Position numbers and translations under genes: made by a program | The notes under the pieces: model-generated | What the model was told of the DNA's origin: nothing | The model's input: only the letters and a program-made list of their open reading frames with translations | Database searches by the model: none | NCBI GenBank assembly: GCA_964437185.1 | Contig: CAYTFU010000005.1 | Location: 2,528 to 66,527, forward strand | Direction of reading: 5' to 3' | DNA length: 64,000 nt | Origin: an uncultured Candidatus Saccharibacteria bacterium | GTDB lineage: Bacteria; Patescibacteriota; Minisyncoccia; Phycocordibacterales; UBA2100 | Shown here: positions 1 to 64,000 of the stretch, piece after piece | Layout: each line of letters begins with the position of its first letter | How positions within the stretch are numbered: the stretch's first letter is position 1

Positions 1-96
1 AAACGTTACGTTTCTCAACTCCTCTATTAAAACAGTGGTACCACTCGCCATATTCGAACGGGGCACGGTTTGCCATTCACTGAATTGTACCCGAAT

Positions 97-128
97 GCGA
101 TGAGATGACATCTCATCGCATTTTTATT
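97..128 (+). terminator. hairpin plus T-tract, Rho-independent terminator candidate
   Basis: gcgatgagatg/catctcatcgc inverted repeat followed by atttttatt; overlaps dcd stop region. Confidence 0.4.
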
Positions 129-759
129 GGTGGGCAGGGAAATCCTTTTTGAGCTTTTTGAGTTCGCCGCTGAATACGAGCTTCATCTCTGCGCCTTTTT
201 CTTTCTTTCCCTTATCCACCACATCCTTCTGGTGCCACCGGCTCTTGCGCGGCTCTACCTTGTGCTTCAACTCTTCAAATACAAGCTGACAAAATCGCTC
301 GCCCGGATGGAGTTGTATGACCTGCGAGCGCGTGTTGTTGCGTATCGGAAGCGTAAGCGGCCCTTCATAACCCGAATCAATAATGCCGGTGAGGTCTACC
401 GAGAGCCCCTTACGATTGACCGAGGAGCGCGGATAAAGCACTGCCATGAGATCGTCGGGCACTTTGATCGTCTCAAACGTCGAAACGAGCACATACTCTT
501 GCGGCAAGAGCTCAAAGCACTGCCCCTGCTCTAGTTCGATGACGTCGAAATATTCGGGCCCATGATCGCGTAGCGGATCGATCGAGAGTGCCTGCCGACC
601 CTTCGCGGTCATGCGCCACACCTTGGGAATGAGAAAGGTGAATCCGAGGCGAAGGTCGACCGCATGCATCTGAAGCTGAAACCGATCCAAGCCGGGCTTA
701 AACTCAATGTTCCCCGCCTGCACGCGTTCGAGTATTTCTTGCTTAGTAAGAATAGCCAT
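124..759 (-). CDS. dcd: dCTP deaminase
   Basis: 211-aa ORF, N-terminus MAILTKQEILERV and overall similarity to dCTP deaminase/dUTPase-fold family. Confidence 0.85.
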   Translation of the reverse strand: MAILTKQEILERVQAGNIEFKPGLDRFQLQMHAVDLRLGFTFLIPKVWRMTAKGRQALSIDPLRDHGPEYFDVIELEQGQCFELLPQEYVLVSTFETIKVPDDLMAVLYPRSSVNRKGLSVDLTGIIDSGYEGPLTLPIRNNTRSQVIQLHPGERFCQLVFEELKHKVEPRKSRWHQKDVVDKGKKEKGAEMKLVFSGELKKLKKDFPAHQ

Positions 760-762
760 GGT

Positions 763-1599
763 TTAGAGGACGATTTGCAAGCCGGTGATTGCGGCGTGAG
801 GCTTGTATTGTAACGTAAATTGCGAAACGATGCCCTCGACAAGTCTGTGATCGCGCTTCTCCGCCTTTTCGAAGGAACCTTTGGGCAATACGATCGAAAT
901 GGGGGCGTGAGCGGTGTCGCGCCGGAGAAGCTCTTCCACCGCCTCATATTGGTTATCGTAGATGTGCGCATTTGAAATCGAATGCGAGTATACACCAGGC
1001 TTCACGCCAAGTTTTTGCGCGAGGATCATTTGCAGAAGAGCGAATCCCGCGACATCCGAAGGAAAACCGAGCACCATGTCGTTGGACCGAACGATGTTGT
1101 GAAAGTGTAGTCGCCCACCAATAATGTTGACGGTAAACGAATACGGGCACGGCACATTTGCGCGCGCCGTCCCGCCCAAGCCATCGCTCCCCGGATCCCA
1201 TGTCACGACGACCGCGTGGCGCGATGTCGGATCTTTCTTCAACAAATCGACGAGGAGCTTGAGCTGATCGCGCCCGAAGTGCTTGCGCCACCGATATCCG
1301 TACGCCACCGTCACCACGTCGGCGGGATTGGTAAAACTGTCCCAGATTTTTGTAAAGTCGCGCAAGAAATCCGCAGGCTTGCGTCCACCTGCTATAAACC
1401 ACACTTGTTCGGCGACAAACATTTTCACCGGAATTTTGCGCAAGGTGAGGAGTGGAAAGCCATCGCGCTCGATATCGTGTGAGAAGTGGAGACCTGGCAC
1501 TGCTTGTACCTCGTGCCCTGTCCTCGCATTTTTCTCGCGCTCCCCTCGCCCGACGATTTCCCGAAGTAGCCCCTGATACGTCTCGTCGAAGCGCGCCAT
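763..1599 (-). CDS. thyA: thymidylate synthase (folate-dependent ThyA)
   Basis: ThyA-like blocks (FHNIVRSNDMVLGFPSDVAGFALLQMILAQ); start placed at MARFDETYQ inside the longer 763..1665 ORF. Confidence 0.9.
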   Translation of the reverse strand: MARFDETYQGLLREIVGRGEREKNARTGHEVQAVPGLHFSHDIERDGFPLLTLRKIPVKMFVAEQVWFIAGGRKPADFLRDFTKIWDSFTNPADVVTVAYGYRWRKHFGRDQLKLLVDLLKKDPTSRHAVVVTWDPGSDGLGGTARANVPCPYSFTVNIIGGRLHFHNIVRSNDMVLGFPSDVAGFALLQMILAQKLGVKPGVYSHSISNAHIYDNQYEAVEELLRRDTAHAPISIVLPKGSFEKAEKRDHRLVEGIVSQFTLQYKPHAAITGLQIVL

Positions 1600-1655
1600 G
1601 GAGGTATTGTACGCGCCGTCCGCAGGCCCGCAAACACGTGGTACATTTCGGGCAT

Positions 1656-2144
1656 ATGGTGGCAATAGAGTATCCCTACCTCCCTACTGGCCGAACAATC
1701 GAGTACGTCGGCGAACAACATGCATGTATGCGGGAGGCGCGCGAGTACGCGCGCCTCCACTCCCTCGACCACGCGGTACCGACCGGCTCCATCGTTGTAA
1801 AAGACGAGCTCATTCTCGGTCGCGGCGCGAACGGCAGTTCGTACCACGCCGAGCACGGTTGCGAGCGAGTACGGCGCGGCGTCCCCACCGGCCACGGCTA
1901 TGAACTGTGCGAAGGATGCAGCCCCGTAAACCACTGCGAGCCACGCGCAATCGCCGACGCAATCGCACGCGGCGGAGCAACAGTTGGCGCGGATCTCTAT
2001 CTCTGGGGCCACTGGTGGTGCTGCGAGCCCTGCTGGCGAGCCATCATAGAAGCTGGCATTGATCACGTATACCTACTCGAAGGGAGCGAGAGACTGTTTA
2101 ACAAGGCGAATCCCGCCAATATTATCGGACGGCAGTTTTCATAG
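1656..2144 (+). CDS. dCMP (deoxycytidylate) deaminase, cytidine-deaminase-fold zinc enzyme
   Basis: HAEHGCE and PCEPC zinc-ligand motifs; start placed at MVAIEY within the 1452..2144 ORF; divergent from thyA. Confidence 0.8.
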   Translation: MVAIEYPYLPTGRTIEYVGEQHACMREAREYARLHSLDHAVPTGSIVVKDELILGRGANGSSYHAEHGCERVRRGVPTGHGYELCEGCSPVNHCEPRAIADAIARGGATVGADLYLWGHWWCCEPCWRAIIEAGIDHVYLLEGSERLFNKANPANIIGRQFS

Positions 2145-2158
2145 TACAATGGCCTCTC

Positions 2159-2791
2159 ATGCAGCGCGGGAAATTCATAGTTTTCGAAGGCGGTGATGGA
2201 TCCGGAAAAGATACCTTCATCGCGCGTCTTAAGGAAAAGTACGCTTCGCGCACAGACCTCGTCTTTACCCGCGACCCAGGCGGCACCGAGCTCGGCGAAG
2301 CGATCCGCAACCTCATACTTTCGCACTCCACAAAATCGATCAGCGTCCGTGCCGAAATTCTCGCATTTCACACCGCACGCGCGGAGCTCGTCGCGAGCGT
2401 GATCGCGCCCGCCCTCGCCGCAGGTAAAAGCGTTATTTCGAATCGATTTGAACTTTCAGCTTTCGCATACCAAATCTACGGACGAGAACACCCCGAGCTC
2501 TTGCCATTTGTGAAGCAGTTGAGTGAGTTTGTAATACAAGATTGCACACCCGATATGTGCATCTTTCTCGACGTGCCCCCGCGTCTTGCCCTGGAGCGCA
2601 CGCGACAGCGGCCCGAAGAGCCGAGCCGCTTCGACGAGGAGAGCGTTGCATTCCACGAACGCGTCAACGGCGGTTACAAAAAGCACCTAGCCGATTTCGG
2701 CCAGCCCGTGATTGTTGATTCCGGCCGCACCATCGACGAGGCGTGGCCAATCGTCGAGAAGGCAGTAGAATCAATTTTGCCAACGCTATGA
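2159..2791 (+). CDS. tmk: thymidylate kinase
   Basis: FIVFEGGDGSGK P-loop, 210 aa. Confidence 0.9.
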   Translation: MQRGKFIVFEGGDGSGKDTFIARLKEKYASRTDLVFTRDPGGTELGEAIRNLILSHSTKSISVRAEILAFHTARAELVASVIAPALAAGKSVISNRFELSAFAYQIYGREHPELLPFVKQLSEFVIQDCTPDMCIFLDVPPRLALERTRQRPEEPSRFDEESVAFHERVNGGYKKHLADFGQPVIVDSGRTIDEAWPIVEKAVESILPTL

Positions 2792-2831
2792 TTTAGCGTT
2801 CCAACATTTTAATAGCATCATTTATTTTTTT

Positions 2832-4100
2832 ATGAATGACTACGCACACATTCAAAAGCAAGATCCGGATGTTTTTAAAGTATTAGAGGGCGAAGAAACG
2901 CGCGAGGCCGAGGGGCTCGAGCTCATTCCGTCGGAAAATTACGTCTCAAAAGCCGTGCGCGAGGCCAACGGCTCGTGCTTTACCAACAAATATTCCGAAG
3001 GCTACCCGGGCAAGCGATACTACGGCGGCCAGACCTACACCGACGAGGTAGAGACAATTGCGATTGAGCGCGCGAAGAAGCTCTTCAACTGTCAATTCGC
3101 AAACGTGCAAACGCACGCAGGCGCGCCTGCGAACGTCGCAATGTACTTTGCTCTCCTTCAGCCAGGCGACACTGTGCTCGGCATGGATCTCTCGCACGGC
3201 GGCCACCTTACGCACGGACACCCTGTCACGTACCTAACGAAGATTTTCAACTTCGTCCGCTACAAGATGAAGGATCCCAACACGGGAGAAATTGATTACG
3301 ATGAGATGCGCAAAGTCGCTCTCGAACACAAGCCCAAAATCGTCCTCGCAGGTTTTTCCGCATACCCACGCGAGCTCAACTACGCGAAGTTTGTCGAGAT
3401 TGCCCGCGAAGTCGGTGCATACGCAATCATGGACGTCGCCCACATCGCAGGCCTTATCGCTGGCAAGGCGGTGAAAAGCCCGTTTGACTTTGGCTTCGAC
3501 GTGATGACATCGACTACGCACAAAACCCTTCGCGGCCCACGCGGCGGCCTCATCCTCACGCGCGAGAATGAAGAAATCGCGAAGAAAATCGACAAATCCG
3601 TCTTTCCCGGCCTCCAAGGCGGCCCCATCATGAACACCGTCGCAGCCAAAGCTGTGTGCTTCGGCGAAGCGCTCCTGCCATCGTTCCAGACCTACGCATC
3701 GCAAATCCTTAAAAACGCTAAGGCTATGGAAGAAGTCTTTCGCTCCAATAACATCCGCATGCTCACTGGCGGCACGAGCAACCACCTTATCCTCGCCGAC
3801 GTCTTCGGCAGCCTCGGTATGCCCGGCCAAGAAGCCGAGACGCTGCTCGACAAAGCGGGCATCACGCTCAACAAAAACTCGATTGCAGACGACACGCGCA
3901 AACCGATGGATCCTTCCGGCATCCGCTTCGGCACGCCCGCAATCACGACACGCGGATTCAAGGAAGCGGAGTGCAAACGCGTGGCTGAATTGATGGTGGA
4001 CGTCATGAAAAATAAAGACGACGCAAAAAAGCAGTCAGAAATCCGCGAAGAAATCCGCACCCTCTGCCTCAAATTTCCCATCCCCGAGTCGTTTGTGTAA
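2832..4100 (+). CDS. glyA: serine hydroxymethyltransferase
   Basis: 422 aa, SHMT blocks (PSENYVS, YSEGYPGKRYYGG, TTHKTLRGPRGG). Confidence 0.95.
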   Translation: MNDYAHIQKQDPDVFKVLEGEETREAEGLELIPSENYVSKAVREANGSCFTNKYSEGYPGKRYYGGQTYTDEVETIAIERAKKLFNCQFANVQTHAGAPANVAMYFALLQPGDTVLGMDLSHGGHLTHGHPVTYLTKIFNFVRYKMKDPNTGEIDYDEMRKVALEHKPKIVLAGFSAYPRELNYAKFVEIAREVGAYAIMDVAHIAGLIAGKAVKSPFDFGFDVMTSTTHKTLRGPRGGLILTRENEEIAKKIDKSVFPGLQGGPIMNTVAAKAVCFGEALLPSFQTYASQILKNAKAMEEVFRSNNIRMLTGGTSNHLILADVFGSLGMPGQEAETLLDKAGITLNKNSIADDTRKPMDPSGIRFGTPAITTRGFKEAECKRVAELMVDVMKNKDDAKKQSEIREEIRTLCLKFPIPESFV

Positions 4101-4223
4101 AGACGGATGAGGTGACCCTCTCTCGTGTCCGCGACTTGAGAAAAAAGTGTTTGCCAACAGTCGCGCTTAAGGCACTTTCTCATCTATTCGTTTCTGGCAG
4201 CTCTCCGGCGATCTAACGACCTA

Positions 4224-4321
4224 TTGTTTATCTCTGACGGCCGTCAAAGATAAACAATACTTCTCCGCAAGGAGATGAGAGGGCTTTTTAAAAATAACGA
4301 TTTCGTAAATCGTTATTTTTT
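4224..4321. terminator. two adjacent palindromes (17-bp arms 4224..4257; 14-bp arms 4291..4319 with flanking A/T tracts), bidirectional terminator candidate
   Basis: ttgtttatctctgacgg/ccgtcaaagataaacaa and aaaaataacgattt/aaatcgttattttt inverted repeats between convergent genes. Confidence 0.45.
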
Positions 4322-4466
4322 ATGAAAACCTCACACTCCTTTGTCTCTTTTGAATTCACCATTCGACTTCGCTCATGGTAAACCTGAATGATGCGCTCAA
4401 AAGAGTGGGGCATTTTTACGTGTTGCCCCAAGTCCACGGCGGGTTTCGGACCCGCAAAGATCAACC

Positions 4467-4955
4467 CTAGGACGCAGCGCGTGCCGCCGCGGCCCTTAAG
4501 GCCTCGGCGATCGCCGGTCCGCGGGCGTTTATTCGGTTTATCCAATCAACGCCCGCGATTGCGCCGTGGATCGCGGAATAGCCCTCCCAGCCATCGGCAA
4601 GCCGATGGACTGGCGCAGGTTTGTCGAGGAATTTGGCCGCCCTGTCCACGGCCTCCCGGAACTCCGGGAGGTACTCGAGGGCATTTTGCCCCCTCTTGGG
4701 CAGGGAGTCGTCATACTCCCCAAGGTCGACGAGGTCGACCCTCCGAATCGAGAGAGCGGGGTCGTCGGGCACAAAGACCCAACTTCCCCGAAGATACGAG
4801 CGATTTTGCTCGTCGTTAAATTTTTTCGCGCCCGAAATTTCAATCGCCCAGCCAGCTGGCCTGGGCGGGAGTGTTCCGCAGGCGTAGGTCGGCCAAACCT
4901 TGGCCGGCACTCTCGCGATCAAAAGAAATTTTCCCATGTCGTACATGTCAGTCAT
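4467..4955 (-). CDS. hypothetical protein in GC-rich island
   Basis: ORF 4467..4985, start placed at MTDMYDMG; region 4400..5090 visibly GC-richer than flanks; no recognisable motif. Confidence 0.4.
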   Translation of the reverse strand: MTDMYDMGKFLLIARVPAKVWPTYACGTLPPRPAGWAIEISGAKKFNDEQNRSYLRGSWVFVPDDPALSIRRVDLVDLGEYDDSLPKRGQNALEYLPEFREAVDRAAKFLDKPAPVHRLADGWEGYSAIHGAIAGVDWINRINARGPAIAEALRAAAARAAS

Positions 4956-5335
4956 TTCTCTGCCCTCCTTAAGGGCGTCTCGCACAATCCGTGTGCGAAT
5001 TCGGTTGGCCAGTGCTGTGCGCTGGCCGATGAACGTATCCCAGCAAGACCACCTTGATGGGCAATGAGCCCGCCCGAAGGCGGCAATTTAAGGATGCATT
5101 ACCATGCGATCCCTCTTTCCTGCACTAGGCGCACAGCCTACTGCGGGAGAAGAGGAATAACAGCGTGTACCTGAAGTACGCATGATTCCAGTTCTACCTA
5201 TTTATCTGTCAGAGAGCGCATCGGCGAGGCAATTTGGGCACAATGCCGAATGGCTTGTAAGTTTAACATGCTAACATGTGTTTGTCAAGTGAAATATGGC
5301 GAATTGTGGACATTTTTGGGGGTATAATCCTCCAA

Positions 5336-5956
5336 ATGCCTGAAATATCACTTACCGTCCTCGTCCAATTCTTCGGCTACCCCGGCCTCTTCACCGCAGT
5401 ATTTCTGGAATCGGGCCTCCCGATCGGTTTTTTCCTTCCCGGCGCCTCGATGCTTTTTACGGCCGGACTTCTCGCATCGCAGGGATTTTTCAATATTTGG
5501 ATTCTCATTCCCCTCCTCACGCTCGGCGCGATTTTGGGAGACAACGCGGGCTACTGGCTTGGAGCAAAGCTCGGCGTGCGACTTTTCCTTCGTCCTGATT
5601 CTCGATTTTTTCATCACGCGCATTTGGCGCGCGCGAAGGAATTTTACGAGAAGCACGGCATGCTCGCGATAGTGCTTGCGCGCTTTGTGCCTATCGTGCG
5701 CACCTTTACTCCGATTGTCGCGGGCATTGTGCGAATGAATTACCGCACTTTCATCATGTACAACATCGTGGGCGCGCTCTCGTGGGCTTCGGGCGTTACG
5801 TACATTGGGTACCTGCTCGGCGAAAAGATTCCCGGCGTAGAAAAATATCTCTCCCCCATTCTTCTCGGCATCATCGTGCTCACCTGCATCCCGCTCGGTG
5901 TGCAATTGTGGAAAAATTGGAAATCTCCCACACCGCCCACTACACCACTTGCCTAA
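5336..5956 (+). CDS. DedA / SNARE-associated (TVP38) family membrane protein
   Basis: VFLESGLPIGFFLPG DedA signature, multiple TM segments; start placed at MPEISLTV. Confidence 0.75.
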   Translation: MPEISLTVLVQFFGYPGLFTAVFLESGLPIGFFLPGASMLFTAGLLASQGFFNIWILIPLLTLGAILGDNAGYWLGAKLGVRLFLRPDSRFFHHAHLARAKEFYEKHGMLAIVLARFVPIVRTFTPIVAGIVRMNYRTFIMYNIVGALSWASGVTYIGYLLGEKIPGVEKYLSPILLGIIVLTCIPLGVQLWKNWKSPTPPTTPLA

Positions 5957-5963
5957 GACGCGT

Positions 5964-6779
5964 TTACCCTTTGAAGCCTTGGCGTAAGAGGGCGAGGCCA
6001 CCCCAGAGTCCGCCTTCGTCTTTGAGTGTCGAGTGAACGATCTCAGGTACCGAGGAAAATTTCTTCATAATGCGCTTCACGTGCGTCGCCACGCTCTCGA
6101 CGGGAATTCCTATTTCGTTGAACATAGAACCTCCGAGCACTACGCGGTCGGGCGACCAGTGGAGAATGCTGTTGTGCACACCGACCGCAGTTATTTTGGC
6201 GAGTTCCTCCCACACAGGATCATCTTTTGCGACTTCTTTTGGCGGCTTGCCAAATCTTTTTGAGATCACGGTACCCGAAATCAAATCTTCAAGCGTTTGC
6301 ACGCCATCTGCATCAAGGTATTGCCCTCCCATTTCTGCGCGACCGCGGTCAATCGCCCCGCCGATGATTCGGACGCCGTTTACACCCGTCGAGACTGTCA
6401 TATAGAAAACGACCGGAGCGCCCATGCCCGCACCATACACGGCCTCGCCAAGTCCCACCTGCGCCGTATCGTTTTCAAGAAAGACCCGCGTCGATAGCGC
6501 TTTTTCGATATCACCGGCAAGTTCGTGGCCTACCCATTGCGGAAGGTGTCGCGCCTCGCCAATGGTGCGTTTGTTGTCGGAAAGTGGGCCGGGGACGCCG
6601 ATTGCGATAGCCTCAATCGCACGATTACCGGCCGTCTGCCGCACCGCGTCGCAAAAGCGCGTAATGCCTTCGCGGTAATCTTGCGACGTATCAAATTTGC
6701 TCGGCGCATCGTACTGTTCGAGACTCGCACAACCTGCGATGCGCGTCTTGCTGCCCCCTATGTCGGCGACGATATACAT
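5964..6779 (-). CDS. ROK family sugar kinase (glucokinase-like)
   Basis: IGGSKTRIA N-terminus, ENDTAQVGLGE ROK signature. Confidence 0.8.
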   Translation of the reverse strand: MYIVADIGGSKTRIAGCASLEQYDAPSKFDTSQDYREGITRFCDAVRQTAGNRAIEAIAIGVPGPLSDNKRTIGEARHLPQWVGHELAGDIEKALSTRVFLENDTAQVGLGEAVYGAGMGAPVVFYMTVSTGVNGVRIIGGAIDRGRAEMGGQYLDADGVQTLEDLISGTVISKRFGKPPKEVAKDDPVWEELAKITAVGVHNSILHWSPDRVVLGGSMFNEIGIPVESVATHVKRIMKKFSSVPEIVHSTLKDEGGLWGGLALLRQGFKG

Positions 6780-6782
6780 GAC

Positions 6783-7763
6783 TCACTGCGCAATGCGCTT
6801 CTTAAATTCCGCAACCAACGGCGTCTCAGGATTCGGAACGCCGTAATCATTTGCGAGCGTGAAAGACACCCAATCGGCGAGAATTGCAGAATTGAGCGCT
6901 TTTTCAAATCCCGTTTTCCCCGCAAGCGCAATTTTCTCCACCGGAATCCCGCGCTCACCGAGAATTTCCGCCGCCACCTTCATCCGTTCAACAACGCGCG
7001 GGTGGTCACTAAAATCCTGCAAGAAAAGCGCGTGCATATTGCCCGAAATGGAGCGCGTGGAATCCGCGACATCAAAGCCCGAAAGCTCATTGTGGCAGAG
7101 CTCGGGGAAGACGTTGCAAAATGCGGGAATCTTCGATGTCTCGTTGAACTTTATTTTCCAAATGTAGGAGATCGGCACGTTCGCCGCCGATGAATAAATG
7201 AGGGGTACTTTGCCGCGAAGCGCTGCCGCGAGGCGCTCCCCCTCCGCCTTTCCGACCGTCGGATCGACGCGCTTGCCGGACGCGCGAATCGAATCTTCGA
7301 GCATAGGATTACTCATGAGGCGCGCCATAGCGATCATGGAGTAGCCGACCGCCATGCGCGGCTGAAGGCCCGTCTGCGGAATAAGGATGAGCGGCGCGCG
7401 ATGTTCGCGAGCAAATTCCGCGAGCTTCCCTCCCGTCGTCGCGGCAACGACCGGCAATCTCCGCTCAAGCGCAGTGCGCGCCGCATCGAGCGTTTCCTCC
7501 GTCGTCCCTGAATAAGAACTCAAAATCACGAGCGTATCCCGCGCCTGATCGGGCGCCACATCGGGAAGACTGTAGTCTCGATGAATCTCAATATTTGAAA
7601 CCGCTCCAAAACGCTTGATGAGCCACGCACCCAAGTGCGACCCACCCATTCCTGCAACAATATAATGTTTAAATGGCCGGAGCGTTTCTCCCCTCTCGAC
7701 CTCCGGTACCCAATCAAACTGCGCGCTGAATTTTGCAAGCGTATCTCCAATCATGACCGGCAT
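6783..7763 (-). CDS. bifunctional phosphoglucose/phosphomannose isomerase (SIS domain, archaeal type)
   Basis: GMGGSHLGA and SYSGTTEET SIS motifs, about 325 aa. Confidence 0.75.
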   Translation of the reverse strand: MPVMIGDTLAKFSAQFDWVPEVERGETLRPFKHYIVAGMGGSHLGAWLIKRFGAVSNIEIHRDYSLPDVAPDQARDTLVILSSYSGTTEETLDAARTALERRLPVVAATTGGKLAEFAREHRAPLILIPQTGLQPRMAVGYSMIAMARLMSNPMLEDSIRASGKRVDPTVGKAEGERLAAALRGKVPLIYSSAANVPISYIWKIKFNETSKIPAFCNVFPELCHNELSGFDVADSTRSISGNMHALFLQDFSDHPRVVERMKVAAEILGERGIPVEKIALAGKTGFEKALNSAILADWVSFTLANDYGVPNPETPLVAEFKKRIAQ

Positions 7764-7862
7764 TGTAACATCTCTCCGCCGCATCGATGAATGCGCTATT
7801 GTATCGATGCGGCATAAGGGGCCGTAGTCCCAAATAACTATCTTGTTATTTGTGAACGGACC

Positions 7863-9848
7863 CTAAGGCGTAGGGTTGCAGTTGGCGCTAATACCCAACT
7901 CCTCAACCCGATCTAAATACTTAACGACCGCGGCCACATATGAGGCATGCGCCCATGTGAGCGGCGCCGCGCACACCTGCTCGCCAGTATTTGGGTTGAG
8001 CTGCTCGGAAAGCACGCCAGAAGGTTGTGCGTGCCGGACAACCCAGCTAAATATTTCGCGCACACGATCAAGATCGGATTCTGTTCGCGCATTCGCGATG
8101 AGGTACTCTGCATAAAAGAGCGTTGTGAGTACCCACGGATTGCCCGTCGATGCACCCGGCACACGATAATAGTCGTCGTTTTCAAAACGCGCGATGCCGC
8201 CGATCGACACGCCGTGACTCAAAACCTCAACGCTTTTTTCAAACGCACGGGCAAGTTTTGGGTCGCCGGGCGGGAGCAGGCCGAAGGCGAAGACTCCGTA
8301 AACGCTCGAAATGTCGATAGTTTTGTCGTACACGAGCGATCCGTCTTTCCAATTGACGAGCTTCACAAACGTGCCGAGTTGATCATCCCAAAGATATTTT
8401 AGGACAGCATCCCGTATTTCTGAGGCAGCGTGGCGATATCGAGTCTCGTGCGACTCTTTACCTAATATTTTTGACATCTCGGCTGCGGCGATAAGCGCGC
8501 CATACACCGTCGCGGCTGTAAAGGTGGAACATCCGCGCAGTCGCTCCCACAAATCGTACGACGGACGAGGCAGCTTCGTCTGCGGATCGCGATAGTCGAC
8601 AAGAAAATCCGCCGGACGTTCGACCAGAAGGTTGTAGTTGGATTCTAGAAATTCGAGGTTGCGGCTGTGCTTGTAGTGTTCCAAGAGCGCGTAGACGACG
8701 AGTGCCGTTTCATCTTCTTGGATCGGCAATTGCGGATGACCGTCGCGAATCCAGGGGTGCCACGACGAACCGAGCGATTTGTCCGGCAAATACTTGTGCA
8801 TGAGGTACCCCTCTTTTGTTATGACGTCTTTGCAAAATTCGAAAAAGCGTTTTGCGACGGCGCCCTCCCCGGCCATGTCGAGCGACATCGCCACGTACGC
8901 GCCGTCGCGCGGCCACACATAACTATACGTATCGAGCCCATACTGCATCATGTCTGAATCGGTGGACGCGATGATGCCACCGTCTTTGTCGACGTGCGCG
9001 CGGATGTACATGAGCGAGCGGCGGAAAAGCGCTACGTGCTCTTTTGAGAGTCCGTAAAATTTCCAATCGTACGCATGCACCCACGCACGCCAAAACGCGG
9101 TCGTGGTGCGAAGCAAATGCTCCGGCATCTTTTTTACGACCACCTGATTGAGCTCATGCGCCTCAGGGATTGACTGCGCTGCGACCATCCAGTAATGACA
9201 CGTGCGCGATTGCCCGCCTGCGTAGCGAGCATAGAGACCGATGATGGAATCCGCCGGGCCGTGTTCTATCGGATTTTTGGAGAGCACGCCATCATCCCCA
9301 TCGCGATACGTCCCTTCGAGACCAGCGAAATTTACGCGCCCCGTCGCATAATCTTCAAACGGCACGCCGTCGAGGAGTGCGCGTATGAGAAACACCCGAT
9401 GCCCCTTGTAGTGGATCAGTGAGTGCGACCCGGGGTCGAAATATGCCGTATCGCTGCCGTGCGATTTGTAAATCTCAAACTCATGCCCGAAATACAGTTT
9501 GATATCCCTCGATTCCTCCGAAGTATTGGTGACAACGACACGGCGTACAAATACGGGCCGCTCGTTGTATACGGTGTCGGTAAGCGCGAGATCGACGCCG
9601 AGTTTTCTATTTCGCGCAATGACCGAGCTCACAAGCGCTTCCTCCTCGCAAGAAATATTGATCTCCCAATCGGCATCTTGCGACAGCCAACTAATTTTTC
9701 CGTCGACCCACACACCGAGACGATGAAGGTAGTGTCCTCGCACGTGATCCTCGAGTCCGACATGCGGATAGTAAATGTCTCGCACCTCGGCATGCTTATC
9801 GAGCGCGATGCACAGCTCGCCGTTTGATAAGACAATTGAGCGCGACAT
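7863..9848 (-). CDS. glycoside hydrolase family 15 (glucoamylase / glucodextranase-like)
   Basis: 661 aa with GH15 N-terminal beta-sandwich plus (alpha/alpha)6 catalytic-region blocks (WPRDGAY, LWEE-like, TWAHASYV). Confidence 0.85.
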   Translation of the reverse strand: MSRSIVLSNGELCIALDKHAEVRDIYYPHVGLEDHVRGHYLHRLGVWVDGKISWLSQDADWEINISCEEEALVSSVIARNRKLGVDLALTDTVYNERPVFVRRVVVTNTSEESRDIKLYFGHEFEIYKSHGSDTAYFDPGSHSLIHYKGHRVFLIRALLDGVPFEDYATGRVNFAGLEGTYRDGDDGVLSKNPIEHGPADSIIGLYARYAGGQSRTCHYWMVAAQSIPEAHELNQVVVKKMPEHLLRTTTAFWRAWVHAYDWKFYGLSKEHVALFRRSLMYIRAHVDKDGGIIASTDSDMMQYGLDTYSYVWPRDGAYVAMSLDMAGEGAVAKRFFEFCKDVITKEGYLMHKYLPDKSLGSSWHPWIRDGHPQLPIQEDETALVVYALLEHYKHSRNLEFLESNYNLLVERPADFLVDYRDPQTKLPRPSYDLWERLRGCSTFTAATVYGALIAAAEMSKILGKESHETRYRHAASEIRDAVLKYLWDDQLGTFVKLVNWKDGSLVYDKTIDISSVYGVFAFGLLPPGDPKLARAFEKSVEVLSHGVSIGGIARFENDDYYRVPGASTGNPWVLTTLFYAEYLIANARTESDLDRVREIFSWVVRHAQPSGVLSEQLNPNTGEQVCAAPLTWAHASYVAAVVKYLDRVEELGISANCNPTP

Positions 9849-9849
9849 A

Positions 9850-11046
9850 TCACCCTGCCGGCTTCGCCACGCGAAGGCGGAGGTCGGAAAGCGCGTTCAT
9901 GTACGCGATGTACGCATCGTAGGGCGATTCATACGGAGAAAAATACGCATGCACGTCGCCATCGGCAAACCACTTCGTACACATGTAGTAGAAGTGATCG
10001 GAGGTCTGAAGCTTGCGCCAGTCATCGAGCAATTTGTGATCGTTGGCGCGCAAAACGTCGTTTTCGAGCGCGTACACATTTTCGATTGCCGCGCGCTGCA
10101 TCGGATTGCCTACCCACGCCGTCAAATCGCGATCGGTGTCTGCCCACGTAAGAATGTGCGGCACATCCACCTCATCGCGCGGATCGTACGAAGCGATGAC
10201 CTCTGATGGGGTTTTGAAATCGATGCCAGGATTATACGAAAGTTGTCGAGGCAGATTTTCAAGAAAGTGAAAAATCCCCGTGTCTTCCCACTGATGCTCG
10301 CCAAACGTTTCGTAATCCATGAAGAGGTTGACCGTATCGCCATCGGCCTCACCCAGCCACGCACCAAACTTTTCGGTCGTAAGCGGCCACTCGGCCCAAT
10401 CGCGCGAAGAAAAACGGAACGCGACGTCGTCGGACAACCTATAATTTTTGAGGAGGAGCCGCGTGTTCTCTGCACCACTCGGCTTGTATACATAATTCGG
10501 ACTTCTCCACCCAAGTACCGGATCCCATCCCTCCGCGATGACACCCGCGTATCCGCTGCGATCCGCCCACTGCCCCAAATCATTTCTGTATGAGAGCTCG
10601 GTGTTGCGAAACACGCGCGGGCGAACACCGAAAAGTCGGCGGATAATATCACGGTGCTTGGTGACCTGCTGTTCAAACTCAAGAGGAGAGTAAAAAAACG
10701 CGAGACTGTGGTAATAGGTCTCGCCCAACACCTCCGCCCTCCCGGTGTCTACCACTTTTTTGAATAGCTCGATAACCTCGGGAGTGTGACGCTCCATCTG
10801 TTCAAGCGCGATACCCGAAAAGGAGAAACTCACCTTAAACTCCGGATGGCGATTCAATAGATCGAGTATGAGCCGTGTCGCCGGAATGTACGATTTTCGG
10901 GCAACCTTTTCCAAAACCTTCCGATTATTGAGATCGCTTTCGCCGCGATCATTGAAATACTCGGCATCGTTGCCGACGTCAAAAATGCGGTACCGCTTTA
11001 CGCGATACGGTTGGTGCACTTGAAAATAAAAACAAACTGACTTCAT
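9850..11046 (-). CDS. glycoside hydrolase family 57 (alpha-amylase / 4-alpha-glucanotransferase-like)
   Basis: FYFQVHQPYR GH57 N-terminal signature, 398 aa. Confidence 0.85.
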   Translation of the reverse strand: MKSVCFYFQVHQPYRVKRYRIFDVGNDAEYFNDRGESDLNNRKVLEKVARKSYIPATRLILDLLNRHPEFKVSFSFSGIALEQMERHTPEVIELFKKVVDTGRAEVLGETYYHSLAFFYSPLEFEQQVTKHRDIIRRLFGVRPRVFRNTELSYRNDLGQWADRSGYAGVIAEGWDPVLGWRSPNYVYKPSGAENTRLLLKNYRLSDDVAFRFSSRDWAEWPLTTEKFGAWLGEADGDTVNLFMDYETFGEHQWEDTGIFHFLENLPRQLSYNPGIDFKTPSEVIASYDPRDEVDVPHILTWADTDRDLTAWVGNPMQRAAIENVYALENDVLRANDHKLLDDWRKLQTSDHFYYMCTKWFADGDVHAYFSPYESPYDAYIAYMNALSDLRLRVAKPAG

Positions 11047-11112
11047 GATTTTTCAGTTTTTGACTCCGCCCAATGTTGTGCGAACATAGACATTCTACCA
11101 CCTCCAATCATC

Positions 11113-12333
11113 TCATTGGGTGAGGTCTTGCACAATGGTGTTGACTTTGAGAGCCGCGTCGGTCCAGGTGAGCCGATCTGCCTCGCGCGATGCGTTTTCG
11201 GAGAGCGTTTGGCGCAACCCAGGGTGGCCGACAACCGAAAGGATTTGATTTGCCATTTCTTCGACATCCCAGAAATCGACTTTAAGCGCGTGCTTTACGA
11301 CTTCAGAAACTCCAGACTGCTTCGACATCAACACTGGCGTGCCGAGCTTCATGGCTTCCAGCGCCGTGAGACCAAAGGGCTCCGATACCGAAGGCATCAC
11401 GAAAAGATCCGCGACAGAATATACTTCGTGCCTCTCCTCGCCTTCAAGAAAACCGGTAAAAAAGACCTGCCCTGCAATGCCGAGCTCTGCCGCAAGGTTC
11501 ATCATTTGATTTTCCATATCTCCCGAACCGGAAAGAATGAACAGCACCTTGGGGTCGTGTTCGGCCACACGCTTGGCGACTCGCAAGAAATAATCCGGCC
11601 CTTTCTGCAGCGTCACACGGCCGATGAAAAGCACCATTTTGTACCCGCGCGCTTTGAGCGCCCGCAAGCGCGGCAGCGCGCCACTTCCTTTTGCGGGGGT
11701 GGTGGATTCATCGATTCCGTTGTAAATGACGCGCACTTTTTCTTCCGGTATGCCGTACTCGCGCACAATAATTCCTTTCGTTAATTCTGATACAGCAATC
11801 ACGCGATCTGCATACTCCATTCCTTCCTTTTCGATTCGGTAGACGTCGGGATTTACGCCCGCAGAGCCTCCGCATCTGTCAAACTCGGTTGCGTGCACAT
11901 GCACGATGAGTGGCTTGCCGGAAACGCGCTTGGCCTCCATTCCAGCTCCAAAAGATAGCCAGTCGTGCGCGTGGATCACATCAAACTGCTCACGCCGCGC
12001 GATCCCCGCACCAAGGCTCGCGTACCGCAGCACCTCGCTCATCAAATCCTGGCCGTAAATTGAAATTACCGATCGATCACCTCGTACCACATAGCTCTTA
12101 GAGGTCACGTAGGGCCGCAAAATGGAGTTTATCGCCACCGATTCGACGCCCTCGATATCGGCAAAAATCATCCGCGCCCACTGGGTCTGGATATCGAGCT
12201 TCTTTGGCATGACGAAAAGCACATCGAGTCCGATGTTCGAGAGTGCGCGCGTGAGACCGAGGCATGCGACACCGAGCCCACCGCTATGGTAGGGCGGAAA
12301 CTCCCATCCGAACATGAGGACACGCTTTTTCAT
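11113..12333 (-). CDS. GT4-family glycosyltransferase (alpha-glucan / glycogen-synthase-like)
   Basis: 406 aa, GT-B fold blocks, C-terminal E-x7-E-like GT4 region (FVMPSVSEPFGLTALEAM). Confidence 0.75.
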   Translation of the reverse strand: MKKRVLMFGWEFPPYHSGGLGVACLGLTRALSNIGLDVLFVMPKKLDIQTQWARMIFADIEGVESVAINSILRPYVTSKSYVVRGDRSVISIYGQDLMSEVLRYASLGAGIARREQFDVIHAHDWLSFGAGMEAKRVSGKPLIVHVHATEFDRCGGSAGVNPDVYRIEKEGMEYADRVIAVSELTKGIIVREYGIPEEKVRVIYNGIDESTTPAKGSGALPRLRALKARGYKMVLFIGRVTLQKGPDYFLRVAKRVAEHDPKVLFILSGSGDMENQMMNLAAELGIAGQVFFTGFLEGEERHEVYSVADLFVMPSVSEPFGLTALEAMKLGTPVLMSKQSGVSEVVKHALKVDFWDVEEMANQILSVVGHPGLRQTLSENASREADRLTWTDAALKVNTIVQDLTQ

Positions 12334-12390
12334 TGTTAAAAATTGTTGATGACTGTAGAGATTTTACCATGCGCATGCTACGCTCCACAC

Positions 12391-13152
12391 ATGATTTGTC
12401 CTCGTGTGGTGATATTCGATCTCGACGACACACTCGCAGAGAGTTTTCAGCCGCCGACCGCGCAGATGGTAGAGAAATTGCATGCATTACTCGATCGAGT
12501 GCCCATCGGACTCATGACGGCGGCCGGCCTGCCCCGCATTCGCGAGCAATTTATCGATCATTTGAAAGATTCCGAGCACATATCGCGCTTCTACATTTTC
12601 CCCAATAGCACTGCAGAATGTTATGTATTCAAGGACGGCGAGTGGGGTGTCGCCTACAGCCTCGGCCTTACGCAAGAGGACCGCGAATTGATCAAAAGAG
12701 CCATTACCGATGCCCTCGCTGAGACGGGCATTCTGGGTGAGAGCCCGAAACATGAGCCGCTCATCATCGATCGCGATGCGCAAATCGCTTTTGCCGCCCT
12801 TGGACTTGGCGCTTCCTACGAAGATAAAGCATCCTGGGATCCCGATAGAAAGAAGCGGCTGGCGCTTATTGATGTGCTTCTCAAGAAGATTCCGCAATTT
12901 GAAATTTTGATGGGCGGCATGACGACTATCGACATCACACACAAAGGGATCAACAAAGCATACGGCGTGAAGTGGCTTTCGGAAAATCTCGGCATCCCCA
13001 CGGGCGAAATGATCTTCGTCGGCGACGCACTCTACCCGGGCGGCAACGACAACGTCGTGATCCCGACCGGAATCCAAACCCGCGCCGTCACCAACCCGAG
13101 CGAAACTCTCCTCGTCATCGACGAACTCCTCACCATCTGCCCGAGCACCTAG
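12391..13152 (+). CDS. HAD-IIB family sugar-phosphate phosphatase
   Basis: VVIFDLDDTL motif I, later GGMTTIDITHKGINKA and FVGDALYPGGNDN motifs; start placed at MICPRV. Confidence 0.65.
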   Translation: MICPRVVIFDLDDTLAESFQPPTAQMVEKLHALLDRVPIGLMTAAGLPRIREQFIDHLKDSEHISRFYIFPNSTAECYVFKDGEWGVAYSLGLTQEDRELIKRAITDALAETGILGESPKHEPLIIDRDAQIAFAALGLGASYEDKASWDPDRKKRLALIDVLLKKIPQFEILMGGMTTIDITHKGINKAYGVKWLSENLGIPTGEMIFVGDALYPGGNDNVVIPTGIQTRAVTNPSETLLVIDELLTICPST

Positions 13153-13180
13153 CCAACGGTCGCAGCTATCGCTGCGCTCG

Positions 13181-13201
13181 GTATGTGCCGGAGGAGAGAC
13201 T
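13181..13201. repeat. 21-bp direct duplicate of the 3' end of tRNA-Leu(CAA)
   Basis: atgtgccggaggagagactcg also at 13225..13245 (tRNA 3' acceptor/T-arm), copies 44 bp apart. Confidence 0.6.
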
Positions 13202-13227
13202 CGGTCACGAATCCTGTATTTGTTGTG

Positions 13228-13308
13228 TGCCGGAGGAGAGACTCGAACTCTCATGGGTTGCCCCACACGATTTTGAGTCGTGCGCGTATACCATTTCGCC
13301 ACTCCGGC
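13228..13308 (-). tRNA. tRNA-Leu(CAA)
   Basis: manual cloverleaf: acceptor GCCGGAG/CTCCGGC, anticodon loop CTCAAAA, long variable arm, T-loop TTCGAGT; 81 nt, CCA not encoded. Confidence 0.85.
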
Positions 13309-13430
13309 ATAGAGTCCGTTCGCAAATAACCGAAGAGTTATTTGTGATTACGGAATCTTGTGCCGTATCCACTAAGAGCCCGTGGATACGGTACTCGCCC
13401 TACGCTTCTTAAGCAGAGGACTGCGAGAAA

Positions 13431-13790
13431 TCATACGCGTTTTCTGCCGAATATCCAATATCGTGTTTTCTCCACAATCCGATACACGATTCCTGCCAGC
13501 TGACGAAACCCGGGCAAGCGCCCGAGCCGCGCGACCACGCGCCACTGAGGGTACTGTTCAAGAATTTTGAGAACCCCATCGGCGCCCTTGTACATCTCGC
13601 CATGTTCGTCCACCACATGAACATCACACATGGCTTCCTCCTCAGACACTCCCTCCGGCAAAACCCCCTTAGAAATATCCGCGTGGGCAAAGGAACGACC
13701 GCGCGAAGATTTTTCTACCGAATCCATGAGACCCGAACACAAATTGCACACCCCGTCGTAGTACACCGTGATTTTCGACTGACTCTCCAT
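13431..13790 (-). CDS. thiol-disulfide oxidoreductase DCC family (DUF393)
   Basis: VYYDGVCNLCS motif near N-terminus; start placed at MESQSK. Confidence 0.7.
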   Translation of the reverse strand: MESQSKITVYYDGVCNLCSGLMDSVEKSSRGRSFAHADISKGVLPEGVSEEEAMCDVHVVDEHGEMYKGADGVLKILEQYPQWRVVARLGRLPGFRQLAGIVYRIVEKTRYWIFGRKRV

Positions 13791-13875
13791 GGTGGATATT
13801 GTACCCCGTGAGATATTCACCGTGAACATCCGCACTCTGTGAGAAATATCTAACGGGGTGTACTATTGCGTCGCC

Positions 13876-14793
13876 ATGAGCGCAAAAACGAAAGTCTTGA
13901 TTGTCGTCGGCCCTACTTCCTCTGGAAAGAGCGCGCTCGCCGCGGAGCTCGCGCGCCGATTTCACGGAGAGATTATCTCTGCAGACTCACGACAGGTGTA
14001 TCGCGGGCTCGACATCGGCACCGGCAAAGTCACCAAGCGCGAGATGCGCGGCGTTCGGCATCACTTGCTCGATGTGGCATCGCCGCGCACGGTGTTTACC
14101 GCAAATGACTTCGTGGAGCGTGCGCGCCGAGCAATAGAAGATATCGCCGCCCGAGGAAAGTTGCCCATAGTCTCGGGCGGCACGGGATTCTATATCGACT
14201 CGCTTCTCGGCCGCGTCATACTGCCTGCCGTGCCTCCCAATTTGAAGCTGAGAGCGCGGCTGCATACCAAATCCGCAGCCAAGCTTTACCGTATGCTTGA
14301 ACAGCGCGACTCTGCCCGAGCACTAAGCATGGACACGCCGAGCGAGCGCAACAACAAAGTCCGCCTCATTCGTGCACTTGAAATCGCGGAGAGTCGCGAG
14401 AGCGCAAAACATATCGATTTACGAAATTGTTATGAATCGCTGTGGATTGGTATTGCGCCGCCGCTTCAATTGCTCGAGAAAAAGATCGCCGCTCGACTAG
14501 CGGCGCGCATGAAAAAAGGCATGGTCGCCGAAGCGAAGCGCCTGCACTTAGCGGGTCTTTCGTACAAGCGAATGCATACGCTTGGCCTTGAGTACCGCGC
14601 GCTCGCTTCCCTATTACAAGGTCGCATTTCGCGCGCAGAAATGGCAACACAACTGCAATCCGCGATCAGAAAATACGCCAAACGACAAATTGCCTATTGG
14701 AAACGCAACAAAGAAATCGCATGGTTCGAAGCTCCTAATGCACCGCGCATCTGGAAAATGGTTGCGAAGTGGGATGCAAGGCGGGCGATGTAG
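13876..14793 (+). CDS. miaA: tRNA dimethylallyltransferase
   Basis: VGPTSSGKS P-loop, MiaA blocks; 3' end overlaps tRNA-Trp by about 12 nt. Confidence 0.9.
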   Translation: MSAKTKVLIVVGPTSSGKSALAAELARRFHGEIISADSRQVYRGLDIGTGKVTKREMRGVRHHLLDVASPRTVFTANDFVERARRAIEDIAARGKLPIVSGGTGFYIDSLLGRVILPAVPPNLKLRARLHTKSAAKLYRMLEQRDSARALSMDTPSERNNKVRLIRALEIAESRESAKHIDLRNCYESLWIGIAPPLQLLEKKIAARLAARMKKGMVAEAKRLHLAGLSYKRMHTLGLEYRALASLLQGRISRAEMATQLQSAIRKYAKRQIAYWKRNKEIAWFEAPNAPRIWKMVAKWDARRAM

Positions 14794-14852
14794 GAATCGA
14801 ACCTACGACGTCGGTTTTGGAGACCGAAGTTATACCATTTAACTAATCGCCC
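14782..14852 (-). tRNA. tRNA-Trp(CCA)
   Basis: manual cloverleaf: acceptor GGGCGAT/ATCGCCC, D-stem GTTA/TAAC, anticodon stem TCGGT/ACCGA, loop CTCCAAA, T-loop TTCGATT; 71 nt. Confidence 0.85.
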
Positions 14853-14915
14853 AATTTTGGCTTGCGTAAGGTCTGCAGCCGTTGAGAGAGTATAACGCAC
14901 CTCACTTCAGCCGAC

Positions 14916-14964
14916 TACTTCTTAGACTCCTTGTGCTTCGTGTGCGCTTTGCACCACTAGCAGT
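14916..14964. repeat. 49-bp direct duplicate of the 3' end of rpmG (degenerate, in-frame TAG)
   Basis: near-identical to 15083..15131 (last codons plus stop of rpmG); 3 mismatches. Confidence 0.7.
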
Positions 14965-15081
14965 TCTGGGAAACCCACTCCGCTTGCTGACGGATTCCCA
15001 TACCTTCCTCCACGGGGAACCGGCAGGTTCCCCGACCCCCTCCTTCTGCAAGTGGCTCGCAAAAGGCATTCGTAAACTCTC

Positions 15082-15240
15082 TTACTTCTTAGATTCCTTG
15101 TGCTTCGTGTGCGCTTTGCACCACTTGCAGTACTTTTTTAGTTCCACCTTGCGGGTTACGAGTTTGCGGTTTTTGCGTGACCAGTAGTTGATGCGGGCGC
15201 ACTTGCCACACGCCAATTTGAATAGTTGATCCTGAGACAT
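15082..15240 (-). CDS. rpmG: 50S ribosomal protein L33
   Basis: MSQDQLFKLACGKCARINYWSRKNRK...LKKYCKWCKAHTKHKESKK, zinc-ribbon L33 pattern; start placed inside the 15082..15354 ORF. Confidence 0.8.
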   Translation of the reverse strand: MSQDQLFKLACGKCARINYWSRKNRKLVTRKVELKKYCKWCKAHTKHKESKK

Positions 15241-15280
15241 GCGCGGCACTATACGGTAATTAGCCCCATTTTGCAAATTT

Positions 15281-16213
15281 TTAACTGCCTTCACCCGCCG
15301 GATGCTCCCTTTCATACTCCTCGACCATCCTGAAGAATGCTGACGTAGGCCCACGGGGCATAAGCACCTTTGCTGGGAACGCCTCAGTCAAGTCCTCCTC
15401 TGTTTTCGCCCTCGCAACCCGCTCTGAAAATACTTTCCACATTTCCTGGTTCACTGAGCCGTCGGCTTTCACAAACTGCATCCAGAGCGCAGGCGCGGCT
15501 AAAAATTTTTTGGTGTCACCAATCGCCTCGACGGCCTCTAAGGACTCTTGATACTCGATGGGAAACAATTCGCGGTAACGGGGCAAATTATATAGCCAGG
15601 ATTGTCCGTTCACCATCTTGTTTTCGTCTGGATATAACGTGCGAATTTCTTTAAACATCTCGTACAATTCGCGCTTTCTTCTTTCCAGTTTGTCGAGTGA
15701 CAAGGGACCTCCTCCGACATTATCTCGATTGTCAAAGTGTACGTTGATTTCTCCGGGGCGAGAACTATCCATCGGTTGAACATCGTAATGAAAACAACCG
15801 AATCGGTGCTCGGTTCGCATATTACGCCCTTCCTTCAAGCTGTTATATTTTTCGTACGCAATTTGGGCCACGTCCTGAAGTTTATTAGCAGAGACAAGGG
15901 GTGTCGCTTGCTCTATAAAATCTTCCCAAATTTTCCAGAGCGCATCGTATGTAGCCTTATCTCGACCGGGCAACTCATGCCCAAGCACATTAAAAAACGG
16001 CGTGTGAGACGACAAAGCTTCTCTAAACGGTATTTCCTTCAATCTTGAAGCTGCGTCGGCGTACTCCACCATTACCTGAAAAACTTCCCTACTGTATCGA
16101 ACTTCCTCGTTAAGATCATCAGAAAGCTGAGACGGTGCTTGGGGTCCCTCAAGCGAACCATTCTTACGATCGCCCGCCGTTTTCCCCACTGCTCTTATGG
16201 GCGTCTCGCGCAT
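15281..16213 (-). CDS. hypothetical protein
   Basis: long ORF 15281..16300 trimmed to avoid overlap with 16248..16670; no recognised motif. Confidence 0.4.
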   Translation of the reverse strand: MRETPIRAVGKTAGDRKNGSLEGPQAPSQLSDDLNEEVRYSREVFQVMVEYADAASRLKEIPFREALSSHTPFFNVLGHELPGRDKATYDALWKIWEDFIEQATPLVSANKLQDVAQIAYEKYNSLKEGRNMRTEHRFGCFHYDVQPMDSSRPGEINVHFDNRDNVGGGPLSLDKLERRKRELYEMFKEIRTLYPDENKMVNGQSWLYNLPRYRELFPIEYQESLEAVEAIGDTKKFLAAPALWMQFVKADGSVNQEMWKVFSERVARAKTEEDLTEAFPAKVLMPRGPTSAFFRMVEEYEREHPAGEGS

Positions 16214-16247
16214 ATCAATAGAAACGATTTCTATCCTACGTAGCGAC

Positions 16248-16670
16248 CTAGGCCCGAGGACAGATGCTGTTCCACGGTCCAAATTCGGTATTTCCCCCAA
16301 CGAGCGTCCGCATGATTGTGTCCACCACTAGCCAACCCATGAGGATAATGACAAGACCAATCGCAACATTGGTAAAGACCTTTTTTGCCTTTGTCGTCTT
16401 ATTCATATTGCCCATAGCGGTCATGTAGACCCAGCCCGCCCAGGCGAACAGAATGGCCGAGAGAAATACCGCAATATAGATAGCTGTGTTGAGAATGTTT
16501 TGCGCAAGCGTCGCAAGATGACACACAGTACACTCCGTGCCACTGAGAGAAGTACCGTCGCAGGGCACCACCTTGTTCAAGACGTTCTGCTGCGCCGTGG
16601 CGAGAGATGGAAGTGCAGTAGAAATGAGGAGCATCAACAGCAGGATCGTCGCTGCTCTCGTCCGAATCAT
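16248..16670 (-). CDS. VirB2/TrbC-like pilin-type small membrane protein
   Basis: signal peptide (ALPSLATAQQ), Cys-containing hydrophilic segment, two hydrophobic helices; same architecture as the 24862..26810 array. Confidence 0.55.
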   Translation of the reverse strand: MIRTRAATILLLMLLISTALPSLATAQQNVLNKVVPCDGTSLSGTECTVCHLATLAQNILNTAIYIAVFLSAILFAWAGWVYMTAMGNMNKTTKAKKVFTNVAIGLVIILMGWLVVDTIMRTLVGGNTEFGPWNSICPRA

Positions 16671-16700
16671 CGCACCATTGTAGCACGGGTATGTGTTTTG

Positions 16701-16783
16701 TGCGCCGGGCAGGATTCGAACCTGCGGAGACCGAAGTCGCGTGGTTTACAGCCACGTGCATTTGACCACTCTGCCACCGACGC
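16701..16783 (-). tRNA. tRNA-Tyr(GTA)
   Basis: manual cloverleaf: acceptor GCGTCGG/CCGGCGC (one GU), anticodon stem CGTGG/CCACG, loop CTGTAAA, long variable arm CGACTTCGG, T-loop TTCGAAT; 83 nt. Confidence 0.85.
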
Positions 16784-16793
16784 AGTGCGGATA

Positions 16794-19505
16794 TTATGCA
16801 CCAACAGAGCTCTTTGCGCGAGCGCGAGCGCCACGCTGGCGCTCGGGGCCTTTGCGAATGTCGAAGGTGAAATCACCCTTGCCGTCCACCCCGCCGTCCG
16901 CGTTGTAGTCCACCGTCACGGATCCGCCCTCAAGAATGCCGCGCGCGACCATCAGATTCGCGACAGTCGTGAGAATTTTGGTCTGAATGAGCCGCTTGAG
17001 CGGGCGGGCGCCGTACTGCGGGTTGTAGCCTTCTTTTGCGAGGTGAGAGAGCGCCGCATCGGTAAGCGAAAGCGCGATTTGCTTTTCTTCCAAACGCTTC
17101 GCCACAAGCTCGATCTGCATTTTCACTATTTCGGAAATCGAAGCGTTCGAGAGAATGTTGAACAGCACGATCTCGTCGAGGCGGTTCAAAAACTCTGGTC
17201 GAAAGAAATCTTTGAGCGATCCCATCACCTTGTCTTTCACTTGTTCATACCGCTGATCCTCGGTTCGCGAAAGACCGCTTCCAAATCCGAGGCCCGACAT
17301 TTTGTCGATGTGCTCGGATCCGATATTGGAGGTCATGATGATGACGCAATTTTTGAAGTTGACGGTGCGACCCTTGGCATCAGTGAGTCTGCCGTCGTCC
17401 AAGACTTGGAGCAGCACGTTGAATACCTCGGGATGCGCCTTTTCGATTTCGTCGAACAGAATGACAGAGTATGGGCGATGGCGGACAAGCTCGGTAAGTC
17501 CCCCTCCCTCGTCGTGGCCGATGTAGCCTGGGGGCGAGCCGATCATCTTCGACACGGAGTGCTTCTCCATGTATTCAGACATATCGACACGAATGAGCGA
17601 CTTATCACTATTGAAGAGAAACTCGGCGAGCGCGCGCGTGAGCTCGGTCTTTCCGACGCCTGTGGGACCAAGAAAGAGAAACGACCCTACAGGCCGATTT
17701 GGATCGGCAATCCCCGCGCGCGAGCGCTTGATCGCATCTGCGACTTTTTGCACCGCCTCATCCTGCCCCACGATGCGCTTCTTGAGCTCGGTCTCCATGC
17801 GCGAGAGCTTCTCCGCCTCCTCCTCAAGCATGCGGAACACGGGGACTCCCGTCCATCGTGAGACGACAGCAGCGATGTCTTCTTCGGTCACCTCCTCTTT
17901 GAGTACGCGGCGAGTCTGTTGCAATTTTTTCAAACGCTTTTGAGCGACGTCAATTTCTCGTTCAAGCATCGGGATTTTGCCGTACCGAAGCTCGGCGGTC
18001 TTCGTAAAGTCTGCAGAGTTCTCTGCGGAATCTGCTTCGAGACGATACTTTTCAAGCTCGCCCTTCGCGCGCTTAATCTCCGTGAGCGTCTCTTTTTCAT
18101 TTTTCCATTTCATCTCGAGCTCGCGAGTAGAATCTCGAAGATCTGCGATTTCCTTCTCAATTGACTTCACTCTCGTGCGAGCCTTTCCTTCGGAGGCTTC
18201 GGCCTCCTTCTTCAGAGCTTCGCGCTCAATTTCAAGCCGAGCGACTTTGCGGTGCGCGTCTTCGAGCACGGGAGGTTTATTTTCGAGTGAGATGCGGAGT
18301 GCGGAGGATGCCTCGTCGATGAGGTCAATCGCCTTATCGGGGAGAAATCGCTCCGTAATATAGCGAGACGAAAGCTGCACCGCAGCGACCATTGCCGTGT
18401 CAGTGATGTGAACGCCGTGGTAGAGCTCGTAGCGCTCCTTTAGGCCGCGCAAAATCGCGATCGCATCTTCGACTGACGGCTCATTCACATATACCGGCTG
18501 AAAGCGGCGAGTGAGCGCGGCATCGTGCTCAATGTGCTTTTGGTATTCCTTGAGAGTCGTGGCTCCCACAACGCGGATCTCCCCGCGCGCGAGTGCGGGC
18601 TTCAACATATTTGATGCGTCCATTGAACCTTCAGCGGCGCCGGCGCCAACGAGCGTGTGAATCTCGTCGATGAAAAGAATGATCTTGCCCTCCGAGCGCT
18701 CCACCTCTTTCATGACCGACTTCAGACGCTCTTCAAATTCTCCGCGGTATTTGGTGCCCGCGATGAGGAGTCCGAGGTCGAGCTGGATCAGCTCCTTGTC
18801 GCGGAGCGATTCCGGCACGTCTCCGCTCGCCATACGCTGCGCGAGGCCCTCGGCGACCGCCGTCTTCCCCACGCCCGCCTCTCCAATGAGGACGGGATTG
18901 TTTTTTGTCCGACGAGAAAGGATTTGAATCACACGCGTAATTTCGGTATCGCGACCGATAACAGGGTCGAGCTTGTTTTCGCGCGCGCGGTCGGTCAGTG
19001 ATCGGGCGAAGCGCGTGAGCGCGCGCGATTTGGTCGTCGTCTCACTCTCTCGAATCTTGCCCTCTTTAATATCAGTAAGGACACGTGCGAGCGCCGCGCG
19101 ATCAATTTTAAATCGCGAGAAAACCTCCGCAGCAGGCCCCGGGTGCTCTGCAATACCGAGGAGCAAATGCTCTGGCGAGACGAATTGATCGTTGAACGAC
19201 GCAGCGATGCGCGGCGCAGCTTCAAACACGCGGACGAGCTCGGGGGTCAGGTACAGTTGAAATGATGGCGAAACAGCAGTGTTACCTCCTCCGCCCTCGA
19301 TCATCTCCAAGATAGAGTCGCTGAGGTGCGTGATATCCACTTCGATCTGTTCAAGCATGGGAAGCACCATCGTCTCCTCTTGCATGAGGAGCGCCGCAAA
19401 GAGGTGAAGCGTCGAGACTTGATTGTGTCCGCGCTCTACCGCGAGCTGATGCGAGCGATGTATCGCTTCCTTCGCCTTTGTCGTGTAGTTGTTGAATGGA
19501 GCCAT
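16794..19505 (-). CDS. clpB: ATP-dependent chaperone ClpB
   Basis: 903 aa, two AAA+ modules (GEAGVGKTA; GPTGVGKTE), middle coiled-coil, Clp N domain. Confidence 0.95.
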
Positions 19506-19568
19506 AATGTATATATGAAATACTAAATGTATTATACTATATTTGCCAAAAAAGGCCAGCCCCGACTC

Positions 19569-20384
19569 CTAGGGCCCGGTGGACGTTTCCGCTTTTTTTA
19601 CGAGCACGCGGGCCGATACGAAACTTGATGGCTCGGCAGCGCGCGAGACGGCAGTACTCAGACCGCGCAAATTTCCATCGGTATCAAAAAGCGGCGATCC
19701 CGGAAGAATTGAGCCTTCTGCAATGTCCGTCTCGATAATCTGCGGCGCCGATTCGTCTACCCCCGGCACGAGCGCGGTTACAATTCCTGCGGCGATACGC
19801 GCGACAGACCTTCCGGCAACAGCGATCAAGCTTTCGCCGAGCATCGGATCTTTCGGCGAGAGCGTGACGGGTTTCCACGTCACTGGCTTTCCGTCTGCGG
19901 TTGTCGTTGCTGTCGTGAAGTAAGAGAGACCGTAGACAGCATCCTTTGAAGAAATAAATCCTCGTACGCGCGTATTGTCATTACGCTCCACCATCGTGCT
20001 CACAGAATCTCCGATATCAGCACCGCTCACGATCATTCCTGTACCATCGGAAACTACGCCAAGGCCAAGGAATTGCGGATTTTCGACGTCGCTCGTATAC
20101 AAACGAACCACCGAGGGCTCGATCCGGCTCACCATCTCGGATATGAGCGTCGACTCCTTTACTACAACGGTTTTCTCCTGCGTGATCACCGTGGCCGCGG
20201 ATTGCCCTGCTGGTACCACCTTTTCTACCGTACGCTCAATGATTCTATTAACCGTTTGCGCTATCGCAGGAGGCGCCTGATCCATGAGCGAGACGGTGAC
20301 GATGCCTGTCGCAATCGATGTTACAAAAGAGACGAGGAGCGTGAGGAGAACTATCTGAGATTTGGAGAGTTGCTCTATATCCAT
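19569..20384 (-). CDS. trypsin-like serine protease (S1 family), membrane-anchored
   Basis: N-terminal TM helix, TDIAEGSILPGSPLFDTDGNLRGL resembling the GxSGxP catalytic-Ser region. Confidence 0.6.
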   Translation of the reverse strand: MDIEQLSKSQIVLLTLLVSFVTSIATGIVTVSLMDQAPPAIAQTVNRIIERTVEKVVPAGQSAATVITQEKTVVVKESTLISEMVSRIEPSVVRLYTSDVENPQFLGLGVVSDGTGMIVSGADIGDSVSTMVERNDNTRVRGFISSKDAVYGLSYFTTATTTADGKPVTWKPVTLSPKDPMLGESLIAVAGRSVARIAAGIVTALVPGVDESAPQIIETDIAEGSILPGSPLFDTDGNLRGLSTAVSRAAEPSSFVSARVLVKKAETSTGP

Positions 20385-20413
20385 AGACGCATCGTATCAC
20401 AACCAAGAAAAAA

Positions 20414-21652
20414 TCAACGGGGAAAAAGCTGCTTGAGCGCGCTGAGAGCTCGCGCGAGATCTCTCTTGGTAGTAGAGCGGCCGAGGGAGAATCGGATGGT
20501 GTTGGTGGCGCGCCACTCCTCCCCTCCGAGCGAAGCGAGTGCAGCTACGACGTGTGATTTTGCCTCCCCCGACCTGCATGCGCTCTTTGTGGAAACGGAG
20601 ATTCCTGCGTGATCGAGCTGCAATACAAGGTATTCGCCCGTGCGCTCACCGGGAATAGAAATGTTGAGCATGTGGGGCAGCGCATGTCTTACATCCCCAT
20701 TCATGTACATACCTGGTATGTACATGGCTAGGTTGCGGACGAAATGATCGCGGAGATCGCGGAGGCGTTTGGTCTCTTCAACACGCTCACGCCTGAGTAC
20801 TTCGAGCGCCTTGGCGCATCCGACGGCTGCCGCCACCTTCTCTGTCCCCGCCCGAAGGCCTTTTTCTTGTCCACCTCCTACTATCATTGGCGCGATCGAC
20901 AATGGATCGCGCACGAAGAGCGCACCCGACGTACGCGGACCATACAATTTCCCCGCGCCGAGAGACAGCATGTTGACGCCGAGCGTATGCACCTGTGGCG
21001 AGAGATAGAGCGGTGCCTGTCCTGCGTCGCTGTGAAAAATTATCCGCTTCCCGTTGGCCGCGCCTCCGGGATGGGAGTGTTCAAATGCTCGAATCGCGCT
21101 CGCAATTTTTGAAAGCGGCGCCACCGTTCCGATCTCGTTGTTCGCCCACCCTACGGAAACGAACACGGTGTCCGCTCGAAGTGCGTTTGCAATAGATTCC
21201 GGTGTCACGATGCCGCCTTTATTTGGATCGACAAACGTCACCCTTCCGCCCAATCGTTCGATCTCTCCAAAACACTCCAGCACCGAATCGTGCTCTATAG
21301 AGCTCGTGATCCAATGCGTGCCGCTAAGAGAAACACCCGCAAGCGTGAGCTTGCGCCCATACCCAAGAATTGCAAGATTATTGCTCTCGGTAAGACCCGA
21401 AGTGAAAATGATTTGACGGGCCTTGCAGCCAAGCTCTGCGGCGACGCGATCGCGAGCCCTCTCCAAAACACGCGCCGCTGCCACACCCTCCGCATGTATG
21501 GAACCAGGATTACCGATGAGCGCCTCTGCCGCATGCATCTCTCTCAGAACCGAAGGAAGCAGTGGGGTCGCGCTCGCAAAATCGAGATAAATGCGCGACG
21601 CCTTAGATAGAGCCCTTCGCTTAACGGATCGTTTCGCAGTCATGTGTGCCAT
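20414..21652 (-). CDS. cysteine desulfurase (class V aminotransferase, IscS/NifS-like)
   Basis: YLDFASATP N-terminal block, SGHK-like PLP region (SLGAGKLYGPRTSGALF), SACRSGE active-site Cys loop. Confidence 0.85.
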   Translation of the reverse strand: MAHMTAKRSVKRRALSKASRIYLDFASATPLLPSVLREMHAAEALIGNPGSIHAEGVAAARVLERARDRVAAELGCKARQIIFTSGLTESNNLAILGYGRKLTLAGVSLSGTHWITSSIEHDSVLECFGEIERLGGRVTFVDPNKGGIVTPESIANALRADTVFVSVGWANNEIGTVAPLSKIASAIRAFEHSHPGGAANGKRIIFHSDAGQAPLYLSPQVHTLGVNMLSLGAGKLYGPRTSGALFVRDPLSIAPMIVGGGQEKGLRAGTEKVAAAVGCAKALEVLRRERVEETKRLRDLRDHFVRNLAMYIPGMYMNGDVRHALPHMLNISIPGERTGEYLVLQLDHAGISVSTKSACRSGEAKSHVVAALASLGGEEWRATNTIRFSLGRSTTKRDLARALSALKQLFPR

Positions 21653-21743
21653 TCTGCACTCACGAAGATTCTTTTACAAATCTCTATTTTAGTTGTACAC
21701 TTGCGCTTTCGCTTCGGCCCTCGCGCACCTATGACCCTTCAGT

Positions 21744-23249
21744 ATGAAAAACACAGCCACACACACGATCGAGCGACCTCCCATTGTGGCGGTTTTGGGG
21801 CACGTCGACCACGGTAAATCAACGCTACTCGATTTTATCCGCAAGTCCAACACCGTCGCCAAAGAATCTGGCGGCATCACGCAACACGTGGCGGCGTACG
21901 AAGTTGTGCGAGAGAAGGGCGGTACAGAGAAGCGCATTACATTCATCGACACACCCGGACACGCTGCGTTTGGCGCCATCCGCGAGCGAGGCGCGACTGC
22001 CGCCGATATCGCCATTCTCGTCGTCGCTGCCGACGACGGGGTAAAGGCGCAAACGCTTGAAGCACTTCAGAGCATTCGCGATGCCAAGACGCCATTCATT
22101 GTCGCGATCAACAAAATTGACAAACCCAACGCTGATCGAGAGAAAACGATTCGCACGCTTCTCGATCAGGATGTGTTCCTCGAAAAATATGGAGGCGACG
22201 TGCCGTGGGCTGCGATATCTGCAAAAACTGGCGAGGGCGTGGAGGAGCTTCTCGATTTAATTTTGCTCGTCGCAGAAATCGAGACGTTTACGGGAGATGA
22301 ATCAGCACGCGCGAAGGGTTACGTAATTGAAGCGCACCGAGACCAGAAACGCGGGCTCGCCGCAACACTCATCATTACCGACGGAGTGCTCCGCAGCGGC
22401 ATGGCGGTACTCGCGGGCTCCGCGCTCGCGCCCGTCCGCCTCATGGAAAACCATGCGGGCAAGGCTATTTCAGAGGCGAGTTTCTCAAGCCCGGTGCAGT
22501 TAATCGGGTTTGACGCCTTGCCCGAGGTGGGCGCAGAGTTTCACTCATTCAATAATAAGAAAGAGGCCGAGCTCGCGCGACCTGCTCCGCGCGCGGCTGC
22601 GCAGCGTGCGACACTTCCCCCATCCGAGGGCGAAACGGGCCCCTTCCTGCTGCCCGCCATTATTCGCGCTGATGCATCTGGATCTCTCGAAGCGATTGCA
22701 CACGAGGTTGCAAAAGTTGGCGATGAGTACGCGCGTATTTCGATCGTTCAGTCCGGCATTGGCGCGATATCGGAAAACGACGTAAAGGCTGCGATCGCGA
22801 GCGACACTCCTGCGGTCGTTGTCGGCTTCCACGTCTCAACAGACCCAATCGCCTCCGCACTTGCGCTCCAGCACGGCATTCAAATCTCTACTTTTAATAT
22901 TATCTATAAGCTTACTGAGTACCTGGAAGAACGCCTTGCCGCGCAGGCACCGAAAAGAGCGGTCGAGGATGTCACAGGCCGCGCGCGCGTACTCAAATAC
23001 TTTTCAAGCCGAAAGGACGAGCACGTCCTCGGAGGTAAGGTACTTGACGGTTATCTCGCAAAAGGTGGATCGGTCCGCGTCGTGCGGCGCGATACCACGG
23101 TCGGCGTGGGCAAAATTCGGAACATCCAGTCCAATAAAGAAGACGTGAGCCGAATCGAGGTCGACCGAGAGTTTGGCGCGCAGATCGTCGCGGATTTTGA
23201 AATCATGCAAGGTGACGTACTCCAGGGTTTTACGACATCAATGAAATAG
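21744..23249 (+). CDS. infB: translation initiation factor IF-2 (short form lacking N-terminal extension)
   Basis: VLGHVDHGKSTLLD G1, DTPGH G3, NKIDK G4, IF-2 C-terminal beta-barrels. Confidence 0.9.
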   Translation: MKNTATHTIERPPIVAVLGHVDHGKSTLLDFIRKSNTVAKESGGITQHVAAYEVVREKGGTEKRITFIDTPGHAAFGAIRERGATAADIAILVVAADDGVKAQTLEALQSIRDAKTPFIVAINKIDKPNADREKTIRTLLDQDVFLEKYGGDVPWAAISAKTGEGVEELLDLILLVAEIETFTGDESARAKGYVIEAHRDQKRGLAATLIITDGVLRSGMAVLAGSALAPVRLMENHAGKAISEASFSSPVQLIGFDALPEVGAEFHSFNNKKEAELARPAPRAAAQRATLPPSEGETGPFLLPAIIRADASGSLEAIAHEVAKVGDEYARISIVQSGIGAISENDVKAAIASDTPAVVVGFHVSTDPIASALALQHGIQISTFNIIYKLTEYLEERLAAQAPKRAVEDVTGRARVLKYFSSRKDEHVLGGKVLDGYLAKGGSVRVVRRDTTVGVGKIRNIQSNKEDVSRIEVDREFGAQIVADFEIMQGDVLQGFTTSMK

Positions 23250-23255
23250 ATTTGT

Positions 23256-23579
23256 ATGTCCGATCACCGAAAGACCAAAGTCGAGGAGTCGATCGCTCAC
23301 ATGGCGATGGATTTTTTTGCGCGCGAATCGGCGGTGAAGGCCCTCATCACCGTGACGCACGCGCAGGTAGGGCAGACGTTTAAGAACGTGACTGTATATT
23401 TCACAGTTCTCCCCGTATCGATGGAGGCACAAGCTTTAAAGTTTGCAAAGCGAAGCCGCACCGACTTCAGAGCGTATGTAAAAAAGAATTCTTACCTCCA
23501 TCCAATTCCGGTCGTTGACTTCGCAATTGATCTCGGTGAAAAAAACCGCCAGCGCATCGATGAGCTCACACGTTCGTAA
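23256..23579 (+). CDS. rbfA: ribosome-binding factor A
   Basis: 107 aa KH-like RbfA pattern, immediately downstream of infB as usual. Confidence 0.75.
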   Translation: MSDHRKTKVEESIAHMAMDFFARESAVKALITVTHAQVGQTFKNVTVYFTVLPVSMEAQALKFAKRSRTDFRAYVKKNSYLHPIPVVDFAIDLGEKNRQRIDELTRS

Positions 23580-23585
23580 CCTCTG

Positions 23586-23657
23586 AGGCCTGGGCGAGAC
23601 TCGAACTCGCGCATAAGAGTTTTGCAGACTCCCGTGTTACCCCTTCACCACCAGGCC
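23586..23657 (-). tRNA. tRNA-Cys(GCA)
   Basis: manual cloverleaf: acceptor GGCCTGG/CCAGGCC, anticodon stem GGAGT/ACTCT, loop CTGCAAA, T-loop TTCGAGT. Confidence 0.85.
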
Positions 23658-23707
23658 AACAATAAACTGACGCGTGTACTGTAACATACAAAAATTATGG
23701 GATACAG

Positions 23708-24253
23708 ATGTGCACAGCTTACATCGTGCGTATACCCTTCTGTTACAATCTATTAATGCGAAAGCGAAGCTGGTCTCTGCAACAGCTAAAGAAGGCCGCA
23801 GAACAGTCGCATAGTATTCGTCAGGTTCTTATCAATTTGAAGCTTGTGCCGGCGGGAGGAAACTACGTACAAATAAAGCGAGAGCTAGAGATTCAAGAAA
23901 TCGATACGCTGCATTTTCGGGGAAAAACCTGGAATCGCGGACTCAAAACACCTAGACCACCTCTCATAGCTACTGCTGACATACTAGTGAAAAAAAGCGG
24001 CTACCAGAGTTTTAAATTAAAGAAGCGTCTCTTTGCCGAGGGTTTGAAAAAAGCCCAATGCGAAATCTGCGGTTGGGCGGAACGATCAATCGACGGTCGT
24101 CTTCCCCTTGAACTCGATCACGTAAACGGCGATCGCTACGACAATCGAATCGAAAACTTACGAATACTTTGTCCCAACTGCCATAGCCTTCAACCCACAC
24201 ATCGTGGTAGAAATAAGGGACGTCGGGGTGGCGTAATTGGTAGCCGCATTTGA
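23708..24253 (+). CDS. HNH endonuclease
   Basis: CEICGW...LELDHVNGDRYDNRIENLRILCPNCH HNH/zinc motif; alternative start ATG 23756; lower GC than surroundings; 3' end overlaps tRNA-Leu by about 30 nt. Confidence 0.7.
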   Translation: MCTAYIVRIPFCYNLLMRKRSWSLQQLKKAAEQSHSIRQVLINLKLVPAGGNYVQIKRELEIQEIDTLHFRGKTWNRGLKTPRPPLIATADILVKKSGYQSFKLKKRLFAEGLKKAQCEICGWAERSIDGRLPLELDHVNGDRYDNRIENLRILCPNCHSLQPTHRGRNKGRRGGVIGSRI

Positions 24254-24305
24254 CTTAAGATCAAATGCTCGAAAGAGCGTGTGGGTTCGAGTCCCACCCC
24301 CGGCA
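24222..24305 (+). tRNA. tRNA-Leu(TAA)
   Basis: manual cloverleaf: acceptor GTCGGGG/CCCCGGC (one GU), anticodon stem TTTGA/TCAAA, loop CTTAAGA, long variable arm, T-loop TTCGAGT; 84 nt. Confidence 0.85.
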
Positions 24306-24307
24306 CA

Positions 24308-24485
24308 GACTGAGCGGAGCGAGTGCTGTGCTGGGGAGCACAGCGCCTGCGCGCTGTGCGTGTGGGACTCGAAAGGCGCAGGCATGTCGCACGAGTACGT
24401 GCGACGCCGAGCCGGGGTCGCGGAAATTCAATCGTGTCGACGATTGAATTATTCGTGACCGAGTTTACCCCCCACCCCCGGCACA
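24308..24485. repeat. hairpin-rich GC-rich insert ending in a 15-bp duplicate (cccacccccggcaca, 24471..24485) of the tRNA-Leu(TAA) 3' end
   Basis: perfect hairpins gtcgcacg/cgtgcgac and aattcaatcg/cgattgaatt; duplicate of 24293..24307. Confidence 0.6.
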
Positions 24486-24598
24486 TTTTTGTGTTTCAAA
24501 ACTTGAGAATTTGTGTACAATCTCACTACCGCCTATATATTCATATAGACGGGTCAGTCGGAGAACATGAAAGCTCGCTTTCATGTTTCCCCTCCTTA

Positions 24599-24671
24599 CC
24601 GCCTATAGCTCAGCTGGTAGAGCAACTGCCTCTTAAGCAGTGGGTCCCAGGTTCGATCCCTGGTGGGCGGA
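24599..24671 (+). tRNA. tRNA-Lys(CTT)
   Basis: D-arm TAGCTCAGCTGGTAGAGC, anticodon loop CTCTTAA, T-loop TTCGATC, acceptor CCGCCTA/TGGGCGG; the 5' boundary (C1) is uncertain by 1-2 nt. Confidence 0.75.
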
Positions 24672-24702
24672 AAAATGTTTTGAGTGTTAGGATACCGGGG
24701 AA

Positions 24703-24784
24703 GGGCAGATGGCGAAATTGGTAGACGCACCAGCCTTAGGAGCTGGCCCCGCAAGGGATGGGAGTTCGAGTCTCCCTCTGCCCA
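24703..24784 (+). tRNA. tRNA-Leu(TAG)
   Basis: acceptor GGGCAGA/TCTGCCC, anticodon stem CCAGC/GCTGG, loop CTTAGGA, long variable arm, T-loop TTCGAGT; 82 nt. Confidence 0.85.
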
Positions 24785-24861
24785 CGAGTGAAGCGAGTGG
24801 AGACAAGTCCCTGCGAAGCAGAGGGGCTCTGCCCACAGGCAAAAGCGCGAAGAATTCGAAT

Positions 24862-25146
24862 CTATCGAACGATGTTTTTTTCAACGCTCTTGTTACCCGA
24901 GCCAAGATTAAACGTGCTGTCGATGATTCGAATAATGCCCCACGAGGAAACCATGATCGTCATGCCGATGACGCCCCAGAGCATATGCTCCTTACCTTTT
25001 TCATCCACCTTGCCCGTGCGCATTCCCCACATCATCTCTACCAGTCCGTACATGAAGACGAGCAGACCAATACCGAACAGGAGCGCAAGCGTGGGATTGA
25101 TGATGAGTGTCGTGATGCGACCCATTATTTCTCCAATTGTGTTCAT
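24862..25146 (-). CDS. pilin-like small membrane protein (VirB2/TrbC-like), paralog 1
   Basis: 94 aa, two hydrophobic helices separated by a charged loop (RTGKVDEKGKEH). Confidence 0.5.
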   Translation of the reverse strand: MNTIGEIMGRITTLIINPTLALLFGIGLLVFMYGLVEMMWGMRTGKVDEKGKEHMLWGVIGMTIMVSSWGIIRIIDSTFNLGSGNKSVEKNIVR

Positions 25147-25206
25147 ACTAAATTCACCTCGTAAAGAGTTACCGATCCCAAGAGCGAACGATCACCGATG
25201 TAAAAA

Positions 25207-25581
25207 CTAAAAGTTGGTCAACTGAATACCCTGCGGCACCTGTGCTGCCCCACCGCCAACAGAGAAGGTCGTCTGAAGCAAGCGTACGAGACCCCAAACC
25301 GAAACCATAACGAAGATTGTGACGACGCCGTAAAACATCACCTTGAGACCCTCTGATTTTCCCTCTGCGCCACCCTGAAAGAGATATTTTACTAAGCCCC
25401 AGAAGAAAACCACTACCGCGAGCGTTACGGCGACCCCGATGAGCCCATTTAGAAATCTGCTGATGAGCTGCAACACGCCAAACAGTCCTCCAACGGTCTG
25501 GGTGGGCGTTTGGGCCATGGTAATGAGCGGCAGTGCAGCCACAGAAAGCGCGGGGATCAGAGTGTTTATAAATTTACGCAT
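25207..25581 (-). CDS. pilin-like small membrane protein (VirB2/TrbC-like), paralog 2
   Basis: signal peptide ending ITMAQTPTQT, two TM helices with charged loop GGAEGKSEGLK. Confidence 0.55.
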   Translation of the reverse strand: MRKFINTLIPALSVAALPLITMAQTPTQTVGGLFGVLQLISRFLNGLIGVAVTLAVVVFFWGLVKYLFQGGAEGKSEGLKVMFYGVVTIFVMVSVWGLVRLLQTTFSVGGGAAQVPQGIQLTNF

Positions 25582-25689
25582 AGATTATTTAGCAGTTACT
25601 GCTCCTAATAGGTAGCTCAATCGTATCTTTGGGGGGCGAAAACACAATGCTTTTTCCCTATGAAATGTGGATAACCCCTAGGTCAGTTG

Positions 25690-26118
25690 CTATGCATGCT
25701 CCTCCGGTGAGGGGGGTTTGGCGGACGCTCCCGATTGAGCAACAACCACCACCCCTACCCCGATCGCAATAAGTACGGCGAGAACAGAGAGCACATACCG
25801 AGCCGATTCCGCGTTGTTCTGAATAAACTGGACGATGGTGAGAAGCACCACAAGCACAAAAAGTATGACCACTGCCCACTCCATTACCTTGATTGCGACT
25901 GTGCGATACGAAGGCCAACTCCCAAGGCGGCACGCCCACTGAATTAATCCAACCGCATACGTAACGATTGCGGTCGTCAGCATAAGTCCGACGAAGATAT
26001 TAAAGATGCCTACCGCTTTAGAGAGAATCTCCGCGTGCGCTGGAAATGGCACGGCGAGCGCAAGTAAGAGAAGACCGGCGCAATGTGTCGACACATTTTT
26101 CAGATACGATACCAACAT
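25690..26118 (-). CDS. pilin-like membrane protein, longer paralog (extra C-terminal helix)
   Basis: signal peptide (AVPFPAHAEI), then three hydrophobic helices; start placed at MLVSYLK to avoid overlap. Confidence 0.45.
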   Translation of the reverse strand: MLVSYLKNVSTHCAGLLLLALAVPFPAHAEILSKAVGIFNIFVGLMLTTAIVTYAVGLIQWACRLGSWPSYRTVAIKVMEWAVVILFVLVVLLTIVQFIQNNAESARYVLSVLAVLIAIGVGVVVVAQSGASAKPPSPEEHA

Positions 26119-26119
26119 A

Positions 26120-26446
26120 CTAGAGAGGTGTTGCGGCTCCGCCACCCGGGAAAAATGTGGCTTGAATCAGACCCACTATCCCCCAGAGAGAAACCATGAC
26201 GAACAAAATGATAATTCCCCAAAAGAAAAGATTTTTCATATTCTCGCGTCCGCTCTCAGACGACTTAGACATGTTGAGGACAAAAAGAAACATGTAGGTG
26301 GTAAGTGCCGCAAGGGTCAGCATCTCGATAGCCACCTTGATGATGTTGAGTAGAAGCTGCACGAGCTGCGCGTACGTTTGCGGGGCAGCGAGCGCCACGC
26401 CGGGGACGAGCGCGAGCAGAGCGAGAAGTGCGGCGGGCTTCCGCAT
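26120..26446 (-). CDS. pilin-like small membrane protein (VirB2/TrbC-like), paralog 4
   Basis: signal peptide ending VALAAPQTYAQ, two TM helices, charged loop SKSSESGRENMK. Confidence 0.55.
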   Translation of the reverse strand: MRKPAALLALLALVPGVALAAPQTYAQLVQLLLNIIKVAIEMLTLAALTTYMFLFVLNMSKSSESGRENMKNLFFWGIIILFVMVSLWGIVGLIQATFFPGGGAATPL

Positions 26447-26447
26447 A

Positions 26448-26810
26448 CTAAGTTCCGAGCACGGCGCTTACGGTGCCCCCGATCATTTGCGCAAGTACCC
26501 ACGCCCCGAGGATAAGGAGTGCTCCGAGGATTACGTAGAGAAAATTCTTTTTTGCAGTTTCAAGTTGGCCAGGACGACCTCGCGCGAGCACAAACATAAA
26601 TCCCGAAATTACCACAAAGAGAGATATGATCGGCAGAGCGATAATAACAACGATCTTCAACACACCAGCAATAAACCCCGGAATAGTACTGAATTGTGCG
26701 CTCAGCGGATTTTTGATCACGAAGTCCTGTGCTGCTATGACCATGGCGGCCGGGAAAAAAAGCAACATGCCTCCCAATATCCCTAGGTATTTTGCTAATT
26801 GCCGTTTCAT
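26448..26810 (-). CDS. pilin-like small membrane protein (VirB2/TrbC-like), paralog 5
   Basis: signal peptide ending AMVIAAQDF, two TM helices, charged loop ARGRPGQLETAKK. Confidence 0.55.
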   Translation of the reverse strand: MKRQLAKYLGILGGMLLFFPAAMVIAAQDFVIKNPLSAQFSTIPGFIAGVLKIVVIIALPIISLFVVISGFMFVLARGRPGQLETAKKNFLYVILGALLILGAWVLAQMIGGTVSAVLGT

Positions 26811-28105
26811 ATGGCAAGAATTTGTGTGAGCTCAAGGTCGGCGCGCTGGACCGCTTCATTAATGAGGACAGCCCCACTCGTCGTGTTTTCAATCATAGCT
26901 CGAAATATCTCGGCTGTCGCCTCGGGGTCGGGATCTGTCCACGAGCGCGCGATGATTGTTTGTTTATTGAAAATATCTGCATTTCCGGTGCCCGGCGTGC
27001 TGAGGAGCTCGCGCCGCGCGCTCGTCATGCCAAGCCCTTGCGCAAGCGGCCCCGCAAAATCAGCGCCTGCGAGGAGCGTTGCGGCGGTCACTGCCCCTTG
27101 AAGATTGGTGCTCGTACGCGAAACAGCGATACCGTACACGCGCGCCGTATTTAACGAGGTAGAGTTCGAGCGTATCTGCGGAAGAGGAGCGACGCCATAA
27201 TTTAAATTCGCATTCGTGCGCCGTATGGCCGATTCTTCACTCGCATACCCTATGTACAGCGCCACGTCGCCGCCAGCAAACGCACGCTGCGATTCCAAGA
27301 GCGAACGATTCCACGTGTAAATTTCCTTAGACGGATTTGCAAACTCGGTGTAAAAGCGGAGTGCGGACACTGCGGCCTGACTTTCCGACCCGCTCTGCGG
27401 AGCAAGCGCCGCCCTGAGCGCACGCTGCTCGTCGAAAGCGGTAATGCGCCCCCCTGCCTGAAGAATCAAAGTCGCGAGAATTTCTTTTGCATTTGTGACA
27501 TTGCGATATTCCCCCATCGCAATAGCAGATCGTTTGATCGTACCAGTCTCGTCCTTGACGGTAATCTTCTGCGCCATACCTATGAGCTCGTCCCAAAAAC
27601 TCGGCGGCTTTGCGTATCCCGCGGTAGCGAGCATGTCTTTGTTCCAGTACAAAACGAGTGGATCTACGAGGATCGGTATCCCCGCAATGCCCTTGTCGTT
27701 CGTAAAGGGAGATACTACATCCACAAACGTACTCTCGAATTTAGACAGAGGGTGCGTCTCTGGCGGAAGCACGTAGATTTTTCCGAGGTTACGGAAAACC
27801 TGATTTTCTCGAAGAATAAACAGATCTGGGCCTTCGCCGTTTGCGAGCGCATTGGTGAGGGCTTTTTCATATGTTGCTGGATCTTTTTTTTCATACACGA
27901 CTCCCGAAAGCGGACCCCCATTCTCCAAGCTTTTGGTAAGCACTTCGCCAAATGCCGCGTCATCGATAGTGCCCCATATTCGCACGGTACCGAGCGACCC
28001 TCCCTCATCTTTCCCCACGAACATTGCAAAAACCATCACCCCCGCGACTGCAAATGCCCCAAAGACCGCGAGGAGCACGACCCGAAACATTGAGGGCGAT
28101 TTCAT
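26807..28105 (-). CDS. extracellular solute-binding protein-like (family 1 SBP fold), N-terminal membrane anchor
   Basis: TM anchor then SBP-like blocks (GEGPDLFIL, IPILVDPLVLYWNKDML, PPSFWDEL); no permease or ATPase adjacent. Confidence 0.55.
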   Translation of the reverse strand: MKSPSMFRVVLLAVFGAFAVAGVMVFAMFVGKDEGGSLGTVRIWGTIDDAAFGEVLTKSLENGGPLSGVVYEKKDPATYEKALTNALANGEGPDLFILRENQVFRNLGKIYVLPPETHPLSKFESTFVDVVSPFTNDKGIAGIPILVDPLVLYWNKDMLATAGYAKPPSFWDELIGMAQKITVKDETGTIKRSAIAMGEYRNVTNAKEILATLILQAGGRITAFDEQRALRAALAPQSGSESQAAVSALRFYTEFANPSKEIYTWNRSLLESQRAFAGGDVALYIGYASEESAIRRTNANLNYGVAPLPQIRSNSTSLNTARVYGIAVSRTSTNLQGAVTAATLLAGADFAGPLAQGLGMTSARRELLSTPGTGNADIFNKQTIIARSWTDPDPEATAEIFRAMIENTTSGAVLINEAVQRADLELTQILAI

Positions 28106-28106
28106 A

Positions 28107-28679
28107 TTATTTTTTTGCGGGTGAGAAAACGATCCCGTAGTGGTGCGCCCCTGCCGCAAAATCACGAACAAGTGTAAAGCCCGAATCGCGCGCGAGGGTC
28201 TCCGCATTCTCCCTCGTCACCACATCCTCCCCCTGCGGGCCGAGGCCTCCGAAGGAATCGCTCCAATCAATAACGATGAGCGAGCCCTCGGGCCGAAGGA
28301 TGCGCGAAGCCTCTTCAAAAAGCGCTTTTTTATTTTGCACCTGAAAAAGAAGGTTTGATATGAGTACGGTGTCGACGCTTCCATCGGCGAGCTTGGACGC
28401 CCCGGGACGCTCGAGATCCGCCCAAATAACTTCGACGTTTTTAAAACCTCTCCGGTTCGCTTCATTTTTTAGACGGCGCAAAAGATCACGCTGAATGTCG
28501 ATTGCGAAAACATGGCCTTTGTGGTTCAACTCCTCAGCAATATGAAGGACATAGATGCCGCTCCCCGAGCCGAAATCGACGACGGTCATTCCCGGCTGTA
28601 CGCCCAGCGCTTCCACGTTGCGTTTCGGATGCGCAAAACCCGCCGTTGGTAACGGAGTGCCAGTCAACATTGTGCACAT
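28107..28679 (-). CDS. class I SAM-dependent methyltransferase
   Basis: VVDFGSGSGIY motif I, acidic motif II (FAIDIQRD). Confidence 0.8.
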   Translation of the reverse strand: MCTMLTGTPLPTAGFAHPKRNVEALGVQPGMTVVDFGSGSGIYVLHIAEELNHKGHVFAIDIQRDLLRRLKNEANRRGFKNVEVIWADLERPGASKLADGSVDTVLISNLLFQVQNKKALFEEASRILRPEGSLIVIDWSDSFGGLGPQGEDVVTRENAETLARDSGFTLVRDFAAGAHHYGIVFSPAKK

Positions 28680-28730
28680 TATATACTGCCAAAAATGGCC
28701 TTTTGCCTCTTTGGCGGTTGGTGGGGAAAG

Positions 28731-31235
28731 TTATTCGACTGTCCCCGCTTCAAACACAACAAACGAAGCGACGGAATCGCCCTCGCGCATTTTCATGATT
28801 CGGACTCCCTGAGTTGCACGAGAGAGCGTGGGGATTTCGTCGAGCCCTGTTCGGATCGTCTGACTCTTCTTCGACATCGCGACAAGCTCACCACCCGGAG
28901 CAAGGACGACTTCTCCTCCTACGAGCTGCTTCGTTTTCGCTGTAATAGACATGGTCTTCATTCCGCCTCCCCCGCGTCCCTGAGTCTTGTATTCGGTCAG
29001 CTTGGTCTTTTTTCCGTATCCTGTAGAAGACAATACGAGAAGTTCAGCGTCCTTCGCACCTTTCGGAACGATGCCCGAGCCGACGATTGAATCGCCGGAC
29101 TTCAGCTTCATCCCGCGCACGCCCGCCGCCTGTCTTCCCATCTCACGTACGTCTTTTGCCGCAAAACGAATCGCCTGCCCCTTCGAGGTCGCAAGCACGA
29201 CGTCGTCGCCAGGGTACACAAACTGCGCGGAAATGAGCGCGTCGCCCTTGTCGAGATTAATCGCGATGAGTCCACTCCGGCGCACCTCGTGGAATTGAGA
29301 CGCGGCAACGCGCTTCACGGTGCCATTCTGTGTCGCCATAAGGAGTGAGAGTCCTTCGACCACTTTTTTCTCTTTTGGCATCGCAAGAATTGAGGTGATC
29401 CGCTCCCCCTGTTCGAGTGAGATAAAATTCATGATCGACTTCCCCTTCGTGGCACGCTTCCCTTCGGGCAAATCGTACATCTTGAGCTGGTAGACCTTTC
29501 CACGGTCAGAGAAGAAAAGGAGGTCGCTATGCGCGCTCGCCGTCAAAAATTGCGTGACGAAATCTTCTTCTTTCGTATCCAAATCGACGACACCAACCCC
29601 TCCGCGCTTCTGTCGACGATACTCTCCGGGGTTGGTGCGCTTGATGTATCCACCTTGCGTGAGAACGAGTACTGATTCTTCATCGGCAATCAAATCTTCC
29701 GCCGAGAGGATGGTTGCGCCGCGCTTCACGATCTTCGTGCGGCGGTCGTCTCCGAATTTCTCGACGACGTCGGTAATCTCTTTCTTGATAAGCGCCATGA
29801 GCTTCTTTTCGCTCTTCAAAAGCGCGGTCAATTCTTCTATGAGCGCTTGTACTTCCTTCAATTCATCTTCGATCTTTTTGCGTTCGAGGCTCGCGAGCTT
29901 CTGGAGTCGCATGTCGAGAATCGCCTGCGCTTGAATCTCAGAAAATTTAAACACCTTGATGAGGCCCGCGCGCGCTTCGTCTACATCCTTCGATTTCTTG
30001 ATGAGCTTGATGATTTCATCAATGTGATCGAGCGCTTTTTTGAGGCCGAGCAATATGTGCTCGCGCGCCTCCGCAACTTTCAGATCGTAACGCGTGCGCT
30101 TGGTGACCACGTCTTTGCGGTGCGCGACGAAGTATTCGAGGAGTGCCTTCAGCGAGAGCGTCTGTGGGACGCCGTCGACGAGCGCGACGACGTTGTAATG
30201 GAACGTTTCTTCGATCTGCGTGTGCTTGTAGAGATAATTTAAAACCGTCTGCGCATTCGCGTTGTTTTTGAGCTCAACCACGATTCGAATATCCTTGGTG
30301 GATTCATCGCGGAGATCGCGGATGCCCTCGAGCTTCTTTTCGTGCACGAGATCGGCGATTTTCGTGAGAAGGTCGGACTTATTTACGCGAAAGGGAATCG
30401 ACGTGATGACGATCTGATAGTCTCCCTTCTTCCCTTCCACAATTTCGGCCTGTCCGCGCACCACGACGCCGCCGCGACCCGTCGCATACGCGTGGGCGAT
30501 GTCCTTCTGATTAAACGCGAGACATCCGGTCGGAAAATCCGGACCCTGCACAAACTGCAAAAGGTCTTCCGTCGTCGCCTCAGGATTGTCGATGAGATGA
30601 ATCGCAGCCCCGCAGACTTCGCGTAAATTGTGCGGTGGAATGTTGGTCGCCATACCGACCGCGATGCCGAGCGTGCCATTCAAAAGCAAATTGGGGACAG
30701 CGGCGGGAAGTACGAGCGGCTCTTGCTTCGTGTTGTCGTAGTTGGGACCAAACGCGACAGTCTCCTTCTCAATGTCGCGCAACATCTCTCCCGCGAGACG
30801 CGACATCTTCGCTTCCGTGTAGCGCATCGCAGCGGCATTATCGCCGTCGATCGATCCGAAGTTACCTTGCCCTACGATAAGCGGATATCGCATGGTGAAA
30901 TCTTGCGCCATTTTCACCATCGCGTCATAGACTGAGGCATCGCCGTGCGGGTGATATTTACCGAGCACTTCTCCCACCACCGTCGCCGATTTGCGCGTCT
31001 TTGCTGATGCGGTGAGGCCGATATCTTGCATCGCGTAAAGAATGCGGCGGTGCACTGGCTTGAGCCCATCGCGCACATCGGGGAGGGCGCGCGCAGTGAT
31101 CACTGACATCGCGTAGTCGAGATACGACTCGCGCATCTCGGTCGTAATGCTTCGCGCGATCACACCACTCGTTCGCACTGGCGCGCTCTCTGCGGGCTCC
31201 TTCTCGTCTTTGCGGCGTGCCATAAGTGACGACAA
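28731..31235 (-). CDS. gyrA: DNA gyrase subunit A
   Basis: 834 aa, [33 protein letters not shown] including the active-site Tyr region, C-terminal beta-pinwheel repeats. Confidence 0.95.
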
Positions 31236-31287
31236 TTATAGCAGAAAGCGCCTCTCCCCGCCAGCAAAAAAACGGCCAATGAAAGGC

Positions 31288-31719
31288 CTAAAATGAGGTC
31301 GAACTTGATGCAGATGGCGCTGAATCGCCTCGCAGCGCGCGCATTGCCGCCGCCTCATCACTCTGAAGCTGATCGAAATCGACGGCTGGACTCGTCACTA
31401 CATCAAAGGTTAGCTCAGCAGACCCCTCATCAACAGATGAGGTGGCTGCGGGAAGTACAAACATCGAGGGAAGCGAGGAATCGGCCGGCGGCACACTTCG
31501 CGCAGGAGCGCCAATCGCATCAAAAATCTCCGCGCTCACGGGCCCCAACTCGAGCGAAGACTCCGATGACTGATTCTGAATGCTTCTAAAAAATAAAATT
31601 CCCCACACCAGAATTAATATTCCAATCACTGCAAACGCCGTCGCGCTCGCGACCGCGTGCTTATCTTCGTCGGGCCTCTGCCGCATGTGATGGATTACTC
31701 GACGGACAACCATACACAA
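31288..31719 (-). CDS. hypothetical membrane-anchored protein
   Basis: one TM helix (FAVIGILILVWGILFF), Ser/Ala-rich tail. Confidence 0.35.
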   Translation of the reverse strand: MCMVVRRVIHHMRQRPDEDKHAVASATAFAVIGILILVWGILFFRSIQNQSSESSLELGPVSAEIFDAIGAPARSVPPADSSLPSMFVLPAATSSVDEGSAELTFDVVTSPAVDFDQLQSDEAAAMRALRGDSAPSASSSTSF

Positions 31720-31801
31720 TAGCTTATCAGCTTTTAACCGTCAGTTGAGAGTTATGCAGTGCACATCTTTTCGCGCACTAAAAACTACAAACTATAAACT
31801 C

Positions 31802-32422
31802 CTAACTGCTCAATACAACCACATCATTTTCCTTGCCGGCAAGGTCCCGCGGCTTGATCGTAAGCTTGTCGACGGGCTTTACACTTTCTTCTCCCGCTTC
31901 TTTCTGAAATTGCTTCAGTGATTTGTCGTCGAAGAGAATCGGTATCACGATTTTTGCTTCAAGCTTCACCGCAAGCTTCTGCGCCTCCGCAGGATTCAAT
32001 ACTCCATTGCCACCGATTGGCACGATGAGCACATCGGGCGCATCCATTTCGAGCACATCGCCAGGCAAATCAAGATCGCCGAGCGCGCCGAGGTAGAGAA
32101 TCGACATGCCGTCGAACTTTACTGAGTAAACTGTGTTGATGCGCGGAGTGCCGCCAAAATTTGAGCCTGTGCCAAACCCCGCGACCGTCGATTCTTTAAT
32201 CTCATATTCACCTGGGCCAGAAACGATAAATGGTTGACGCTCGCCTCTCGCCGCCTCATCACTCCCGTTCATATCGGGATGATTAAATGAAATGAATGCA
32301 ACGTCCGCACCAAAGTTGGTTGGCTTAAAATTCTTGGACGCTTTAGAAATCGGCCCAAACACGAGCGTCGTATCCCCCGCACTCGCGCGTATGCATGCAC
32401 CTTCGTGATACGACAATATCAT
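31802..32422 (-). CDS. MBL-fold metallo-hydrolase
   Basis: 206 aa, beta-lactamase-fold blocks (ISFNHPDMNGSD, VLIVPIGG). Confidence 0.6.
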   Translation of the reverse strand: MILSYHEGACIRASAGDTTLVFGPISKASKNFKPTNFGADVAFISFNHPDMNGSDEAARGERQPFIVSGPGEYEIKESTVAGFGTGSNFGGTPRINTVYSVKFDGMSILYLGALGDLDLPGDVLEMDAPDVLIVPIGGNGVLNPAEAQKLAVKLEAKIVIPILFDDKSLKQFQKEAGEESVKPVDKLTIKPRDLAGKENDVVVLSS

Positions 32423-32552
32423 AATGAATTTTACCTAGTGTCGACCAGTATAGCAGAAAGCCTATCCACCGCGAAAACATTGACGGATGAATAGAGAGAG
32501 TAGTTTAGCTGCACGGCGGAACAACTTCCTCCGTCGTAAAAGGAGGGTCGCC

Positions 32553-32600
32553 ATGGCTGAGGGGGCCATTAAGCGACAGTCGAAGAATCACCACAACTGA
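32553..32600 (+). CDS. 15-codon mini-ORF (MAEGAIKRQSKNHHN) with consensus SD, candidate leader peptide
   Basis: AGGAGGG 5 nt upstream of the ATG; followed by a second SD-led mini-ORF and alternative hairpins. Confidence 0.3.
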   Translation: MAEGAIKRQSKNHHN

Positions 32601-32612
32601 AAGGAGGTCACA

Positions 32613-32627
32613 ATGACCTGGACCTAG
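32613..32627 (+). CDS. 4-codon mini-ORF (MTWT) with consensus SD
   Basis: AGGAGG 5 nt upstream of the ATG; Trp codon; embedded in hairpin ggtcacaatgacc. Confidence 0.25.
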   Translation: MTWT

Positions 32628-32668
32628 GTACGATCTTTTCGAGAACAAGTCCCGTTTAATCCGCCCGA

Positions 32669-32720
32669 ACGGGCACTGGGCGGCATCTGTGGGATCCACG
32701 ATGCCGCCTTGAGCTTTTTT
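32669..32720 (+). terminator. Rho-independent terminator
   Basis: ggcggcatc/gatgccgcc 9-bp perfect stem followed by ttgagctttttt; the upstream segment ccgccc (32651..32656) can alternatively pair with gggcgg (32668..32673). Confidence 0.7.
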
Positions 32721-32814
32721 ATATACACAGAAAATCGCAAATCATCATTGACCGCGCGATTCGCCGTTCTAAACTTCTACGAGCTATCTGATCTTTCCAC
32801 AGGTGGCTGATGGT

Positions 32815-32838
32815 GCCGACCTGGGGTCGGCATTTTTT
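32815..32838 (+). terminator. second hairpin plus T-tract terminator
   Basis: gccgacc tgggg tcggc followed by atttttt. Confidence 0.5.
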
Positions 32839-33156
32839 AATTGGAAAGACGGCACCGGAAACCGCAATGGCAAAGAAACAGCCCGAGAAGGAACCTCCTC
32901 GCAAAACCATTTCTCTCTCTACTGGATTTTTTTTCGCGGGCAATGGTGGATTACTTTCGCAATCCATCAAGCGGCGTCCGAAAAAGCCGCCCAAAAAGAA
33001 ATCTTGAGACCGCGCCCGGAAGAGTTGCTAGCCACCGTGCGTAGTGGCGACTCTTCCGGGATTTCGTTTTTTACTCTCCCCCGCATCCCCACTTCACATT
33101 TAAATTCTCCTTGACCAAAAATCACAAAGGACATACGCTCGACTGTGGCAACCTGG

Positions 33157-33168
33157 TCTTTGAATATT
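33157..33168. repeat. 12-bp direct repeat tctttgaatatt, left flank of GC-rich island
   Basis: identical copy at 33818..33829, 661 bp away, at the other edge of the 66% GC segment. Confidence 0.5.
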
Positions 33169-33235
33169 GAAGTCAGGTCGCGGACGTTGGGGGATGTCTC
33201 TCAGCGTTCACTACTCAACCCGCATGGAGGAAAAC

Positions 33236-33724
33236 ATGCGAAAACTTGGATTGGCTACCGTGGCAGGGGCGATGATGCTCGCCTTCGCCATGACGCACGC
33301 GCCCCCTTCGATGGCGCAGTGCATCACCGGCACCAATGCCGGACTTTCCGCGATCAATCCCGGCCCGCCAGTGTTGCCGGAAGCGATCGCGCTGGCTGAC
33401 CAAGCTCCGGTCGGCCAGGCTACCGCGACGGAGTCAACCTTCCTGGGGCAGATTCCGTGGGCGTCCGAAGCCATCGCTCCCCTCGCCGGCAACATGGCGA
33501 AAAGCGCGGTGGTGCCGACTTCCATCACCACCCCGCGCGGTGGCGCGACGGGCCAGGTGATGGTGCGCCTCCCGACAACCACGCAGGCCGATTCGGCTGT
33601 GCATCAACTCGGCGCGGAGGGCTTTATCGGGCCGCCCTCGGCGTTGCAACACGGCGCGGCGATCGTCGGCAACGCGCCGTTCACCAAGATCGCCCTGGTC
33701 GGCCAGATGGCCTATGCTGGCTGA
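33236..33724 (+). CDS. secreted hypothetical protein in 66%-GC island
   Basis: signal peptide MRKLGLATVAGAMMLAFAMTHAPPSMA; GC3-rich codon usage unlike neighbours; start placed at the internal ATG of the 33167..33724 ORF. Confidence 0.5.
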   Translation: MRKLGLATVAGAMMLAFAMTHAPPSMAQCITGTNAGLSAINPGPPVLPEAIALADQAPVGQATATESTFLGQIPWASEAIAPLAGNMAKSAVVPTSITTPRGGATGQVMVRLPTTTQADSAVHQLGAEGFIGPPSALQHGAAIVGNAPFTKIALVGQMAYAG

Positions 33725-33817
33725 TGCAAGTCGCCACCGGTCAGGCACTGATCGCCTGACCAAATAAGGGGGTGCGGCATCGAAAACTATGCTACTCGAT
33801 GTCGCACCTTCCCCCTT

Positions 33818-33829
33818 TCTTTGAATATT
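33818..33829. repeat. 12-bp direct repeat tctttgaatatt, right flank of GC-rich island
   Basis: see 33157..33168. Confidence 0.5.
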
Positions 33830-33989
33830 TTGAGAAATATTTTTCTTGCGCTCACGCAACTCATCATATATAGTATGCGAAGTCCCGATAGGGACTTTAT
33901 TAATTAATAGAGCGTTCGGTAAAGCTTCCTCGCAGACAGTCACGGTAGCGCAACGGTAGCGCAGGCGGGATAGTCCGAACCAAATTACA

Positions 33990-35114
33990 ATGGTAAAAGA
34001 AAAAGAGGAGAAGAAGGTTATTTTAACGGAAGAGAACGAAGTGGAAGTGGCGGCGGTCAAGCAAGGGCCGATGGCGGAGTTGCTTGAGAAATCAGCGACG
34101 CCACCGTCGATGGATGACGTCGTAGAAGGCCCGGTGGTCGCTATCGGCCGCGCGCGAGTTTTCATCGATCTTGCGCCGTTTGGTACGGGAATTATTTATG
34201 GTCGCGAATACCTCTCGGCACGAGAAGCACTCAAAAATGTAAACATCGGCGATACGGTAACCGCGAAGGTCGTCGGATTCGACAATGCAGAAGGGTACAT
34301 CGAAGTCTCGCTGCGCGAAGCACGCCAAGCAGTCATTTGGAATGAGGCTGAGCAGGCGATGCAGAAGAAGACGGTGTTTGAGCTTCCTGTCACCGATGCA
34401 AATAAAGGCGGACTCATCATTACGTGGAACGGCCTTGCAGGATTCCTTCCCGCTTCACAGCTCGCACCAGCGCACTACCCGCGCGTGCCGGACGGAGACA
34501 AAGACAAGATTTTTGTTGAGCTCAAAAAGATGATCGGCACGAAGATCGAGGTCATGGTCATCACCGCAAGCCCGAAAGAGCAGAAGCTTATCTTCAGCGA
34601 GCGTGGCGCAGGTACGACGGAGCGTTCATCACTCGTGGAGAAATATCACATTGGCGATGCGCTCGATGGCGTGGTCACGGGCGCTACGGAATTCGGAGTC
34701 TTCGTGAAGCTCGAAGAAGGACTTGAAGGACTCGTGCACATTTCTGAAATGGATTGGGCTCTCGTCGAGAATCCAAAGACGCGCTATCGCGCAGGTGAGC
34801 ACGTGAAGGTGAAGGTGATCGAGATCAAGGAGGGCAAAATCTCACTTTCGATCAAGGCGCTCATGGATGACCCGTGGAAAGCAGCTGCGGCGAAATACAA
34901 AAAGGATCAGCGTGTCGAGGCAGTTGTCATCAAGTACAACAAGCACGGAGCACTCGCATCGATCGAAGAAGGAGTCGCTGGCCTCGTCCACGTCTCGGAA
35001 TTTGCAAACGAAGAAGATCTTCGCGCGAAGCTCGAGCTCGGCAAGGTGTATCCGTTTACCATCACATTCTTCGAGCCGAAGGATCGTCGGATGACATTGA
35101 AGCCGATCGTATAA
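33990..35114 (+). CDS. rpsA: 30S ribosomal protein S1 (four S1 domains)
   Basis: 374 aa, repeated S1 OB-fold blocks (GxV.G.V..I..FGxFV). Confidence 0.9.
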   Translation: MVKEKEEKKVILTEENEVEVAAVKQGPMAELLEKSATPPSMDDVVEGPVVAIGRARVFIDLAPFGTGIIYGREYLSAREALKNVNIGDTVTAKVVGFDNAEGYIEVSLREARQAVIWNEAEQAMQKKTVFELPVTDANKGGLIITWNGLAGFLPASQLAPAHYPRVPDGDKDKIFVELKKMIGTKIEVMVITASPKEQKLIFSERGAGTTERSSLVEKYHIGDALDGVVTGATEFGVFVKLEEGLEGLVHISEMDWALVENPKTRYRAGEHVKVKVIEIKEGKISLSIKALMDDPWKAAAAKYKKDQRVEAVVIKYNKHGALASIEEGVAGLVHVSEFANEEDLRAKLELGKVYPFTITFFEPKDRRMTLKPIV

Positions 35115-35133
35115 ACGGATCAGAGAAGCAGAA

Positions 35134-35165
35134 AGAGGCCGCCCCCTTGGGGGCGGCCTCTTTTA
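35134..35165 (+). terminator. Rho-independent terminator after rpsA
   Basis: agaggccgccccc/gggggcggcctct 13-bp stem followed by tttt. Confidence 0.7.
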
Positions 35166-35180
35166 ATTGAGGGAGTTGAT

Positions 35181-35194
35181 CTGATTCATCGCGC
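35181..35194. repeat. 14-bp direct repeat ctgattcatcgcgc (degenerate copy of pth 3' end), outer left boundary of cassette
   Basis: identical to 35983..35996, which lies inside the last codons of pth (...RAMNQ); the left copy would encode ...GAMNQ. Confidence 0.65.
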
Positions 35195-35202
35195 CCTCTA
35201 TA

Positions 35203-35242
35203 GTGTTGTTTATAAATTGCTATAGCGTTAAACAAACAACAT
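35203..35242. repeat. hairpin repeat A1 (24-nt core gtgttgtttataaattgctatagc plus imperfect palindromic arms)
   Basis: core identical to 35848..35871; arms tgttgtttat / taaacaaacaaca. Confidence 0.7.
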
Positions 35243-35839
35243 TTAATCGAGAGGCAGTCTGAAATGCCGACGCAGCGGCGCATCAAATTCAATAGCATCT
35301 GCGATGATATAGATAAGCTCTCTACCGATTTTGAGATCGAGCTTTAATAGCGCGACTACCTCCTCACAGTCATACGGAAGAACCCACACGCTATCCTGAA
35401 GCCGAAAAAAACCCATTCTTGAGACGAGTAGTCGAACGCGTTCCCGCAACCCCTTTCTTTTTTCCTCAATATCGAAAATCACGATGCGCCATTTGCGGTC
35501 CCATCGACGAGGCTTTTTGATCTGAGTTTTACCGAGAGAGGCGCGTCGAGCCTCCTGCTCGCCTTTTTGCGTAAGTCGGGGAACATTTCTGCCGTTGAGA
35601 TTTCTGAATTCGATCAGTCCCTTGCGCTTCATTCGAGAGAGGGTCTCCCGCAATCGGCGACGCGGATCTCGCTTACTCATCCAATCGGGATCGCAGTGCT
35701 TCAAAAGCTGGAGCGCATTTGGCGCAGCCATTGCAACAACTGCGATACCCGTCGCCGAGAAGGCGGCAAGTAACATATTTTCTATGTTCACCCGCCTCGT
35801 CCTTTTCTTGGATTCTGATTCCATCCGCCCCACAAGCAC
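35243..35839 (-). CDS. winged-helix-like N-terminal domain fused to a Cas2/VapD-like C-terminal domain (PaaX-like architecture), paralog A
   Basis: 198 aa, GTG start; N-terminal segment NMLLAAFSATGIAVVAMAAPNALQLLKH; C-terminal WRIVIFDIEEKRKGLRERVRLLVSRMGFFRLQDSVWVLPYDCEEV matches the Cas2 core pattern (beta1 hydrophobic-x-x-FD, basic helix, Q-x-SV-F/W); paralog at 57452..58039. Confidence 0.55.
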   Translation of the reverse strand: MLVGRMESESKKRTRRVNIENMLLAAFSATGIAVVAMAAPNALQLLKHCDPDWMSKRDPRRRLRETLSRMKRKGLIEFRNLNGRNVPRLTQKGEQEARRASLGKTQIKKPRRWDRKWRIVIFDIEEKRKGLRERVRLLVSRMGFFRLQDSVWVLPYDCEEVVALLKLDLKIGRELIYIIADAIEFDAPLRRHFRLPLD

Positions 35840-35845
35840 ATCTTA

Positions 35846-35889
35846 ACGTGTTGTTTATAAATTGCTATAGCATGGAATAAACAACACGT
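35846..35889. repeat. hairpin repeat A2, perfect 13-bp-stem palindrome acgtgttgtttat...ataaacaacacgt with 18-nt loop
   Basis: core identical to A1; begins 7 nt upstream of the GTG start of the Cas2-like ORF, so an operator/5'-UTR position. Confidence 0.7.
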
Positions 35890-35973
35890 GAGAAATGGAA
35901 CCGATTATGTGATATGAGAAGGCGGCACTTGGAACGCACTATTGCGAAAGACCGCGTCTCGCCGACTCTGCCT

Positions 35974-36564
35974 TCAATTAAACTGATTCATCGCGCGTTC
36001 GGGGCCTTCGGTCGCAATGATCGCGAGCGCTTTTGAAATTTGTTGGAAAACTTTCTTTAGTTCGATCAGTTCGTTCGCCTTAAACTTTGCGAGAATAAAT
36101 TTTACGACCTCCTGTTCGCCATGAGGTTTATGAATCGCGCCGCCTGCCGTCTTCGGTGAGACGCCGATGCGCACGCGGGTGAACTTTTTGGTCTTCACTG
36201 CACGCATGATTGACTCTACGCCTTTATGTCCGCCGCTTCCGCGATTAAAAGAAAGCTTGATTGTCCCGAATGGCAGGTCGAGATCGTCGTAGAGCACCAC
36301 CATACGCTCGGCCGCCTTCGCACTTTTCACGTACTTCAACACCGCAGAGCCAGATTTGTTCATAAACGTATCGGGAGCGACCAATGTAACGCTCGTTTTT
36401 CCCACAGTACCGCGCGCCACGTGAGCTTTGGACTTCTTATCTTCCCTCCACTCGTCGAATTTTTGCTCATCTGCAAAAAAATCGAGCGCCATGCGGCCGG
36501 CATTGTGCCGTGTCGACTCATATTCCTCACCTGGATTACCGAGACCGACAAATACCCATGCCAT
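35974..36564 (-). CDS. pth: peptidyl-tRNA hydrolase
   Basis: MAWVFVGLGNPGEEYESTRHNAGRMALDFFA N-terminal Pth signature; start placed inside the longer 35974..36687 ORF. Confidence 0.9.
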   Translation of the reverse strand: MAWVFVGLGNPGEEYESTRHNAGRMALDFFADEQKFDEWREDKKSKAHVARGTVGKTSVTLVAPDTFMNKSGSAVLKYVKSAKAAERMVVLYDDLDLPFGTIKLSFNRGSGGHKGVESIMRAVKTKKFTRVRIGVSPKTAGGAIHKPHGEQEVVKFILAKFKANELIELKKVFQQISKALAIIATEGPERAMNQFN

Positions 36565-36794
36565 ATCGAGTAGTTTATAGTTAGTAGTGAAGAGTGGATA
36601 GAAGGAAATTGCAAAAATGCAACGTTCGGTAACTATAAACCAAAAAAAATCTTCTACAAACCACCAATCGCTTTGTGTCAATCCCAAAGGAGATGTAGAA
36701 TGTCGCTCATGACTGATGCAGTGATGTTCGAAAGCTCATCACGAATCGCATTCTCCGTTTTTATTCAGCCCTCCGGCTCTCTCACACGTCGTAT

Positions 36795-37424
36795 ATGAAC
36801 GACGATCGCGCATATGATCAGGCACATCCTGTCCCGCCCGTGGAGGAGTCGACGAAACGCACCGATAGATCGCTCATTGGGTACACTGTCGTCGCCCTCG
36901 GCCTCGCGCTTTTCGTTCGATTCTTCATTGCCGCGCCGTATGTGGTCTCGGGCGCCTCGATGGAGCCCAATTTTCATGACTGGGAGTACTTGATCGTCGA
37001 CAGAATAACCTACGATTTCAGCGAACCCGTGCGCGGTGATGTGGTGATCTTCGATTTACCGCAAAATTCGAGCCGCGCGCTCATCAAGCGCGTCATTGGA
37101 CTCCCGGGAGAGACCGTCACGCTCACCGACAGCAACGTGAGCATCACAAATACTGAGCACCCGGGCGGATTTACGCTCAGCGAACCGTACCTTCGCGCAG
37201 AAAATCTTGGTGGATCCACCGATCAGCAGATCACACTCGGATCGGGAGAATATTTTGTACTCGGAGACAACCGCCGCGTATCCGCTGACTCGCGCTTGTG
37301 GGGCGTTCTTCCCGAGAGCGAAATCGTCGGGCGCGTGCTCTTGCGCTTGTACCCATTCAACGCGATTGATCTTCTTCCCGAGCAAGCACGATACGATCAA
37401 GACGCGCCGCGCGCACAACAGTGA
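36795..37424 (+). CDS. lepB: signal peptidase I
   Basis: VVSGASMEPNF (catalytic Ser region), KRVIGLPGETV, VLGDNRRVSADSRLWG boxes. Confidence 0.85.
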   Translation: MNDDRAYDQAHPVPPVEESTKRTDRSLIGYTVVALGLALFVRFFIAAPYVVSGASMEPNFHDWEYLIVDRITYDFSEPVRGDVVIFDLPQNSSRALIKRVIGLPGETVTLTDSNVSITNTEHPGGFTLSEPYLRAENLGGSTDQQITLGSGEYFVLGDNRRVSADSRLWGVLPESEIVGRVLLRLYPFNAIDLLPEQARYDQDAPRAQQ

Positions 37425-37431
37425 TACTCAT

Positions 37432-38652
37432 ATGATCCGACTCAAAGACACACAGCACATAAACACCGCCGCGTTTCTCGGCTCTGCGATCAAGGTCGCC
37501 GAGTACTATGGATTCTCTCCTCTCGATCAGGCAGCGCGCATCGCGCCTTCGACCGGTGGCGTGGCGCGACAACCCATTCTCTCCCTTTCACAAATCGAAT
37601 CGGAAATTGCGTTTGCGCGACGCGACGAGCGCCCGCTTCTCTCATCGGCTCGCAAGTGTCTCAATTCGGCGCAAAAAAACGGCGCGCTCCTCGCGTGGCG
37701 CGTGGTCGAGAGTGCAGGCAGCATGCCCTCCGCATCTCTTGAACTTCACATCGTCGGACCTTCGAGCGCGATTGCAGAGGCGCTTCTCGTCGTCGTCGCA
37801 AACGCGATTGCTGAAGAAGCAGGAATCGCCCAGCGCGTGCTTTCGGTCAACAACATCGGATCATCCGAATCATCCAATCGTTTCGTGCGCGATGTAGGGC
37901 ACTACTTGCGAAAGCACATCGAATCGATTAGCCCTACGCTGCGCCCGCGCGCAGCGACCGATCCCTTGGGCACGCTCGTGCAGCTCATCGAGCGCGGTCA
38001 CCCAGCCACTCCGCGCGCACCGCAAGCGATGGAATATCTTACCGAAGAAGAGCGCAAGCGTTTTTGGGAATTTCTCGAATACCTCGAAATGTTTGGCTTG
38101 CCATACGAACTCAACGCGCACATCCTCGGGAGCCGCGATTGCTGGTCGCACTCGCTTTTTGAAATCTCTACCCCCGATGCTGAGAGCGGCGCACGCGTAC
38201 CGCTCGCCTTTGGAGGTCGTTACGATCCGCTCGCAAGTCGTTTTGCCCGTACGCCCGCCTCCGCCGCGATGATATCGATCACGTGCGAAGTTCGCGGCAA
38301 GACGCGTGTCCCGCAAGAAAAGAAGGTGACGCGCAGCGAAGTGCAGCCCGCGATTTATTTTGCGCACTTAGGCAACGAAGCCCGCAGACGCGCTCTCTCC
38401 GTTATCGAAAACCTCCGTCGAGCGGCAATCCCCGTACACCAAGGCCTCTGGCACGAGCGCATCGCGGAGCAAATGAGCACGGCACAAGAGCTGAGCGTCC
38501 CCTATATTCTCATCATGGGTCACAAAGAGGCAGTGGAAGGCACGATTCTCGTGCGCGAAGTCTCCACGAATTCACAAGAAGCAATTCCGCTCCCCGATCT
38601 CACCGGATACTTGAAGCGCCGCCGCATCGGCCGCACCGAAGCGCTCGCCTAA
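37432..38652 (+). CDS. divergent histidyl-tRNA-synthetase-like class II aaRS paralog (HisS or HisZ-like)
   Basis: FGGRYDPL (HisRS motif-3-like GGRYD), N-terminal AIKVAEYYGFSPLDQ resembling the HisRS motif 1 region, C-terminal anticodon-binding-like alpha/beta region; canonical motif 2 not recognisable. Confidence 0.5.
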   Translation: MIRLKDTQHINTAAFLGSAIKVAEYYGFSPLDQAARIAPSTGGVARQPILSLSQIESEIAFARRDERPLLSSARKCLNSAQKNGALLAWRVVESAGSMPSASLELHIVGPSSAIAEALLVVVANAIAEEAGIAQRVLSVNNIGSSESSNRFVRDVGHYLRKHIESISPTLRPRAATDPLGTLVQLIERGHPATPRAPQAMEYLTEEERKRFWEFLEYLEMFGLPYELNAHILGSRDCWSHSLFEISTPDAESGARVPLAFGGRYDPLASRFARTPASAAMISITCEVRGKTRVPQEKKVTRSEVQPAIYFAHLGNEARRRALSVIENLRRAAIPVHQGLWHERIAEQMSTAQELSVPYILIMGHKEAVEGTILVREVSTNSQEAIPLPDLTGYLKRRRIGRTEALA

Positions 38653-38660
38653 CGCTGCAC

Positions 38661-39032
38661 CTATTCTAAGCACTGTCCCTCGGGCAAGCCCCAACACGCG
38701 CCGTTTTTCTCTACGAGTGATTGATTGAGTGATTCGACGTGCGAATTTTTGAGTCCGCGCGAAGCATACTCATGAAAGTACTGCGACATCCGAAGCCCGA
38801 GCTGCGCTTCGTAGCTGCTGTCGAGCGCTTTCATACCCGAGAGAAGTTCTGATATAAGATTTTCGTTTGAAAGTTCACGCACATCGACAGGCTGCGCGGG
38901 AGGCTGCGCCATCCCCGTATTGATTTCAGGAACGAAAAGATTGTTTTGCCACGCAAAAAATCCAATACTCAACGCGATCAAAAATGCGACCACCGCGCTC
39001 ACCACAAAATACACCTTCCTCATCCTCAACAT
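38661..39032 (-). CDS. hypothetical membrane-anchored protein
   Basis: N-terminal TM helix VVSAVVAFLIALSIGFFAW, C-terminal Cys pair. Confidence 0.35.
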   Translation of the reverse strand: MLRMRKVYFVVSAVVAFLIALSIGFFAWQNNLFVPEINTGMAQPPAQPVDVRELSNENLISELLSGMKALDSSYEAQLGLRMSQYFHEYASRGLKNSHVESLNQSLVEKNGACWGLPEGQCLE

Positions 39033-39119
39033 GCATCCAGTATATATCTAAAAAGTAGGCGACCCCCAGCAGCAAATCATTGCCACCGAGGGTCCGTAGT
39101 CAGGCCCGCGCCCGAATTG

Positions 39120-39932
39120 TTACGCGGTGGTTCGCAGGATCAGGGCAAGGTCCTCGTCCAGCGAGCAAGCATCGAGTCGGACGAATCCTTGCTGACCGGA
39201 ATAGTATCCGACCATGTGCCCGTTCCCTGGATCGAGCACGACGACCGGCGCCCCGAAGTATCCACCCTGATGCCACTTGTCGTCGTAGACGACCGTGATT
39301 TTCTCGGGCAGTCCCCGAAGTTCCCAGCCGAAATGCGCGACAAGCACCCGCTCCCCGTTTGCGGTCTTCGTGTTGTAGCGCAGGAACCGGAAGTCGCCCC
39401 ACACTTTCAACTTGTCGAGGGAATTGATGGCGAGGCAGGGAACACCTGGCGCGGCACTCACGCCCCCCGGGACATATTGGTATTCGCGGTCCATCGAGAA
39501 GACGATGACCTCCTCCGCACATTCCCGGCGCACCGTGGCCAATAGATCCGGGCCGTCCTCGAAGTCCGCCCAACCCATCGGGACGGGCTTGAAGCCCCTC
39601 AGCCGATCGTCGTAAACGGCAAGGATGCCGTCGCGAGTGCGCAACGCGCCCGTGGCACCAGAGAGCCAAAGGCCTGGCGGCGCTTCCGCGCTGAATTTCT
39701 TGCGATCGGCGAGGTTGACATAGGCGTCCTTGATAAACGCGAACAGCCCCGTATCGTACTCAACCCGAAGTGCGATCCTCTGCTTCGAGGGCGGTTTGTG
39801 ATATGCAGTATTCTCCTCCATCAGACGCCTGAGATAGTCGCGCTGCTCGTTGAGGCGCAGGTCCGCGATTTCAACCGTGTGATAATGTGACAAAGAGCCA
39901 TCCTCCTGTTCGATTGCGCCGCAGTGGCGCAA
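39120..39932 (-). CDS. hypothetical protein in GC-rich island (weak Nudix-box-like segment)
   Basis: 270 aa; segment GWADFEDGPDLLATVRRECAEEV loosely resembles the Nudix box; GC clearly above flanks. Confidence 0.4.
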   Translation of the reverse strand: MRHCGAIEQEDGSLSHYHTVEIADLRLNEQRDYLRRLMEENTAYHKPPSKQRIALRVEYDTGLFAFIKDAYVNLADRKKFSAEAPPGLWLSGATGALRTRDGILAVYDDRLRGFKPVPMGWADFEDGPDLLATVRRECAEEVIVFSMDREYQYVPGGVSAAPGVPCLAINSLDKLKVWGDFRFLRYNTKTANGERVLVAHFGWELRGLPEKITVVYDDKWHQGGYFGAPVVVLDPGNGHMVGYYSGQQGFVRLDACSLDEDLALILRTTA

Positions 39933-40033
39933 TGCGGTGACAAGACTCTACATCATTTTTGTATGTCCGTCAATGGCGATTTTGGCGCACAGAAGTTGGA
40001 CAGAATGGTGTCTGTCTGCTATTCTCCTCGGAC

Positions 40034-40357
40034 ATGTCGATCAACGCAGAAGTTACAAAAAGCGGCAATGAGAGCACGCTTTCTACCATTCGCAAATTCA
40101 GCCGCCGCGTGCAAGGCACTGGCCTCATTCGCACCGTCCGCGGTCAGCGATATTTTCTACGCGATTCGTCGAAAGTGGTGAAAAAGAAGCGCGCTCTCAA
40201 GCTCATCAAGCGCCGCGCGGAGTTTAAGAAGCTCGTGAAAGAGGGCAAGATTTCCGATGAACCCGTCCGAGGCCGTGGCCGCCCATCGTTCAACCGCCCT
40301 TCTACTACGCAGACCGAGGCGCAAAAGCCTGCCGACACTACCCCGATTCTTCGATAA
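40034..40357 (+). CDS. rpsU: 30S ribosomal protein S21 (with C-terminal basic extension)
   Basis: RKFSRRVQGTGLIRTVRGQRYFLRDSSKVVKKKRAL resembles the S21 core; start placed at MSINAEV. Confidence 0.65.
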   Translation: MSINAEVTKSGNESTLSTIRKFSRRVQGTGLIRTVRGQRYFLRDSSKVVKKKRALKLIKRRAEFKKLVKEGKISDEPVRGRGRPSFNRPSTTQTEAQKPADTTPILR

Positions 40358-40360
40358 GCA

Positions 40361-40801
40361 ATGACTGAGGTCGTTGCCATCCGATCCACACTGCGCACGA
40401 AAGTGCCGGTCTTGCCGTATGAGAAAATAGCGCGCGCCGTACTCGGCGCGCGCTATGAACTATCTCTCGTGATCTGCGGAGACTCACTCGCGAAGCGAAT
40501 GAATATCGAATATCGTCCTACTTCGCCAAGGCTTCGAAGGACAAAAAAGAAAAGTTATTCCCCAAATGTACTATCATTCCCCCTCTCAAAGACTGAGGGA
40601 GAAATATTTTTGAATGTCCGTAAGGCTGAGCGCGAGGCGCGACTCTTTGGCGTCTCTACGAGAGAGCGACTCGCGCTCTTATTTGTCCACGGCTGCTACC
40701 ATTTGAGGGGGCTCCAACATGGGCGTACAATGGAGGGCAAGGAGCGCGACACGCTGCGCGCTTTCTCATTCTCATGGCACGGCAATTCTACACGGGCATA
40801 G
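40361..40801 (+). CDS. ybeY: rRNA maturation endoribonuclease YbeY
   Basis: VHGCYHLRGLQHG zinc-binding H-x-x-x-H-x5-H-like motif. Confidence 0.8.
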   Translation: MTEVVAIRSTLRTKVPVLPYEKIARAVLGARYELSLVICGDSLAKRMNIEYRPTSPRLRRTKKKSYSPNVLSFPLSKTEGEIFLNVRKAEREARLFGVSTRERLALLFVHGCYHLRGLQHGRTMEGKERDTLRAFSFSWHGNSTRA

Positions 40802-41958
40802 ACATCGGCACGTACCACGTCAAGGTTGTCATTGCGGCTCCTAGCGATGCGCAGACGGGCGGATCGGAATTCCCGCTCACCATTATTGGCTCTGGCACAT
40901 CTTCTTCGCGGGGCCTCCGACACGGCTATATCATAGACAAAAAAGAGGCGACAAAAGCTATTCGCGAAGCTCTCGGTCGGGCGGTCGTATCGGCGAAGGT
41001 GCGCGTGCGCAGCGCGCGCATTGGCCTCGGCGGAATCGGACTCGATGAGATTCGCAGCACGGGCGAGATTCCTCTCACGCCATCGGGCGGAATCGTCACC
41101 GATCGCGAAATTGAGCGCGCGCTGCGCGAGGCCGAGAAGCGCGCGTCTTCGAAACTCACCAACCGATCCATCATTCACGCGATACCCCTCGAATACCGCA
41201 TCGATGGTGCCAAGGTTTTCGGCAACCCCCAAGGGCTTCAGGGCACGCGTCTCGCGATCGACGCGCTTCTCATCACCATGCTCTCACAGCACCAGGAAGA
41301 TATTGTGGAGGCGGTGGAGGCAGCGGGAGTAGAGGTGGATGGCGTGATGGCCTCCCCGCTCGCCGCAAGCCTCGTCACGCTCACAAAGGCGCAAAAGACT
41401 GCGGGTGTGGTACTCGCAAATATTGGCGCAGAAACGCTCTCCGTCGCGGTGTTTGAAAACGACACGCCGATATCTCTCAAAATATTTCCCACGGGCTCGT
41501 CGCAGATCACCGAATCGATCGCGCTTTCATTTAAAATTCCACTACCGGAAGCAGAGAGCCTGAAGCGCGGCGGTGTGACGGGAAGCGACGTTCCTGAGAA
41601 AAAAATATATACGCTTGTGAGCGCTCGCCTCAAAGAAATGTACACGCTGGTCAACGCGCACCTCAAATCAATCGATCGTCATCGGCTATTGCCTGCGGGC
41701 GTCGTGATCACGGGCGGCGGTTCGGGTATCTCTTCGGCCTCTGATATCGCGAAAGCGGTGCTGCAAATACCCTCGCAAGTTTCTCAGATCGGACACCTGC
41801 CCCGATCGGCGGGAATCGACGCTACATGGGCGGTCGCGTTTGGCCTGTGCCGATGGGGATATGCCGAGGATATGAGCGGATCGAGCCGTGCATTTGGCGG
41901 AATACTCCGCGACGCCTGGGACTCGCTTCTTCAATCCATCCGCTCGCTCTTGCCGTAG
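40774..41958 (+). CDS. ftsA: cell division protein FtsA
   Basis: FYTGIDIGTYHVKVVIA actin-fold phosphate-1 block, 394 aa, directly upstream of ftsZ. Confidence 0.9.
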   Translation: MARQFYTGIDIGTYHVKVVIAAPSDAQTGGSEFPLTIIGSGTSSSRGLRHGYIIDKKEATKAIREALGRAVVSAKVRVRSARIGLGGIGLDEIRSTGEIPLTPSGGIVTDREIERALREAEKRASSKLTNRSIIHAIPLEYRIDGAKVFGNPQGLQGTRLAIDALLITMLSQHQEDIVEAVEAAGVEVDGVMASPLAASLVTLTKAQKTAGVVLANIGAETLSVAVFENDTPISLKIFPTGSSQITESIALSFKIPLPEAESLKRGGVTGSDVPEKKIYTLVSARLKEMYTLVNAHLKSIDRHRLLPAGVVITGGGSGISSASDIAKAVLQIPSQVSQIGHLPRSAGIDATWAVAFGLCRWGYAEDMSGSSRAFGGILRDAWDSLLQSIRSLLP

Positions 41959-42072
41959 TCAAAAGTAGACATTTGTTGTCCTTCGTGGGGTGGATGCGTC
42001 ATCAAACTTGAACACTGAGCGCATCTTAGGTCAAGCTTGTGAGAATCCATAAAGTGCTATTATGTCCTCACT

Positions 42073-43275
42073 ATGAGCAAACAAGTGAAGCCTGATGTAG
42101 AGTCGTTTGCACGAATTCGAGTTATTGGAGTCGGAGGCTCAGGAGGCAACGCGGTCAATCACATGGTGAATTCTCATGTGATGGGCGTTGATTTCATTGC
42201 GATCAACACCGATGCGCAAGATCTCCACAAATCAAAGGCAAAGCGCAAAATTCACATCGGAAAAAATATTACGCGCGGCCTCGGAGCGGGGATGAATGCA
42301 GAGATCGGCAAGCAGGCTGCAGAAGAAACGCGCGACGACATTCAAGAAGCGATCAAAGGTTCTGACATGGTTTTCATCACGTGCGGAATGGGTGGCGGCA
42401 CAGGTACCGGTGCCGCTCCAGCCGTTGCAAAAGTCGCACGCGAGCTTGGTGCTCTCACTGTCGGAGTCGTGACGCGTCCGTTTTCTTTCGAGGGTCAGCA
42501 GCGCATGCGCCTTGCAGAAGCGGGACTCGCAGAACTCCGCAAAGCGGTAGACGCGCTCATCATCATTCCCAACGACAAATTGCTCGCTATCGTTTCCCGC
42601 GAGACAGGCATTCGCAACGCTTTTGCAATGTGCGATGACATACTGAAGCAGGCGGTTGAGGGAATTTCGGACCTCATTACGACCACAGGAATCATCAATG
42701 TCGACTTCGCCGACGTTCGAGCAATCATGCAGAATGCTGGCTCGGCGCTTATGGGTATTGGCACCGCAATCGGCGAGCACCGAGCAGAGATGGCCGCGCG
42801 CGCCGCTATCAATTCTCCGCTCCTCGAAGTATCGATCACGGGCGCGAAGGGCGTGCTCTTCTCGGTCGCTGGTGGCGAAGACTTGGGAATGCTCGAAGTG
42901 CAAGATGCCGCCAACGTCATCACCGAGGCAATCGACCCCGACGCGAAGGTTATCTTCGGCGCCGTTACGGACGATTCGCTCAAGAAGGGCCAGATCCGTG
43001 TTACCGTCATCGCGACCGGTTTCCCGGAGCCGGGTGTCAAATCGTCACTCTTTGTTGGCTCACAGCGACTTGTTGCAAAAAAGGATCATGATGTGCCGCC
43101 CGTGAGTGCTCGCGCTCGCGAAGAAATGAAGCGCGATGAGATAACAGTGGAAAAATTTGATCGACCTGTAAAAGAAATGCCGAGGGTCGAGCCGCCTAAA
43201 CCAACAAAACCTGAGCCTCGGGCAGACGAAGAAGATAACTGGGGTGGCCTTCCATCGTTTTTGCGCAGAAAGTAA
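42073..43275 (+). CDS. ftsZ: cell division protein FtsZ
   Basis: [11 protein letters not shown] and GGGTGTG tubulin signature, 400 aa. Confidence 0.95.
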
Positions 43276-43339
43276 GAACCTGGGCGTGTCCAAATCCAAA
43301 GGAGAAAGTTTCAACTATTTTGCGCTATAATTGTTCGTC

Positions 43340-44284
43340 ATGACTGACACGTACGAACTTGCAATAGTAGGCGGCGGCCCCGCAGGGGCCGCCGCAGCTG
43401 TGTATGCCGCGCGAAAGCGCATCAAAACCATCTTCATCACCGCCGAGTGGGGCGGACAGAGCATCACATCGCTCGAAATTCAAAACTGGATCGGCACTCC
43501 TCAGATATCAGGCGCAGAGCTCGCGGAAAATCTAAAGAAACACGTGGAGGCATACGTGGGTGAATGGCTCACGATCATTGCTCCCGCTTTTGCTGAATCG
43601 CTGGCGGCTCACGATGAGTCAGTCGAAATCGGACTACGGGACAAACGCGTCTTCAAAGCCAAAGTCGCGCTTATTACAACGGGCGCAAACCGCCGCAAGC
43701 TCGAAGTCCCCGGCGCAGCAGAATACGATCAAAAGGGCCTCACCTATTGCGCTTCGTGCGACGGCCCACTCTTTGCCGACAAGGATGTCGCGGTGATCGG
43801 CGGAGGCAACGCCGCATTCGAAACGGCCCTTCAGCTTCTCGCTTATTGCAAGACAGTCACGCTCTTCAATCGTGGAGAGACTTTCCGTGCGGATAAAATT
43901 AGCGTTGATGCGGCGCTCGCACATCCCAACATGCGCGTCATAAAGAATTCTGAGATCCTGGCCGTGGAGGGCACGCAATTTGTTACGGGCCTCAAATGGA
44001 AAGATGCGCAGAGCGGTAAAGAAGAAGTGCTTCCGGTAGAGGGTATTTTTGTGGAGATCGGCCTCATTCCCAATACCACGTGGATCGGGAATGCACTCGA
44101 TATGAATGAAGTAGGGCAAATCAAAGTCGATCCTCGTACACATCGCACCTCGCACCCGCGCATTTGGGCCGCGGGCGATTGCACCGACGGCATCTATCAT
44201 CAAAACAACATCGCCGCTGGCGATGCTGTGAAAGCTCTCGAAGACATCTACCTCTCGCTGCGCCACCAACCTCAAAATATATAA
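43340..44284 (+). CDS. trxB: thioredoxin-disulfide reductase
   Basis: AIVGGGPAGAAAAVYAAR FAD motif, CASCDG redox-active disulfide (CxxC), second NAD(P) Rossmann GGGNAA. Confidence 0.85.
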   Translation: MTDTYELAIVGGGPAGAAAAVYAARKRIKTIFITAEWGGQSITSLEIQNWIGTPQISGAELAENLKKHVEAYVGEWLTIIAPAFAESLAAHDESVEIGLRDKRVFKAKVALITTGANRRKLEVPGAAEYDQKGLTYCASCDGPLFADKDVAVIGGGNAAFETALQLLAYCKTVTLFNRGETFRADKISVDAALAHPNMRVIKNSEILAVEGTQFVTGLKWKDAQSGKEEVLPVEGIFVEIGLIPNTTWIGNALDMNEVGQIKVDPRTHRTSHPRIWAAGDCTDGIYHQNNIAAGDAVKALEDIYLSLRHQPQNI

Positions 44285-44391
44285 ACCCCGTTAGAAGCCC
44301 TAGTGATGAGTTTTTCTCACGCTAGACATCTGATGAAACCCAGCGCAAATAAACGTTGAAAGTGCTCACTTCTAACGGGGTAAAGTTTTGC

Positions 44392-44421
44392 GGGCCGGAC
44401 TCGTTAAGTCCGGCCCGTTTT
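44392..44421 (+). terminator. Rho-independent terminator after trxB
   Basis: gggccggac/gtccggccc 9-bp stem, loop tcgttaa, followed by gtttt. Confidence 0.65.
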
Positions 44422-45134
44422 CCGAGTAGTACAACGGGACCCTTAGGCTCCGTCTTCCACGGTTTGGCTCGGTGGAGGCACTGGTACCGGTGGGGGACCC
44501 AGGACTTGCGGAGGCGGTGGCACCACATCCGCCGCATCGACAAGGCTCTCGTCCCCAGGATCAGTATTCGCAAGATATCTCGTCGGGTCGGCCATGACTT
44601 GATCTCCATCACCCCCGTGGTGAATTTCATTGGAACAAAATAGGACTTGCGGGGGATACAAGTCTCTACATGAAAGTATTTCAAATCAGGCCCACGTGTC
44701 AACAAAAAACAAACGAGCCGGCCACAAGGGTCGGCTCGCTTCGTCGCATACTTAGCCACACGTCAGAGGCTACGAAACGCAACGTTGATGATCCGCAACA
44801 CGAGCAGATCATACGCATGACCTGGGCCGATCGCGGCTTTGATGTCGAGCCCCGCGCGTCGCCCGCAATCCGCCGCAGCGCGAGCGAGGTCGTCGAACGT
44901 TTGACCGGTCTCCTTCCTGGTCATGGCATTCAATGCCCGTGCTGCGCCCATGACGGCTCGCGTCACGTCATGCTCAGCCACCACTACACTAGTTTGCCCG
45001 AACATCTCATTCTCCCATTGGTGCCACTACTCTGTGCAGGGCGTTGTTTCTCCCGCAGACGTCGCGGGCCGAGGGGAATCAAACACTCTTTGGGCGACTC
45101 TGTCAACTTTTTCATCCATATGCTATGCTCGCCA

Positions 45135-46281
45135 CATGAAAAAATCGCTGGTAAATGCGACTGAAGCGAGGGCGTTAATTGCGAAGCATGGTTCCCCGCT
45201 CTACGTGTACAGGAAGAGTGTCGTGGAGCAACGCTACCAAGATTTGGTGAAATCGATCCAGTATCCAAAAACAAAGATTTATTACGCCTGCAAGGCCAAT
45301 TTCAATTCCGAAATTCTGCACACATTACTCAGGCTCGGTTCCTCGGTCGAGTGCGTGAGCAAGGGTGAAGTGGAGCGCGCGATTGCGGTGGGTTTTCCCC
45401 GCGAGCGAATTTCGTTTACCTGCTCCAATATGAGTAAGGATGAGCTTGCCTGGGTAACGGAGCGAGTAGGGTCAGTGCACCTCGATTCGCTTACGCAACT
45501 CACATGGTGGGGAGAAATGAAACCGCACTCAAAGGTATCACTGCGCGTGAATCGCGGGTTTGGCGCGGGCGCGACGAGCCACATCATCACGGGCGGCCCT
45601 GAGAGCAAATTTGGGATTTACTACACCGACCTTCCGAAAGCAAAAAACATTGCAAAAAAATATGGCCTCTCCGTCGTGGGTCTCGAACAGCACATCGGCT
45701 CCAGCATTCTCAATCCGAGCGCTTTTATCCGCGCGATGAAGCTGCTCACAGAGTCGGCGAAAGGATTTCCCGATCTGCAATTTATGGATTTCGGCGGGGG
45801 ACTCGGCATTCCCTACAAGCTCGAACAAAAGCCGCTCGACATCGCGGCGCTCGGGAAAAAACTTGGCGATACGTTTTCAAAGTTTTGCGCATCGTACGGT
45901 CGTAATCTCGAACTGCGCCTCGAACCGGGCCGCTACATCGTCGCAGAATCGGGCGCATTTCTTGCCACAGTTGTCGACATCAAGACGACTCCGAATCACA
46001 CATTCGTCGGCATCAACTCCGGATTCAACCATCTGATCCGTCCCGCCTTCTATGGCTCATACCATCACATCCTCAACCTCACCCGCCCGAATGCAAAAGT
46101 AGCCGCTGTTACGGTAGTCGGCAACATCTGCGAATCCTCCGACCGATTTGCTACAAACCGAAAAATTCCGATGCCACACATCGGCGACATTCTCCTCCTT
46201 GCGGATGCCGGTGCCTATGGATTTGTTATGGCATCCGATTACAACCTCCACCCGAAGCCGCCCGAAATTTTGATCGACTAA
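45135..46281 (+). CDS. lysA: diaminopimelate decarboxylase
   Basis: PLP fold-III decarboxylase blocks (YACKAN, HIGSSI, EPGRYIVAESG, CESSD); start placed at MKKSLV. Confidence 0.9.
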
Positions 46282-46932
46282 CTACGACGTAATACGCTTC
46301 AGTACCGAGAAGGCGCGATCCACATCGGCGTCTTCAAATATGAGGCTAAGCTCCGTCAGAACCGACATAACTTCCACGAAGCTGATCCCCTCCATAGCAA
46401 GCGCTTTCAGTACGGGGTAGTACAGGCCAGGGACATCGAGGCTTTCCTCGGGCAATCGAAGCGTGATCGCAGAGAGCTTCCCCCTTCGGCGAATATTTTT
46501 GTACTTCGACAACGCACCTGCCACACCCTTTTCAGAGCCCGCGTCGACAATGAGCAAAGATTCGTTGAGGCCGCGGGAGAAGTTGAGAAACGACCCCTTA
46601 CGATGACGAGATCCTTTGGATATTTCCTCAAGAATGCCGGAGAGCTCGTCAGAATTCGGGCACACAAATTGTACGAGATTGGACCGAACCGTTATGTCAT
46701 TGAGATGACGCAGAAAACGCATCCCAAAAAGTGGCGCTCGCATCTCCTTACTCATTCGGTGGAGCGCCATGCCGATGGCCGCATCCGAAACCTTTTCCAT
46801 CAGCCGTGACTCCACTTCGGGGCGAATCTTGCGCGCGATTTGTGCATGATTAGCAATTCCTTCCGCCAGCGCCTCCGCATAAAATGGCGACCGCCCAAGT
46901 ACTTCCTCCACGATCTGACTTATCGTTCTCAT
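46282..46932 (-). CDS. ACT-domain-containing protein (aspartokinase regulatory-domain-like)
   Basis: C-terminal tandem ACT-like beta-alpha-beta-beta-alpha-beta segments; sits between lysA and dapB. Confidence 0.45.
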   Translation of the reverse strand: MRTISQIVEEVLGRSPFYAEALAEGIANHAQIARKIRPEVESRLMEKVSDAAIGMALHRMSKEMRAPLFGMRFLRHLNDITVRSNLVQFVCPNSDELSGILEEISKGSRHRKGSFLNFSRGLNESLLIVDAGSEKGVAGALSKYKNIRRRGKLSAITLRLPEESLDVPGLYYPVLKALAMEGISFVEVMSVLTELSLIFEDADVDRAFSVLKRITS

Positions 46933-47044
46933 TGTTATATTTATAACAATTTGTCACATTAATGTAAATATCACCAAAAAACTTCCCTTTTCCGAGCGAA
47001 GGCGTAAGATGTGCTGACGAAACGGGCACAACCCCCTTCTACGC

Positions 47045-47782
47045 ATGAAAATATTGCTCTTGGGATATGGAAATATGGGGCGAGAAATTGAGGAACTCCT
47101 CATAGCGGGCGGCACTCACACATACGATATCGCGCTCAAGAAAGTGGGATCTGCACTTATACCCGCTCAGGTGCAGGGGGCAGATGTGGTGATCGATTTC
47201 ACATCGCCAGACGCGGTTTTGCGCAACATCAAGACCGTTCTTTCTTTGGGGAAACGCATGGTCGTGGGTACGACCGGCTGGTACGAGCACCTTCCGAAAG
47301 TCGCAGCACTGGTTAAAAAACACAAGACGGGGCTTCTATACGGTGCAAATTTCTCCATTGGAGCCAATATATTTTTTCGACTTGTCGCGGAGGCGACGCG
47401 TCTCACCTCCCGCGTGGGCGCGTACGATGCGTTTGGTTTTGAAATCCATCACGCGGGCAAAAAGGATAGCCCTTCGGGAACCGCGCTGCGCACCGCACAT
47501 GAAATACTCAAACACTCAAAGACTAAGAAAGCGCTTCAAACGCAACGGCTCGACCGTGCAATCAAGCCGCAGGAACTGCATTTTGCGTCTGTCCGCGGCG
47601 GCCACAACAGAGGCTTCCATCAAGTAGTCTTCGACAGCGCCGCCGACGCCATTACGGTAAGTCACGCCGCGCACAGCAGGCGCGGCTTTGCGGAAGGCGC
47701 TATTCTCGCCGCCGAGTTTATTCACCGAAAAAAAGGCCTGTACACATTTGACGACGTGATCGAACAAAAAATTTCCGTATGA
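47045..47782 (+). CDS. dapB: 4-hydroxy-tetrahydrodipicolinate reductase
   Basis: MKILLLGYGNMG Rossmann, EIHHAGKKDSPSGTAL signature. Confidence 0.9.
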   Translation: MKILLLGYGNMGREIEELLIAGGTHTYDIALKKVGSALIPAQVQGADVVIDFTSPDAVLRNIKTVLSLGKRMVVGTTGWYEHLPKVAALVKKHKTGLLYGANFSIGANIFFRLVAEATRLTSRVGAYDAFGFEIHHAGKKDSPSGTALRTAHEILKHSKTKKALQTQRLDRAIKPQELHFASVRGGHNRGFHQVVFDSAADAITVSHAAHSRRGFAEGAILAAEFIHRKKGLYTFDDVIEQKISV

Positions 47783-48684
47783 AAAAAATACTTTTTGAAG
47801 GTGCTTTTACCGCTATCGTCACACCGTTTACAAAACGTGGCGGTATTGACCTGCCAGCACTGCGCCGACTTCTTGCGTACCAGCTCGATGGCGGCATCAA
47901 CGGAATCGTGGTGTGCGGCTCTACAGGAGAGGCCGCGACACTTTCCGAAAAGGAGTACAGCCTCGTCGTTCGGCAAACAGTACGGACGGTAGCGGGCAGA
48001 GTTCCTGTCATTGCGGGCGCCGGTTCCAACAACACGCAGAGGGCGATTGCGTGGTCTCGCCTCGCGGCCAAGGCGGGAGCCGACGCACTTCTCCACGTAA
48101 CCCCTTTTTACAACAAACCCACGCCCGACGGCCTAGTCGCCCACTTCAAAGCCATCGCAAAAGCGGTCGACCTACCTATCATCATCTACAATGTTCCCAG
48201 CCGCACCGGACAAAACCTATCCCCCCGACTAGTAGCTCGCATAGGGAAAGAGGTGCCGCGGGTCATCGGCATCAAAGAGGCTGCGGGCAGCATCAATCAA
48301 TTTGGTGAGCTCATGCAGCTCGTTCCGAAACATTTTACGGTACTCTCGGGCGACGATTCGCTCACCATTCCGGCGATGGTGCTCGGAGCGAAGGGGTGTA
48401 TTAGCGTGGTCTCCAATGAAGCGCCGAGGGATTTTTCTCTCCTGTGCGCTGCGGCGCTCCGAGGAGATTGGGAGAATGCGCGAGCGCTTCATTTTCGGCT
48501 TCTTGATTTGATGAACATCAACTTCATCGAGTCCAACCCTTCGCCAGTCAAATGCGCCCTCGCGATGATGGGTATTATCGAAGAATCTTTGAGGCTCCCC
48601 CTCGCACCCCTCGAAAAGAAAAACAGACCGGCGGTGAGGCGGGCACTCCAACAGTTGAAATTGTTACGACATGGCACACATTAA
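47779..48684 (+). CDS. dapA: 4-hydroxy-tetrahydrodipicolinate synthase
   Basis: TAIVTPF, GSTGEAATLS, active-site Lys region GIKEAAG. Confidence 0.9.
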   Translation: MKKILFEGAFTAIVTPFTKRGGIDLPALRRLLAYQLDGGINGIVVCGSTGEAATLSEKEYSLVVRQTVRTVAGRVPVIAGAGSNNTQRAIAWSRLAAKAGADALLHVTPFYNKPTPDGLVAHFKAIAKAVDLPIIIYNVPSRTGQNLSPRLVARIGKEVPRVIGIKEAAGSINQFGELMQLVPKHFTVLSGDDSLTIPAMVLGAKGCISVVSNEAPRDFSLLCAAALRGDWENARALHFRLLDLMNINFIESNPSPVKCALAMMGIIEESLRLPLAPLEKKNRPAVRRALQQLKLLRHGTH

Positions 48685-49867
48685 TCCCAACTTCAGAAAT
48701 GTTGCAGAGGGTTACTTTTTCTCTGAGATCGGGAAACGAGTCGCAGCTTTTAGCGCGGAGAATCCCGGCGTTGAACTCTATCGACTCGGTATCGGCAATA
48801 CCACCGAGGCACTCACTCCCGCAATAATTCGTGGGCTCACGCACGGGGTGGAGAAACTGAGTCGACGCGAGACCTATGCCGGGTATGGAGACGAGCAAGG
48901 CGATGCGCGGCTTCGAAAAGCAGTCGTTGCGCTCTATGCAGAGCGTGGAATTTCATTTGCTCCAAACGAAGTGTTTATCAGCGACGGCGCCAAGTCCGAT
49001 TGCGCCAACATCATGTCGATTTTTTCGCCGAAGAGCGTGATTGCAGTGAGCGATCCGGTGTACCCAGTGTACCGTGACGCGGCCCTCCTCTCGGGGAAGA
49101 AAGTGACATACATGAACGCAACAGAAAAGAATTCTTTTTTTCCCGCGCCACCTTCGGAGCACGCTGATCTGATATTCCTCTGCAGCCCCAACAATCCGAC
49201 AGGAGCCGTCGCGACGAAGGCGCAATTGAAGCGATTTGTCGATTACGCGATCAAACATAAGGCGATCATACTTTTCGACGCAGCGTATTCCGAATTTATC
49301 CGCGATGCTTCGCTTCCAAAAAGTATTTACGAGATCAAGGGAGCAAAACGGTGCGCGATTGAGATTCAGAGTTTTTCGAAATCGGCGGGATTCACGGGCG
49401 TACGCTTGGGATGGACCGTCGTCCCCAATGATCTCGTGATCGCGGATGCTCCCCAAGGCGTCCTCAATCAAATGTGGAATAGACGACAAACCACCATGTT
49501 CAACGGCGCTTCAAACATCGCACAGGAGGGCGGGCTCGCGGCGCTTTCCGCCGCAGGACAGCAACAAACGCGTCGACAAATTGCCTTTTACATGGACAAC
49601 GCGCGAATAATCCGCGATGGCCTTCGGAAGTCCGGATTCACTATCTATGGAGGCGAGAATGCGCCCTATGTATGGCTCAAGTGCCCGAAGGGACGCACCT
49701 CATGGGAATTTTTTGACGACCTTCTCGCAGTTGCTCACGTGATCACGACCCCAGGCATCGGATTCGGATCACAGGGGGAAGGATACTTGAGGCTCTCAGC
49801 GTTTGGCAGCAGGAAAACCATCACCAAGGCTATCAATTCTATTCAAAAACATTTTGCACGCGTATGA
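48671..49867 (+). CDS. dapL: LL-diaminopimelate aminotransferase
   Basis: class I/II aminotransferase, [17 protein letters not shown]-Lys region, overall DapL-like layout. Confidence 0.8.
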
Positions 49868-50703
49868 AAATGCAATTTACAAAAATGCAGGGACTTGGCA
49901 ACGATTTCGTCGTCTTCGACGGTATCAACCAAAAGATACAGATGACGAGGAAGATTGCGCGCCGACTTGCGGATCGACATTTCGGCATTGGATGCGACCA
50001 GATACTAATCGTCGAGCGCCCCAAGAGTAAGGAGGCAGACTTTGGATACCGCATTTGGAATTCCGACGGTGGCGAAGTGGAGCAGTGCGGCAACGGAGCA
50101 CGATGCTTTGTACGATTCGTGATTGATAAGAAGCTTACGCTCAAAAAAGAAATTCGCGTCGAAACCAAGGGCGGTATCATAATCCCGCGTCTCGAATTAA
50201 ACGGTGAAATCACCGTGGATATGGGTATGCCAATCTTTGAGCCCAAACGCATTCCCTTTACGAGTGACTCCACGGAGATGGTGCAACCACTCGAAGTAGG
50301 CGGCGAAGTGATCGAAATCTCAGCCGTGTCGATGGGCAATCCTCACGCGGTGCAGGTGGTTCCCGATATCGATGCGGCTCCGGTGACGAGCCAGGGGCCG
50401 CTCATAGAAAATCACCCCTGCTTCCCCCTGCGCGTGAATGCGGGCTATATGCAAATTGTCGACCGAAAAAATATCCGACTACGGGTCTGGGAGCGCGGAG
50501 CGGGCGAAACACTCGCGTGCGGCACTGGCGCGTGTGCGGCCGTCGCCGCAGGCATCCGTCGCGGGCTACTCGAATCATCAGTAACAGTCGCAACGCGCGG
50601 GGGCAAACTCACCATCCGTTGGGAGGAGAAAAATAATCTTCCATCGCCAGTCAAAATGACGGGGCCGGCGGAAAGCGTTTTTGACGGAGAAATAGATCTG
50701 TAG
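49864..50703 (+). CDS. dapF: diaminopimelate epimerase
   Basis: [14 protein letters not shown]-terminus, two catalytic Cys regions ([18 protein letters not shown]). Confidence 0.9.
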
Positions 50704-50715
50704 GCTAGTTGTAGG

Positions 50716-51705
50716 TTAGTGCCGAAAATGGCGGATGCCGGTGAAAACCATGGCAATGCCTGCGGCGTTCGCAGCGCTAATTGAATCCTGATCTTTAAGA
50801 GAACCGCCCGGCTGGATAATCGCCGTAATCCCCTCCTGCGCAGCCACGTCCACGCAATCAGGAAACGGCATAAAAGCATCGGAGGCCATTACGGCGCCTT
50901 CGAGAGAAATTTTCTCGTCGGCCGCCTTAATCGCGGCAAGCCGCGCGGAGTATATGCGGCTCATCTGCCCCGCGCCTATTCCTACTGTCGCGCCATCTTT
51001 TGCATACACGATCGCGTTGGACTTTACGTGTTTGCATACGGTGAATGCAAAGAGTAGGTCAGCGAGTTCTTTTTCTGTTGGCACGCGCGTGGTGACTGTT
51101 TTTACCTCACCGTCAAACACCTTCGCATCGGCGGTCTGTACGAGTACGCCACCCGCGATTGATCGCATGGTCGTACGAGGTTCCGCAGGATCGGGCATTG
51201 ATCCCGTGAGGAGCACGCGCACATTCGGCTTCACCGAAAGAATCGTGAGCGCTTCTTCCTCGGCATCGGGAGCGATGATTACTTCGAGAAATATTTTGAC
51301 AAGCTCGCTCGCAAGATCGGCAGTGATTTTCGAATTGAGCGCGACGATACCGCCAAAGGCAGAGACGGTGTCGCACGCAAACGCTCGCATGTAGGCATCG
51401 TGAATCGTGTCCGCAACCGCCACTCCACACGGGTTCATGTGCTTCACGATCACAGCGGCTGGCTCCTCAAACTCGGCGACGCATTCAAAGGCCGCGTCGG
51501 CGTCCTGCAAATTGTTGAAGCTGAGTTCCTTCCCCTGCACCATGCGCGCAGACGCGACGCCCGGTCGGACGTCGCCTGGATTTCTGTACAAAGCCGCTGC
51601 TTGGTGAGGATTCTCACCGTAGCGAAGCGCGCTTATTTTCTCGAGCCTCAGCGAGAGAGGCGATGGAAGCTGTTCTTGCTCGTGATCCGCTTCGTTCATT
51701 GCCAC
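50716..51705 (-). CDS. purH: AICAR transformylase domain protein (PurH C-terminal domain only, no IMP-cyclohydrolase/MGS domain)
   Basis: [10 protein letters not shown] near the N-terminus corresponds to about residue 220 of bifunctional PurH; GTG start; 329 aa. Confidence 0.8.
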
Positions 51706-52648
51706 ATACTACTACGCCTCAGCTCATTTCTCCATCGCGAAACTACTCTACAACGATCACCTTGCCGTACACGCCGCCCTTCACGTGATTGTGGTACGGC
51801 CATGTACCCACCTTCTCAAACTTCGTAGTATACGTTGCTCCAACTGCACACTGGTCAAATGCAGTGTCAGTCGTGTCGGGACAGTGCTCTTTGAGTGTCG
51901 TACCCGCGTAGCCTTTGTGATCCGGGTGCATCGCGGTCGCTACCCACATATCGGGACCTGTGCTCGTGAAGGTAACGGTACTTCCCTTCTTAACCGTCAC
52001 TTCAGCGGGAGTAAACGCTGCACCATCGTACGAAACTCCACACGGGTTCATGTGCTTCACGATCACAGCGGCTGGCTCCTCAAACTCGGCGACGCATTCA
52101 AAGGCCGCGTCGGCGTCCTGCAAATTGTTGAAGCTGAGTTCCTTCCCCTGCACCATGCGCGCAGACGCGACGCCCGGTCGGACGTCGCCTGGATTTCTGT
52201 ACAAAGCCGCTGCTTGGTGAGGATTCTCACCGTAGCGAAGCGCGCTTATTTTCTCGAGCCTCAGCGAGAGAGGCGATGGAAGCTGTTCTTGCTCGTGATC
52301 CGCTTCGTTCATTGCCACATACTACTACGCCTCAGCTCATTTCTCCATCGCGAAACTACTCTACAACGATCACCTTGCCGTACACGCCGCCCTTCACGTG
52401 ATTGTGGTACGGCCATGTACCCACCTTCTCAAACTTCGTAGTATACGTTGCTCCAACTGCACACTGGTCAAATGCAGTGTCAGTCGTGTCGGGACAGTGC
52501 TCTTTGAGTGTCGTACCCGCGTAGCCTTTGTGATCCGGGTGCATCGCGGTCGCTACCCACATATCGGGACCTGTGCTCGTGAAGGTAACGGTACTTCCCT
52601 TCTTAACCGTCACTTCAGCGGGAGTAAACGCTGCACCATCGTACGAAA
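51423..52648. repeat. perfect tandem duplication, 2 x 613 bp
   Basis: 51423..52035 equals 52036..52648; junction gcaccatcgtacgaaac|tccacacggg. Confidence 0.85.
51743..52318 (-). pseudogene. chimeric ORF created by the duplication: PurH residues 1-95 fused to the C-terminal 96 residues of the cupredoxin-like protein
   Basis: first 95 aa identical to 50716..51705 product, remainder identical to the C-terminus of 52356..52820 product. Confidence 0.6.
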
Positions 52649-52820
52649 CAGTCGCTGTTGTCGCAGCTGCCGGAACCCCCGCATCAGTCGGCACAGCTGG
52701 GACGGTCGGAACTGCTGCAACCGGCGCTGGATTCTCCACCGAAGCCGCAGAACCCTTCATAAGCCAATATCCGCCACCAAGTACTACAATTATTATCACT
52801 ATCCACATCACTGGTTTCAT
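52356..52820 (-). CDS. cupredoxin-like (plastocyanin-fold) membrane-anchored protein
   Basis: N-terminal [15 protein letters not shown] ... HPDHKGYAG ... CPD ... [10 protein letters not shown]: His/Cys/His ligand-like pattern. Confidence 0.65.
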   Translation of the reverse strand: MKPVMWIVIIIVVLGGGYWLMKGSAASVENPAPVAAVPTVPAVPTDAGVPAAATTATVSYDGAAFTPAEVTVKKGSTVTFTSTGPDMWVATAMHPDHKGYAGTTLKEHCPDTTDTAFDQCAVGATYTTKFEKVGTWPYHNHVKGGVYGKVIVVE

Positions 52821-52915
52821 AAAATAAAGAAATAGAATCTAATATCGAGAAAGTATACTATGTGTGCTCTTGAATAAAACTTTCGCTGTGGAACAAAACG
52901 TGTCCTATTATGGCA

Positions 52916-53383
52916 CTACTGCACAATAATCAAACCTGTCTGATATCCATGCAAGTGATCGTGATAGCGCCACTCGCCCGCGTAATTAAACGTGTAGTCG
53001 AAAAACTGCCCCGGATTCAGCACGGCGCACGAATCGAAAGAACTTCCGAGACAATCGGATTCATTCTTCTCCGGATAGAGCGTGTGGGTGGGGTGGAGAG
53101 CGGAGGCTGGCCATACACTCTCTTTTGAGTCGTTGAGAAAACGGATCCGTTCGCCCTTCTTAATCGTTACCGACTCCGGTTCGAATCCCTTGTCCGTGTA
53201 TCGGATCATAACGTCAAATGAATCCGTGTCGACATCTGCACTTCCGACGACACCGAGCCCTGGCGCTTCTGTGTTTTGCTCATACTGATCGACGGAGCGC
53301 GTCGAGATATATTGATACACCAAACCTGCAACAGCCCCCGCAACCAATAACAACAAGAGTACCCATGTGCGGGGCATTCGCAT
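52916..53383 (-). CDS. cupredoxin-like membrane-anchored protein, paralog
   Basis: same architecture: TM anchor, VTIKKGERIRFLN, HPTHTLYPEKNESDC, WRYHDHLHG. Confidence 0.6.
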   Translation of the reverse strand: MRMPRTWVLLLLLVAGAVAGLVYQYISTRSVDQYEQNTEAPGLGVVGSADVDTDSFDVMIRYTDKGFEPESVTIKKGERIRFLNDSKESVWPASALHPTHTLYPEKNESDCLGSSFDSCAVLNPGQFFDYTFNYAGEWRYHDHLHGYQTGLIIVQ

Positions 53384-53385
53384 AC

Positions 53386-54060
53386 TTACGCCGATTTTGT
53401 ACGCGCCAAAAAGTCCTTCCCATGCCCGACGTCAGTGTTCACGGGAATTCCTCCCTTACAGAGATCGCAGTCAGCCTCCGGCCACTGACTCAGGTGGACG
53501 GTAAGAAGCGAGACAAACTCGTCGGGATTATCAACGACCTCCTTGGTCACACCTCCTCTATTACAAATTGCGACGGCACCCACCACCTCGGCGCCCGCGG
53601 CGCGCGTCGCGATGATGACCTTCTTGAGCGAGCCACCGGTCGTCACCAAATCTTCTACCACGAGCACCTTTTTGTCCTTAATGAGCGCATCGTACCCACG
53701 ACGAATTGCAAACCCTTGCGCCTCATCTTTATCCGCATAGGTACTGTATACCTCTTTACCCTCAAGTTCCGAAAGGTGGTATGCAACCCACTGAGAGAGA
53801 ATGATGCCCCCTGTCGACGGGCCGACGACAGCCTCTATACCCTTCCCCTTAAACGTCTCCGCAATGCTTCGACAGAGCGCGGACATTTCGCGTGTAAATG
53901 GATACATCGCGTTTTTGTTGACGTACGTATCCATATGAAGCCCCGACGCGCCGACGAAATGTCCGGCACGAAACGCGCCTACCCGTTGCAATAAATCTAA
54001 AACCTCTGCTTCACTCATCGACATACAAAGTATTCTATAGCGCTTTTGAAATTGCGCCAT
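53386..54060 (-). CDS. pyrE: orotate phosphoribosyltransferase-like (type I PRTase)
   Basis: VLVVEDLVTTGGSL PRPP-binding motif; adjacent to pyrF. Confidence 0.75.
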   Translation of the reverse strand: MAQFQKRYRILCMSMSEAEVLDLLQRVGAFRAGHFVGASGLHMDTYVNKNAMYPFTREMSALCRSIAETFKGKGIEAVVGPSTGGIILSQWVAYHLSELEGKEVYSTYADKDEAQGFAIRRGYDALIKDKKVLVVEDLVTTGGSLKKVIIATRAAGAEVVGAVAICNRGGVTKEVVDNPDEFVSLLTVHLSQWPEADCDLCKGGIPVNTDVGHGKDFLARTKSA

Positions 54061-54865
54061 TCAATTCTATAACCTTTTCGCGCGCTGCTTCTGCAAAATC
54101 CTTTTCGAGCGATGCAAAAATGACCGCGCGCGACGCGCAGATGATCATTCCCCTTCCGCGACTATCTTTGCCAGAGGCAACCGTTTTCTCAAGATCGCCA
54201 CCCTGCGCACCGATGCCCGGAATAAGAATTGGCATATCGACTACGATTCGCCGCACAGCGGCAAGATCGTCGGTGTTGGTCGCGCCGACCATGATCATCG
54301 TGTTGCCATTGCGATTCCACGCACCGGCCGTCATCGTGGCGACGGTCTGATAGAGCGGTACATCGCCCACCTGCAAACTTTGGATTTCACCAGCCCCGGG
54401 ATTGGAGGATCGACACAGCACGATAATGCCTTTGTCTTTCCTGTCGAAAAAAGGCTGAAGGGCATCTGAACCAAAGTACGGGTGCACGGTAATGGCGTCG
54501 GCGTGCAGGTGGTCAAATGCAAATTGCGCATACTGACTATTCGTGTTGCCAATGTCTCCACGCTTTGCGTCGAGCACCACCGGCACGTCAGGCGCTTGAT
54601 CGTTGATGTACTGAATCGTCTCGCGTAGCGCGCGGTACCCTTCGTCGCCCCACGCCTCGTAAAACGCGCTGTTGGGTTTGTATGAGCACACGAGATCTTT
54701 CGTCGCATCAACGATTCCTCGATTGAAAGCGACAATCGACTCACGCACGCTACCCTTTCGAATCCATTCTGGAATACTTTCAAAATCACTGTCGAGCCCA
54801 ACACACAAAAATTTTCCCTCGTCCCACTTTTTATCCAAAAGGGCCCTAAAATTCCTCTGGCTCAT
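54035..54865 (-). CDS. pyrF: orotidine 5'-phosphate decarboxylase (long type 2)
   Basis: VVLDAKRGDIGNT active-site Lys/Asp block; start placed at MSQRNF. Confidence 0.85.
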   Translation of the reverse strand: MSQRNFRALLDKKWDEGKFLCVGLDSDFESIPEWIRKGSVRESIVAFNRGIVDATKDLVCSYKPNSAFYEAWGDEGYRALRETIQYINDQAPDVPVVLDAKRGDIGNTNSQYAQFAFDHLHADAITVHPYFGSDALQPFFDRKDKGIIVLCRSSNPGAGEIQSLQVGDVPLYQTVATMTAGAWNRNGNTMIMVGATNTDDLAAVRRIVVDMPILIPGIGAQGGDLEKTVASGKDSRGRGMIICASRAVIFASLEKDFAEAAREKVIELNGAISKAL

Positions 54866-54922
54866 TAGGGGACATACTAACATAAAAGGGCAAAAAATTA
54901 TCCGGCGAGGGTTCAACATACT

Positions 54923-55342
54923 TCATGTTGAATCCCCCGCCGGCCTTTGCTGAAGCGACCAACGATACCGCCCGCCGCTCATTTCCAGAAAAAATACAGG
55001 AAATTGCGTAGTAGAACTCCCGTGAACTTCTTCGAGAGCCGCAACTTTCTCCCAAAGACTTTCCCGCGGAACATTTCGATGTTTCGCGACTTCTTGAGCA
55101 AAAAACCCATTTTTACAGGGCAGATCGACGATGTAAACGTCGAAACCTTCACGGATTGGATTTACCGCAACGACGCGAGTTTTACCGTTGAGCCCGAGCT
55201 TGGCTTTTGCAGCCGCCTGCAATTCGTTTCCGCAATTGGGAACGCGAAAAACCATTTGCGCCTCCTGTGTTAGGAACACTCGTTGTCCAGACCATCCCGG
55301 ACAACTTCGTATCCCCAACGCCTCAAAGAACAGTAAGAACAA
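54923..55342 (-). CDS. hypothetical protein
   Basis: 139-aa ORF co-directional with pyrF; competing 108-aa ORF on the + strand (54947..55273); neither has a recognisable motif. Confidence 0.3.
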   Translation of the reverse strand: MFLLFFEALGIRSCPGWSGQRVFLTQEAQMVFRVPNCGNELQAAAKAKLGLNGKTRVVAVNPIREGFDVYIVDLPCKNGFFAQEVAKHRNVPRESLWEKVAALEEVHGSSTTQFPVFFLEMSGGRYRWSLQQRPAGDST

Positions 55343-55373
55343 AACAAAAACCCTCCGAGCGGAGGGTTTTTGT
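55341..55373. terminator. bidirectional hairpin terminator
   Basis: ccctccg agc ggaggg flanked by aaaacaaaaa and tttttgt. Confidence 0.6.
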
Positions 55374-55499
55374 CTGAATGTCTAGTTTTTAGATATGCAG
55401 GCAAAACACCTCCGCTTTCGTGCGCATCGCCATCATCATATTTGCGGAGAACATTTGCATATCAATACGAGTGTAACCGACTCATACATCTTGTCAAAT

Positions 55500-55537
55500 A
55501 TTAAAACTTGGGGGAGGCTCGACGCTGTCGAGCCTCC
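55500..55537 (-). terminator. hairpin with 11-bp stem plus short U-tract on the minus strand
   Basis: ggaggctcgac/gtcgagcctcc, minus strand continues ccaagtttt. Confidence 0.45.
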
Positions 55538-56151
55538 ATCCCAATGCGCCATGAGGTCAGCTTCCCCCGGGTTCAGCGTAGGCTGATGGCCGCTCGCCAC
55601 CGATGACCGGCAAGGCGTGGATGTCGCAGCGAAATATACGCGGTGGGCTGCCTAGAGCACCAACTCCCGCTACGACTTTCGTAGCGAACTTACAACACTC
55701 GGAGCACTTCGTGCCCACAGGCACCGCCTCAGGAGTCGCCATTTTCGACACCCTCGCCCATGTCTCCCGTGCAAGGCAGCTCATCCCTCGGCACATGCCG
55801 AGTCGGACCACCGCCGTCCAAAGGGACACCACCGTACAATCCGACTGGCCTCTGTCGTGGCGTGTATTCAATCCGCCGAGACGTATTGCCGTTTGACTCT
55901 TCACGACTCATTTTCGCCTTACCTCCAAAAAGATCGGATTACGAACGCACGCGCGTCCGCCCGGGTTGATCGCTGTGATCATGATCCGGAATCGAGTCGC
56001 TGGACGAGCCGATTCCGAAACACGAAAAAGGCCCCCTTTCGGGAGCCTTCTGCATTTCGTTTTTTGTGAAATTAAATGCGCAAAGCTCCCGGGGTGCCGG
56101 TAATAATCGAAATAATGCTAATCGCGCGCATCTGCTTCATGTATCCATATA

Positions 56152-56733
56152 CTATTCCATGGCTTGTTTGTTGTCAATTTTGTGGAAAAGGTGAATGCTC
56201 GATATGAGTAGCGAAAAAGCGAAGGCCGCGGTTGGGAAAAAACTCTCTGCCATTGTCCATGTACCAAGCGTAAAGATGTTGGTACCCGACGCAAAGAGTC
56301 CCATGAGCCAAGGAGGCGCTTGGCGAGGTTCGGGGCGCTTATATGCAGCAATGGCATTGGGTGCTCCAGCGACAAGATATTTTCCGATTGTAAGACTTAC
56401 GAGAGCGAAGATTGGCCCTGCTATGTACCAAAGAACGAGACATACGAGCGTGACAATGGTGCAAATATTTTCCAACATCCCCCACTTCCAATTGCCTTTG
56501 AAAAAAAGTACAAACGTCAGCAGGAGCGTGCCTGTGAAAAGTCCGGCGGAAAGAAACGGCACGGTGGCCCCAGATGCGAGCGACGCAAGAAGAATCGAGC
56601 CGTCTATGATGGACCACAATGCCATCGTAGCCACGCTCAGGTGAAAACTACCCCGCGTGACGCCATAAATCAAAAGGAGACCCGAGAGAAAGGCAACTAT
56701 TCCACCCATCAGCGCAAGCACCTGCATGCCCAT
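56152..56733 (-). CDS. polytopic membrane protein, paralog family member 1
   Basis: 193 aa, about 6 hydrophobic helices; paralogous to 56736..57332 and 58102..58686. Confidence 0.5.
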   Translation of the reverse strand: MGMQVLALMGGIVAFLSGLLLIYGVTRGSFHLSVATMALWSIIDGSILLASLASGATVPFLSAGLFTGTLLLTFVLFFKGNWKWGMLENICTIVTLVCLVLWYIAGPIFALVSLTIGKYLVAGAPNAIAAYKRPEPRQAPPWLMGLFASGTNIFTLGTWTMAESFFPTAAFAFSLLISSIHLFHKIDNKQAME

Positions 56734-56735
56734 AA

Positions 56736-57332
56736 TTAATTACCCTTGATCTTAGTGGGGAGTTGCTTACGACGGATCACGAGCGTCGCGACGAGCACTC
56801 CATCGAGTACGCCGCACCAGAGAGGGTAGAGGAAGGTCGTGAGAGTGAGCGTTTCGAGCGCAGGAATCACTAAGAACCATCGCACCGAACTCATGGCAAA
56901 TTGCGAGATCGTCTCTTGGTAGGGCCTATTATAAGATTTTCGAAATGTTGGAAGGAATGCGAAGAAATCGGCGAGAATTATAAACAGCACGGCAAGCAAA
57001 GGCTGGTCTGCGCCCTGCCAAAGGACAATCGCCGCAATCGCGAGAAAGAGGCAGATCCAATCGGTAAACGGTATGATTTTTTCTCCCCGCGTGTATGCAA
57101 AAAGTGTTATCCCAAAGCAACACAACGACTCAATACCCGTAACAATTGCCCCTATTCCTCCCCCCTCCGCGAGCTGGATGAAAAAGGTGATGCCCACGAG
57201 CAGCGACCAAATGAGCCACGAGAAAACGTGAGGCTTGGTCGTCCCCTTTACGATGTCGCGATAGTACGGATAGAAACTCGCGAGTCCGATGATGGTGCCA
57301 ATTGTGACGAGCGCAACCTGATAATCGTACAT
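56736..57332 (-). CDS. polytopic membrane protein, paralog family member 2
   Basis: 198 aa; shared N-terminal motif YPYYRDIVKGTTKPHVFSW. Confidence 0.55.
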   Translation of the reverse strand: MYDYQVALVTIGTIIGLASFYPYYRDIVKGTTKPHVFSWLIWSLLVGITFFIQLAEGGGIGAIVTGIESLCCFGITLFAYTRGEKIIPFTDWICLFLAIAAIVLWQGADQPLLAVLFIILADFFAFLPTFRKSYNRPYQETISQFAMSSVRWFLVIPALETLTLTTFLYPLWCGVLDGVLVATLVIRRKQLPTKIKGN

Positions 57333-57387
57333 TGGGAACAGTGTACCTCACGTTCGTTGCAGGAACACATTACGTGAGTAAGCATTG

Positions 57388-57421
57388 TCTTATTATTCTA
57401 CGATCGGAGATTCATAAGATA
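57388..57421. repeat. hairpin-forming repeat B1 (tcttat...ataaga arms)
   Basis: gtcttattattctacgatcggagattcataagatat; direct repeat of 58039..58075. Confidence 0.6.
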
Positions 57422-57451
57422 TATTTAAATTGCCTCGTAACTGGAGAGAGT

Positions 57452-58039
57452 CTATTCCGCACGCGGAGGTAACTTAAAAAGACTCCGGAGCCACCGATCC
57501 CCTTCCACCTCATCCGTGACGATATACAGCACTTCCCTTCCCACAGAAAAGTCGGTCTTAATCATTGAAATGATATCTTCACAATCGTGCGGGAAAATCC
57601 AAACGCTATCTTGCAATTTGATGAATCCAATTTTGATAAGCAGGTGACGTAATCGATCACGTGCCAAACGGCGACGCTCGGTAATATCAAACATGACGAT
57701 TCGCCACTTACCGTCCCACTTTTTTGGTGACTTGTATTTTGCCGATCCGAGCTCAAGACGAAGTAGCAATTGCTCACCGCGTTTAGTGAGCTCTACGCCC
57801 CTTTTGGGGCCAGAACCTACCACACGAATGAGGCCCCTACTTTCCAACCTTCGGCGAGTTGCGGACACACGTGAGGCATAGCGTGATCGGGGACCATCAA
57901 TGTACTTCAATAGCCGCAGTGCATTTGGAGCCACCGCCGCCATAGCCAGAAATCCCACGACTTTAATCGATTCAAGAACTGCGCGTTGAATATTTTGCTT
58001 CCGTGCTCTCTTTTGAACTCTTGCCTCTACCTTACCCAT
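57452..58039 (-). CDS. winged-helix-like N-terminal domain fused to a Cas2/VapD-like C-terminal domain, paralog B
   Basis: 195 aa; N-terminal segment GFLAMAAVAPNALRLLKY; C-terminal WRIVMFDITERRRLARDRLRHLLIKIGFIKLQDSVWIFPHDCEDI; same architecture as 35243..35839. Confidence 0.55.
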   Translation of the reverse strand: MGKVEARVQKRARKQNIQRAVLESIKVVGFLAMAAVAPNALRLLKYIDGPRSRYASRVSATRRRLESRGLIRVVGSGPKRGVELTKRGEQLLLRLELGSAKYKSPKKWDGKWRIVMFDITERRRLARDRLRHLLIKIGFIKLQDSVWIFPHDCEDIISMIKTDFSVGREVLYIVTDEVEGDRWLRSLFKLPPRAE

Positions 58040-58075
58040 TATCTTATTCTACTACGATCGTATAATTATAAGATA
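58039..58075. repeat. hairpin-forming repeat B2 (atcttat...ataagat arms)
   Basis: atcttattctactacgatcgtataattataagatat; immediately upstream of the paralog B start. Confidence 0.6.
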
Positions 58076-58101
58076 TGGGGCTTGTGCAGAAGCTGGCCGA
58101 T

Positions 58102-58686
58102 CTACGTGTTTGAAATTTGCTTGCGGCGGTATACGAGCACGGATACCAATACGATATTGACCGCGATGATGAAACTTGGATAGAGCGTGTTGGTGAGTGT
58201 GAAAGACGCGAATGCGAAAAATCCGACGACGAACTTCGCGATCGAAAGAATGAAGAGGCTCATAGTTTCTTCGTACGGTTTGAGATAGGCCTTGCGCAGC
58301 ATGGGCCCCATCGCGACCATGTGCGTGGCAGTGACGATGAGTACCGCGTGCAAGGGATCGCTCGTCGCGCGCCAGAGCACGATTCCCATGAGCGCAGCGA
58401 CCAAGCAGATCCAATCAAAAAGCACGACCTCGACCCGTCCGTGAATCATCGCAAAAATCGCAATCGCAAGCACCGCCGCCGCGCTCACGCCCGTCACCCA
58501 TGCACCTGCCCCAGCGCCCGTCACGACTTGTGCGGCAAACGTAATTCCCATAAGAATTGCGAAGGCAACCCACGACACGGGGTGCGGCTTAGTCGTTCCC
58601 TTCAAGATATCTCGAATGTACGGCACATAGCTTACAAGCGCGATCACGACCGCGAGTGCACCTGCTACCGCCTGAATATTTCCCAT
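58102..58686 (-). CDS. polytopic membrane protein, paralog family member 3
   Basis: 194 aa; shared N-terminal motif YVPYIRDILKGTTKPHPVSW and C-terminal RRKQ. Confidence 0.55.
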   Translation of the reverse strand: MGNIQAVAGALAVVIALVSYVPYIRDILKGTTKPHPVSWVAFAILMGITFAAQVVTGAGAGAWVTGVSAAAVLAIAIFAMIHGRVEVVLFDWICLVAALMGIVLWRATSDPLHAVLIVTATHMVAMGPMLRKAYLKPYEETMSLFILSIAKFVVGFFAFASFTLTNTLYPSFIIAVNIVLVSVLVYRRKQISNT

Positions 58687-58739
58687 AAGAGGAGCATTCT
58701 AGCACCCGCGTGCGCCTCCTTTACACAGAACGCTGTGCA

Positions 58740-59747
58740 CTAGTTGATCTCGATGTCGATGTGGTACACACTTGGGAACTTTTTGCGGATGCGAGCTTCA
58801 ATCTCGTCGATCTTTTTTCCCATTAGACGAGGAATCCGATCAGCGTAGTCGACGCAAAAGCGCTTGAAAGATTCGTAGTCGCCCTTTACCTCCTCGTATT
58901 CATTGCGTAGGGCGGCTTGCTGATACGCACCACCGAATAGTGCCGCTCCATTAAACTCCACCTCACACTTAATTCTATACACTCCATAACCAAGCACGGC
59001 TGATTTAAAATCGATCACTTTTTCTATAGCTGGCTCCTTTTGCAATAGTTCAATAATTCCCTCCTCTACAGGCCCTGGTATGGCTTTGCCGAGGAGGTAC
59101 GCCCGATTTTTAATGATGAGGATAATGGCGACGACCGCGAGGAGCGAGGCGATGACAATCGAGCCGAGCGCATCCCACACAGCGCTTCCCGTGATGTATG
59201 CGAGTGAAATACAAATAAACGCAACACACACGCCGACCACCGCGACCGCGTCTTCGAGGAACACCGCGAGGGTGGAGGGATCTGCTTGAGCGAGGCGCTT
59301 ACTCCACCGTGCGCGCGGAAAAGCCTTTTTCAGTTGATCCGCGGCGACCCAGAGCGTCCAGGATTCGATCGCGAGTGAGACTGCGAGAACGCCGAATACG
59401 AGGAGCGATAGTTCGACGGGATGCGGGTGAAGTAGAGAGGAGACGCCATGATACGCTGTCACGCCAGCACCGACGAAGAAAATTCCGCACGCAGAGATCA
59501 GCGCCCAAAACGAAAGCTCGTTGCCATATCCGTAGTCAAAGTTGTCATCGGCTTTTCTCCGTGATCTCTTCAGCCCGATGAGTAGGAGCAACTGATTAAG
59601 CGTGTCGGCAAAACTGTGCACCGCTTCGGAAAACATGGAGCTCGATCCAGAAATAACCGCCGCCGCAAATTTGATCCCCGTAACAATCGTGTTGCCGACG
59701 AGCGCGGCAGCAACAGATGTAAATCCCGTCTGGCTTCGTGATGTCAC
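58740..59747 (-). CDS. cation diffusion facilitator (CDF) family metal efflux transporter
   Basis: six TM helices with HSFADTLNQ and HGVSSLLHPHP motifs, C-terminal cytoplasmic domain. Confidence 0.8.
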   Translation of the reverse strand: MTSRSQTGFTSVAAALVGNTIVTGIKFAAAVISGSSSMFSEAVHSFADTLNQLLLLIGLKRSRRKADDNFDYGYGNELSFWALISACGIFFVGAGVTAYHGVSSLLHPHPVELSLLVFGVLAVSLAIESWTLWVAADQLKKAFPRARWSKRLAQADPSTLAVFLEDAVAVVGVCVAFICISLAYITGSAVWDALGSIVIASLLAVVAIILIIKNRAYLLGKAIPGPVEEGIIELLQKEPAIEKVIDFKSAVLGYGVYRIKCEVEFNGAALFGGAYQQAALRNEYEEVKGDYESFKRFCVDYADRIPRLMGKKIDEIEARIRKKFPSVYHIDIEIN

Positions 59748-60223
59748 AGAGATCAGTGTATATCCTCACGAACAAAAACATAAACCTATATCCAAAAAAC
59801 ACTTATGCACCTTGATAAATTGACAGATTTTCGACGCGGGTGTGTAATCGTCGCACGTAATCGCGTGCGTACGCGATTACGGGGGAAGGCTGTACGGAGG
59901 CGGTCTCTGTACGGTATGTAAACGCTCATAAAGAGGAAGCGTGCCACATGAACCGAATCGACGGACTCACCGGCACTGCGCTGGCAGCCACGACGGGAAT
60001 AATTTCGCTGGCCCCGTCTATGGCCCTGGGTTTCAACGGCCACTTGGGAAAGGCGGCAATACTGGGCACCGCTAGCGCCCTCCTGCTCGTCGCCGCCAGC
60101 GTCGGGTGGCGAAAATACCATCGCTCCACACCCGGCTTGCTGCTGGGGATGTTCGTCCCCCGTTAAATAAACGGGGAAATATCCTAACAAGGGGTTGGTT
60201 GGCAGGATGATTTCTGCCAACCG

Positions 60224-60237
60224 CCTCCCCTTTCAAG
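60224..60237. repeat. 14-bp direct repeat cctcccctttcaag, left flank of GC-rich island
   Basis: identical copy at 60906..60919, 682 bp away; inverted partial copy ttgaaaggg at about 60961. Confidence 0.55.
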
Positions 60238-60386
60238 GGCTTAACCACGAGTTGAGTTCTAGAAAGAGGAGGCAGATTGACATATGTAGTTTTTTTGTTC
60301 ATAATTTTTCAACCCCGATTAGATTCGGAGGAGTTCTATGACACCGAGCCGCATCACGGTGAATTGATGCGGATATAGGAGAAAAC

Positions 60387-60818
60387 ATGCCAAAAATCCC
60401 CGACGATGGGAGCGCTTTGGCCCTCGCCATGAGGACCAACGTCATGGCCGGGCTCCCGCCCGCGACCGACCTCACCGACCTCAAAATTATTGAGGTTCGA
60501 TACCCGCTCACCGACTCCAATGCTCGCCAGCCAGTGTTCCGCATTGCCGTCGCCAACGATCGCGTTGTCGCTGTGCAACATGGAACGTACACGGCACGAC
60601 GCGACACCTGGGGATCTTGGGAAGCGTATTTTGGATTGACGCAACGGGGCCTGCGGGGCCTGAACGAAGCTCCGCTTGTGCCTATGCCTAATACTCTCCG
60701 CAAGATTTTGAATCGGGCGCGGCCGACACTTCCCCAAGAAGCCAAAGCAGTTTCGGCGGTCGTACGGGAGGCCCAGCAATCTTGGAACGATTGGAGAACG
60801 CGAGACACCGCTGCCTAA
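60387..60818 (+). CDS. hypothetical protein in GC-rich island
   Basis: 143 aa, GC3-rich codons, no recognisable motif. Confidence 0.4.
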   Translation: MPKIPDDGSALALAMRTNVMAGLPPATDLTDLKIIEVRYPLTDSNARQPVFRIAVANDRVVAVQHGTYTARRDTWGSWEAYFGLTQRGLRGLNEAPLVPMPNTLRKILNRARPTLPQEAKAVSAVVREAQQSWNDWRTRDTAA

Positions 60819-60905
60819 TCCCCCTAGGTATTTTTGCACTACGGGGCACCGTATCTACCTCGGGGAACTGAGGAGTGAGTCGTCTGGATGATTCCATACG
60901 ACCCT

Positions 60906-60919
60906 CCTCCCCTTTCAAG
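60906..60919. repeat. 14-bp direct repeat cctcccctttcaag, right flank of GC-rich island
   Basis: see 60224..60237. Confidence 0.55.
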
Positions 60920-60985
60920 CTCTTCAGCGCATTTGCTTGCCATGAGCACTGTCGAATGGAGCGTTTGAAAGGGGAAAAACAAAAT

Positions 60986-61849
60986 CTACAGCACTCGCTT
61001 GTTGTAACTGAGCTTGATGAATTCGCCGGGGACTATGGATCCCGCGTTACCATTGATCTGCACGGAGGGAAATATATAGGTAGGTAGATCAAGCGTCTTG
61101 TCGCGCGCCGTGCGCATCGTGATAAATTCTTCTTTACTCGTGCCATCGCGTACGTGAATATTTTTTTCTCTCTCTTCCCCCACCGTCGTGCTGAAGAGCA
61201 CACCGCGGCCTTTGCCCTCAGGATAATCGTGGCAGAGGTAGATCAATGTCTCTGGCGGGTAGCTCGTCAGAATTTTGCGTACTGATTCGTACATCGTATT
61301 TGCGCTTCCGCCTGGAAAATCGCATCTCGCAGTGCCCATATCCGGCGCAAAGATCGTGTCTCCGACGAAGAGCACGCCCCCGATTTCGTAGCACATGTCT
61401 GCTGGCGTGTGGCCCGGCGTATGCATAGCGCGCGCCGGAATGTTGCCGAGGGAGAAACTCTCGCCATCCGCAAACAGATGATCAAACTGCGATCCATCGG
61501 TCTTAAAATTGTCGTTAAGGTCAAAAACTTTTTTCAGATACTCCTGCACGACGGGGATTTTGTTGCCAATTCCCTTCTTTCCGCCGATTTTTTCTTTCAG
61601 GTACGACGCAGCCGATATGTGATCGGCATGCATGTGCGTCTCGAGAAGCCATTCATTTGTGAGCCCCTGCTCGCGTATATACGCAATCGCCGCATCGGCG
61701 AGTTCCGTGCTCGTCTCGACATTTTTGTGATTGTAGTCGAGCACCGAATCGATAATCGCCGAGCGTTTCGTCCCCTTGTCCCACACGACGTACGTCACGG
61801 TGTGCGAATCGGCGTCGAAAATTGGATGTATGACGAGATTGGGGTTCAT
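60986..61849 (-). CDS. MBL-fold metallo-hydrolase, persulfide-dioxygenase / glyoxalase-II-like
   Basis: ETHMHADHISAA (H-x-H-x-D-H), 287 aa; adjacent to rhodanese. Confidence 0.7.
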   Translation of the reverse strand: MNPNLVIHPIFDADSHTVTYVVWDKGTKRSAIIDSVLDYNHKNVETSTELADAAIAYIREQGLTNEWLLETHMHADHISAASYLKEKIGGKKGIGNKIPVVQEYLKKVFDLNDNFKTDGSQFDHLFADGESFSLGNIPARAMHTPGHTPADMCYEIGGVLFVGDTIFAPDMGTARCDFPGGSANTMYESVRKILTSYPPETLIYLCHDYPEGKGRGVLFSTTVGEEREKNIHVRDGTSKEEFITMRTARDKTLDLPTYIFPSVQINGNAGSIVPGEFIKLSYNKRVL

Positions 61850-61886
61850 GGAGCGTTTTTAATTGTACATGAATAATTGCTGTCGA

Positions 61887-62411
61887 TTATGGGCGATTCC
61901 ACGGCATCTTCGCGAGGAAAAACGCCATGCCGCACCAACCGCTTACACCCGCAAAGATAAGTCCGATGCCTGCGGCGATTGGAATGACGAGATACGAAGA
62001 GCCTGCGAAGAGCGCAAGTACGCTCCCGAAAACAATGAGAGACCCTGACGCGATGAAGACTTGCCGCATGAGAGGTAGTCGCGTTGTCGTAGCTTTCGTC
62101 TCGAGGCCCGCCTCCTCCCACGCCAAAGTGCCACCCTCCACGTTCACGAGTTCGGCAGTGACCCCGAGCGATTGAAGCTTCTCGATTGCTCGCCCGCCTC
62201 TGCGCCCTGATCGGCAGTGAATGTAGATAGTCTTTTTGCCATCAAATTCCCCCCTGCGCGCTTCAAGATCATCAAGCGGCACCGATCGGACGCCCGGAAT
62301 GTGCTTCTCCGCGTACTCCGCAGGCGTGCACACATTGACGAAATCGACGGATGGATTGTTTTCCTCCGCCTTTAGTACTTCTTTAAATGCTGCGATTGAA
62401 ATGGTTTTCAT
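61887..62411 (-). CDS. rhodanese domain fused to C-terminal DUF2892-like membrane domain (YgaP-like)
   Basis: IYIHCRSGRRG active-site Cys loop; two C-terminal TM helices. Confidence 0.7.
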   Translation of the reverse strand: MKTISIAAFKEVLKAEENNPSVDFVNVCTPAEYAEKHIPGVRSVPLDDLEARRGEFDGKKTIYIHCRSGRRGGRAIEKLQSLGVTAELVNVEGGTLAWEEAGLETKATTTRLPLMRQVFIASGSLIVFGSVLALFAGSSYLVIPIAAGIGLIFAGVSGWCGMAFFLAKMPWNRP

Positions 62412-62424
62412 ACTTAATTATTGG

Positions 62425-62670
62425 CTACGAATTAATGAGTGATAGTAAGGAGTCAATTTTCCTTTCTCCGCTCTTCTTCGAGAGCGTCGTGTGAACGAAG
62501 CACGTAATGAATGCCGCGCGCAGAGAGGAGAACGACCGTGAGGCCGCGCGCAGTGTCGCGGCCGCCTTCGTACAATCGGGCTCCTGCTGGGCTAGCTCGC
62601 GCTTCACCGATGCGAGCTGTCCTTCAAGGCGACTAATGTGATGGATAAGTGATGTTGGTGTGTTCTTCAT
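62425..62670 (-). CDS. CsoR/RcnR/CstR-family metal- or persulfide-sensing transcriptional repressor
   Basis: LIHHISRLEGQLASVKREL...DC...AFITCFVH: all-helical CsoR-family pattern with two Cys; start placed at MKNTPTS. Confidence 0.65.
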   Translation of the reverse strand: MKNTPTSLIHHISRLEGQLASVKRELAQQEPDCTKAAATLRAASRSFSSLRAAFITCFVHTTLSKKSGERKIDSLLSLINS

Positions 62671-62726
62671 GACCGCAGTATACACATACCCCCCAGGGTA
62701 TGCAAGAGGTGCGCGCCGCTCGCCCC

Positions 62727-63101
62727 TCAATTCCCGTTCTTTCGCAAAATCTTTTCCATCGCCCTCCCTTTTGCCAGTTCGTCGATGAGTTTGTCGAGAT
62801 AGCGCACTTCGCGCATCACAGGATCCTTAATCTCTTCCACGCGAACACCGCAAATGACGCCCGTGATCAACGTGCGTGAAGGATTGCGATGCGGCGCTTT
62901 CGCAAAAAAGTGTTCGAAATCAGTCCCCTTTTCAATCTGCGCGCGCATCTGCTTCTCGCTATACCCCGTCAGCCAACGAATAATTTCGTCGACCTCTTTT
63001 TTTGTACGACCCTTCCTCTCAGCTTTTTTCACATACATCGGATACACCATTCCGAAGCTCATTGTATACACGCGATTCAATGTCTTTGAGTCTTCTTTCA
63101 T
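62727..63101 (-). CDS. conserved hypothetical protein (DUF2200-like)
   Basis: 124 aa, [34 protein letters not shown]; family assignment from memory only. Confidence 0.35.
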
Positions 63102-63308
63102 ATCGTGATCTCATTATGCCTCATGCACATGCCCATGGAAATGTCTGCATGAATATGATATAATGCACCTATGAAAGTTGGTGGGAAAACAACCGTTTTG
63201 ACTCCACAGAAAAAGGCCGCCATCAAAGCCGGTAGCCTTAAGTCCGTGCTCACTTCGTTCAAAATTGAGGGCGTTACGTTCTCGCCTTCTCAAATCAATT
63301 CTATAAAA

Positions 63309-63899
63309 TCACGCATGCAGCTCTCGAAATAACTCCTGCATCAGGCCGTATTCCTTTTTCAAAGTCTGTTGGATGGCCGCGATATACCGTTCGAAGTTGT
63401 GATCTTTGGTGATTAGCTCAAAATCCAGATCGGCACCCGTCTTTGCGACATGGACAAGACGAGTGAAGAGACGAACGACTCTGCCGTTTCCTTCTCGAAA
63501 CGGATGTATATAGAGCAATTCCGCATGCAATGCTGCAAGATGGTCGAGTATTTCTGATTTCTGCCAATCACGGACATGGATCGGCGCGAGATATTCTTCC
63601 GCAAATGCGGCGAGCGTTTGTGGTAAAAATTGAGCTGAGGCGAACATAAAATCGCCCTTGGACATGTTTACCGTGCGCAGATTCCCCGCAAAATCGTACA
63701 TGGAGCCGAGAGCACTCTTATGTAGATCGTACAAATAATCGAGCGAGAATATTGTCTTTTCACTTAACGCATCGATAGCATCATGTTCAGCTCGCAGAAA
63801 CCCTGCCGCCTCCTCCTCATTAATAGCATCACGATCGATGAGGCCTAGTTTGTTCGGCAAAAACTCATCTTCGTTCGGATTCGTTGCGTACCGATCCAT
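63309..63899 (-). CDS. Fic family protein (AMPylation / Doc-like toxin domain)
   Basis: HPFREGNGRVVR Fic motif H-x-F-x-(D/E)-G-N-G-R-x-x-R. Confidence 0.8.
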   Translation of the reverse strand: MDRYATNPNEDEFLPNKLGLIDRDAINEEEAAGFLRAEHDAIDALSEKTIFSLDYLYDLHKSALGSMYDFAGNLRTVNMSKGDFMFASAQFLPQTLAAFAEEYLAPIHVRDWQKSEILDHLAALHAELLYIHPFREGNGRVVRLFTRLVHVAKTGADLDFELITKDHNFERYIAAIQQTLKKEYGLMQELFRELHA

Positions 63900-64000
63900 A
63901 GCTATATTCTACCCTGTCCCCCCACTTTTTGCGTGCATACATACAACTCCTACGATCCTAGGTCTTGTATGTGTGGGTGAACCACGCCGCCAAAACAACA

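Follow-up and report, generated by a model that had tools for sequence, protein, structure and literature searches.

The window analysed here, a stretch of 64,000 nucleotides from an uncultured Candidatus Saccharibacteria bacterium, contains seven tRNA genes, and the 3' end of one of them, tRNA-Leu(CAA), is present twice. The two copies form an exact 20-bp direct repeat, TGTGCCGGAGGAGAGACTCG, with 22 bp between them, and the following features are found at the locus:

13184..13203, minus strand: distal copy, downstream of the tRNA (identical in three other assemblies); probably the displaced 3' end of tRNA-Leu(CAA), on the attR side
13204..13225, minus strand: 22-bp spacer, CAACAAATACAGGATTCGTGAC on the minus strand; probable vestige of the right arm of an element (3' arm of hairpin B and terminal YGTGAC)
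13226..13245, minus strand: proximal copy, the functional 3' end of tRNA-Leu(CAA)
13227..13308, minus strand: intact tRNA-Leu(CAA) gene (ARAGORN; Rfam RF00005, 60 bits), the probable target gene, on the attL side

Read on the strand of the tRNA, the proximal copy is CGAGTCTCTCCTCCGGCACA and comprises the last five bases of the T-loop (CGAGT), the 3' strands of the T-stem and of the acceptor stem, the discriminator A and a 2-nt trailer, CA. Two matches to the repeat were obtained in none of 100 dinucleotide-preserving shuffles, even with up to three mismatches allowed. A sequence-only reading of the window had already pointed to a duplicated tRNA 3' end at this site. The duplication is real, but its dimensions need to be corrected: 20 bp rather than 21 bp are shared, as the second copy at 13225-13245 differs at its first base; the first copy had been placed 2 nt off, at 13181-13201, and the claimed 21-mer is exact only at 13183-13203; and the two copies start 42 bp apart, not 44 bp. 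The same reading had suggested that an assembly artefact should be considered. Three assemblies obtained from other samples (L001, ERZ27247817; L003, ERR3094293; L004, ERR3094294) have a base-identical tRNA-Leu(CAA) region, and the repeat is therefore real DNA, which rules out an artefact as its source.

In the approximately 60 kb of the window with gene calls, no recombinase, Rep or other element proteins, or remnants of these, were detected. As there is no recombinase gene within or beside the tRNA-Leu(CAA) locus, we class it as a scar and not as an element. It is regarded as inert and without known activity, the window itself encoding no recombinase. The folding z-score of the scar region is -2.5 and no terminator-like site is predicted there.

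A scan of the window for local direct repeats returned three outliers, namely tRNA-Leu(CAA), tRNA-Leu(TAA) and rpmG, and a further repeat was found behind tRNA-Leu(TAG). The features of these additional sites are:

14916..14967, minus strand: distal copy of the rpmG 3' end, 167 bp downstream, with an internal stop
14968..15082, minus strand: 115-bp spacer of the rpmG scar
15082..15240, minus strand: rpmG (ribosomal protein L33), target of the third scar; proximal copy in the final 52 nt, at 15083-15134
24222..24306, plus strand: tRNA-Leu(TAA), target of the second scar; proximal copy at 24293-24307
24308..24470, plus strand: complete gene-less module of 163 bp, from the motif parse (folding z-score -9.6)
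24460..24487, plus strand: distal, degenerate copy of the tRNA-Leu(TAA) 3' end, CGAGTTTACCCCCCACCCCCGGCACA, containing the exact 15-mer
24786..24836, plus strand: probable fourth scar, behind tRNA-Leu(TAG) (24703-24785), from a 10-mer repeat and a spacer motif

At tRNA-Leu(TAA), the 15 nt of the proximal copy are repeated 178 bp downstream at 24471-24485. Within the module between the copies, the GAGCGGAGCGAG motif is followed by hairpin A and then by the antisense T-loop box at 24375-24386 (GTGGGACTCGAA); hairpin C and the unit GGGGTCGCG-hairpin B-TTCGTGAC come last. The 9 nt preceding the distal copy, ATTCGTGAC, followed by CGAGT, are identical and in register at tRNA-Leu(CAA) and tRNA-Leu(TAA), and by simple arithmetic the chance of a 9-nt in-register identity between the two leucine loci is approximately 4e-6. 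The repeat at rpmG is 52 nt long with 49 of 52 positions identical, and its spacer contains an antisense rpmG end (GCCTTTTGCGAGCCACTTGCAG), GGGGTCG-hairpin-CGTGGAGGAAGG and GAGTTTACGA. The module of an intact element described below, L161, shares with this spacer both GGGGTCG-hairpin-CGTGG(A/T)GGAAG and GAGTTTACGA; because of these common motifs and the antisense rpmG end, we assign the rpmG repeat to the same family, as a scar in a protein gene. An empty rpmG site is seen in L122, where rpmG is followed after 67 bp by tRNA-Trp with no duplication. At tRNA-Leu(TAG), the 3'-end 10-mer CTCTGCCCAC (24776) recurs 51 bp further on at 24827-24836, and the spacer opens with GAGTGAAGCGAG, a 12-mer that is also present just behind tRNA-Leu(TAA) and within the hairpin-B loop of L157. 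This repeat is thus a probable scar that was missing from the sites listed by the sequence-only reading. The recurrences which that reading had named at tRNA-Leu(TAA) and rpmG are borne out by these findings, but two others found no support. The repeat at pth is just a 12-mer and does not correspond to the 3' end of that gene, and the one at tRNA-Lys is an 11-mer from the 5' end of the tRNA rather than the 3' end; neither was counted.

Several other observations were made at these sites. The first 11 nt of tRNA-Lys, TACCGCCTATA (24527-24537 and 24597-24607), have their second copy 70 bp upstream, inside a palindrome (ACCGCCTATAT / ATATAGACGGGT), and the repeat may be due to chance, to a terminator of the preceding module or to a 5'-side analogue of the scars. 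An HNH endonuclease gene (Pfam HNH/HNH_3; 23756-24253, plus strand) overlaps the 5' part of tRNA-Leu(TAA). In L157, another Patescibacteria contig, an HNH gene that is 58% identical (1396-1869, minus strand) has the same position and orientation relative to the tRNA (1304-1386, minus strand), tRNA-Cys and tRNA-Lys lie near the pair in both sequences, and a module whose distal copy is split likewise follows tRNA-Leu(TAA) of L157. A link between the HNH endonuclease and the modules was considered and rejected, since no HNH gene is found near the other modules. The HNH-tRNA-Leu(TAA) pair of L157 is one conserved case. The L33 protein encoded in the window by rpmG is the Cys-rich, CxxC...CxxC zinc-ribbon form, and a Cys-less L33 is encoded at the same locus in the related Kaiserbacteria genome L122 (3247-3402). 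On the strand opposite to rpmG, 14985-15055 (plus strand) weakly matches the Rfam model of an HDV-like ribozyme, drz-agam-1, with 22 bits against a gathering threshold of 37 (E=1), and this match inside the rpmG scar is probably due to chance.

Going by the names borne by homologues of the neighbouring genes, the organism is a Kaiserbacteria/Paceibacteria-like member of the Patescibacteria (CPR). To compare the tRNA-Leu(CAA) loci of relatives, as the sequence-only reading had proposed, loci were gathered by scans of species-representative genomes and of metagenome contigs. In a subset of the Patescibacteria, the same duplication surrounds a spacer of 113-175 bp (L042/L150, L081, L122, L022, L146/L148, L149 and L151). 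L147 and L152 are short contigs that end before the tRNA and carry tandem pairs of modules. Empty sites without a trailing copy are present in other Patescibacteria, among them L111, L020 and L015. Read from the tRNA, a module starts after the proximal copy (R), often with a terminator-like hairpin and sometimes with an antisense acceptor 3' strand, followed by hairpin A. The middle is made up of an antisense T-loop box, G(R)GACTCGAA, joined in some modules by hairpin C, whose GNA/GA internal loop is conserved, and the 3' part of GGGGTCG(C)G, hairpin B, YGTGAC and, without a gap, the distal copy (R'). Behind tRNA-Leu(CAA) the modules end in GGGGTCG(C)G-hairpin-YGTGAC, abutting a full distal copy CGAGTCTCTCCTCCGGCA(CA). 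The YGTGAC terminus is invariant (14/14 modules). So is a G.T (G.U) pair at the base of hairpin B (14/14), and the next two pairs show compensatory AU/GC changes, none of them broken. In the window, the spacer at tRNA-Leu(CAA) ends in GGATTCGTGAC at the distal copy, compared with the conserved GAGGAGTTTCGTGAC in L081, L120, L157 and L161. The sequence-only reading had taken the duplication for the attL/attR scar of a decayed element, and this is supported by the 22-bp spacer ending in a terminus that is shared with the modules and, as described below, with intact elements that carry a recombinase (L164, L159 and L161).

The conserved folds raise the question of whether the distal copy and the spacer are instead a functional part of the tRNA transcript that selection maintains for termination, for processing or as a structured trailer RNA. 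Full modules fold far better than shuffled sequences (z -9.6), in 12 of 12 modules folding is better for the sense than for the antisense strand, and the compensatory changes and the invariant G.U pair in hairpin B would also fit such a role. At tRNA-Leu(CAA), however, all module hairpins are gone, and the weak folding and missing terminator prediction noted above speak against it. In a search with the Rfam 15 families, tRNAs alone reached the threshold and nothing covered the modules at E<=5, which excludes known RNA families such as ribozymes, T-box and tmRNA as an explanation for them. The same architecture is moreover found behind a protein gene, rpmG, and at the ends of recombinase-bearing elements. 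The sequence-only reading had named a terminator conserved in all relatives as the finding that would speak against a scar; many relatives have no trailer copy at all. We thus consider a functional trailer highly improbable.

The elements to which the modules belong could be found through L120, in which the position behind tRNA-Leu(CAA) is taken up by an AT-rich insert of 3 kb whose Phage_CRI (G2P-type) Rep gene is broken. Homologues of this Rep (n=54) and their contexts led to intact relatives of the element with a size of 5-7 kb. These encode a helix-turn-helix protein, a few unknown ORFs (with DUF2726 in some), Rep, a tiny ORF and a large serine recombinase of 519-556 aa. The end of the recombinase gene directly borders the 3' end of the tRNA, and the module and the distal copy are found at the other end of the element. 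We defined large serine recombinases by an N-terminal Resolvase domain, a Recombinase domain and a zinc-ribbon domain in a protein of about 450-700 aa. The proteins of L161 (526 aa) and L159 (519 aa) show PF00239 (Resolvase), PF07508 (Recombinase) and PF13408 (Zn_ribbon_recom), the zinc-ribbon of L161 scoring 23.8 bits against a curated cut-off of 25.3 bits and the Recombinase domain of L159 20.5 against 21.1, and the L161 recombinase also matches the PHROG 95 integrase (E 7e-58). Rep (Pfam PF05144, phrog_702) is the lone recognised protein of inovirus type among the element ORFs; no morphogenesis (pI/Zot) or coat proteins were recognised in the elements examined, and the other ORFs had no matches. 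A scan of viral contigs with the tRNA end, which had been suggested by the sequence-only reading, as well as with the scaffold motif and Rep, gave chance or irrelevant matches only and thus no free or viral form of the element.

The clearest of these elements is the one in L164. At its near end, tRNA-Leu(TAG) reads ...TTCAAGTCCTTTCCCGGGCACA, and at its far end, approximately 5.2 kb further on, an antisense box, GGGGTCGCG, a hairpin and TGTGAC are directly followed by CAAGTCCTTTCCCGGGCACA. The 20-bp repeat formed in this way spans the T-loop C to ...CACA, and these are the boundaries of the tRNA-Leu(CAA) repeat in the window. Other targets are used by related elements: L159 and L163 are inserted at tRNA-Val, L162 and L157 at further targets, and L161 probably at the 3' end of tmRNA, beside smpB.

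These findings bear on two further explanations. The first is a local duplication by replication slippage or repair without any mobile element, which could account for copies that are 100% identical and only 42 bp apart. Such an event is expected to duplicate 42 bp in one piece, but the copies have just 20 bp in common; the spacer ends in an element-specific terminus common to the tRNA-Leu(TAA) locus and other genomes; and the repeat has the boundaries of the direct repeats of an intact element. We regard slippage as extremely improbable. The second is that the scar was left by an unrelated prophage or island with a tyrosine integrase, inserted at this tRNA, and T-loop sites of tRNA genes are classic targets of such enzymes. 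No tyrosine recombinase was seen beside any of the related loci inspected, however, and the spacer terminus GGATTCGTGAC matches the serine-recombinase family, which makes this origin very unlikely. The description of the locus as a classic integrase-mediated scar, made from the sequence alone, therefore holds for the site-specific insertion but not for the tyrosine integrase that it implied, as the intact relatives carry a large serine recombinase.

We propose, with a probability of roughly 0.85, that the 20-bp repeat at tRNA-Leu(CAA) represents the attL and attR junctions of a small mobile element that has since decayed. It is seen throughout the family that a copy of the 3' part of the target lies on each side, that the gene-proximal copy keeps the gene intact and that the arm abuts the distal copy. 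At tRNA-Leu(CAA) just 11-14 nt of element-specific sequence survive, and a 14-mer of the arm with two mismatches allowed reached two matches in 16 of 100 shuffles. Because the motif is this short, the homology of the arm at this locus depends on its exact register beside the repeat and on the relatives.

Based on the intact elements, the scar most likely formed as follows. A small mobile element would integrate site-specifically within tRNA-Leu(CAA), in the 3' part of the gene. The tRNA would stay whole because one end of the element brings its own tRNA 3' end, which starts in mid T-loop and reaches ...A-CA. The original 3' end would be displaced to the far side of the element, directly after a hairpin-rich right arm ending in YGTGAC. 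Recombination between the tRNA gene and the element site (arm...YGTGAC + R + P') would be catalysed by the serine recombinase, with a crossover that may take place inside the repeat R. A crossover at this position is suggested by the rough symmetry of the site, TTYGTGAC...G(C)CACAA, and would account for element-derived tRNA ends in ...A-CA(AA) instead of ...A-CCA. In L146, the proximal end is GGCACACG and the distal end GGCACCA, in agreement with an origin of the distal copy from the host. The distal copy is merely 9-13 nt long in four intact elements, which is less than a simple displacement of the whole 3' end predicts. Internal deletions after the insertion would then have removed the cargo and, at tRNA-Leu(CAA), left the last 22 bp of the arm. 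The remnant would shrink from the inside because deletions reaching the tRNA or the neighbouring host gene are presumably not tolerated.

The gene-less modules are better conserved and better ordered than debris should be, and the inserted unit might therefore not have been a full element. In this alternative, a gene-less, non-autonomous mini-element of 110-175 bp was moved in trans and later deleted internally, which would leave the same scar by a different history. Gene-less modules far outnumber cargo-bearing copies at tRNA-Leu(CAA), their left ends show a recurring motif (GAGCGAAGCGAG directly after the proximal copy) while the right ends are fixed, the tandem units in L147 are identical, and the modules of L122 and L151 are 80% identical compared with 40-51% for the flanking non-coding DNA. 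On the other hand, the left breakpoints differ, L149 beginning at the same terminator hairpin as is found ahead of the module in the intact L164 element and L122 at hairpin A, which looks like deletion of cargo. In L164, a second gene-less module with a decayed copy lies further downstream, distal to the intact element; it is older than the adjoining element, and this is where an older scar would be found. In addition, a circle of approximately 120 bp would be an unlikely substrate for recombination. We consider the mini-element possible but unlikely, and prefer a cargo-bearing element that decayed after its insertion. Tandem arrays, in which an intact element or module is followed by older, more decayed modules, each with a partial tRNA 3' copy, are present in L164 (5380-5560, minus strand), L042 (about 7252), L147 and L152, and show serial use of a regenerated site.

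A further property of the modules is not explained by simple decay of an integrated element. Each well-preserved module holds an antisense copy of the 3' end of its own target, 40-110 nt upstream of the distal copy. This copy varies with the target (tRNA-Leu, tRNA-Val or rpmG) and is usually split by a hairpin: in L159 (about 5100-5060), an exact antisense of the tRNA-Val end is split by hairpin A, and an antisense copy is also present in L149. In the window, it is represented by GTGGGACTCGAA for tRNA-Leu(TAA) and by a 22-nt antisense of rpmG (15020-15041, minus strand). The attP site of a serine recombinase is expected to be quasi-palindromic. In contrast to this expectation, the antisense and sense halves of the target lie 40-110 nt apart in the modules. 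One might speculate that the gene-less modules are mobile units of a non-autonomous kind, or that they function as single strands of DNA or RNA with a defined structure, such as a folded att site or an origin, and that the antisense copy helps to choose or present the integration site; we consider this doubtful. The antisense copy could then act as a folded att site, as in CTXphi and attC, or in a nucleic-acid-assisted targeting of the serine recombinase, and if this were true, it would explain how one scaffold can serve tRNA-Leu, tRNA-Tyr, tRNA-Val, probably tmRNA, and rpmG. The attP(+) site of CTXphi and the attC sites of integrons are folded single-strand attachment sites that are recombined by the tyrosine recombinases XerCD and IntI, respectively. 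The modules resemble them in that, at one end of the element, an inverted target copy is separated from the direct copy by a short, structured stretch, in keeping their structure while the sequence varies, in their strand-asymmetric folding and in the association with a Rep of the type found in single-stranded DNA phages. They differ from them in the serine recombinase, and the likeness is a resemblance only. Hammerhead and other self-cleaving ribozymes and group I/II introns were dismissed as an origin of the modules, as their signature motifs or proteins are absent, and so were the omega-RNA of IS200/IS605, the bridge RNA of IS110 and the homing spacers of CRISPR-transposons, the signatures of which are likewise absent; neither group explains a target duplication of 20-52 bp.

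The gene order around the scar was also compared with that of relatives. Synteny breaks exactly at the distal copy in the window (13152/13184 boundary; compared with L006, L009 and L010-L012), and relatives have a gene for a HAD-type phosphatase followed by type IV pilus/T2SS genes rather than tRNA-Leu. Between the sister Kaiserbacteria L122 and L151, the break in gene order likewise falls exactly at the distal copy, and the flanks downstream of it differ. This suggests that the att scars are points of rearrangement. The neighbouring glycosyltransferase gene could not serve as a synteny anchor, since the relatives have no tRNA there and thus no orthologous locus. Proteins shared in the flanks of modules were considered as element genes and turned out to be host genes such as miaA. 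Among the tRNA-Leu(CAA) genes of the Patescibacteria, both forms encoding CCA and forms ending in CA are found, and the ends supplied by elements read ...A-CA. The elements may be one cause of the loss of the encoded CCA.

Scars at tRNA genes are well known, and the tRNA-Leu(CAA) locus is an ordinary, inert integration scar. It resembles the attL/attR repeats that prophages, genomic islands and ICEs/IMEs produce at tRNA 3' ends, with an intact tRNA at one junction, a 3' copy starting in the T-loop at the other, the element arm beside the distal copy and tandem scars from reuse of the site (L164, L042 and L147). It deviates from this picture in that the recombinase of the family is a serine and not a tyrosine recombinase, and in that the locus has no genes and retains 22 bp of the element. 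Small integrated inovirus-like or plasmid-like elements with a G2P-type Rep, a serine recombinase and att sites in tRNA genes have been reported in large numbers as widespread, including in the CPR (Roux et al., 2019, PMC6813254). The family described here shares with those elements its small size, the Phage_CRI/G2P Rep and the serine recombinase, as well as att repeats in tRNA genes that measure at least 10 bp, but no pI/Zot or coat protein was recognised in the members examined. A second likeness concerns remnants of elements. The CIMEs of Streptococcus and the partial-tRNA arrays beside tycheposon islands are gene-less remnants flanked by att sites, and the loci studied here are similar to them in having att sites around little or no cargo and partial tRNA 3' ends downstream of a live tRNA. 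Unlike them, the remnant is a conserved, hairpin-rich module of 110-175 bp, reduced to 22 bp at tRNA-Leu(CAA). In the literature searched, we found no description of this element family or of its structured arm.

Taken together, three or four scars of one element family are present within 12 kb of a reduced genome, at tRNA-Leu(CAA), tRNA-Leu(TAA), rpmG and probably tRNA-Leu(TAG). An oddity that is concrete and open to testing is the antisense segment of the arm that matches the target, and recombinases with natural, readable attP/attB pairs are useful for the mining of serine integrases. With its Rep and its large serine recombinase, the family inserts across the Patescibacteria at the 3' ends of tRNA genes, of a ribosomal-protein gene and probably of tmRNA. 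Its members re-tail the tRNA genes they enter, with ...A-CA in place of ...A-CCA, and mark breaks in gene order.

Follow-up and report, generated by a model that had tools for sequence, protein, structure and literature searches.

A protein-less structured insert at the 3' end of rpmG, best explained as one copy of a widespread cassette family of Patescibacteria

How did a second copy of the end of a ribosomal protein gene, interrupted by a stop codon, come to lie just downstream of the intact gene? The 64,000-nucleotide stretch of DNA analysed here (the window) raises this question at rpmG. We explain it best by assigning a 167-bp unit (minus strand, about 15125 to 14959) to a widespread family of tiny, protein-less, structured integrative cassettes of Patescibacteria, of which it would be one copy. 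We lean slightly towards this reading as a whole, which is a compromise between great confidence that the unit is an inserted member of such a family and a much more tentative view of how it integrates.

The duplicated rpmG terminus

The gene for ribosomal protein L33 (52 aa; 15082..15240, minus strand, ATG at 15240, stop TAA at 15084-15082, from the ORF and its translation) encodes a protein with 75-92% identity to L33 of 80 Paceibacteria-type genomes; an exact-protein look-up of L33 (52-aa and 90-aa forms) and MiaA matched no record. A repeat search of the window aligned 14916-14967 with 15083-15134 over 52 nt, 49 of which are identical, with a start-to-start spacing of 167. The initial annotation had reported a 49-bp duplicate with three mismatches, 167 bp downstream of the rpmG end: the duplicate and its distance are borne out, whereas the three mismatches belong to the 52-bp span and the 49-bp span contains two (47/49 identical, E = 3.9e-18, blastn-short). 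The stop codons differ too (TAA at 15082-15084 vs TAG at 14915-14917). Translation of the lower copy in the L33 frame (N-C-stop-W-C-K-A-H-T-K-H-K-E-S-K-K-stop) bears out the in-frame stop that had been attributed to one of the mismatches, with Lys39 changed from AAG to TAG at position 14959. The 118 bp between the copies (14965-15082) contain the expected perfect hairpin with an 8-bp stem, GGGGAACC-GGCA-GGTTCCCC, at 15014-15033.

Downstream of rpmG lies tRNA-Trp(CCA) (14780..14852, minus strand; ARAGORN and Rfam), an adjacency that is kept in most of the 80 relatives and provides the context for dating the insertion. The initial annotation had suggested comparing this region across relatives, and the layout of rpmG, insert, pseudo-terminus, and tRNA-Trp recurs in four other Kaiserbacteria-type MAGs. 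Misassembly as the source of the duplicate is excluded in practice because the same architecture is present in the independent assemblies L005, L026, L032 (and metagenome contig L100), and L037.

Insertion of a probably element-borne gene end

The spacer between rpmG and tRNA-Trp measures 229 nt in the window, whereas a majority of the 80 relatives have 15-120 nt. A short native spacer at this locus is found in about 60 relatives, and subtracting 167 from 229 leaves 62 nt, a typical length for the relatives' spacers. In L001, the closest empty site, what follows the rpmG stop (TAG tcgcttgaagagaggtacgatatactc) shares homology with the window sequence past the pseudo-terminus (TAG tcggctgaagtgaggtgcgttatactc), and none with the window sequence past the live rpmG stop. 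The lower copy, T2 (14915..14967, minus strand; in-frame TAG at 14959-14957, native-type stop TAG at 14917-14915), thus runs on into native downstream sequence and corresponds to the displaced native 3' end of rpmG, and its first nucleotides (..GAACTGCT) form the right end of the element. The copy within the live gene, T1 (15083..15134, minus strand), is an attL-like hybrid followed by foreign sequence; its leftmost few nucleotides belong to the host and the remainder through the stop appears to be supplied by the element. T1 has the stop TAA and the codon GAA, whereas T2 and L001 have the native-like TAG and GAG; the assignment of T2 as native and of the right part of T1 as element-borne draws on these few informative window sites (TAG/TAA, GAG/GAA) together with patterns in relatives. 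Mismatches between T1 and T2 at 15126 and 15094 bound the interval that must hold the left recombination joint (15095..15125, minus strand).

The live rpmG 3' ends of L005, L026, and L032 share unusual synonymous variants, and their pseudo-ends resemble the native ends of relatives. At rpsI, the two ends are synonymously recoded (AGC AAG AGA vs TCT AAA CGA, with Ser encoded by AGC vs TCT), and in L160 the start codon and first residues in front of the two copies of a glycosyltransferase 5' end differ (MKPIQN vs MPEKT). Such sequence differences suggest that the replacement ends derive from other coding lineages. A DGR TR/VR pair was rejected as an explanation, as the T1/T2 differences in L005 (T/C, A/G, T/G) are ordinary synonymous changes and not adenine-specific.

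The five rpmG carriers are scattered amid non-carriers in a ClpB tree. A pseudo-terminus conserved in relatives with no sign of insertion had been named as the observation that would speak against the initial annotation; relatives do carry the pseudo-terminus, yet the evidence for insertion is clear and the distribution patchy. The regenerated gene 3' end with a short structured insert proposed there agrees with the comparison to the empty site and with the element-like live 3' end, and we consider it very probable that the window unit is an insertion, belongs to the family described below, and brought a replacement gene end.

Architecture of the element

Past the replacement stop follows a variable loop, sp1 (gagagtttacgaatgccttttgcgag; 15056..15081, minus strand), identified by folding and by its lack of homology to empty-site spacers; an alternative in which sp1 is a native host terminator with the element inserted after it was rejected for the same lack of homology. 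The adjoining segment, antiT (CCACTTGCAG; 15046..15055, minus strand), is an inverted repeat and the exact reverse complement of rpmG CTGCAAGTGG (15130-15121), forming the stem CTGC.AGTGG / CCACTTGCAG in silico, and in the fold CCTTTTGC inside sp1 lengthens the pairing with rpmG TGCAAAG. Next come the conserved core GGGGTCGGGGAACCTGCCGGTTCCCCGTGGAGGAA (15005..15039, minus strand), which includes the above hairpin (HP1, 15014-15033), and a second hairpin (HP2) with its tail (14968..15004, minus strand), an atypical variant, GGGAA[UCCG-UCAGCAAG-CGGA]GUGGGUUUCCC, according to alignments. The covariance model of the family matches the window at 14959-15047 with 59.9 bits, folding of the window copy gives z-scores of only about -2, and no second type-A copy of the insert occurs elsewhere in the window. 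AntiT, HP2, and the size of the family are observations beyond those of the initial annotation.

Across the family, HP1 is 98.3% paired, with compensatory changes at four pairs, and the hairpin covariation score of 0.273 vs 0.126 in shuffles was exceeded in 0/500. A T1:antiT duplex forms in 79/115 instances vs 1/115 with shuffled antiT, and antiT covaries with synonymous changes of rpmG in L005, L026, L032, and L037. T1/T2 identity jumps family-wide from about 0.3 to about 0.9 within the span complementary to antiT, which pairs perfectly with the new left junction and imperfectly with the element's own right end. A single-strand fold is supported by an excess of G.T over A.C among stem mismatches (HP1, 17 vs 6; T1:antiT, 21 vs 10), although this bias is modest and a sense-strand RNA would suit it equally well. 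Such a fold also draws support from mirror-repeat covariation, exceeded in 0/2000 shuffles, that links the 5' strand of HP1 to the purine tract lying 5' of this hairpin. A small ORF running into the pseudo-end (SD-like GGAGGAA, then AUG/UUG-GGA-AAA-CCG-UGG..), intact in L005 (MGKPWVSQSCLWCKAHTKHKEAKK), was rejected as a conserved feature, since the window and L032 have it in interrupted form, L026 and L079 lack it, and covariation is seen in the hairpin instead.

A family of cassettes at gene ends

The same core is found on at least 120 metagenome contigs, a set that was retrieved by an exact pattern and is hence biased to one subfamily, with approximately 10% of the matches looking like chance. 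The family consensus of the core is GGGGUCGGG-hairpin-CCGUGGAGGAA, followed by the second hairpin (AAACCGUGGGUUU). Each cassette is arranged as replacement gene end, variable loop (often terminator-like), antiT of 10-16 nt complementary to the new left junction, conserved core, second hairpin, and displaced native end. Most metagenome copies are flanked by target duplications and agree in the order of their parts and in their orientation to the target gene, and the cassettes are non-coding, 100-200 nt long, and uniform in size and order across more than 100 copies. Targets comprise 19 tRNA types, tmRNA, rpmG, rpsI, and the 5' end of a glycosyltransferase gene, so that one core family uses at least 25 unrelated gene ends. 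The suspicion that the same phenomenon occurs at tRNAs proved justified, as 60 of the 106 classifiable instances lie at tRNA or tmRNA 3' ends. The duplications range from 8 to 66 nt and vary with the target, and the inverted segments are copies of the target and not element termini.

The window contains further inserts of this kind. A 'type B' cassette of the same architecture is located at tRNA-Leu(UAA) (24307..24485, plus strand), with antiT GTGGGACTCGAA at 24362-24373, CCGGGGTCGCGG at 24412-24423, the right end ttcGTGACCGAGT, and a repeat CCCACCCCCGGCACA at 24471-24485 that copies 24293-24307; elsewhere, in L118 and L128, the type-B core is found in tandem with type A. The 3' end of tRNA-Leu(CAA) is present as a 19-nt duplicate (13185..13245, minus strand; copies at 13245-13227 and 13203-13185), and the 23-nt remnant between the copies ends in ..ggattcGTGACC, a type-B right end (cf. 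L128). Related inserts are found at three tRNA-Leu genes of the window, which contains, besides the rpmG unit, one type-B element and two remnants.

The family has apparently not been described and belongs to the ultra-small Patescibacteria. When the window was scanned with the Rfam 15 covariance models, only tRNAs reached the gathering threshold and the cassette family was absent, and no description of such elements was found in the open-access literature. An HDV-like ribozyme (drz-agam-1) was considered and rejected: its match has 22.3 bits vs a threshold of 37 (E = 0.053), lies on the plus (opposite) strand, misses the strands for P1/P2, and is confined to the window, with none in L005, L026, L032, or L079. 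The core was absent from 2.9 million viral contigs, and another viral-contig scan retrieved one unrelated phage (seven identical contigs; a hairpin and ribosome-binding site before a gene), by a rough estimate about the number expected by chance.

Comparison with known mobile elements

A dedicated enzyme was sought in and around the cassettes. A domain search detected no recombinase among 35 window ORFs, no reverse transcriptase was found among the scanned window ORFs, and the 118-bp insert holds no conserved ORF. Integrase and cargo genes were absent between the repeats of every instance. Clustering of the ORFs within 5 kb on either side of about 120 copies yielded no recurrent protein, no co-occurring nuclease family, and no intI; the clusters consisted only of housekeeping genes (ClpB, release factors, and glycosyltransferases) and four LAGLIDADG ORFs.

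CTXphi, too, lacks a recombinase of its own: its single-stranded DNA integrates after two inverted target-like sites fold into a hairpin that mimics the target, with one pair of strands exchanged (PMC3442271). The cassettes resemble such integrative mobile elements exploiting Xer (IMEX) in silico, in that they combine hairpin-forming inverted target-like sites (the 79/115 vs 1/115 above) with the lack of a recombinase. For CTXphi at dif, we derived from the mechanism that the order left behind would be target-left, site half, loop, inverted site, body, other half, and target-right, which matches the T1, sp1, antiT, core, and T2 of the cassette. IMEX, however, target dif via XerCD, whereas the cassettes use at least 25 unrelated tRNA, tmRNA, and protein-gene ends, are only 100-200 nt long and non-coding, and bring a replacement gene end. 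With so many unrelated targets, recognition of the stem sequence by a protein cannot set the specificity.

Genomic islands, ICEs, and prophages with tyrosine integrases share the target classes, the direct repeat of a gene end, and the replacement end that saves the gene (PMC4701971). Repeats like attL/attR derived from the target 3' end, with gene integrity kept, are present in the window (49/52 identity and an intact L33 ORF) and family-wide. Those elements, in contrast, are kilobases in size and carry an integrase at the att site, whereas the cassettes have neither an ORF nor an integrase in the flanks, and possess a folded core that is conserved, as well as a segment complementary to the target. 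Integron cassettes are non-autonomous, are recombined at attC as a folded single strand with structure conserved over sequence, and depend on an integrase located elsewhere (PMC4792948). The present cassettes are likewise non-autonomous, structured units. Unlike integron cassettes, they lack an R/L box consensus and an intI/attI array, are dispersed at gene ends, and each hold a copy and the complement of their own chromosomal target.

Single-strand transposition, subterminal hairpins, and small non-autonomous derivatives also characterize IS200/IS605 elements and their miniature derivatives (PATEs), in which a short guide located 5' of a hairpin recognizes the cleavage or target site by base pairing. 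This guide comprises 4 nt compared to 10-16 nt in the cassettes, and IS200/IS605 elements produce neither a target duplication nor a replacement gene end. Hairpins are present in the cassettes, but so is the duplication, which argues against membership, and neither the window nor the flanks yielded a TnpA. CIMEs are flanked by attL/attR, lack recombination genes, and can be mobilized in trans; they are heterogeneous deletion products of known ICEs, whereas the cassette family is uniform, structured, and much smaller, and an autonomous relative was not found. In free-standing homing-endonuclease insertions (e.g. in the mitochondrial atp6 of Allomyces), a foreign, synonymously different gene terminus likewise displaces the native one downstream, but these carry an endonuclease ORF whereas the rpmG insert is non-coding. 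Finally, MITEs have element-specific terminal inverted repeats and short duplications of fixed length, in contrast to the target-copy inverted segments and the 8-66-nt duplications found here.

A possible route of integration

Tentatively, we propose integration of a single-strand hairpin in trans. In transit, the cassette may exist as a small single-stranded circle, in which the gene-end copy and antiT would fold into a hairpin mimicking the target duplex; the centroid DNA fold of the permuted unit has the predicted stem. A recombinase supplied in trans would recognize core and hairpins and exchange one strand at the repeat's left edge, and replication would complete integration, giving host-left, gene-end copy, loop, antiT, core, right end, and native gene end, which is the order observed. 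The perfect pairing of antiT at the left junction, as opposed to the imperfect pairing at the right end, would favor integration. At rpmG, the cassette very probably recombined at about codon 39; it has its own copy of the last ~13 codons and the stop, so that L33 remains intact, and it shifted the native terminus 167 bp downstream, where this terminus is now decaying (TAG). The predicted excised junction joins ..GGGTTTCCCAGAACTGCT to AGTGGTGCAAAG..GAATCTAAGAAGTAAGAGAG (also given as ..GGGTTTCCCAGAACTGCT joined to AGTGGTGCAAAGCGCACACGAAGCACAAGGAATCTAAGAAGTAAGAGAG..), and the predicted restored empty site reads rpmG ..TACTGCAAGTGG..GAGTCTAAGAAGTAG tcggctgaag.

With a target-mimicking hairpin formed from gene-end copy and antiT, the choice of target would be written in the nucleic acid of the cassette and not in a dedicated integrase; the target seems to be set by base pairing and not by an encoded enzyme. 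Against the mechanism, we know of no precedent among Xer or integron integrases for a recombinase accepting more than 25 unrelated target sequences, and neither a circular junction nor an empty/occupied polymorphism inside a single population was observed. It is a doubtful but conceivable extension that the cassettes constitute a new class of mobile elements, with an integration site programmed purely by nucleic acid, namely by a target copy and its complement folded beside a conserved (possibly triplex-containing) core, and executed by a general, sequence-independent CPR enzyme or by the folded nucleic acid itself; in ~150 nt, they would then form a natural, re-targetable system for gene-end replacement by integration.

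Alternative explanations

The main rival is a guide-RNA homing element, which we consider unlikely. Core and hairpins would be the scaffold of a small RNA, with the guide supplied either 5' of it by antiT or 3' of it by the native gene end next to it (as in TnpB omega-RNAs), and an RNA-guided nuclease or recombinase encoded elsewhere would cut or recombine naive alleles into which repair then copies the cassette. A guide followed by a scaffold of two or three hairpins recalls single-guide RNAs, and antiT is complementary to the target and tracks synonymous changes of the host; programmability is implied by the large number of unrelated targets, the sense strand has more G.U than A.C, and the lack of a linked protein fits as well. 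Yet terminator-like hairpins and U runs often lie directly 5' of antiT and a conserved promoter is not visible (e.g. L125), the flanks lack a co-occurring nuclease family, and antiT matches the occupied junction T1 perfectly, so that the carrier allele would not be immune, and the rpsI antiT matches the naive (T2-type) sequence poorly. The mirror-repeat covariation, moreover, suggests a purine-motif triplex, which is more typical of DNA than of RNA.

The unit could also be a passive, CIME-like scar of a former large island or prophage whose tyrosine integrase acted on a gene 3' end, with internal deletion leaving attL, little arm DNA, and attR. We regard this as improbable, despite a target repertoire that is classical for tyrosine-integrase elements (3' ends of tRNA, tmRNA, rpmG, and rpsI, and rare 5' ends), with rpmG and rpsI known as ICE targets in streptococci (PMC4701971), and despite direct repeats with a replacement gene end, the hallmark of this mode of integration. 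A scar does not explain equal small size and part order in more than 100 instances, the maintenance of both hairpins by compensatory changes, or an antiT kept complementary to the junction; integrase, cargo, and a recurrent flanking protein are absent, the core is missing from viral contigs, and one core at 25 or more targets is not expected of integrase-specific arm DNA. It is very improbable that the insert is an intron-like RNA in which antiT, as an internal guide sequence, aligns the 5' exon end with the 3' exon start and a minimal ribozyme or host factor splices the insert out, joining rpmG to the downstream copy. AntiT does complement a continuous ligated-junction sequence, as group I guides do (P1 plus P10), and the core is a conserved structure, but the gene is whole and has its own stop even before splicing, often with a terminator before antiT, an in-frame TAG interrupts the downstream copy in the window, no intron or ribozyme family matched except the sub-threshold, opposite-strand drz-agam-1 that was not reproduced in relatives, and known self-splicing folds require more sequence than the core offers. 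Hardly credible, finally, is a local, non-mobile feature, i.e. a conserved 3'-UTR or terminator structure of the rpmG-tRNA-Trp unit with a slippage duplicate kept by gene conversion, or an assembly artefact. The hairpin of rpmG codons and antiT could stabilize the mRNA 3' end, and T1 and T2 of the window are nearly identical; however, dozens of unrelated genes carry the same core, which is missing at this locus in most relatives, independent assemblies agree, and the duplicate differs from its partner, unlike a collapsed or duplicated assembly repeat.

Implications

If integration of structured cassettes is the correct reading, some of the smallest bacteria carry many copies of protein-less elements of about 150 nt that insert precisely and harmlessly into essential genes, each bringing a spare gene end, often with a terminator. 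Single-strand hairpin recombination, as in CTXphi and integrons, would be extended to arbitrary targets specified by homology, a conserved structured nucleic-acid motif would be added beyond Rfam, and a compact, programmable system of integration would be indicated. The cassettes would also account for the partial duplicates of tRNAs and gene ends that are frequent in Patescibacteria genomes and that annotation pipelines may misread as pseudogenes or assembly errors. Read as conservatively as possible, the family still offers a useful marker for the dynamics of insertion and excision in unculturable organisms.

Duplication and insertion at the rpmG 3' end

The rpmG gene (L33, 52 aa; 15240..15082, minus) is followed on the same strand by tRNA-Trp (14852..14780, minus), with miaA convergent from the opposite side. 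The duplicate of the rpmG 3' end reported in the initial annotation is real: a repeat search aligns 14916-14967 with 15083-15134 over 52 nt (49/52 identical) at a spacing of 167. The 49-bp span originally given also holds a repeat (47/49, E = 3.9e-18), with two mismatches and not the three claimed. The in-frame TAG noted there is found in the lower copy, which reads NC*WCKAHTKHKESKK* in the L33 frame, and the stop codons of the two copies are unlike (TAA in live rpmG, TAG in the lower copy). The 8-bp-stem hairpin is present at 15014-15033. An additional inverted repeat that had escaped mention, CCACTTGCAG (15055..15046, minus), exactly complements the rpmG codons CTGCAAGTGG (15130..15121), which are the opening bases of the repeat; we call this segment antiT.

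One genome per species was scanned for L33 relatives, giving 80 loci, all from Paceibacteria-type MAGs (Kaiserbacteria, Nomurabacteria, and others). The gap between rpmG and tRNA-Trp is 15-120 nt in most of these loci vs. 229 nt in the window, and 229 minus 167 leaves 62 nt. In the closest insert-free relative (locus L001), ..AAGAAGTAG tcgcttgaagagaggtacgatatactc.. leads into tRNA-Trp. The window sequence after the lower copy (..AAGAAGTAG tcggctgaagtgaggtgcgttatactc..) is homologous to this empty site, whereas that after the live stop (TAA gagagtttacgaatgcc..) has no counterpart in empty sites. Thus, the displaced lower copy (T2) and the sequence 3' of it represent the original locus, and the variable stretch after the live stop (sp1) is foreign. 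The stop (TAA vs. native-type TAG) and a GAA vs. GAG codon, among the few informative sites in the window, point to an origin in the insert for the right part of the live copy (T1). The comparison across relatives proposed as a check therefore yields the layout of an insertion with a native lower copy, as judged from spacer lengths and the L001 empty site.

The insert is shared at rpmG by four other species. The arrangement of rpmG, insert, pseudo-terminus, and tRNA-Trp recurs in the related loci L005, L026, and L032; L037 is cut by a contig end, and its antiT and the beginning of its core occupy the same place as in the other carriers. The insert is homologous over its full length among carriers, with compensatory changes in its hairpin (GGGGAACC/GGTTCCCC, GGGAAAAC/GTTTTCCC, GGGAAAC/GTTTCCC). 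AntiT tracks the synonymous choices of each host: CCACTTGCAG pairs with CTGCAAGTGG in the window, CCGTTTGCAG with CTGCAAATGG in L005 (one G.U pair), CACTATTTGCAG with CTGCAAATGGTG in L032, CCCATTTGCAA with TTGCAAATGG in L026, and CACCATTTGCAG with CTGCAAATGGTG in L037. Unusual synonymous variants (..CAT AC. A.A CAT AAR..) are common to the live rpmG ends of L005, L026, and L032, and the pseudo-ends of these loci look like native rpmG ends of non-carrier relatives. In a neighbour-joining tree of ClpB, carriers and non-carriers are interspersed (L007, for example, is the sister of L005, and L016 that of L032), so that the site must have been gained or lost repeatedly.

Other features of the rpmG region

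In the window, rpmG appears nearly leaderless (15241-15282, minus: TTGCAA, a 17-nt spacer, and TATAGT ending 7 nt before the ATG). A TATACT box at about 14888-14893, between the pseudo-terminus and tRNA-Trp, is kept in empty-site relatives, and the miaA stop region shares 14 nt with the 3' end of the convergent tRNA-Trp (14780-14793). Directly upstream of rpmG lies a 339-aa ORF (15281-16300, minus) that matches nothing in Pfam and, by tblastn, nothing in the 80 related loci, in which a pilin-like 140-aa ORF directly precedes rpmG instead; the 339-aa ORF is a lineage-specific insertion beside the hotspot.

Seven relatives (L002, L007, L020, L030, L041, L059, and L079) encode an ORF of ~220 aa between rpmG and tRNA-Trp, about 75-800 nt after the rpmG stop, with an N-terminal HTH (weak Pfam HTH_23) and the motifs YWCEGEK and FTNSDP, LAGLIDADG-like by eye. 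None of the seven has a gene-end duplicate alongside, and the ORF may encode a free-standing homing endonuclease at the same hotspot. L002 also contains a pseudo-5' end of rpmG (first ~18 codons; L002:3883-4000), 118 nt upstream of the live start and behind a native-looking promoter. The 73-nt insert between the two starts has two hairpins (GCCGAC..GTCGGC, CCCCGAC..GTCGGGG), and the arrangement looks as if another kind of small element had replaced the gene start. L073 carries two complete, oppositely oriented rpmG copies on a 2.7-kb contig, and in L055 the final 63 nt of rpmG recur in inverted form at a contig end; both are probably contig-end assembly artefacts.

A family of cassettes with conserved structure

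The core of the rpmG insert (type A) recurs in L079, where a copy of a tRNA-Tyr 3' end flanks it on each side, and the pattern GGGGTCGGG-N8-24-CCGTGGAGGAA matches at least 120 metagenome contigs, a set biased by exact-pattern retrieval. About 10% of the matches are without the hairpin and look like chance; in the remainder, the part order and the orientation relative to the target gene are constant. The target gene end (T1) is followed by a variable stretch of 20-100 nt, often containing a terminator-like hairpin with a T run, then antiT, a purine linker of 5-8 nt, the core GGGGUCGGG-HP1-CCGUGGAGGAA, an optional extra hairpin, a second hairpin (HP2) whose lower stem covaries and whose apex has AAACCGUGGGUUU, a tail (..GGAGYGAGAU or ..GCGAAGCGU), and the second gene-end copy (T2). 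The core hairpin HP1 is 98.3% paired with compensatory changes at four pairs, and the covariation score (0.273 vs. 0.126 shuffled) was reached by 0/500 shuffles. A covariance model scores the window copy at 59.9 bits, gives no further hit above 15 bits in the window, and picks up new divergent copies at L002:1241-1315, in L037, and as second copies in L112, L139, and L108. No family in Rfam 15 matches the cassette.

A second core type (type B) shares this architecture; it first came to light in L118 and L128/L200, where it forms tandems with type A. In the window, a type-B cassette at tRNA-Leu(UAA) (24307-24485, plus) comprises antiT GTGGGACTCGAA (24362-24373), a core containing CCGGGGTCGCGG, the right end ttcGTGACCGAGT with a mini-hairpin (..TTCGTGACCGAGT), and the gene-end repeat CCCACCCCCGGCACA (24471-24485). 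tRNA-Leu(CAA) has a 19-nt 3'-end duplicate 42 nt downstream (13185-13245, minus), with a 23-nt filler that ends in the type-B right end (..GGATTCGTGACC), and tRNA-Leu(UAG) a 41-nt insert (gagtgaagcgagtggagacaag..) before the 10-nt repeat CTCTGCCCAC (24776-24836, plus); both look like internally deleted cassettes. Counting rpmG and these three tRNA-Leu genes, 4/8 candidate sites in the window (seven tRNA genes and rpmG) thus carry insertions.

Elsewhere in the window, at least 300 nt are perfectly repeated in direct orientation (51422-51721 and 52035-52334, spacing 613 nt), and the repeat extends into the 5' portion of a purH-like ORF (AICARFT/IMPCHase); it may stem from recent duplication or from misassembly. 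A 198-aa ORF that encodes a PaaX_M (Cas2-like) domain lies between 39-nt direct repeats (35203-35241 and 35848-35886), both of which are imperfect palindromes (GTGTTGTTTATAAATTGCTATAGC..AAACAACA).

Targets and replacement of gene ends

Among the classifiable distinct copies, 60/106 are found shortly after a tRNA or tmRNA gene on the same strand (19 kinds), at a median tRNA end-to-core distance of 55 nt. The targeted protein-gene ends are those of rpmG, rpsI (L119, L125), and a GAPDH-like gene (L108; called by eye from the encoded C-terminus), and on the opposite strand the 5' end of a family-4 glycosyltransferase gene is used (L105, L160, L169, L181). With rpmG and rpsI beside the tRNA and tmRNA copies, the initial proposal that a regenerated 3' end plus a short structured insert occurs at a protein-coding gene as well as at tRNAs is borne out.

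T1 is always contiguous with the gene body. In the rpsI case of L125, T1 ends in ..CAG TGG AGC AAG AGA TAA vs. ..AAG TGG TCT AAA CGA TAA in T2. Both encode one peptide through different codons (Ser AGC vs. TCT), so each is an authentic coding end and the two derive from separate lineages. In L160, a 41-nt repeat is identical in both copies, with a start codon and first residues MKPIQN before the live copy and MPEKT before the displaced one. Together, these two cases show that the gene terminus is replaced by a foreign, functional one.

Complementarity to the left junction

In 79/115 distinct copies, symmetric scoring finds a duplex (at least 9 net Watson-Crick pairs, mean length 15) that joins the T1 region to the ~30 nt preceding the core; with shuffled antiT, the count is 1/115. 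Identity between T1 and T2 in 29 clean cases rises from ~0.3 upstream of the antiT-complementary span to 0.5-0.65 in its first half and 0.85-0.9 in its second half and the next ~10 nt. Thus, antiT complements the left product junction, composed of the host left flank and the element's gene-end copy. The match of antiT to the right end of the element itself is poorer than that to this junction (CTGCtAGTGG vs. CTGCAAGTGG in the window; GUGAGAU vs. GUUCGAAU at tRNA targets).

Possible mechanism and alternative explanations

The observed order is host-left, gene-end copy, loop, inverted complement, body, right end, and native gene end. CTXphi is established to integrate at dif as a circular single strand, in which two inverted target-like segments pair up as a hairpin and one strand is exchanged with the duplex target (PMC3442271). 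By our own derivation, we infer that a CTXphi-type hairpin exchange would leave the order observed here. The stem would be formed by antiT and the gene-end copy, and exchange would swap imperfect pairing with the element right end for perfect pairing with the host left flank, making integration favourable.

A single-strand fold is weakly suggested by an excess of G.T over A.C stem mismatches (17 vs. 6 in HP1, 21 vs. 10 in T1:antiT), by the presence of the predicted stem in the centroid fold computed for the permuted 167-nt unit as DNA, and by a purine mirror. In the family alignment, purines 5' of the 'UC' turn mirror the HP1 5' strand (window 15034-15047, minus), with G-run lengths of 4/3, 5/4, and 6/5 and tails AGGT/AGGA, GAGT/AGAG, and AGAT/AAGA; 0/2000 shuffles reach the observed value. 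The following A/G order covaries, T is tolerated opposite A, and both flanking U's (GGGGUC / CCGUGG) are C in L002. This pattern suggests that the purine tract and HP1 may form an intramolecular purine-motif triplex, a structure better known for DNA than for RNA.

We know of no precedent for a recombinase tolerating more than 25 unrelated stems. The ORFs flanking the copies (±5 kb) cluster into housekeeping families only, no recombinase, transposase, or reverse-transcriptase domain was found in 35 window ORFs (the 339-aa ORF by rpmG included), and a search of 2.9 million viral contigs gave no match to the core-plus-HP2 pattern. An earlier viral match proved to be an unrelated hairpin with a ribosome-binding site. 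Besides hairpin exchange, a guide-RNA homing element is possible, while a passive scar, an intron-like RNA, and an assembly artefact each fit the observations poorly.

Relation to known integrative elements

Tyrosine-integrase ICEs classically integrate at rpmG, rpsI, and tRNA 3' ends and regenerate the gene end in doing so (PMC4701971). The cassettes resemble these elements in using the same target gene ends and in regenerating them. Integrons, like CTXphi, use hairpin-mediated single-strand recombination. In Rfam and the open-access literature searched, we found no protein-less element of 100-200 nt combining a conserved folded core, a replacement gene end, a junction-complementary segment, and dozens of unrelated targets. 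Since gene-end integration and hairpin recombination are known and this combination was not found described, we file the cassettes among site-specific integrative elements; that they constitute a categorically new, nucleic-acid-programmed integration system is a tentative and rather unlikely proposition.

Follow-up and report, generated by a model that had tools for sequence, protein, structure and literature searches.

The att sites of integrase islands and prophages are reportedly located in tRNA genes, and work by Williams from 2002 is said to have distinguished a class with a T-loop sublocation. Integron attC sites and the attP(+) site of CTX-phi were reportedly described by Bouvier and by Val, both in 2005, as recombination sites that act as folded single strands. 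Tandem inversion duplications and quasi-palindrome template switching are said to have been studied in the Roth laboratory. Theta ribozymes, which are minimal HDV-like ribozymes, are very numerous small structured RNAs located immediately downstream of phage tRNA genes, and have been proposed to act in tRNA 3′-end maturation or regulation (PMC10879173).

Here we describe a 163-nt insert behind tRNA-Leu(UAA) in a 64,000-nt stretch of DNA (the whole stretch analysed, hereafter the window). It represents one copy from a family of non-coding modules, ~100-190 nt in length, that extends across the Patescibacteria; the family is apparently undescribed, large and CPR-specific, and a search of the literature found no description of the element. 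CPR/Patescibacteria account for a large share of bacterial diversity, and their RNA biology is almost unknown. A highly conserved covarying fold, absent from Rfam, occurs in their rRNA operons and downstream of a sizeable share of their tRNA genes. Its defining feature is an antisense arm: each element carries one antisense and one sense copy of the 3′ end of its host tRNA, an arrangement for which we know of no precedent.

The element shares features with several described systems. As at tRNA-gene att sites, the tRNA 3′ end is directly repeated, with a functional tRNA on the left and a displaced, decaying 3′ fragment on the right; the element differs in that its ~100-160 nt cargo is non-coding, has a conserved covarying fold and contains an internal antisense copy, in that its arms fit at least 16 tRNAs, and in that no integrase was found. 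Inverted arms and a structured spacer that fold to a target-like duplex, strand specificity and cassette-like arrays are shared with attC and CTX-phi attP(+), whereas the element has no IntI/XerCD context, its T-loop sequence is GTTCGAR rather than GTTRRRY (the R′/R″ consensus), its target is the tRNA 3′ end, and its spacer is strongly conserved in sequence, unlike attC spacers. A recombinase could nevertheless act on it in trans. Theta ribozymes are nested double pseudoknots, whereas the element is a three-way junction with no Rfam HDV match, and it is found in cellular CPR genomes rather than phages, without abutting the tRNA end. With riboswitch and T-box platforms it has in common a junction core closed by a P1 helix whose 5′ strand has an exclusive alternative partner; in contrast to them, it is multi-copy, is situated 3′ of the RNA that it possibly affects rather than in a 5′ UTR, and has a tRNA 3′ end as that partner. 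Like MITEs, REPINs and Correia-type repeats, it is small, non-coding, hairpin-forming, repeated, patchy and intergenic, but its arms are copied from the neighbouring gene, and neither a fixed target-site duplication nor within-genome homogeneity is seen. Finally, tandem inversion duplications show the same direct-inverted-direct triplication of a short segment, here the tRNA 3′ end, sometimes together with its trailer and terminator, and likewise have their junctions at hairpins; the element differs in the specific conserved core that is always present at the inner junction. By this analogy, template switching may explain the formation of the arms, not the identity of the element. The design implies either a new coupling of structured RNA to tRNA maturation or a new tRNA-templated spread of a tiny element.

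The insert behind tRNA-Leu(UAA)

The window has cellular rather than viral content (IF-2, RbfA, ClpB-like, GyrA and T4SS-pilin-like small proteins), its IF-2 is 76% identical to that of Candidatus Kaiserbacteria MAGs, and its genome is Candidatus Kaiserbacteria (Patescibacteria/CPR). The sequence is identical to that of an ENA metagenome contig. The initial annotation had reported a 15-mer repeat separated by 163 bp, and both the coordinates and the gap are exact: CCCACCCCCGGCACA is found at 24293-24307 and again at 24471-24485, with 163 nt between. The first copy covers the 3′ strands of the T and acceptor stems of tRNA-Leu(UAA) together with its discriminator and CA, and ends 1 nt past the gene. 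By chance, a 15-mer is expected to recur within 200 nt about 2e-7 times per position, and the pair is the sole such match in the 64-kb window (E 0.035 over the whole window). Chance is a negligible source of the repeat, and the feature is real. The identity block of the direct repeat extends from the T-loop to a few nucleotides beyond the tRNA end; the sense duplicate truly begins at T-loop C56, earlier than the 15-mer, and is split by a 6-nt insertion (Table 1). This duplicate start at 24460, together with the antisense copies A_T and A_acc, had not been recorded in the initial annotation. The new facts beyond it are the antisense arm and the family context.

Table 1. Coordinates of the element copy behind tRNA-Leu(UAA) and of a remnant and a possible remnant behind two other tRNA-Leu genes (window positions; S1 and S2, sense arms; A_acc and A_T, parts of the antisense arm A).
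Feature	Position	Strand	Basis or description
tRNA-Leu(UAA)	24222..24306	+	ARAGORN, Rfam tRNA; 3′ part from C56 (24288) to 24307 is arm S1
Trailer motif GAGCGGAGCGAGTG	24312..24325	+	Recurs at 24786-24799 behind tRNA-Leu(UAG)
A_acc	24328..24336	+	GTGCTGGGG; antisense of acceptor 3′ strand, discriminator and one further nt
hp	24337..24359	+	Conserved hairpin GCACAGCGC-CUGC-GCGCUGUGC, exactly at the acceptor/T-stem junction of the antisense arm
A_T	24362..24373	+	GTGGGACTCGAA, 12 nt; perfect reverse complement of tRNA positions 54-65 (24286-24297)
Three-way-junction core	24374..24459	+	R1 match 24365-24466; covariation
Core junction nt	24374		
Core P2	24375-24413		GCAG/CGA internal loop
Core GGG	24414-24416		
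Core P3	24417-24459	+	GUCGC to GUGAC; holds the invariant G·U
S2	24460..24485	+	Sense duplicate of tRNA 3′ end: CGAGT 24460-24464, TTACCC 24465-24470, 15-mer 24471-24485
T-tract	24486..24490	+	Behind long GC-rich outer helix; sequence
Remnant behind tRNA-Leu(CAA) (13308..13227)	13184..13212	-	P3 end and 20-nt duplicate
Possible remnant behind tRNA-Leu(UAG) (24703-24785)	24786..24836	+	Short direct/inverted repeats

Arm S1 of tRNA-Leu(UAA) is the master copy for both other arms. A_acc departs from the exact reverse complement, which would be GTGCCGGGG, by a single C-to-T change that preserves a G·U pair, and its partner in the predicted folds is either 24477-24485 or 24298-24306. The hairpin hp occupies the identical position in four further copies (L137, L141, L156 and L162). 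In several relatives, a sequence similar to the trailer motif follows either the tRNA or the duplicate.

At least four perfect stem-loops had been noted initially; of the four listed, GTGCTGTGC/GCACAGCGC carries one mismatch as written. The GTCGCACG/CGTGCGAC stem (24386-24405) corresponds to the family helix P2b and the AATTCAATCG/CGATTGAATT stem (24425-24450) to the distal part of the family helix P3. The GCCTGCGC/GCGCAGGC stem (24345-24383) is perfect, yet it lies outside the consensus helices of the family. A perfect 8-nt pairing, GCTGTGCT/AGCACAGC at 24325-24344, competes with the family-conserved hairpin GCACAGCGC-CTGC-GCGCTGTGC (24338-24359). The T-tract reported behind the second 15-mer is present as TTTTT; it was not called by a simple terminator scan, its loop being far too long, and judging from the sequence it may serve as a terminator for read-through transcripts.

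Among the checks that the initial annotation had proposed, folding of the region gave structure well beyond that of shuffled sequences (z = -6.5 for 24306-24495; z = -8.5 with the tRNA added), and a scan of the insert against Rfam returned no family. In the Rfam 15 cmscan of the window, only tRNAs reached the gathering score; at E up to 10, the segment 24200-24900 yielded only tRNAs and spurious miRNA-like hairpins. Nothing credible was obtained for seven canonical copies of the family at E up to 1, with hammerhead, HDV-like, twister, pistol, hatchet, YrlA and tmRNA models included. No plausible ORF was found within the 163-nt insert.

A covarying module family behind CPR tRNA genes

We built a covariance model, R1, of the three-way-junction core from 36 copies, excluding the window copy from the seed. 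The window contains a single R1 match in its 64 kb, which is full-length (model positions 1-102 of 102; 92.9 bits, E 7e-20) and begins 59 nt past tRNA-Leu(UAA). The R1 match, the proximity to a tRNA, the position of S2 after GUGAC and the hairpin-split antisense arm are the features of type A, and the window copy has all of them. At least four core types were found, of which type A is commonest in Kaiserbacteria-like genomes.

In family-wide order, the unit consists of the tRNA (S1), its trailer, often a locus-specific terminator-like hairpin (T1), A_acc, hp, A_T, the core and S2. A_acc reads as the acceptor 3′ strand, discriminator and trailer in reverse complement, and A_T likewise as the T-loop and the 3′ strand of the T stem; a junction of ~3 nt follows A_T. 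Between them, hp is consistently located at the 65/66 junction, and in 23 of 77 family members its loop is a CUGC tetraloop. P2 has a 3-bp base, a GGAG/CGA loop resembling tandem G·A pairs and a variable hairpin, and is followed by GGG, P3 (GUCGC…GUGAC) and S2. The closing helix is formed by A and S2, which are copies of the last 18-20 nt of the tRNA, from C56 to just past the discriminator. The arms differ at each tRNA and match the 3′ end of whichever tRNA is the neighbour, the length of the duplicate ranging from 4 to 31 nt. That A is a true reverse complement of S is seen at U2·G71 of the window tRNA and at G3·U70 of tRNA-Ala (L137). We had considered the antisense arm to be a copy of the tRNA 5′ strand, as in a degenerate duplicated tRNA, and rejected this because A tracks the 3′ strand at G·U pairs and extends into the complement of the trailer. 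The idea that the helix mimics an RNase P minihelix was likewise weakened, since the helix also pairs discriminator and trailer nucleotides.

Variants of this layout were also observed. In a minority of copies, mostly at Lys, Arg and Ile tRNAs (L044, L088, L139 and L142), S is shortened to 7-9 nt and straddles the end of the tRNA and the trailer. Tandem arrays occur, with three units in L142 and about five partial 3′-end copies in L209, and in several loci (L016, L024, L038 and L142) S2 is followed by a diverged copy of trailer and hairpin, which gives a direct-inverted-direct layout.

The fold is supported by covariation. Across 107 trimmed cores, 90% of cells were paired, compared with 29-40% when partners were slid, the percentages for P2a and P3 being inflated by the filters used for collecting copies (every one of the 3 pairs required in P2a, and 7 or more of the 8 in P3) and P1 and P2b being free of any pairing filter. 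Changes on both sides were found in 15 of 20 pairs, and none of 500 shuffles reached the observed values. The middle pair of P2a is CG in 52, GC in 32, AU in 14 and UA in 8 copies; among unfiltered raw pattern matches it is canonical in 102 of 121, again with four pair types. RNAalifold, applied to 36 full sequences, recovered these helices as well and scored 24 of 33 pairs as compensatory. One G·U pair in P3 is invariant in all 107 copies and a second position is GU in 53 and GC in 43, so that folding takes place in the tRNA-sense strand. The initial annotation had described the insert as small, structured and non-coding, and had taken an absence of further copies and of covariation, together with a conserved downstream terminator that explains the 15-mer match, as the outcome that would overturn its proposal; both many further copies and strong covariation are present.

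The core pattern matched at least 120 metagenome stretches; about 105 of the 120 listed were real, and metagenome stretches and genome loci combined gave at least 107 distinct type-A cores. A co-oriented tRNA lies within 160 nt upstream of 67 of the 97 evaluable cores, with 16 isotypes represented, and 44 of these 67 carry an exact duplicate of at least 10 nt of that tRNA's 3′ end, which starts at C56 in 24. Copies follow co-oriented tRNA genes at distances of 20-160 nt, without abutting the tRNA end, and at least 16 tRNA specificities are represented. A search with R1 of 83 loci picked solely by IF2 homology gave 18 matches, all in CPR genomes, and 16 of them were at most 175 nt downstream of a co-oriented tRNA (~0.3 expected). 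In 80 IF-2-anchored loci, about 25 tRNAs (Cys, Leu, Tyr, Lys, Ser) are followed at a distance of 50-200 nt by a 12-28-nt duplicate of their 3′ end, starting nearly always at T-loop C56 and often preceded by GTGAC. Predicted folds share one plan, in which the antisense copy comes first, the structured core next and the sense duplicate last. Some copies reside in 23S-5S spacers (L113 and L122) with no tRNA adjacent to the core, and in every case the element is located 3′ of a tRNA or 23S gene.

Comparison of the locus with relatives, also suggested initially, revealed a patchy presence: the same tRNA-Leu(UAA) 3′ end is empty in four loci (L048, L044, L010 and L011) and filled in the window, L005 and L207. 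Copies within a contig are no more alike (identity 0.67) than copies from different contigs (0.65), so that recent intragenomic bursts are unsupported for type A.

Alternative pairing and competing explanations

The function and mode of spread of the family are unproven. Tentatively, and ahead of any other reading, we regard the element as a structured RNA module that acts in cis on the precursors of stable RNAs, as a conformational switch or as a signal for processing or decay. Architecture, family membership, covariation, strand, association with tRNAs and a patchy presence with decay are established by the results above; RNA expression, the switch and the templating of the arms are the three things that we infer here. 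The module would fold in the tRNA-sense strand, within an RNA that most likely arises when transcription started at the tRNA or rRNA promoter continues into it. It counts against this reading that tRNA and module are often separated by a terminator-like hairpin, which transcription would have to pass. Since A can pair with S2 as well as with S1, the genuine 3′ end of the tRNA, a transcript could adopt two exclusive states. In the A:S2 state, the core would be closed and the tRNA free; in the A:S1 state, the terminator hairpin of the tRNA would be extended into the tRNA itself, and the acceptor and T-stem 3′ strands would be sequestered. It is these two exclusive states that would make the element a switch or a processing/decay signal acting in cis, with the conserved junction as the putative site of binding or catalysis. 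Whichever tRNA adjoins would serve as the template from which the arms are renewed, probably by hairpin-directed template switching or gene conversion, a route that would also account for the tandem arrays and duplicated trailers.

Several observations bear on this reading. The module has the riboswitch-like combination of a conserved junction core, covarying stems and a P1 with an alternative pairing, A:S1. The minimum-free-energy fold of the window copy is A:S1 (-150.4 kcal/mol), in which the 5′ half of the tRNA pairs with S2; the fold with the tRNA and A:S2 has -133.8 kcal/mol. S1 and S2 differ in 9 cases, and the better partner of A is S1 in 8 of these and S2 in none; this tracking of S1 is suggestive (about 8 events against 2, P about 0.05), although neutral hairpin-templated conversion could yield the same pattern. 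The closing helix appears to be part of the fold itself, whatever its sequence, because the 23S-5S spacer copies (L113 and L122) keep one that we could not trace to a flanking RNA gene. Against an RNA module, the strand specificity and G·T pairs would also suit a folded single-stranded DNA intermediate, and the remnants, decayed S2 copies, tandem arrays and patchiness are more reminiscent of a selfish or mobile element than of a regulator that the cell needs. The patchiness among orthologous loci and the remnants support a selfish or dispensable character whether the element acts as RNA or as DNA. We consider it unlikely, if worth stating, that the three-way junction represents a new functional RNA class, a ligand- or protein-sensing switch or a ribozyme, wired to tRNA and 23S rRNA 3′ ends through a strand able to invade the acceptor and T stems of the tRNA. 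If true, CPR bacteria would control or quality-check the maturation of stable RNAs in cis, with a module re-templated for each tRNA.

A non-autonomous mobile element acting at the DNA level is less probable than the RNA module, though it comes next in our estimation. Such an element would be a single-stranded circle or cassette whose S:A stem rebuilds the duplex of its tRNA 3′-end target and which a recombinase or HUH enzyme encoded elsewhere integrates to give S1-x-A-core-S2; the core would then be a variable terminal hairpin structure or a protein-recognition site. This geometry is what integration of a folded circle within S predicts, and S is found between the units of the tandem arrays in L142 and L209. 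The patchy occupation of orthologous tRNA loci together with the remnants, the decay of S2 with retention of S1, the boundary in the T-loop beside GTT and the strand-specific fold that tolerates G·T are all as expected. However, both arms are perfect for each of at least 16 tRNAs, for which a carried att site would be insufficient without re-templating, the within-contig similarity given above is no higher than that between contigs, and the 23S-5S spacer copies have no tRNA next to the core. Tandem-GA loops and purine-rich junctions are typical of RNA motifs, and the conserved loops and junction purines of the element are of this kind. Nor were suitable enzymes found: the surroundings of the window copy encode no integrase, transposase, Rep or reverse transcriptase, and a Pfam scan of 150 ORFs at most 3 kb from copies gave none of these among the 25 most frequent of 136 matched families, the recurrent families among the matches listed being housekeeping ones (PilM, RluA-type pseudouridine synthase, ParB and others). 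Partners expected of a retron ncRNA or of an IS200/IS605 element with TnpB omega-RNA or PATE (reverse transcriptase, TnpA/TnpB) were not found beside the window copy or among those 25 families, and a scan of IMG/VR with the core pattern gave three matches, all in GC-rich protein-coding sequence and none of them true. The att-site-like geometry proposed in the initial annotation holds for the repeats, whereas no integrase, transposase, coding cargo or larger island was found in the loci examined. Its suggestion of a miniature inverted-repeat element was not borne out, as the arms are the 3′ end of the neighbouring tRNA rather than element-specific and the duplicate varies in length; no target-site duplication of fixed length was found among copies, and near-identical intragenomic copies are lacking, with one full copy in 64 kb.

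By analogy with theta ribozymes, the element might be a new self-cleaving or processing ribozyme for tRNA 3′-end maturation, with the arms as substrate-binding helices, which we judge improbable. A compact three-way junction with a near-invariant, purine-rich junction and freely covarying stems would suit a ribozyme, copies are numerous and patchy as those of small ribozymes are, and there is the precedent of small ribozymes beside tRNAs (PMC10879173). Yet no Rfam ribozyme matched even at E up to 10, the core is set apart from the tRNA end by 20-100 nt rather than abutting it, and it cannot be mapped on the hammerhead: J23 reads GGG at the place of the cleavage nucleotide, which must not be G, and GUGAC lies within a helix. 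A type II hammerhead mapping attempted by hand failed at the cleavage nucleotide and at CUGAUGA. Far less probable still, and close to refuted, is a decayed integrase island or prophage in the tRNA gene, with the 15-mers as attL and attR and nearly all of the cargo deleted. The classical island signature is a directly repeated tRNA 3′ end that reaches from the T-loop to slightly beyond the gene, and a large serine recombinase abuts tRNA-Leu(UAG) in one relative (L208); against this, the same ~100-nt covarying core occurs in more than 100 independent loci, where random deletions would share no fold, the antisense arm is left unexplained, and the loci examined contain no longer versions, with no distant duplicates of tRNA ends (>600 nt, as in larger islands) in 80 loci. 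As for a chance repeat in an ordinary GC-rich terminator region, the T-tract behind the second copy is compatible with it, but its likelihood is next to nil given a repeat probability of about 1e-7, the E value of the R1 match (7e-20) and the recurrence of the architecture at other tRNAs of the window and in relatives.

Neighbouring genes and remnants at other tRNA-Leu genes

The neighbours of the window insert are an HNH gene, tRNAs and pilin-like ORFs, and a BLAST search of 23600-25300 against phage genomes matched tRNAs only. The HNH ORF (23708-24253) runs into the tRNA. We rejected it as a partner of the element because its synteny is independent of the element, homologues occupying the same place in relatives with or without the insert, and because it is missing near other copies: apart from one weak match, no HNH gene was found in 733 kb around the 120 metagenome copies listed.

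Behind tRNA-Leu(CAA), the remnant consists of ATTCGTGAC, the 9 nt that end P3 and that match 24451-24459 exactly, and directly after it a 20-nt duplicate of that tRNA's own 3′ end (CGAGTCTCTCCTCCGGCACA), 22 nt past the tRNA. The sequence behind tRNA-Leu(UAG) contains GAGTGAAGCGAGTG, an antisense GCAGAGGG (24818-24825) and a 10-nt duplicate CTCTGCCCAC (24827-24836); on these short repeats it is a possible remnant, and a weak case. The copy behind tRNA-Leu(UAA), with its broken S2, is probably decaying. Because S2 is damaged there and remnants lie at two more tRNA-Leu genes, the module looks dispensable or decaying in the window genome.

Distribution and core types of the element

All three tRNA-Leu genes of the window are followed by the element or by a remnant of it (remnants at 13184-13212 on the minus strand and, weak but possible, at 24786-24836), and the Trp, Tyr, Cys and Lys tRNAs of the window carry neither. 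Among the comparison loci, tandem arrays were found behind tRNA-Arg and tRNA-Lys, each unit consisting of a tRNA-end copy, a hairpin, an antisense copy and a core. Type-A cores were also located in two 23S-5S rRNA spacers, where the closing helix could not be traced to any flanking RNA gene.

Besides type A, at least three further core families (types B, C and D) have an identical arm architecture; the type D core reads GGGAAAGGG.CGGGGAAAACGGGAGUUUUCCCCG..GGAG. The P2 and P3 hairpin tips of type A share a recurrent sub-motif, GAG-CGACGG-CGAG (for example in loci L096, L129 and L145), with variants including GAGCGUCGGCGAG, and a related sequence, GAGCGNAGCGAG, is contained in tRNA trailers. This sub-motif may be a tandem-GA or K-turn-like module for protein binding.

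Features of the element, the tRNA-Lys(CUU) leader and nearby genes (L-handles, loci from other genomes or metagenomes)
Feature	Locus	Position	Remark
Tandem array	L142		three units, 134-nt period
Tandem array	L209	3664-4030	
Type-A core, 23S-5S rRNA spacer	L113	1063-1170	
Type-A core, 23S-5S rRNA spacer	L122	10010-10085	
Type B core	L024, L033, L035, L038		
Type C core	L043		
Type D core	L065, L070, L014 (tRNA-Cys), L209		
Antisense-like copy TATAGACGG	window	24544-24552	after first TACCGCCTATA, upstream of tRNA-Lys(CUU)
Hairpin	window	24564-24587	after TACCGCCTATA copy at 24527-24537, upstream of tRNA-Lys(CUU)
HNH endonuclease ORF	window	23708-24253	overlaps first 32 nt of tRNA-Leu(UAA)
Large serine recombinase gene	L208	3817-5406	Resolvase, Recombinase and Zn_ribbon_recom domains

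Repeats upstream of tRNA-Lys(CUU)

Arm-like repeats occupy 24522-24607, upstream of tRNA-Lys(CUU), and overlap a promoter-like TGTACA-16-TATATT. An 11-nt sense duplicate, TACCGCCTATA, recurs at 24597-24607, spanning the leader and 5′ end of the tRNA, and the antisense-like copy is able to pair with either the upstream duplicate or the genuine tRNA 5′ end. This arrangement looks like a 5′-side analogue of the element's pairing logic. The relative L208 has a similar leader.

Neighbouring protein-coding genes

The HNH endonuclease ORF was considered as a partner of the element and rejected; it is not linked to the element. Over 4000 homologues of its family (E 1e-20 or better) occur in genomes of Parcubacteria type, and the order tRNA-Cys, HNH, tRNA-Leu is syntenic in several relatives. 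IF-2 of well-studied bacteria has a long N-terminal region, which the IF-2 of the window, only 501 aa in length (21744-23249), presumably lacks. In L208, the large serine recombinase gene abuts and overlaps tRNA-Leu(UAG) and may represent a genuine element integrated at that tRNA.

Follow-up and report, generated by a model that had tools for sequence, protein, structure and literature searches.

A predicted operon of five conserved VirB2/TrbC-like pilin paralogs joined to an anchored solute-binding protein in a Kaiserbacteria-type lineage of Patescibacteria

Arrays of genes for VirB2-like pilins are already a published feature of Patescibacteria. The survey of Quinonero-Coronel et al. (2025, PMC12102498) reported 441 such arrays, of 2 to 11 genes, in 383 Patescibacteria assemblies, mainly from Microgenomatia and Saccharimonadia. 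An array was defined as at least two genes positive by pilin HMM (i-Evalue < 0.001, coverage > 50%), in tandem or one non-pilin gene apart. About 40% of patescibacterial pilin genes were reported to lie away from virB4, and the diversity of the arrays was read as a possible adaptation to host strains (PMC12102498). In Southlakia epibionticum ML1, a six-gene PF18895 array, SEML1_0014-0019, lies inside a type IV secretion system (T4SS) cluster and is essential (Wang et al. 2023, PMC10633639). Published speculation on the function of the patescibacterial T4SS, essential in the one species tested, extends from the export of effectors to the uptake of molecules from the host. We know of no pilus of this type observed in any patescibacterium.

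The locus described here occupies the minus strand of a 64-kb stretch of DNA from a Kaiserbacteria-like patescibacterium; the whole of that stretch is called the window below. In the direction of transcription, it begins with a soluble class I SAM-dependent methyltransferase (28107..28679; Pfam Methyltransf_31/25/11) and a family-1 (CUT1, sugar-type) solute-binding protein, SBP, of 432 residues (26807..28105; SBP_bac_1 and SBP_bac_8). Five small genes follow: p5, encoding a TrbC/VirB2-like pilin precursor of 120 residues (26448..26810); the pilin-like paralogs p4 (26120..26446; 108 residues), p3 (25690..26118; 142 residues from its ATG, 151 if read from an upstream GTG) and p2 (25207..25581; 124 residues); and the final gene of the array, p1 (24862..25146; 94 residues). 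A solitary gene for a p5-like pilin of 140 residues, p6 (16248..16670, minus strand), lies beside tRNA-Tyr and clpB, some 8 kb away from the other five. The preliminary description had placed five small minus-strand ORFs of 94-142 residues, p6 and SBP at these same positions. Spacing within the group is tight. The methyltransferase stop codon, TAA, is followed after 1 base by the ATG of SBP; the SBP stop and p5 start overlap by 4 nt (ATATGA); and junction sequences show a single base between the p5 stop and p4 start, and again between the p4 stop and p3 start. The genes are spaced as suits coupled translation, and the ATGA-type overlap together with the 1-nt spacers argues for coupled expression. 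A 108-nt gap precedes p2, which has its own AGGAG ribosome-binding site.

Three of the small proteins, p5 (32.7 bits), p6 (28.5) and p2 (27.5), score above the gathering cut-off of 26.6 bits for PF18895, T4SS_pilin. Below it fall p1 (20.9 bits, E 3.8e-4) and p4 (12.7 bits), while p3 has no match in Pfam. Against PF04956, TrbC/VirB2, p5 itself scores 20.2 bits, under the cut-off, but of 25 p5 orthologues all match PF18895 and 22 match PF04956, with a best E of 6e-11. Profile alignment by hhalign joins p4, p3 and p1 to p2 with probabilities of 98.7-99.8%: 99.8% for p4 (E 1e-29), 98.7% for p3, whose profile also aligns to p4 at 96.2%, and 99.7% for p1, of which residues 10-90 align with 38-117, the mature part, of p2. 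The p2 and p5 profiles align at 85% (E 6e-6, 90 columns), and p6 scores 43 bits (E 9e-13) against the p5 orthologue HMM. Position-specific HMMs built from orthologues pick exactly p1-p6 among 514 ORFs of the window. Pairwise identity among the paralogs is 17-34%, the high divergence that had been noted beforehand. The p3 family is small, with 92 cluster representatives (E <= 0.001) of similar length throughout among 1.84 billion proteins. Judged by these profiles, the six small proteins are shown to be mutually homologous, and their assignment to the VirB2/TrbC-type pilin superfamily is supported, with p1, p3 and p4 joining it solely via hhalign to p2. The VirB2/TrbC identity that the preliminary description proposed is borne out by PF18895 for p5, p2 and p6, by PF04956 for p5 orthologues, and by hhalign to p2 for the rest. 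Neither sequence profiles nor Foldseek matched a solved VirB2 or TraA. Surveys that rely on HMM thresholds undercount array members, as three of the five here score under the Pfam cut-off.

By hydropathy, p2, p4, p5 and p6 each have a signal peptide followed by two hydrophobic helices with a loop between them. The layout once ascribed to every member of the array holds for these but not for p1, which has the two helices without a signal peptide (44 of 60 orthologues likewise have two hydrophobic segments), nor for p3, where a signal peptide is present but a third hydrophobic helix lies beyond the hairpin (four hydrophobic segments in most orthologues). Cleavage of the signal peptide is more plausibly predicted after Ala, right before Gln, than after AQ. 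Loops between the helices measure 12-15 residues in all six proteins, not 10-12 as first described, with net charge from 0 to +4; that of p5, ARGRPGQLETAKKN, is basic, at +3. The p6 sequence has four Cys in total rather than the pair mentioned earlier, some of them in the mature N-terminal region that putative cleavage would leave. An AF2 model of p5 (pLDDT 80.9) places helices at 2-27, 43-75 and 80-118. The two-helix hairpin of p1-p6 fits the topology of VirB2/TraA, whose two ends are external and whose loop is cytoplasmic. The hydrophilic C-terminal tail of p2, FKVTSTDPVIPKGIQINT, is kept among its orthologues, whose alignment (A4) also has invariant WG and MVSxWG motifs, and the tail of p5, extracellular in this topology, is likewise conserved.

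Copy number was counted in 62 loci of related species genomes with at least 2.3 kb of sequence downstream of SBP. In all 62, SBP is followed directly by 3-6 pilin ORFs, exactly five in 38. The order p5-p4-p3-p2-p1 recurs unchanged in 32 genomes of related species, and most of the others have a close variant of it. A p5-type gene, the most conserved member, comes first after SBP in 55 of the 62 loci and a p1-type gene comes last in 57; orthologues of p4 were found in 57 loci. Scores are 60-130 bits between a protein and its orthologue at the same position and 10-50 bits between it and its paralogs, and positional orthologues from at least 33 species are 41-58% identical, compared to 53% for SBP. 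Comparisons of this kind show each array position to be a separate conserved orthologue; the divergence of the paralogs is old and position-specific, and the array is under purifying selection similar to that on SBP. Orthologues of p6, 50-69% identical, occur in Kaiserbacteria; in the relative L089 the gene likewise follows clpB, and at L088, the most distant locus, the array opens with a p6-like gene.

A role in variation has been proposed for the VirB2 paralogs of Bartonella and Anaplasma. The preliminary description had similarly taken the diversity of the present array for surface or adhesion variation, and interchangeable, diversifying pilin variants serving surface, adhesion or host-range variation would agree with paralogs just 17-34% identical and with the same idea as put forward for patescibacterial arrays generally (PMC12102498). 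Against it stand positional orthologues conserved across species about as well as SBP, a stable order and copy number, and the conserved extracellular tails of p2 and p5. Moreover, comparison of five independent assemblies of the source population over 2.2-4.0 kb gave no mismatch, and repeats or recombination cassettes were not noticed. An antigenic-variation array of the Bartonella/Anaplasma type was rejected on stable order and number, SBP-like identity, conserved tails and the identical assemblies. We consider variation largely refuted as an explanation and scarcely credible for this locus, a fixed and conserved five-gene operon joined to an anchored SBP rather than a variable surface-antigen array.

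The SBP protein matches SBP_bac_1 (65.3 bits) and SBP_bac_8 (61.8 bits), both over threshold in Pfam, and carries an N-terminal hydrophobic segment as a transmembrane anchor, without a lipobox Cys; the SBP-fold protein with a membrane anchor noted earlier at the end of the array is therefore upheld. Among solved structures its closest relative is 1eu8, a trehalose/maltose-binding protein (E 3.7e-9), a MalE model gives E 8.9e-10, and its PDB relatives are sugar binders. Orthologues 50-61% identical carry the name Kaiserbacteria, and in their alignment (A2) Trp, Tyr, Asp, Glu and Arg are invariant at many positions. An AF2 model from 12 orthologues, with pLDDT 38.9, was too low to use. The window also encodes the alpha-glucan enzymes GH15, GH57 and GT4/5. 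For the methyltransferase, NCBIfam yields only generic, sub-threshold matches; in 62 of 75 related loci, a homologue encoded on the SBP strand ends no more than 150 nt upstream of SBP.

Genes for CUT1 solute-binding proteins usually adjoin two permease genes of the MalF/MalG type, often with an ATPase gene as well. No ABC permease or ATPase gene lies next to SBP in the window or in related loci; in both, its immediate neighbours are the methyltransferase and p5. The pilins could be true T4SS pilins while SBP and methyltransferase are unrelated neighbours held in place by rigid gene order, SBP being the receptor of a CUT1 importer whose permease and ATPase are encoded elsewhere. Synteny among clearly unrelated genes is equally conserved here, with gyrA-methyltransferase-SBP upstream and rbfA-infB downstream; gyrA is itself a constant neighbour, in 69 of 75 loci. 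Rigid gene order of this kind means that adjacency alone does not establish a joint function of the pilins with SBP or with the methyltransferase. SBP has normal family-1 features, with aromatic and acidic positions like those of sugar binders, and the S. epibionticum array has no SBP. On the other hand, CUT1 permeases are adjacent in none of the loci, an ATGA-type overlap of SBP stop and p5 start occurs in 23 loci, the two genes lie no more than 36 nt apart in 50 of 62, and their association persists down to 37% SBP identity without exception among the 62. Weighing these, we consider it rather unlikely that SBP and methyltransferase are unrelated neighbours of the pilins.

Among the 67 major ORFs of the window, no Pfam match to VirB4, VirB6, VirD4 or relaxase was found, as had been remarked beforehand for VirB4, VirD4 and relaxase; about 17 of the 67 match no family, which limits this negative result to homologues that can be recognised. 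Across 80 relatives, the ten largest ORFs outside the syntenic set (423-842 aa) and up to about 6 kb from the operon likewise included no recognised T4SS ATPase or channel gene. Because none was recognised nearby, dependence on a T4SS is only inferred. Of 11 Kaiserbacteria MAGs that carry the operon, eight are listed with VirB4 and three without, weak evidence either way in draft assemblies (Table S1, PMC12102498). An operon always detached from VirB4/VirB6 in the loci checked, yet always attached to SBP, might need neither pilus nor T4SS: VirB2-derived hairpins and the anchored SBP could form a membrane complex of their own, such as an exapted module for sugar sensing or uptake. The three MAGs without reported VirB4 would suit this, as would the additional transmembrane helix of p3 and the missing signal peptide of p1, both unusual among pilins. 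The operon has no ATPase or other energy-coupling gene, however, p5 orthologues match TrbC/VirB2 clearly, and the closest arrays on record form part of T4SS clusters, with which they share essentiality; separation from virB4 is in any case common among patescibacterial pilin genes (about 40%; PMC12102498). A free-standing complex of this sort seems improbable.

We tentatively favor, as a possible reading rather than a probable one, that the chromosomal methyltransferase-SBP-pilin operon supplies distinct subunits for a T4SS encoded elsewhere and co-expresses them with a sugar receptor. That a T4SS exists in relatives, as VirB4 in eight of 11 operon-carrying MAGs indicates, supports the proposal, as does the essential PF18895 array within the T4SS cluster of S. 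epibionticum (PMC10633639). The sugar receptor is supported by the GH15, GH57 and GT4/5 genes of the window and by the trehalose and maltose binding of 1eu8. The proposal is weakened because solved VirB2 and TraA go unmatched and p1, p3 and p4 score under Pfam thresholds. Under the T4SS proposal, the small proteins would enter the membrane via Sec/YidC and be processed by signal peptidase, p1 being inserted without cleavage, and would act as non-redundant subunits, not variants. The canonical and possibly major pilin would be p5 (and p6), while the p1-p4 clade may provide subunits with accessory, priming or anchoring roles, as the sets of minor pilins in type IV pili and type II secretion suggest by analogy. 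A VirB4/VirB6/PrgI/TrsD-type machine encoded elsewhere would assemble the subunits into a short pilus, or into a conduit that spans the envelope, directed at the host cell. Co-translated SBP would remain at the membrane, bind a sugar or glycan (the maltose/trehalose class being the likeliest) and serve as the receptor of the system, with host carbohydrate either sensed or captured for uptake. Pilus formation and the role of SBP are things that we infer.

A stronger version, which we think very improbable, would make the pilin set and orphan SBP of the Kaiserbacteria lineage an import device: a heteromeric VirB2-type conduit to the host cell, at whose base the membrane-anchored SBP captures and hands on carbohydrate derived from the host, either a glycan or a sugar of the maltose/trehalose class. 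If true, it would be the first molecular evidence for a patescibacterial T4SS in nutrient uptake rather than export. The locus shows that multiple pilin paralogs in one large lineage are fixed, individually conserved parts, not variants, which argues for a heteromeric structure. The constant coupling with an anchored SBP leads to testable hypotheses about SBP ligand binding, SBP-pilin interaction and paralog stoichiometry.

Like the arrays surveyed in PMC12102498, the one described here comes from the same phylum, combines PF18895 with PF04956 in tandem small genes, has no relaxase nearby, and shows low identity within the array (17-34%, about 25% in the survey). By the survey definition it is an array, with p5, p2 and p1 positive for pilin and p4 and p3 in between, although two to three of its five members fall under the survey HMM criteria. 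The remark in the preliminary description that pilin paralog arrays are typical of reduced episymbionts agrees with what that survey published for Patescibacteria. The array here differs by its Kaiserbacteria (Paceibacteria) lineage, its fixed positional composition, the SBP always joined to it and the methyltransferase with that, and by the lack of any recognised VirB4 up to about 6 kb away in those relatives that were checked. The main text of PMC12102498 makes no mention of a solute- or substrate-binding protein, and constant coupling to SBP (and methyltransferase), detached from VirB4, was not found in the literature searched. The S. epibionticum array resembles this one in its five to six divergent PF18895 genes (100-185 aa), in a TrbC/VirB2 match for some members only (SEML1_0018 and SEML1_0019 there, p5 here), and in a separate solitary pilin (the non-essential SEML1_0024 there, p6 here). 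It adjoins homologues of VirB6, PrgI and VirB4 and lacks SBP, the opposite of the array here, and its essentiality has been measured. With the TrbC/VirB2/TraA conjugative pilins (PF04956), the present proteins share a small precursor, long signal peptide, two helices and short basic loop, and the match of p5 orthologues is significant. Those pilins normally come from one gene of a virB/trb operon that also encodes VirB4, VirB5 and VirB6. The organism here is a monoderm with six paralogs; VirB5 and VirB4 are not recognisable near them, and similarity to solved pilins is not detectable.

SBP has its Pfam families and significant, although remote (E 1e-9), sequence similarity in common with CUT1 binders such as 1eu8 of Thermococcus litoralis and MalE, but has a transmembrane anchor in place of their lipid anchor or free periplasmic form, and no adjacent MalF/MalG/MalK-type genes. 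Solute-binding proteins that serve T4SS-related signalling include PrgZ of Enterococcus pCF10 and ChvE of Agrobacterium. Like SBP, these lack permease genes of their own; as proposed for SBP, they are tied to type IV secretion or conjugation and sense an external ligand. PrgZ, however, is a family-5 peptide binder from a plasmid regulatory region, while SBP belongs to family 1; ChvE signals via the VirA kinase, while this locus has no kinase or regulator; and neither is translationally coupled to pilin genes, as SBP appears to be. Type IV pili and type II secretion have minor-pilin and pseudopilin operons (FimU-PilVWXE, GspH-I-J-K) of four to five ordered, diverged paralogs. Type IV pilins form another superfamily, with a single N-terminal helix and processing by prepilin peptidase, unlike the hairpin proteins here. 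The likeness is an analogy of logic, not homology: in both, conserved and ordered paralogs of a major subunit each have orthologues of their own.

Seven tightly packed genes occupy the minus strand between positions 28679 and 24862. A soluble class I methyltransferase (28107-28679) is followed by a solute-binding protein of 432 residues (SBP, 26807-28105) and then by five small pilin-like ORFs, designated p5 (120 residues, 26448-26810), p4 (108 residues, 26120-26446), p3 (142 residues, 25690-26118), p2 (124 residues, 25207-25581) and p1 (94 residues, 24862-25146). A related ORF on the same strand, p6 (140 residues, 16248-16670), stands alone beside tRNA-Tyr and clpB. SBP overlaps p5 by four nucleotides (ATATGA), and single-nucleotide spacers separate the methyltransferase from SBP (TAA-T-ATG), p5 from p4 and p4 from p3 (both TAG-T-ATG). 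Gaps of 108 and 60 nt precede p2 and p1, each of which has its own Shine-Dalgarno-like sequence. Judged from sequence, so close a packing suits co-expression of the array with the anchored SBP, which is of sugar type. Scanned for promoters and terminators, 24.4-31.5 kb gave counts no higher than shuffled sequence did, which makes the scan uninformative. The stop-T-start junction recurs as TAGTATG just before p1 as well as at p5/p4 and p4/p3, and as TAATATG at the methyltransferase/SBP boundary (26110-28115 and 25140-25215); in the source genome it may commonly signal reinitiation.

By hydropathy, p2, p4, p5 and p6 show a signal-peptide-like N-terminus and, after it, a pair of long hydrophobic helices flanking a loop of 12-15 residues with net charge 0 to +4. 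The preliminary description had assigned such a layout to every member; it does not extend to p1, which has two hydrophobic helices only, or to p3, which has a third helix downstream of the hairpin. The same description gave the solitary sixth member a Cys pair; its location holds, but p6 has four Cys. The AF2 model of p5 (pLDDT 80.9) consists of a signal-peptide helix and a helix-turn-helix hairpin.

Assignment to the VirB2/TrbC pilin family, proposed earlier from topology, is borne out by profile searches. Against the Pfam T4SS_pilin model PF18895, whose gathering score is 26.6 bits, p5 (32.7 bits), p6 (28.5) and p2 (27.5) score above threshold and p1 (20.9) and p4 (12.7) below it, while p3 has no match to this model in the Pfam scan. 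The TrbC/VirB2 model PF04956 matches p5 over its full length at 20.2 bits, which is below its cut-off. Of 25 p5 orthologues taken from genomes of relatives, PF18895 matches all 25 (best E 1e-13) and PF04956 matches 22 (best E 6e-11). Profiles built from orthologues of each array position were aligned pairwise with hhalign, giving probabilities of 99.8% for p4-p2, 99.7% for p2-p1, 98.8% for p4-p1, 98.7% for p3-p2 and 96.2% for p4-p3; p5-p2 reached 85% (E 6e-6), with 90 columns in register. By these model scores and pairings, p1 through p4 make up one clade, and p5 and p6 are the canonical TrbC-like members. HMMs for the position-specific orthologues pick exactly six of the 514 ORFs in the window, p1 to p6. 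On this profile evidence, all six proteins are members of the VirB2/TrbC-type pilin superfamily.

Two other assignments were considered and rejected. With two transmembrane helices and no signal peptide, p1 could be taken for a VirB3 or PrgI type, but it aligns to p2 at the 99.7% level and matches neither VirB3 nor PrgI in Pfam. Some JGI names make p6 a TRAP small subunit (DctQ), but its DctQ score of 17.8 bits is well below cut-off and its PF18895 score is above its own. Among solved structures in the PDB, the p5 and p2 orthologue profiles found no pilin, the sole match being a designed ion channel at E 2-4, and Foldseek found no pilin either; for so simple a fold this is taken as uninformative and is not counted against the assignment. 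NCBIfam model NF045849, the "Mbov_0395 family pilin-like conjugal transfer protein" of Mycoplasma ICEs, weakly matches p2, p4, p5 and p6 at near full length (17.9-24.9 bits against a cut-off of 40), a hint that other wall-less or monoderm systems for conjugation also have VirB2-like proteins.

We compared the loci of SBP orthologues from 80 species-representative genomes, together with three longer contexts. Wherever the sequence extends 2.3 kb or more downstream (62 loci), three to six pilin-like ORFs follow directly after SBP, the first overlapping the SBP stop in 23 loci. When each ORF was assigned to the window protein that it matched best, the exact order p5-p4-p3-p2-p1 was recovered in 32 loci and near variants in most of the rest, with a p5-type gene first in 55 of 62 and a p1-type gene last in 57. 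Bit scores were 60-130 for the positional orthologue versus 10-50 for the next paralog. Across 33 complete arrays, median identity to the window protein was 58% for p5, 41% for p4, 48% for p3, 52% for p2 and 44% for p1, and 53% for SBP in the same genomes. Exposed segments are conserved, examples being the N-terminal NPL motif of p5 and the tail of p2, FKVTSTDPVIPKGIQINT. In at least 62 of 75 loci the gene directly upstream of SBP is the methyltransferase.

These comparisons show the five-gene array to be ancient and fixed, each position holding its own member, with purifying selection of the ordinary kind. Diversity among the paralogs had been read as surface or adhesion variation, and every cross-locus comparison, whether of order, copy number, orthologue identity or exposed parts, contradicts that reading. 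The copy-number comparison that had been proposed is among them: no difference separates five assemblies of the window's own population over 2.2-4.0 kb, and 38 of the 62 loci have exactly five pilin-like ORFs. The preliminary description was right in its observations and family assignment and wrong in its functional inference.

The solitary p6 is conserved at 50-69% identity and follows clpB in one relative too. Array composition is shifted among the most distant SBP relatives: L088 (7275-9550) starts with a p6-like gene, and L076, L081 and L084 each have two p5-like genes. These shifts suggest that p6 was formerly a member of the array. Directly after p6 lies a 339-residue soluble ORF (15281-16300, minus strand), which in its longest reading overlaps p6 by about 50 nt and which has no family in Pfam or NCBIfam.

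The locus sits in a conserved chromosomal core between gyrA (present in 69 of 75 loci) and rbfA-infB, on which ground an origin as a mobile element was rejected. The spacer between array and rbfA is a variable site in this otherwise rigid region, since relatives have other genes there (spermine synthase/M28 peptidase and others); in the window (23585-24785) it contains tRNA-Cys, an HNH endonuclease ORF (23708-24253) that runs into tRNA-Leu(taa) at its end, and after these tRNA-Lys and tRNA-Leu(tag). Several ENA assemblies contain the identical locus, in contigs as long as 250 kb, for example ERZ27247828:k141_178633, and on the complete chromosome OZ253947.1 the operon lies at 394-407 kb. Orthologues of SBP at 50-61% identity carry the names Candidatus Kaiserbacteria or Parcubacteria. 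Many MAG records titled "uncultured Candidatus Saccharibacteria bacterium" (L009, L010, L013, L017, L027, L028 and others) share Kaiserbacteria synteny at 50-61% SBP identity, and their labels are probably wrong.

The 67 major ORFs of the window, scanned against Pfam, are mostly housekeeping or metabolic genes, including dCTP deaminase, ThyA, SHMT, PGI, ROK kinase, GH15, GH57, GT4, MiaA, ClpB, IF2, RbfA, GyrA, LepB, FtsA, FtsZ, lysine-pathway enzymes, PurH and PyrF. Adjacent minus-strand ORFs at 50716-51705 and 51743-52318 both match AICARFT_IMPCHas (PurH) from profile position 60 onward and agree at 95 of their first 96 residues; either the 5' part of the gene has been duplicated in tandem almost exactly, or the assembly is at fault. 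Two minus-strand paralogs of about 195 residues with a PaaX_M (Cas2-like) domain (35243-35839 and 57452-58039) are identical at 80 of 187 positions, and a Fic/DOC family protein is encoded near the window end (63309-63899, minus strand).

As the preliminary description had stated for the 64 kb, no VirB4, VirB6, VirD4 or relaxase family was found in the Pfam scan of these 67 ORFs, about 17 of which had no family match at all. Nor was any VirB4-like protein among the ten largest non-syntenic ORFs in the flanks (about 6 kb) of the 80 loci, which were a helicase, an ABC exporter, spermine synthase/M28 and similar. As far as sequence searches can tell, no recognisable gene for T4SS machinery accompanies the array in the window or in the relatives checked. 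A rival explanation takes SBP and the hairpin proteins as a T4SS-independent membrane module. This detachment speaks for it, the TrbC/VirB2 matches of the p5 orthologues against it. VirB4 is listed as present in eight of the 11 Kaiserbacteria MAGs, all draft assemblies, found here to carry the operon (Table S1, PMC12102498).

The SBP-fold protein with a transmembrane anchor reported earlier is confirmed as a family-1 (CUT1) binder (SBP_bac_1, 65 bits) with an N-terminal membrane anchor and without a lipobox cysteine; its ectodomain is taken to start at about residue 37. Its closest solved relative is the trehalose/maltose-binding protein 1eu8; an AF2 model (pLDDT 38.9) was discarded. At 5964-13152 lies a gene set for alpha-glucan and sugar metabolism: ROK kinase, PGI, GH15, GH57, a GT4/GT5 starch-synthase-like enzyme and a PMM/HAD phosphatase. 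It fits an organism that uses carbohydrates of the maltose or trehalose type, the class to which the suggested SBP ligand belongs.

We propose that p1 to p6 would be non-redundant subunits of a pilus or conduit, the p5/p6 type serving as canonical pilin and p1-p4 as accessory or priming subunits. Assembly would depend on a VirB4/VirB6/PrgI/TrsD system encoded elsewhere, and SBP might act with the structure as a receptor for carbohydrate. In the main rival the small proteins are still pilins but SBP is an unrelated neighbour, a plausible view given the rigid gene order of these genomes; the overlapping SBP/p5 junction bears on the same question from the side of a joint function.

VirB2-like pilin arrays of Patescibacteria are an already known kind, of which this locus is a genuine example: 441 arrays of 2-11 genes have been described in 383 assemblies, with within-array identity of about 25%, and were read as a possible adaptation to different hosts (PMC12102498). 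Solute-binding proteins are not mentioned in the main text of that study or in the part of its supplement consulted here, and no paper in the literature searched brings a solute-binding protein together with pilin and type IV secretion in Patescibacteria. Constant coupling to SBP (and the methyltransferase), with a fixed orthologous composition in more than 60 species of one lineage, appears to be unreported within that literature. According to a 2025 review (PMC12857230), the possible pilus is a candidate for a conduit that serves signalling or uptake. The locus is of moderate interest because it gives a concrete handle on what the patescibacterial T4SS does. In S. epibionticum ML1, an essential six-gene PF18895 array (SEML1_0014-0019) lies inside a T4SS cluster, and a solitary pilin, SEML1_0024, is non-essential; unlike the array described here, that of ML1 has no SBP within or beside it (PMC10633639).
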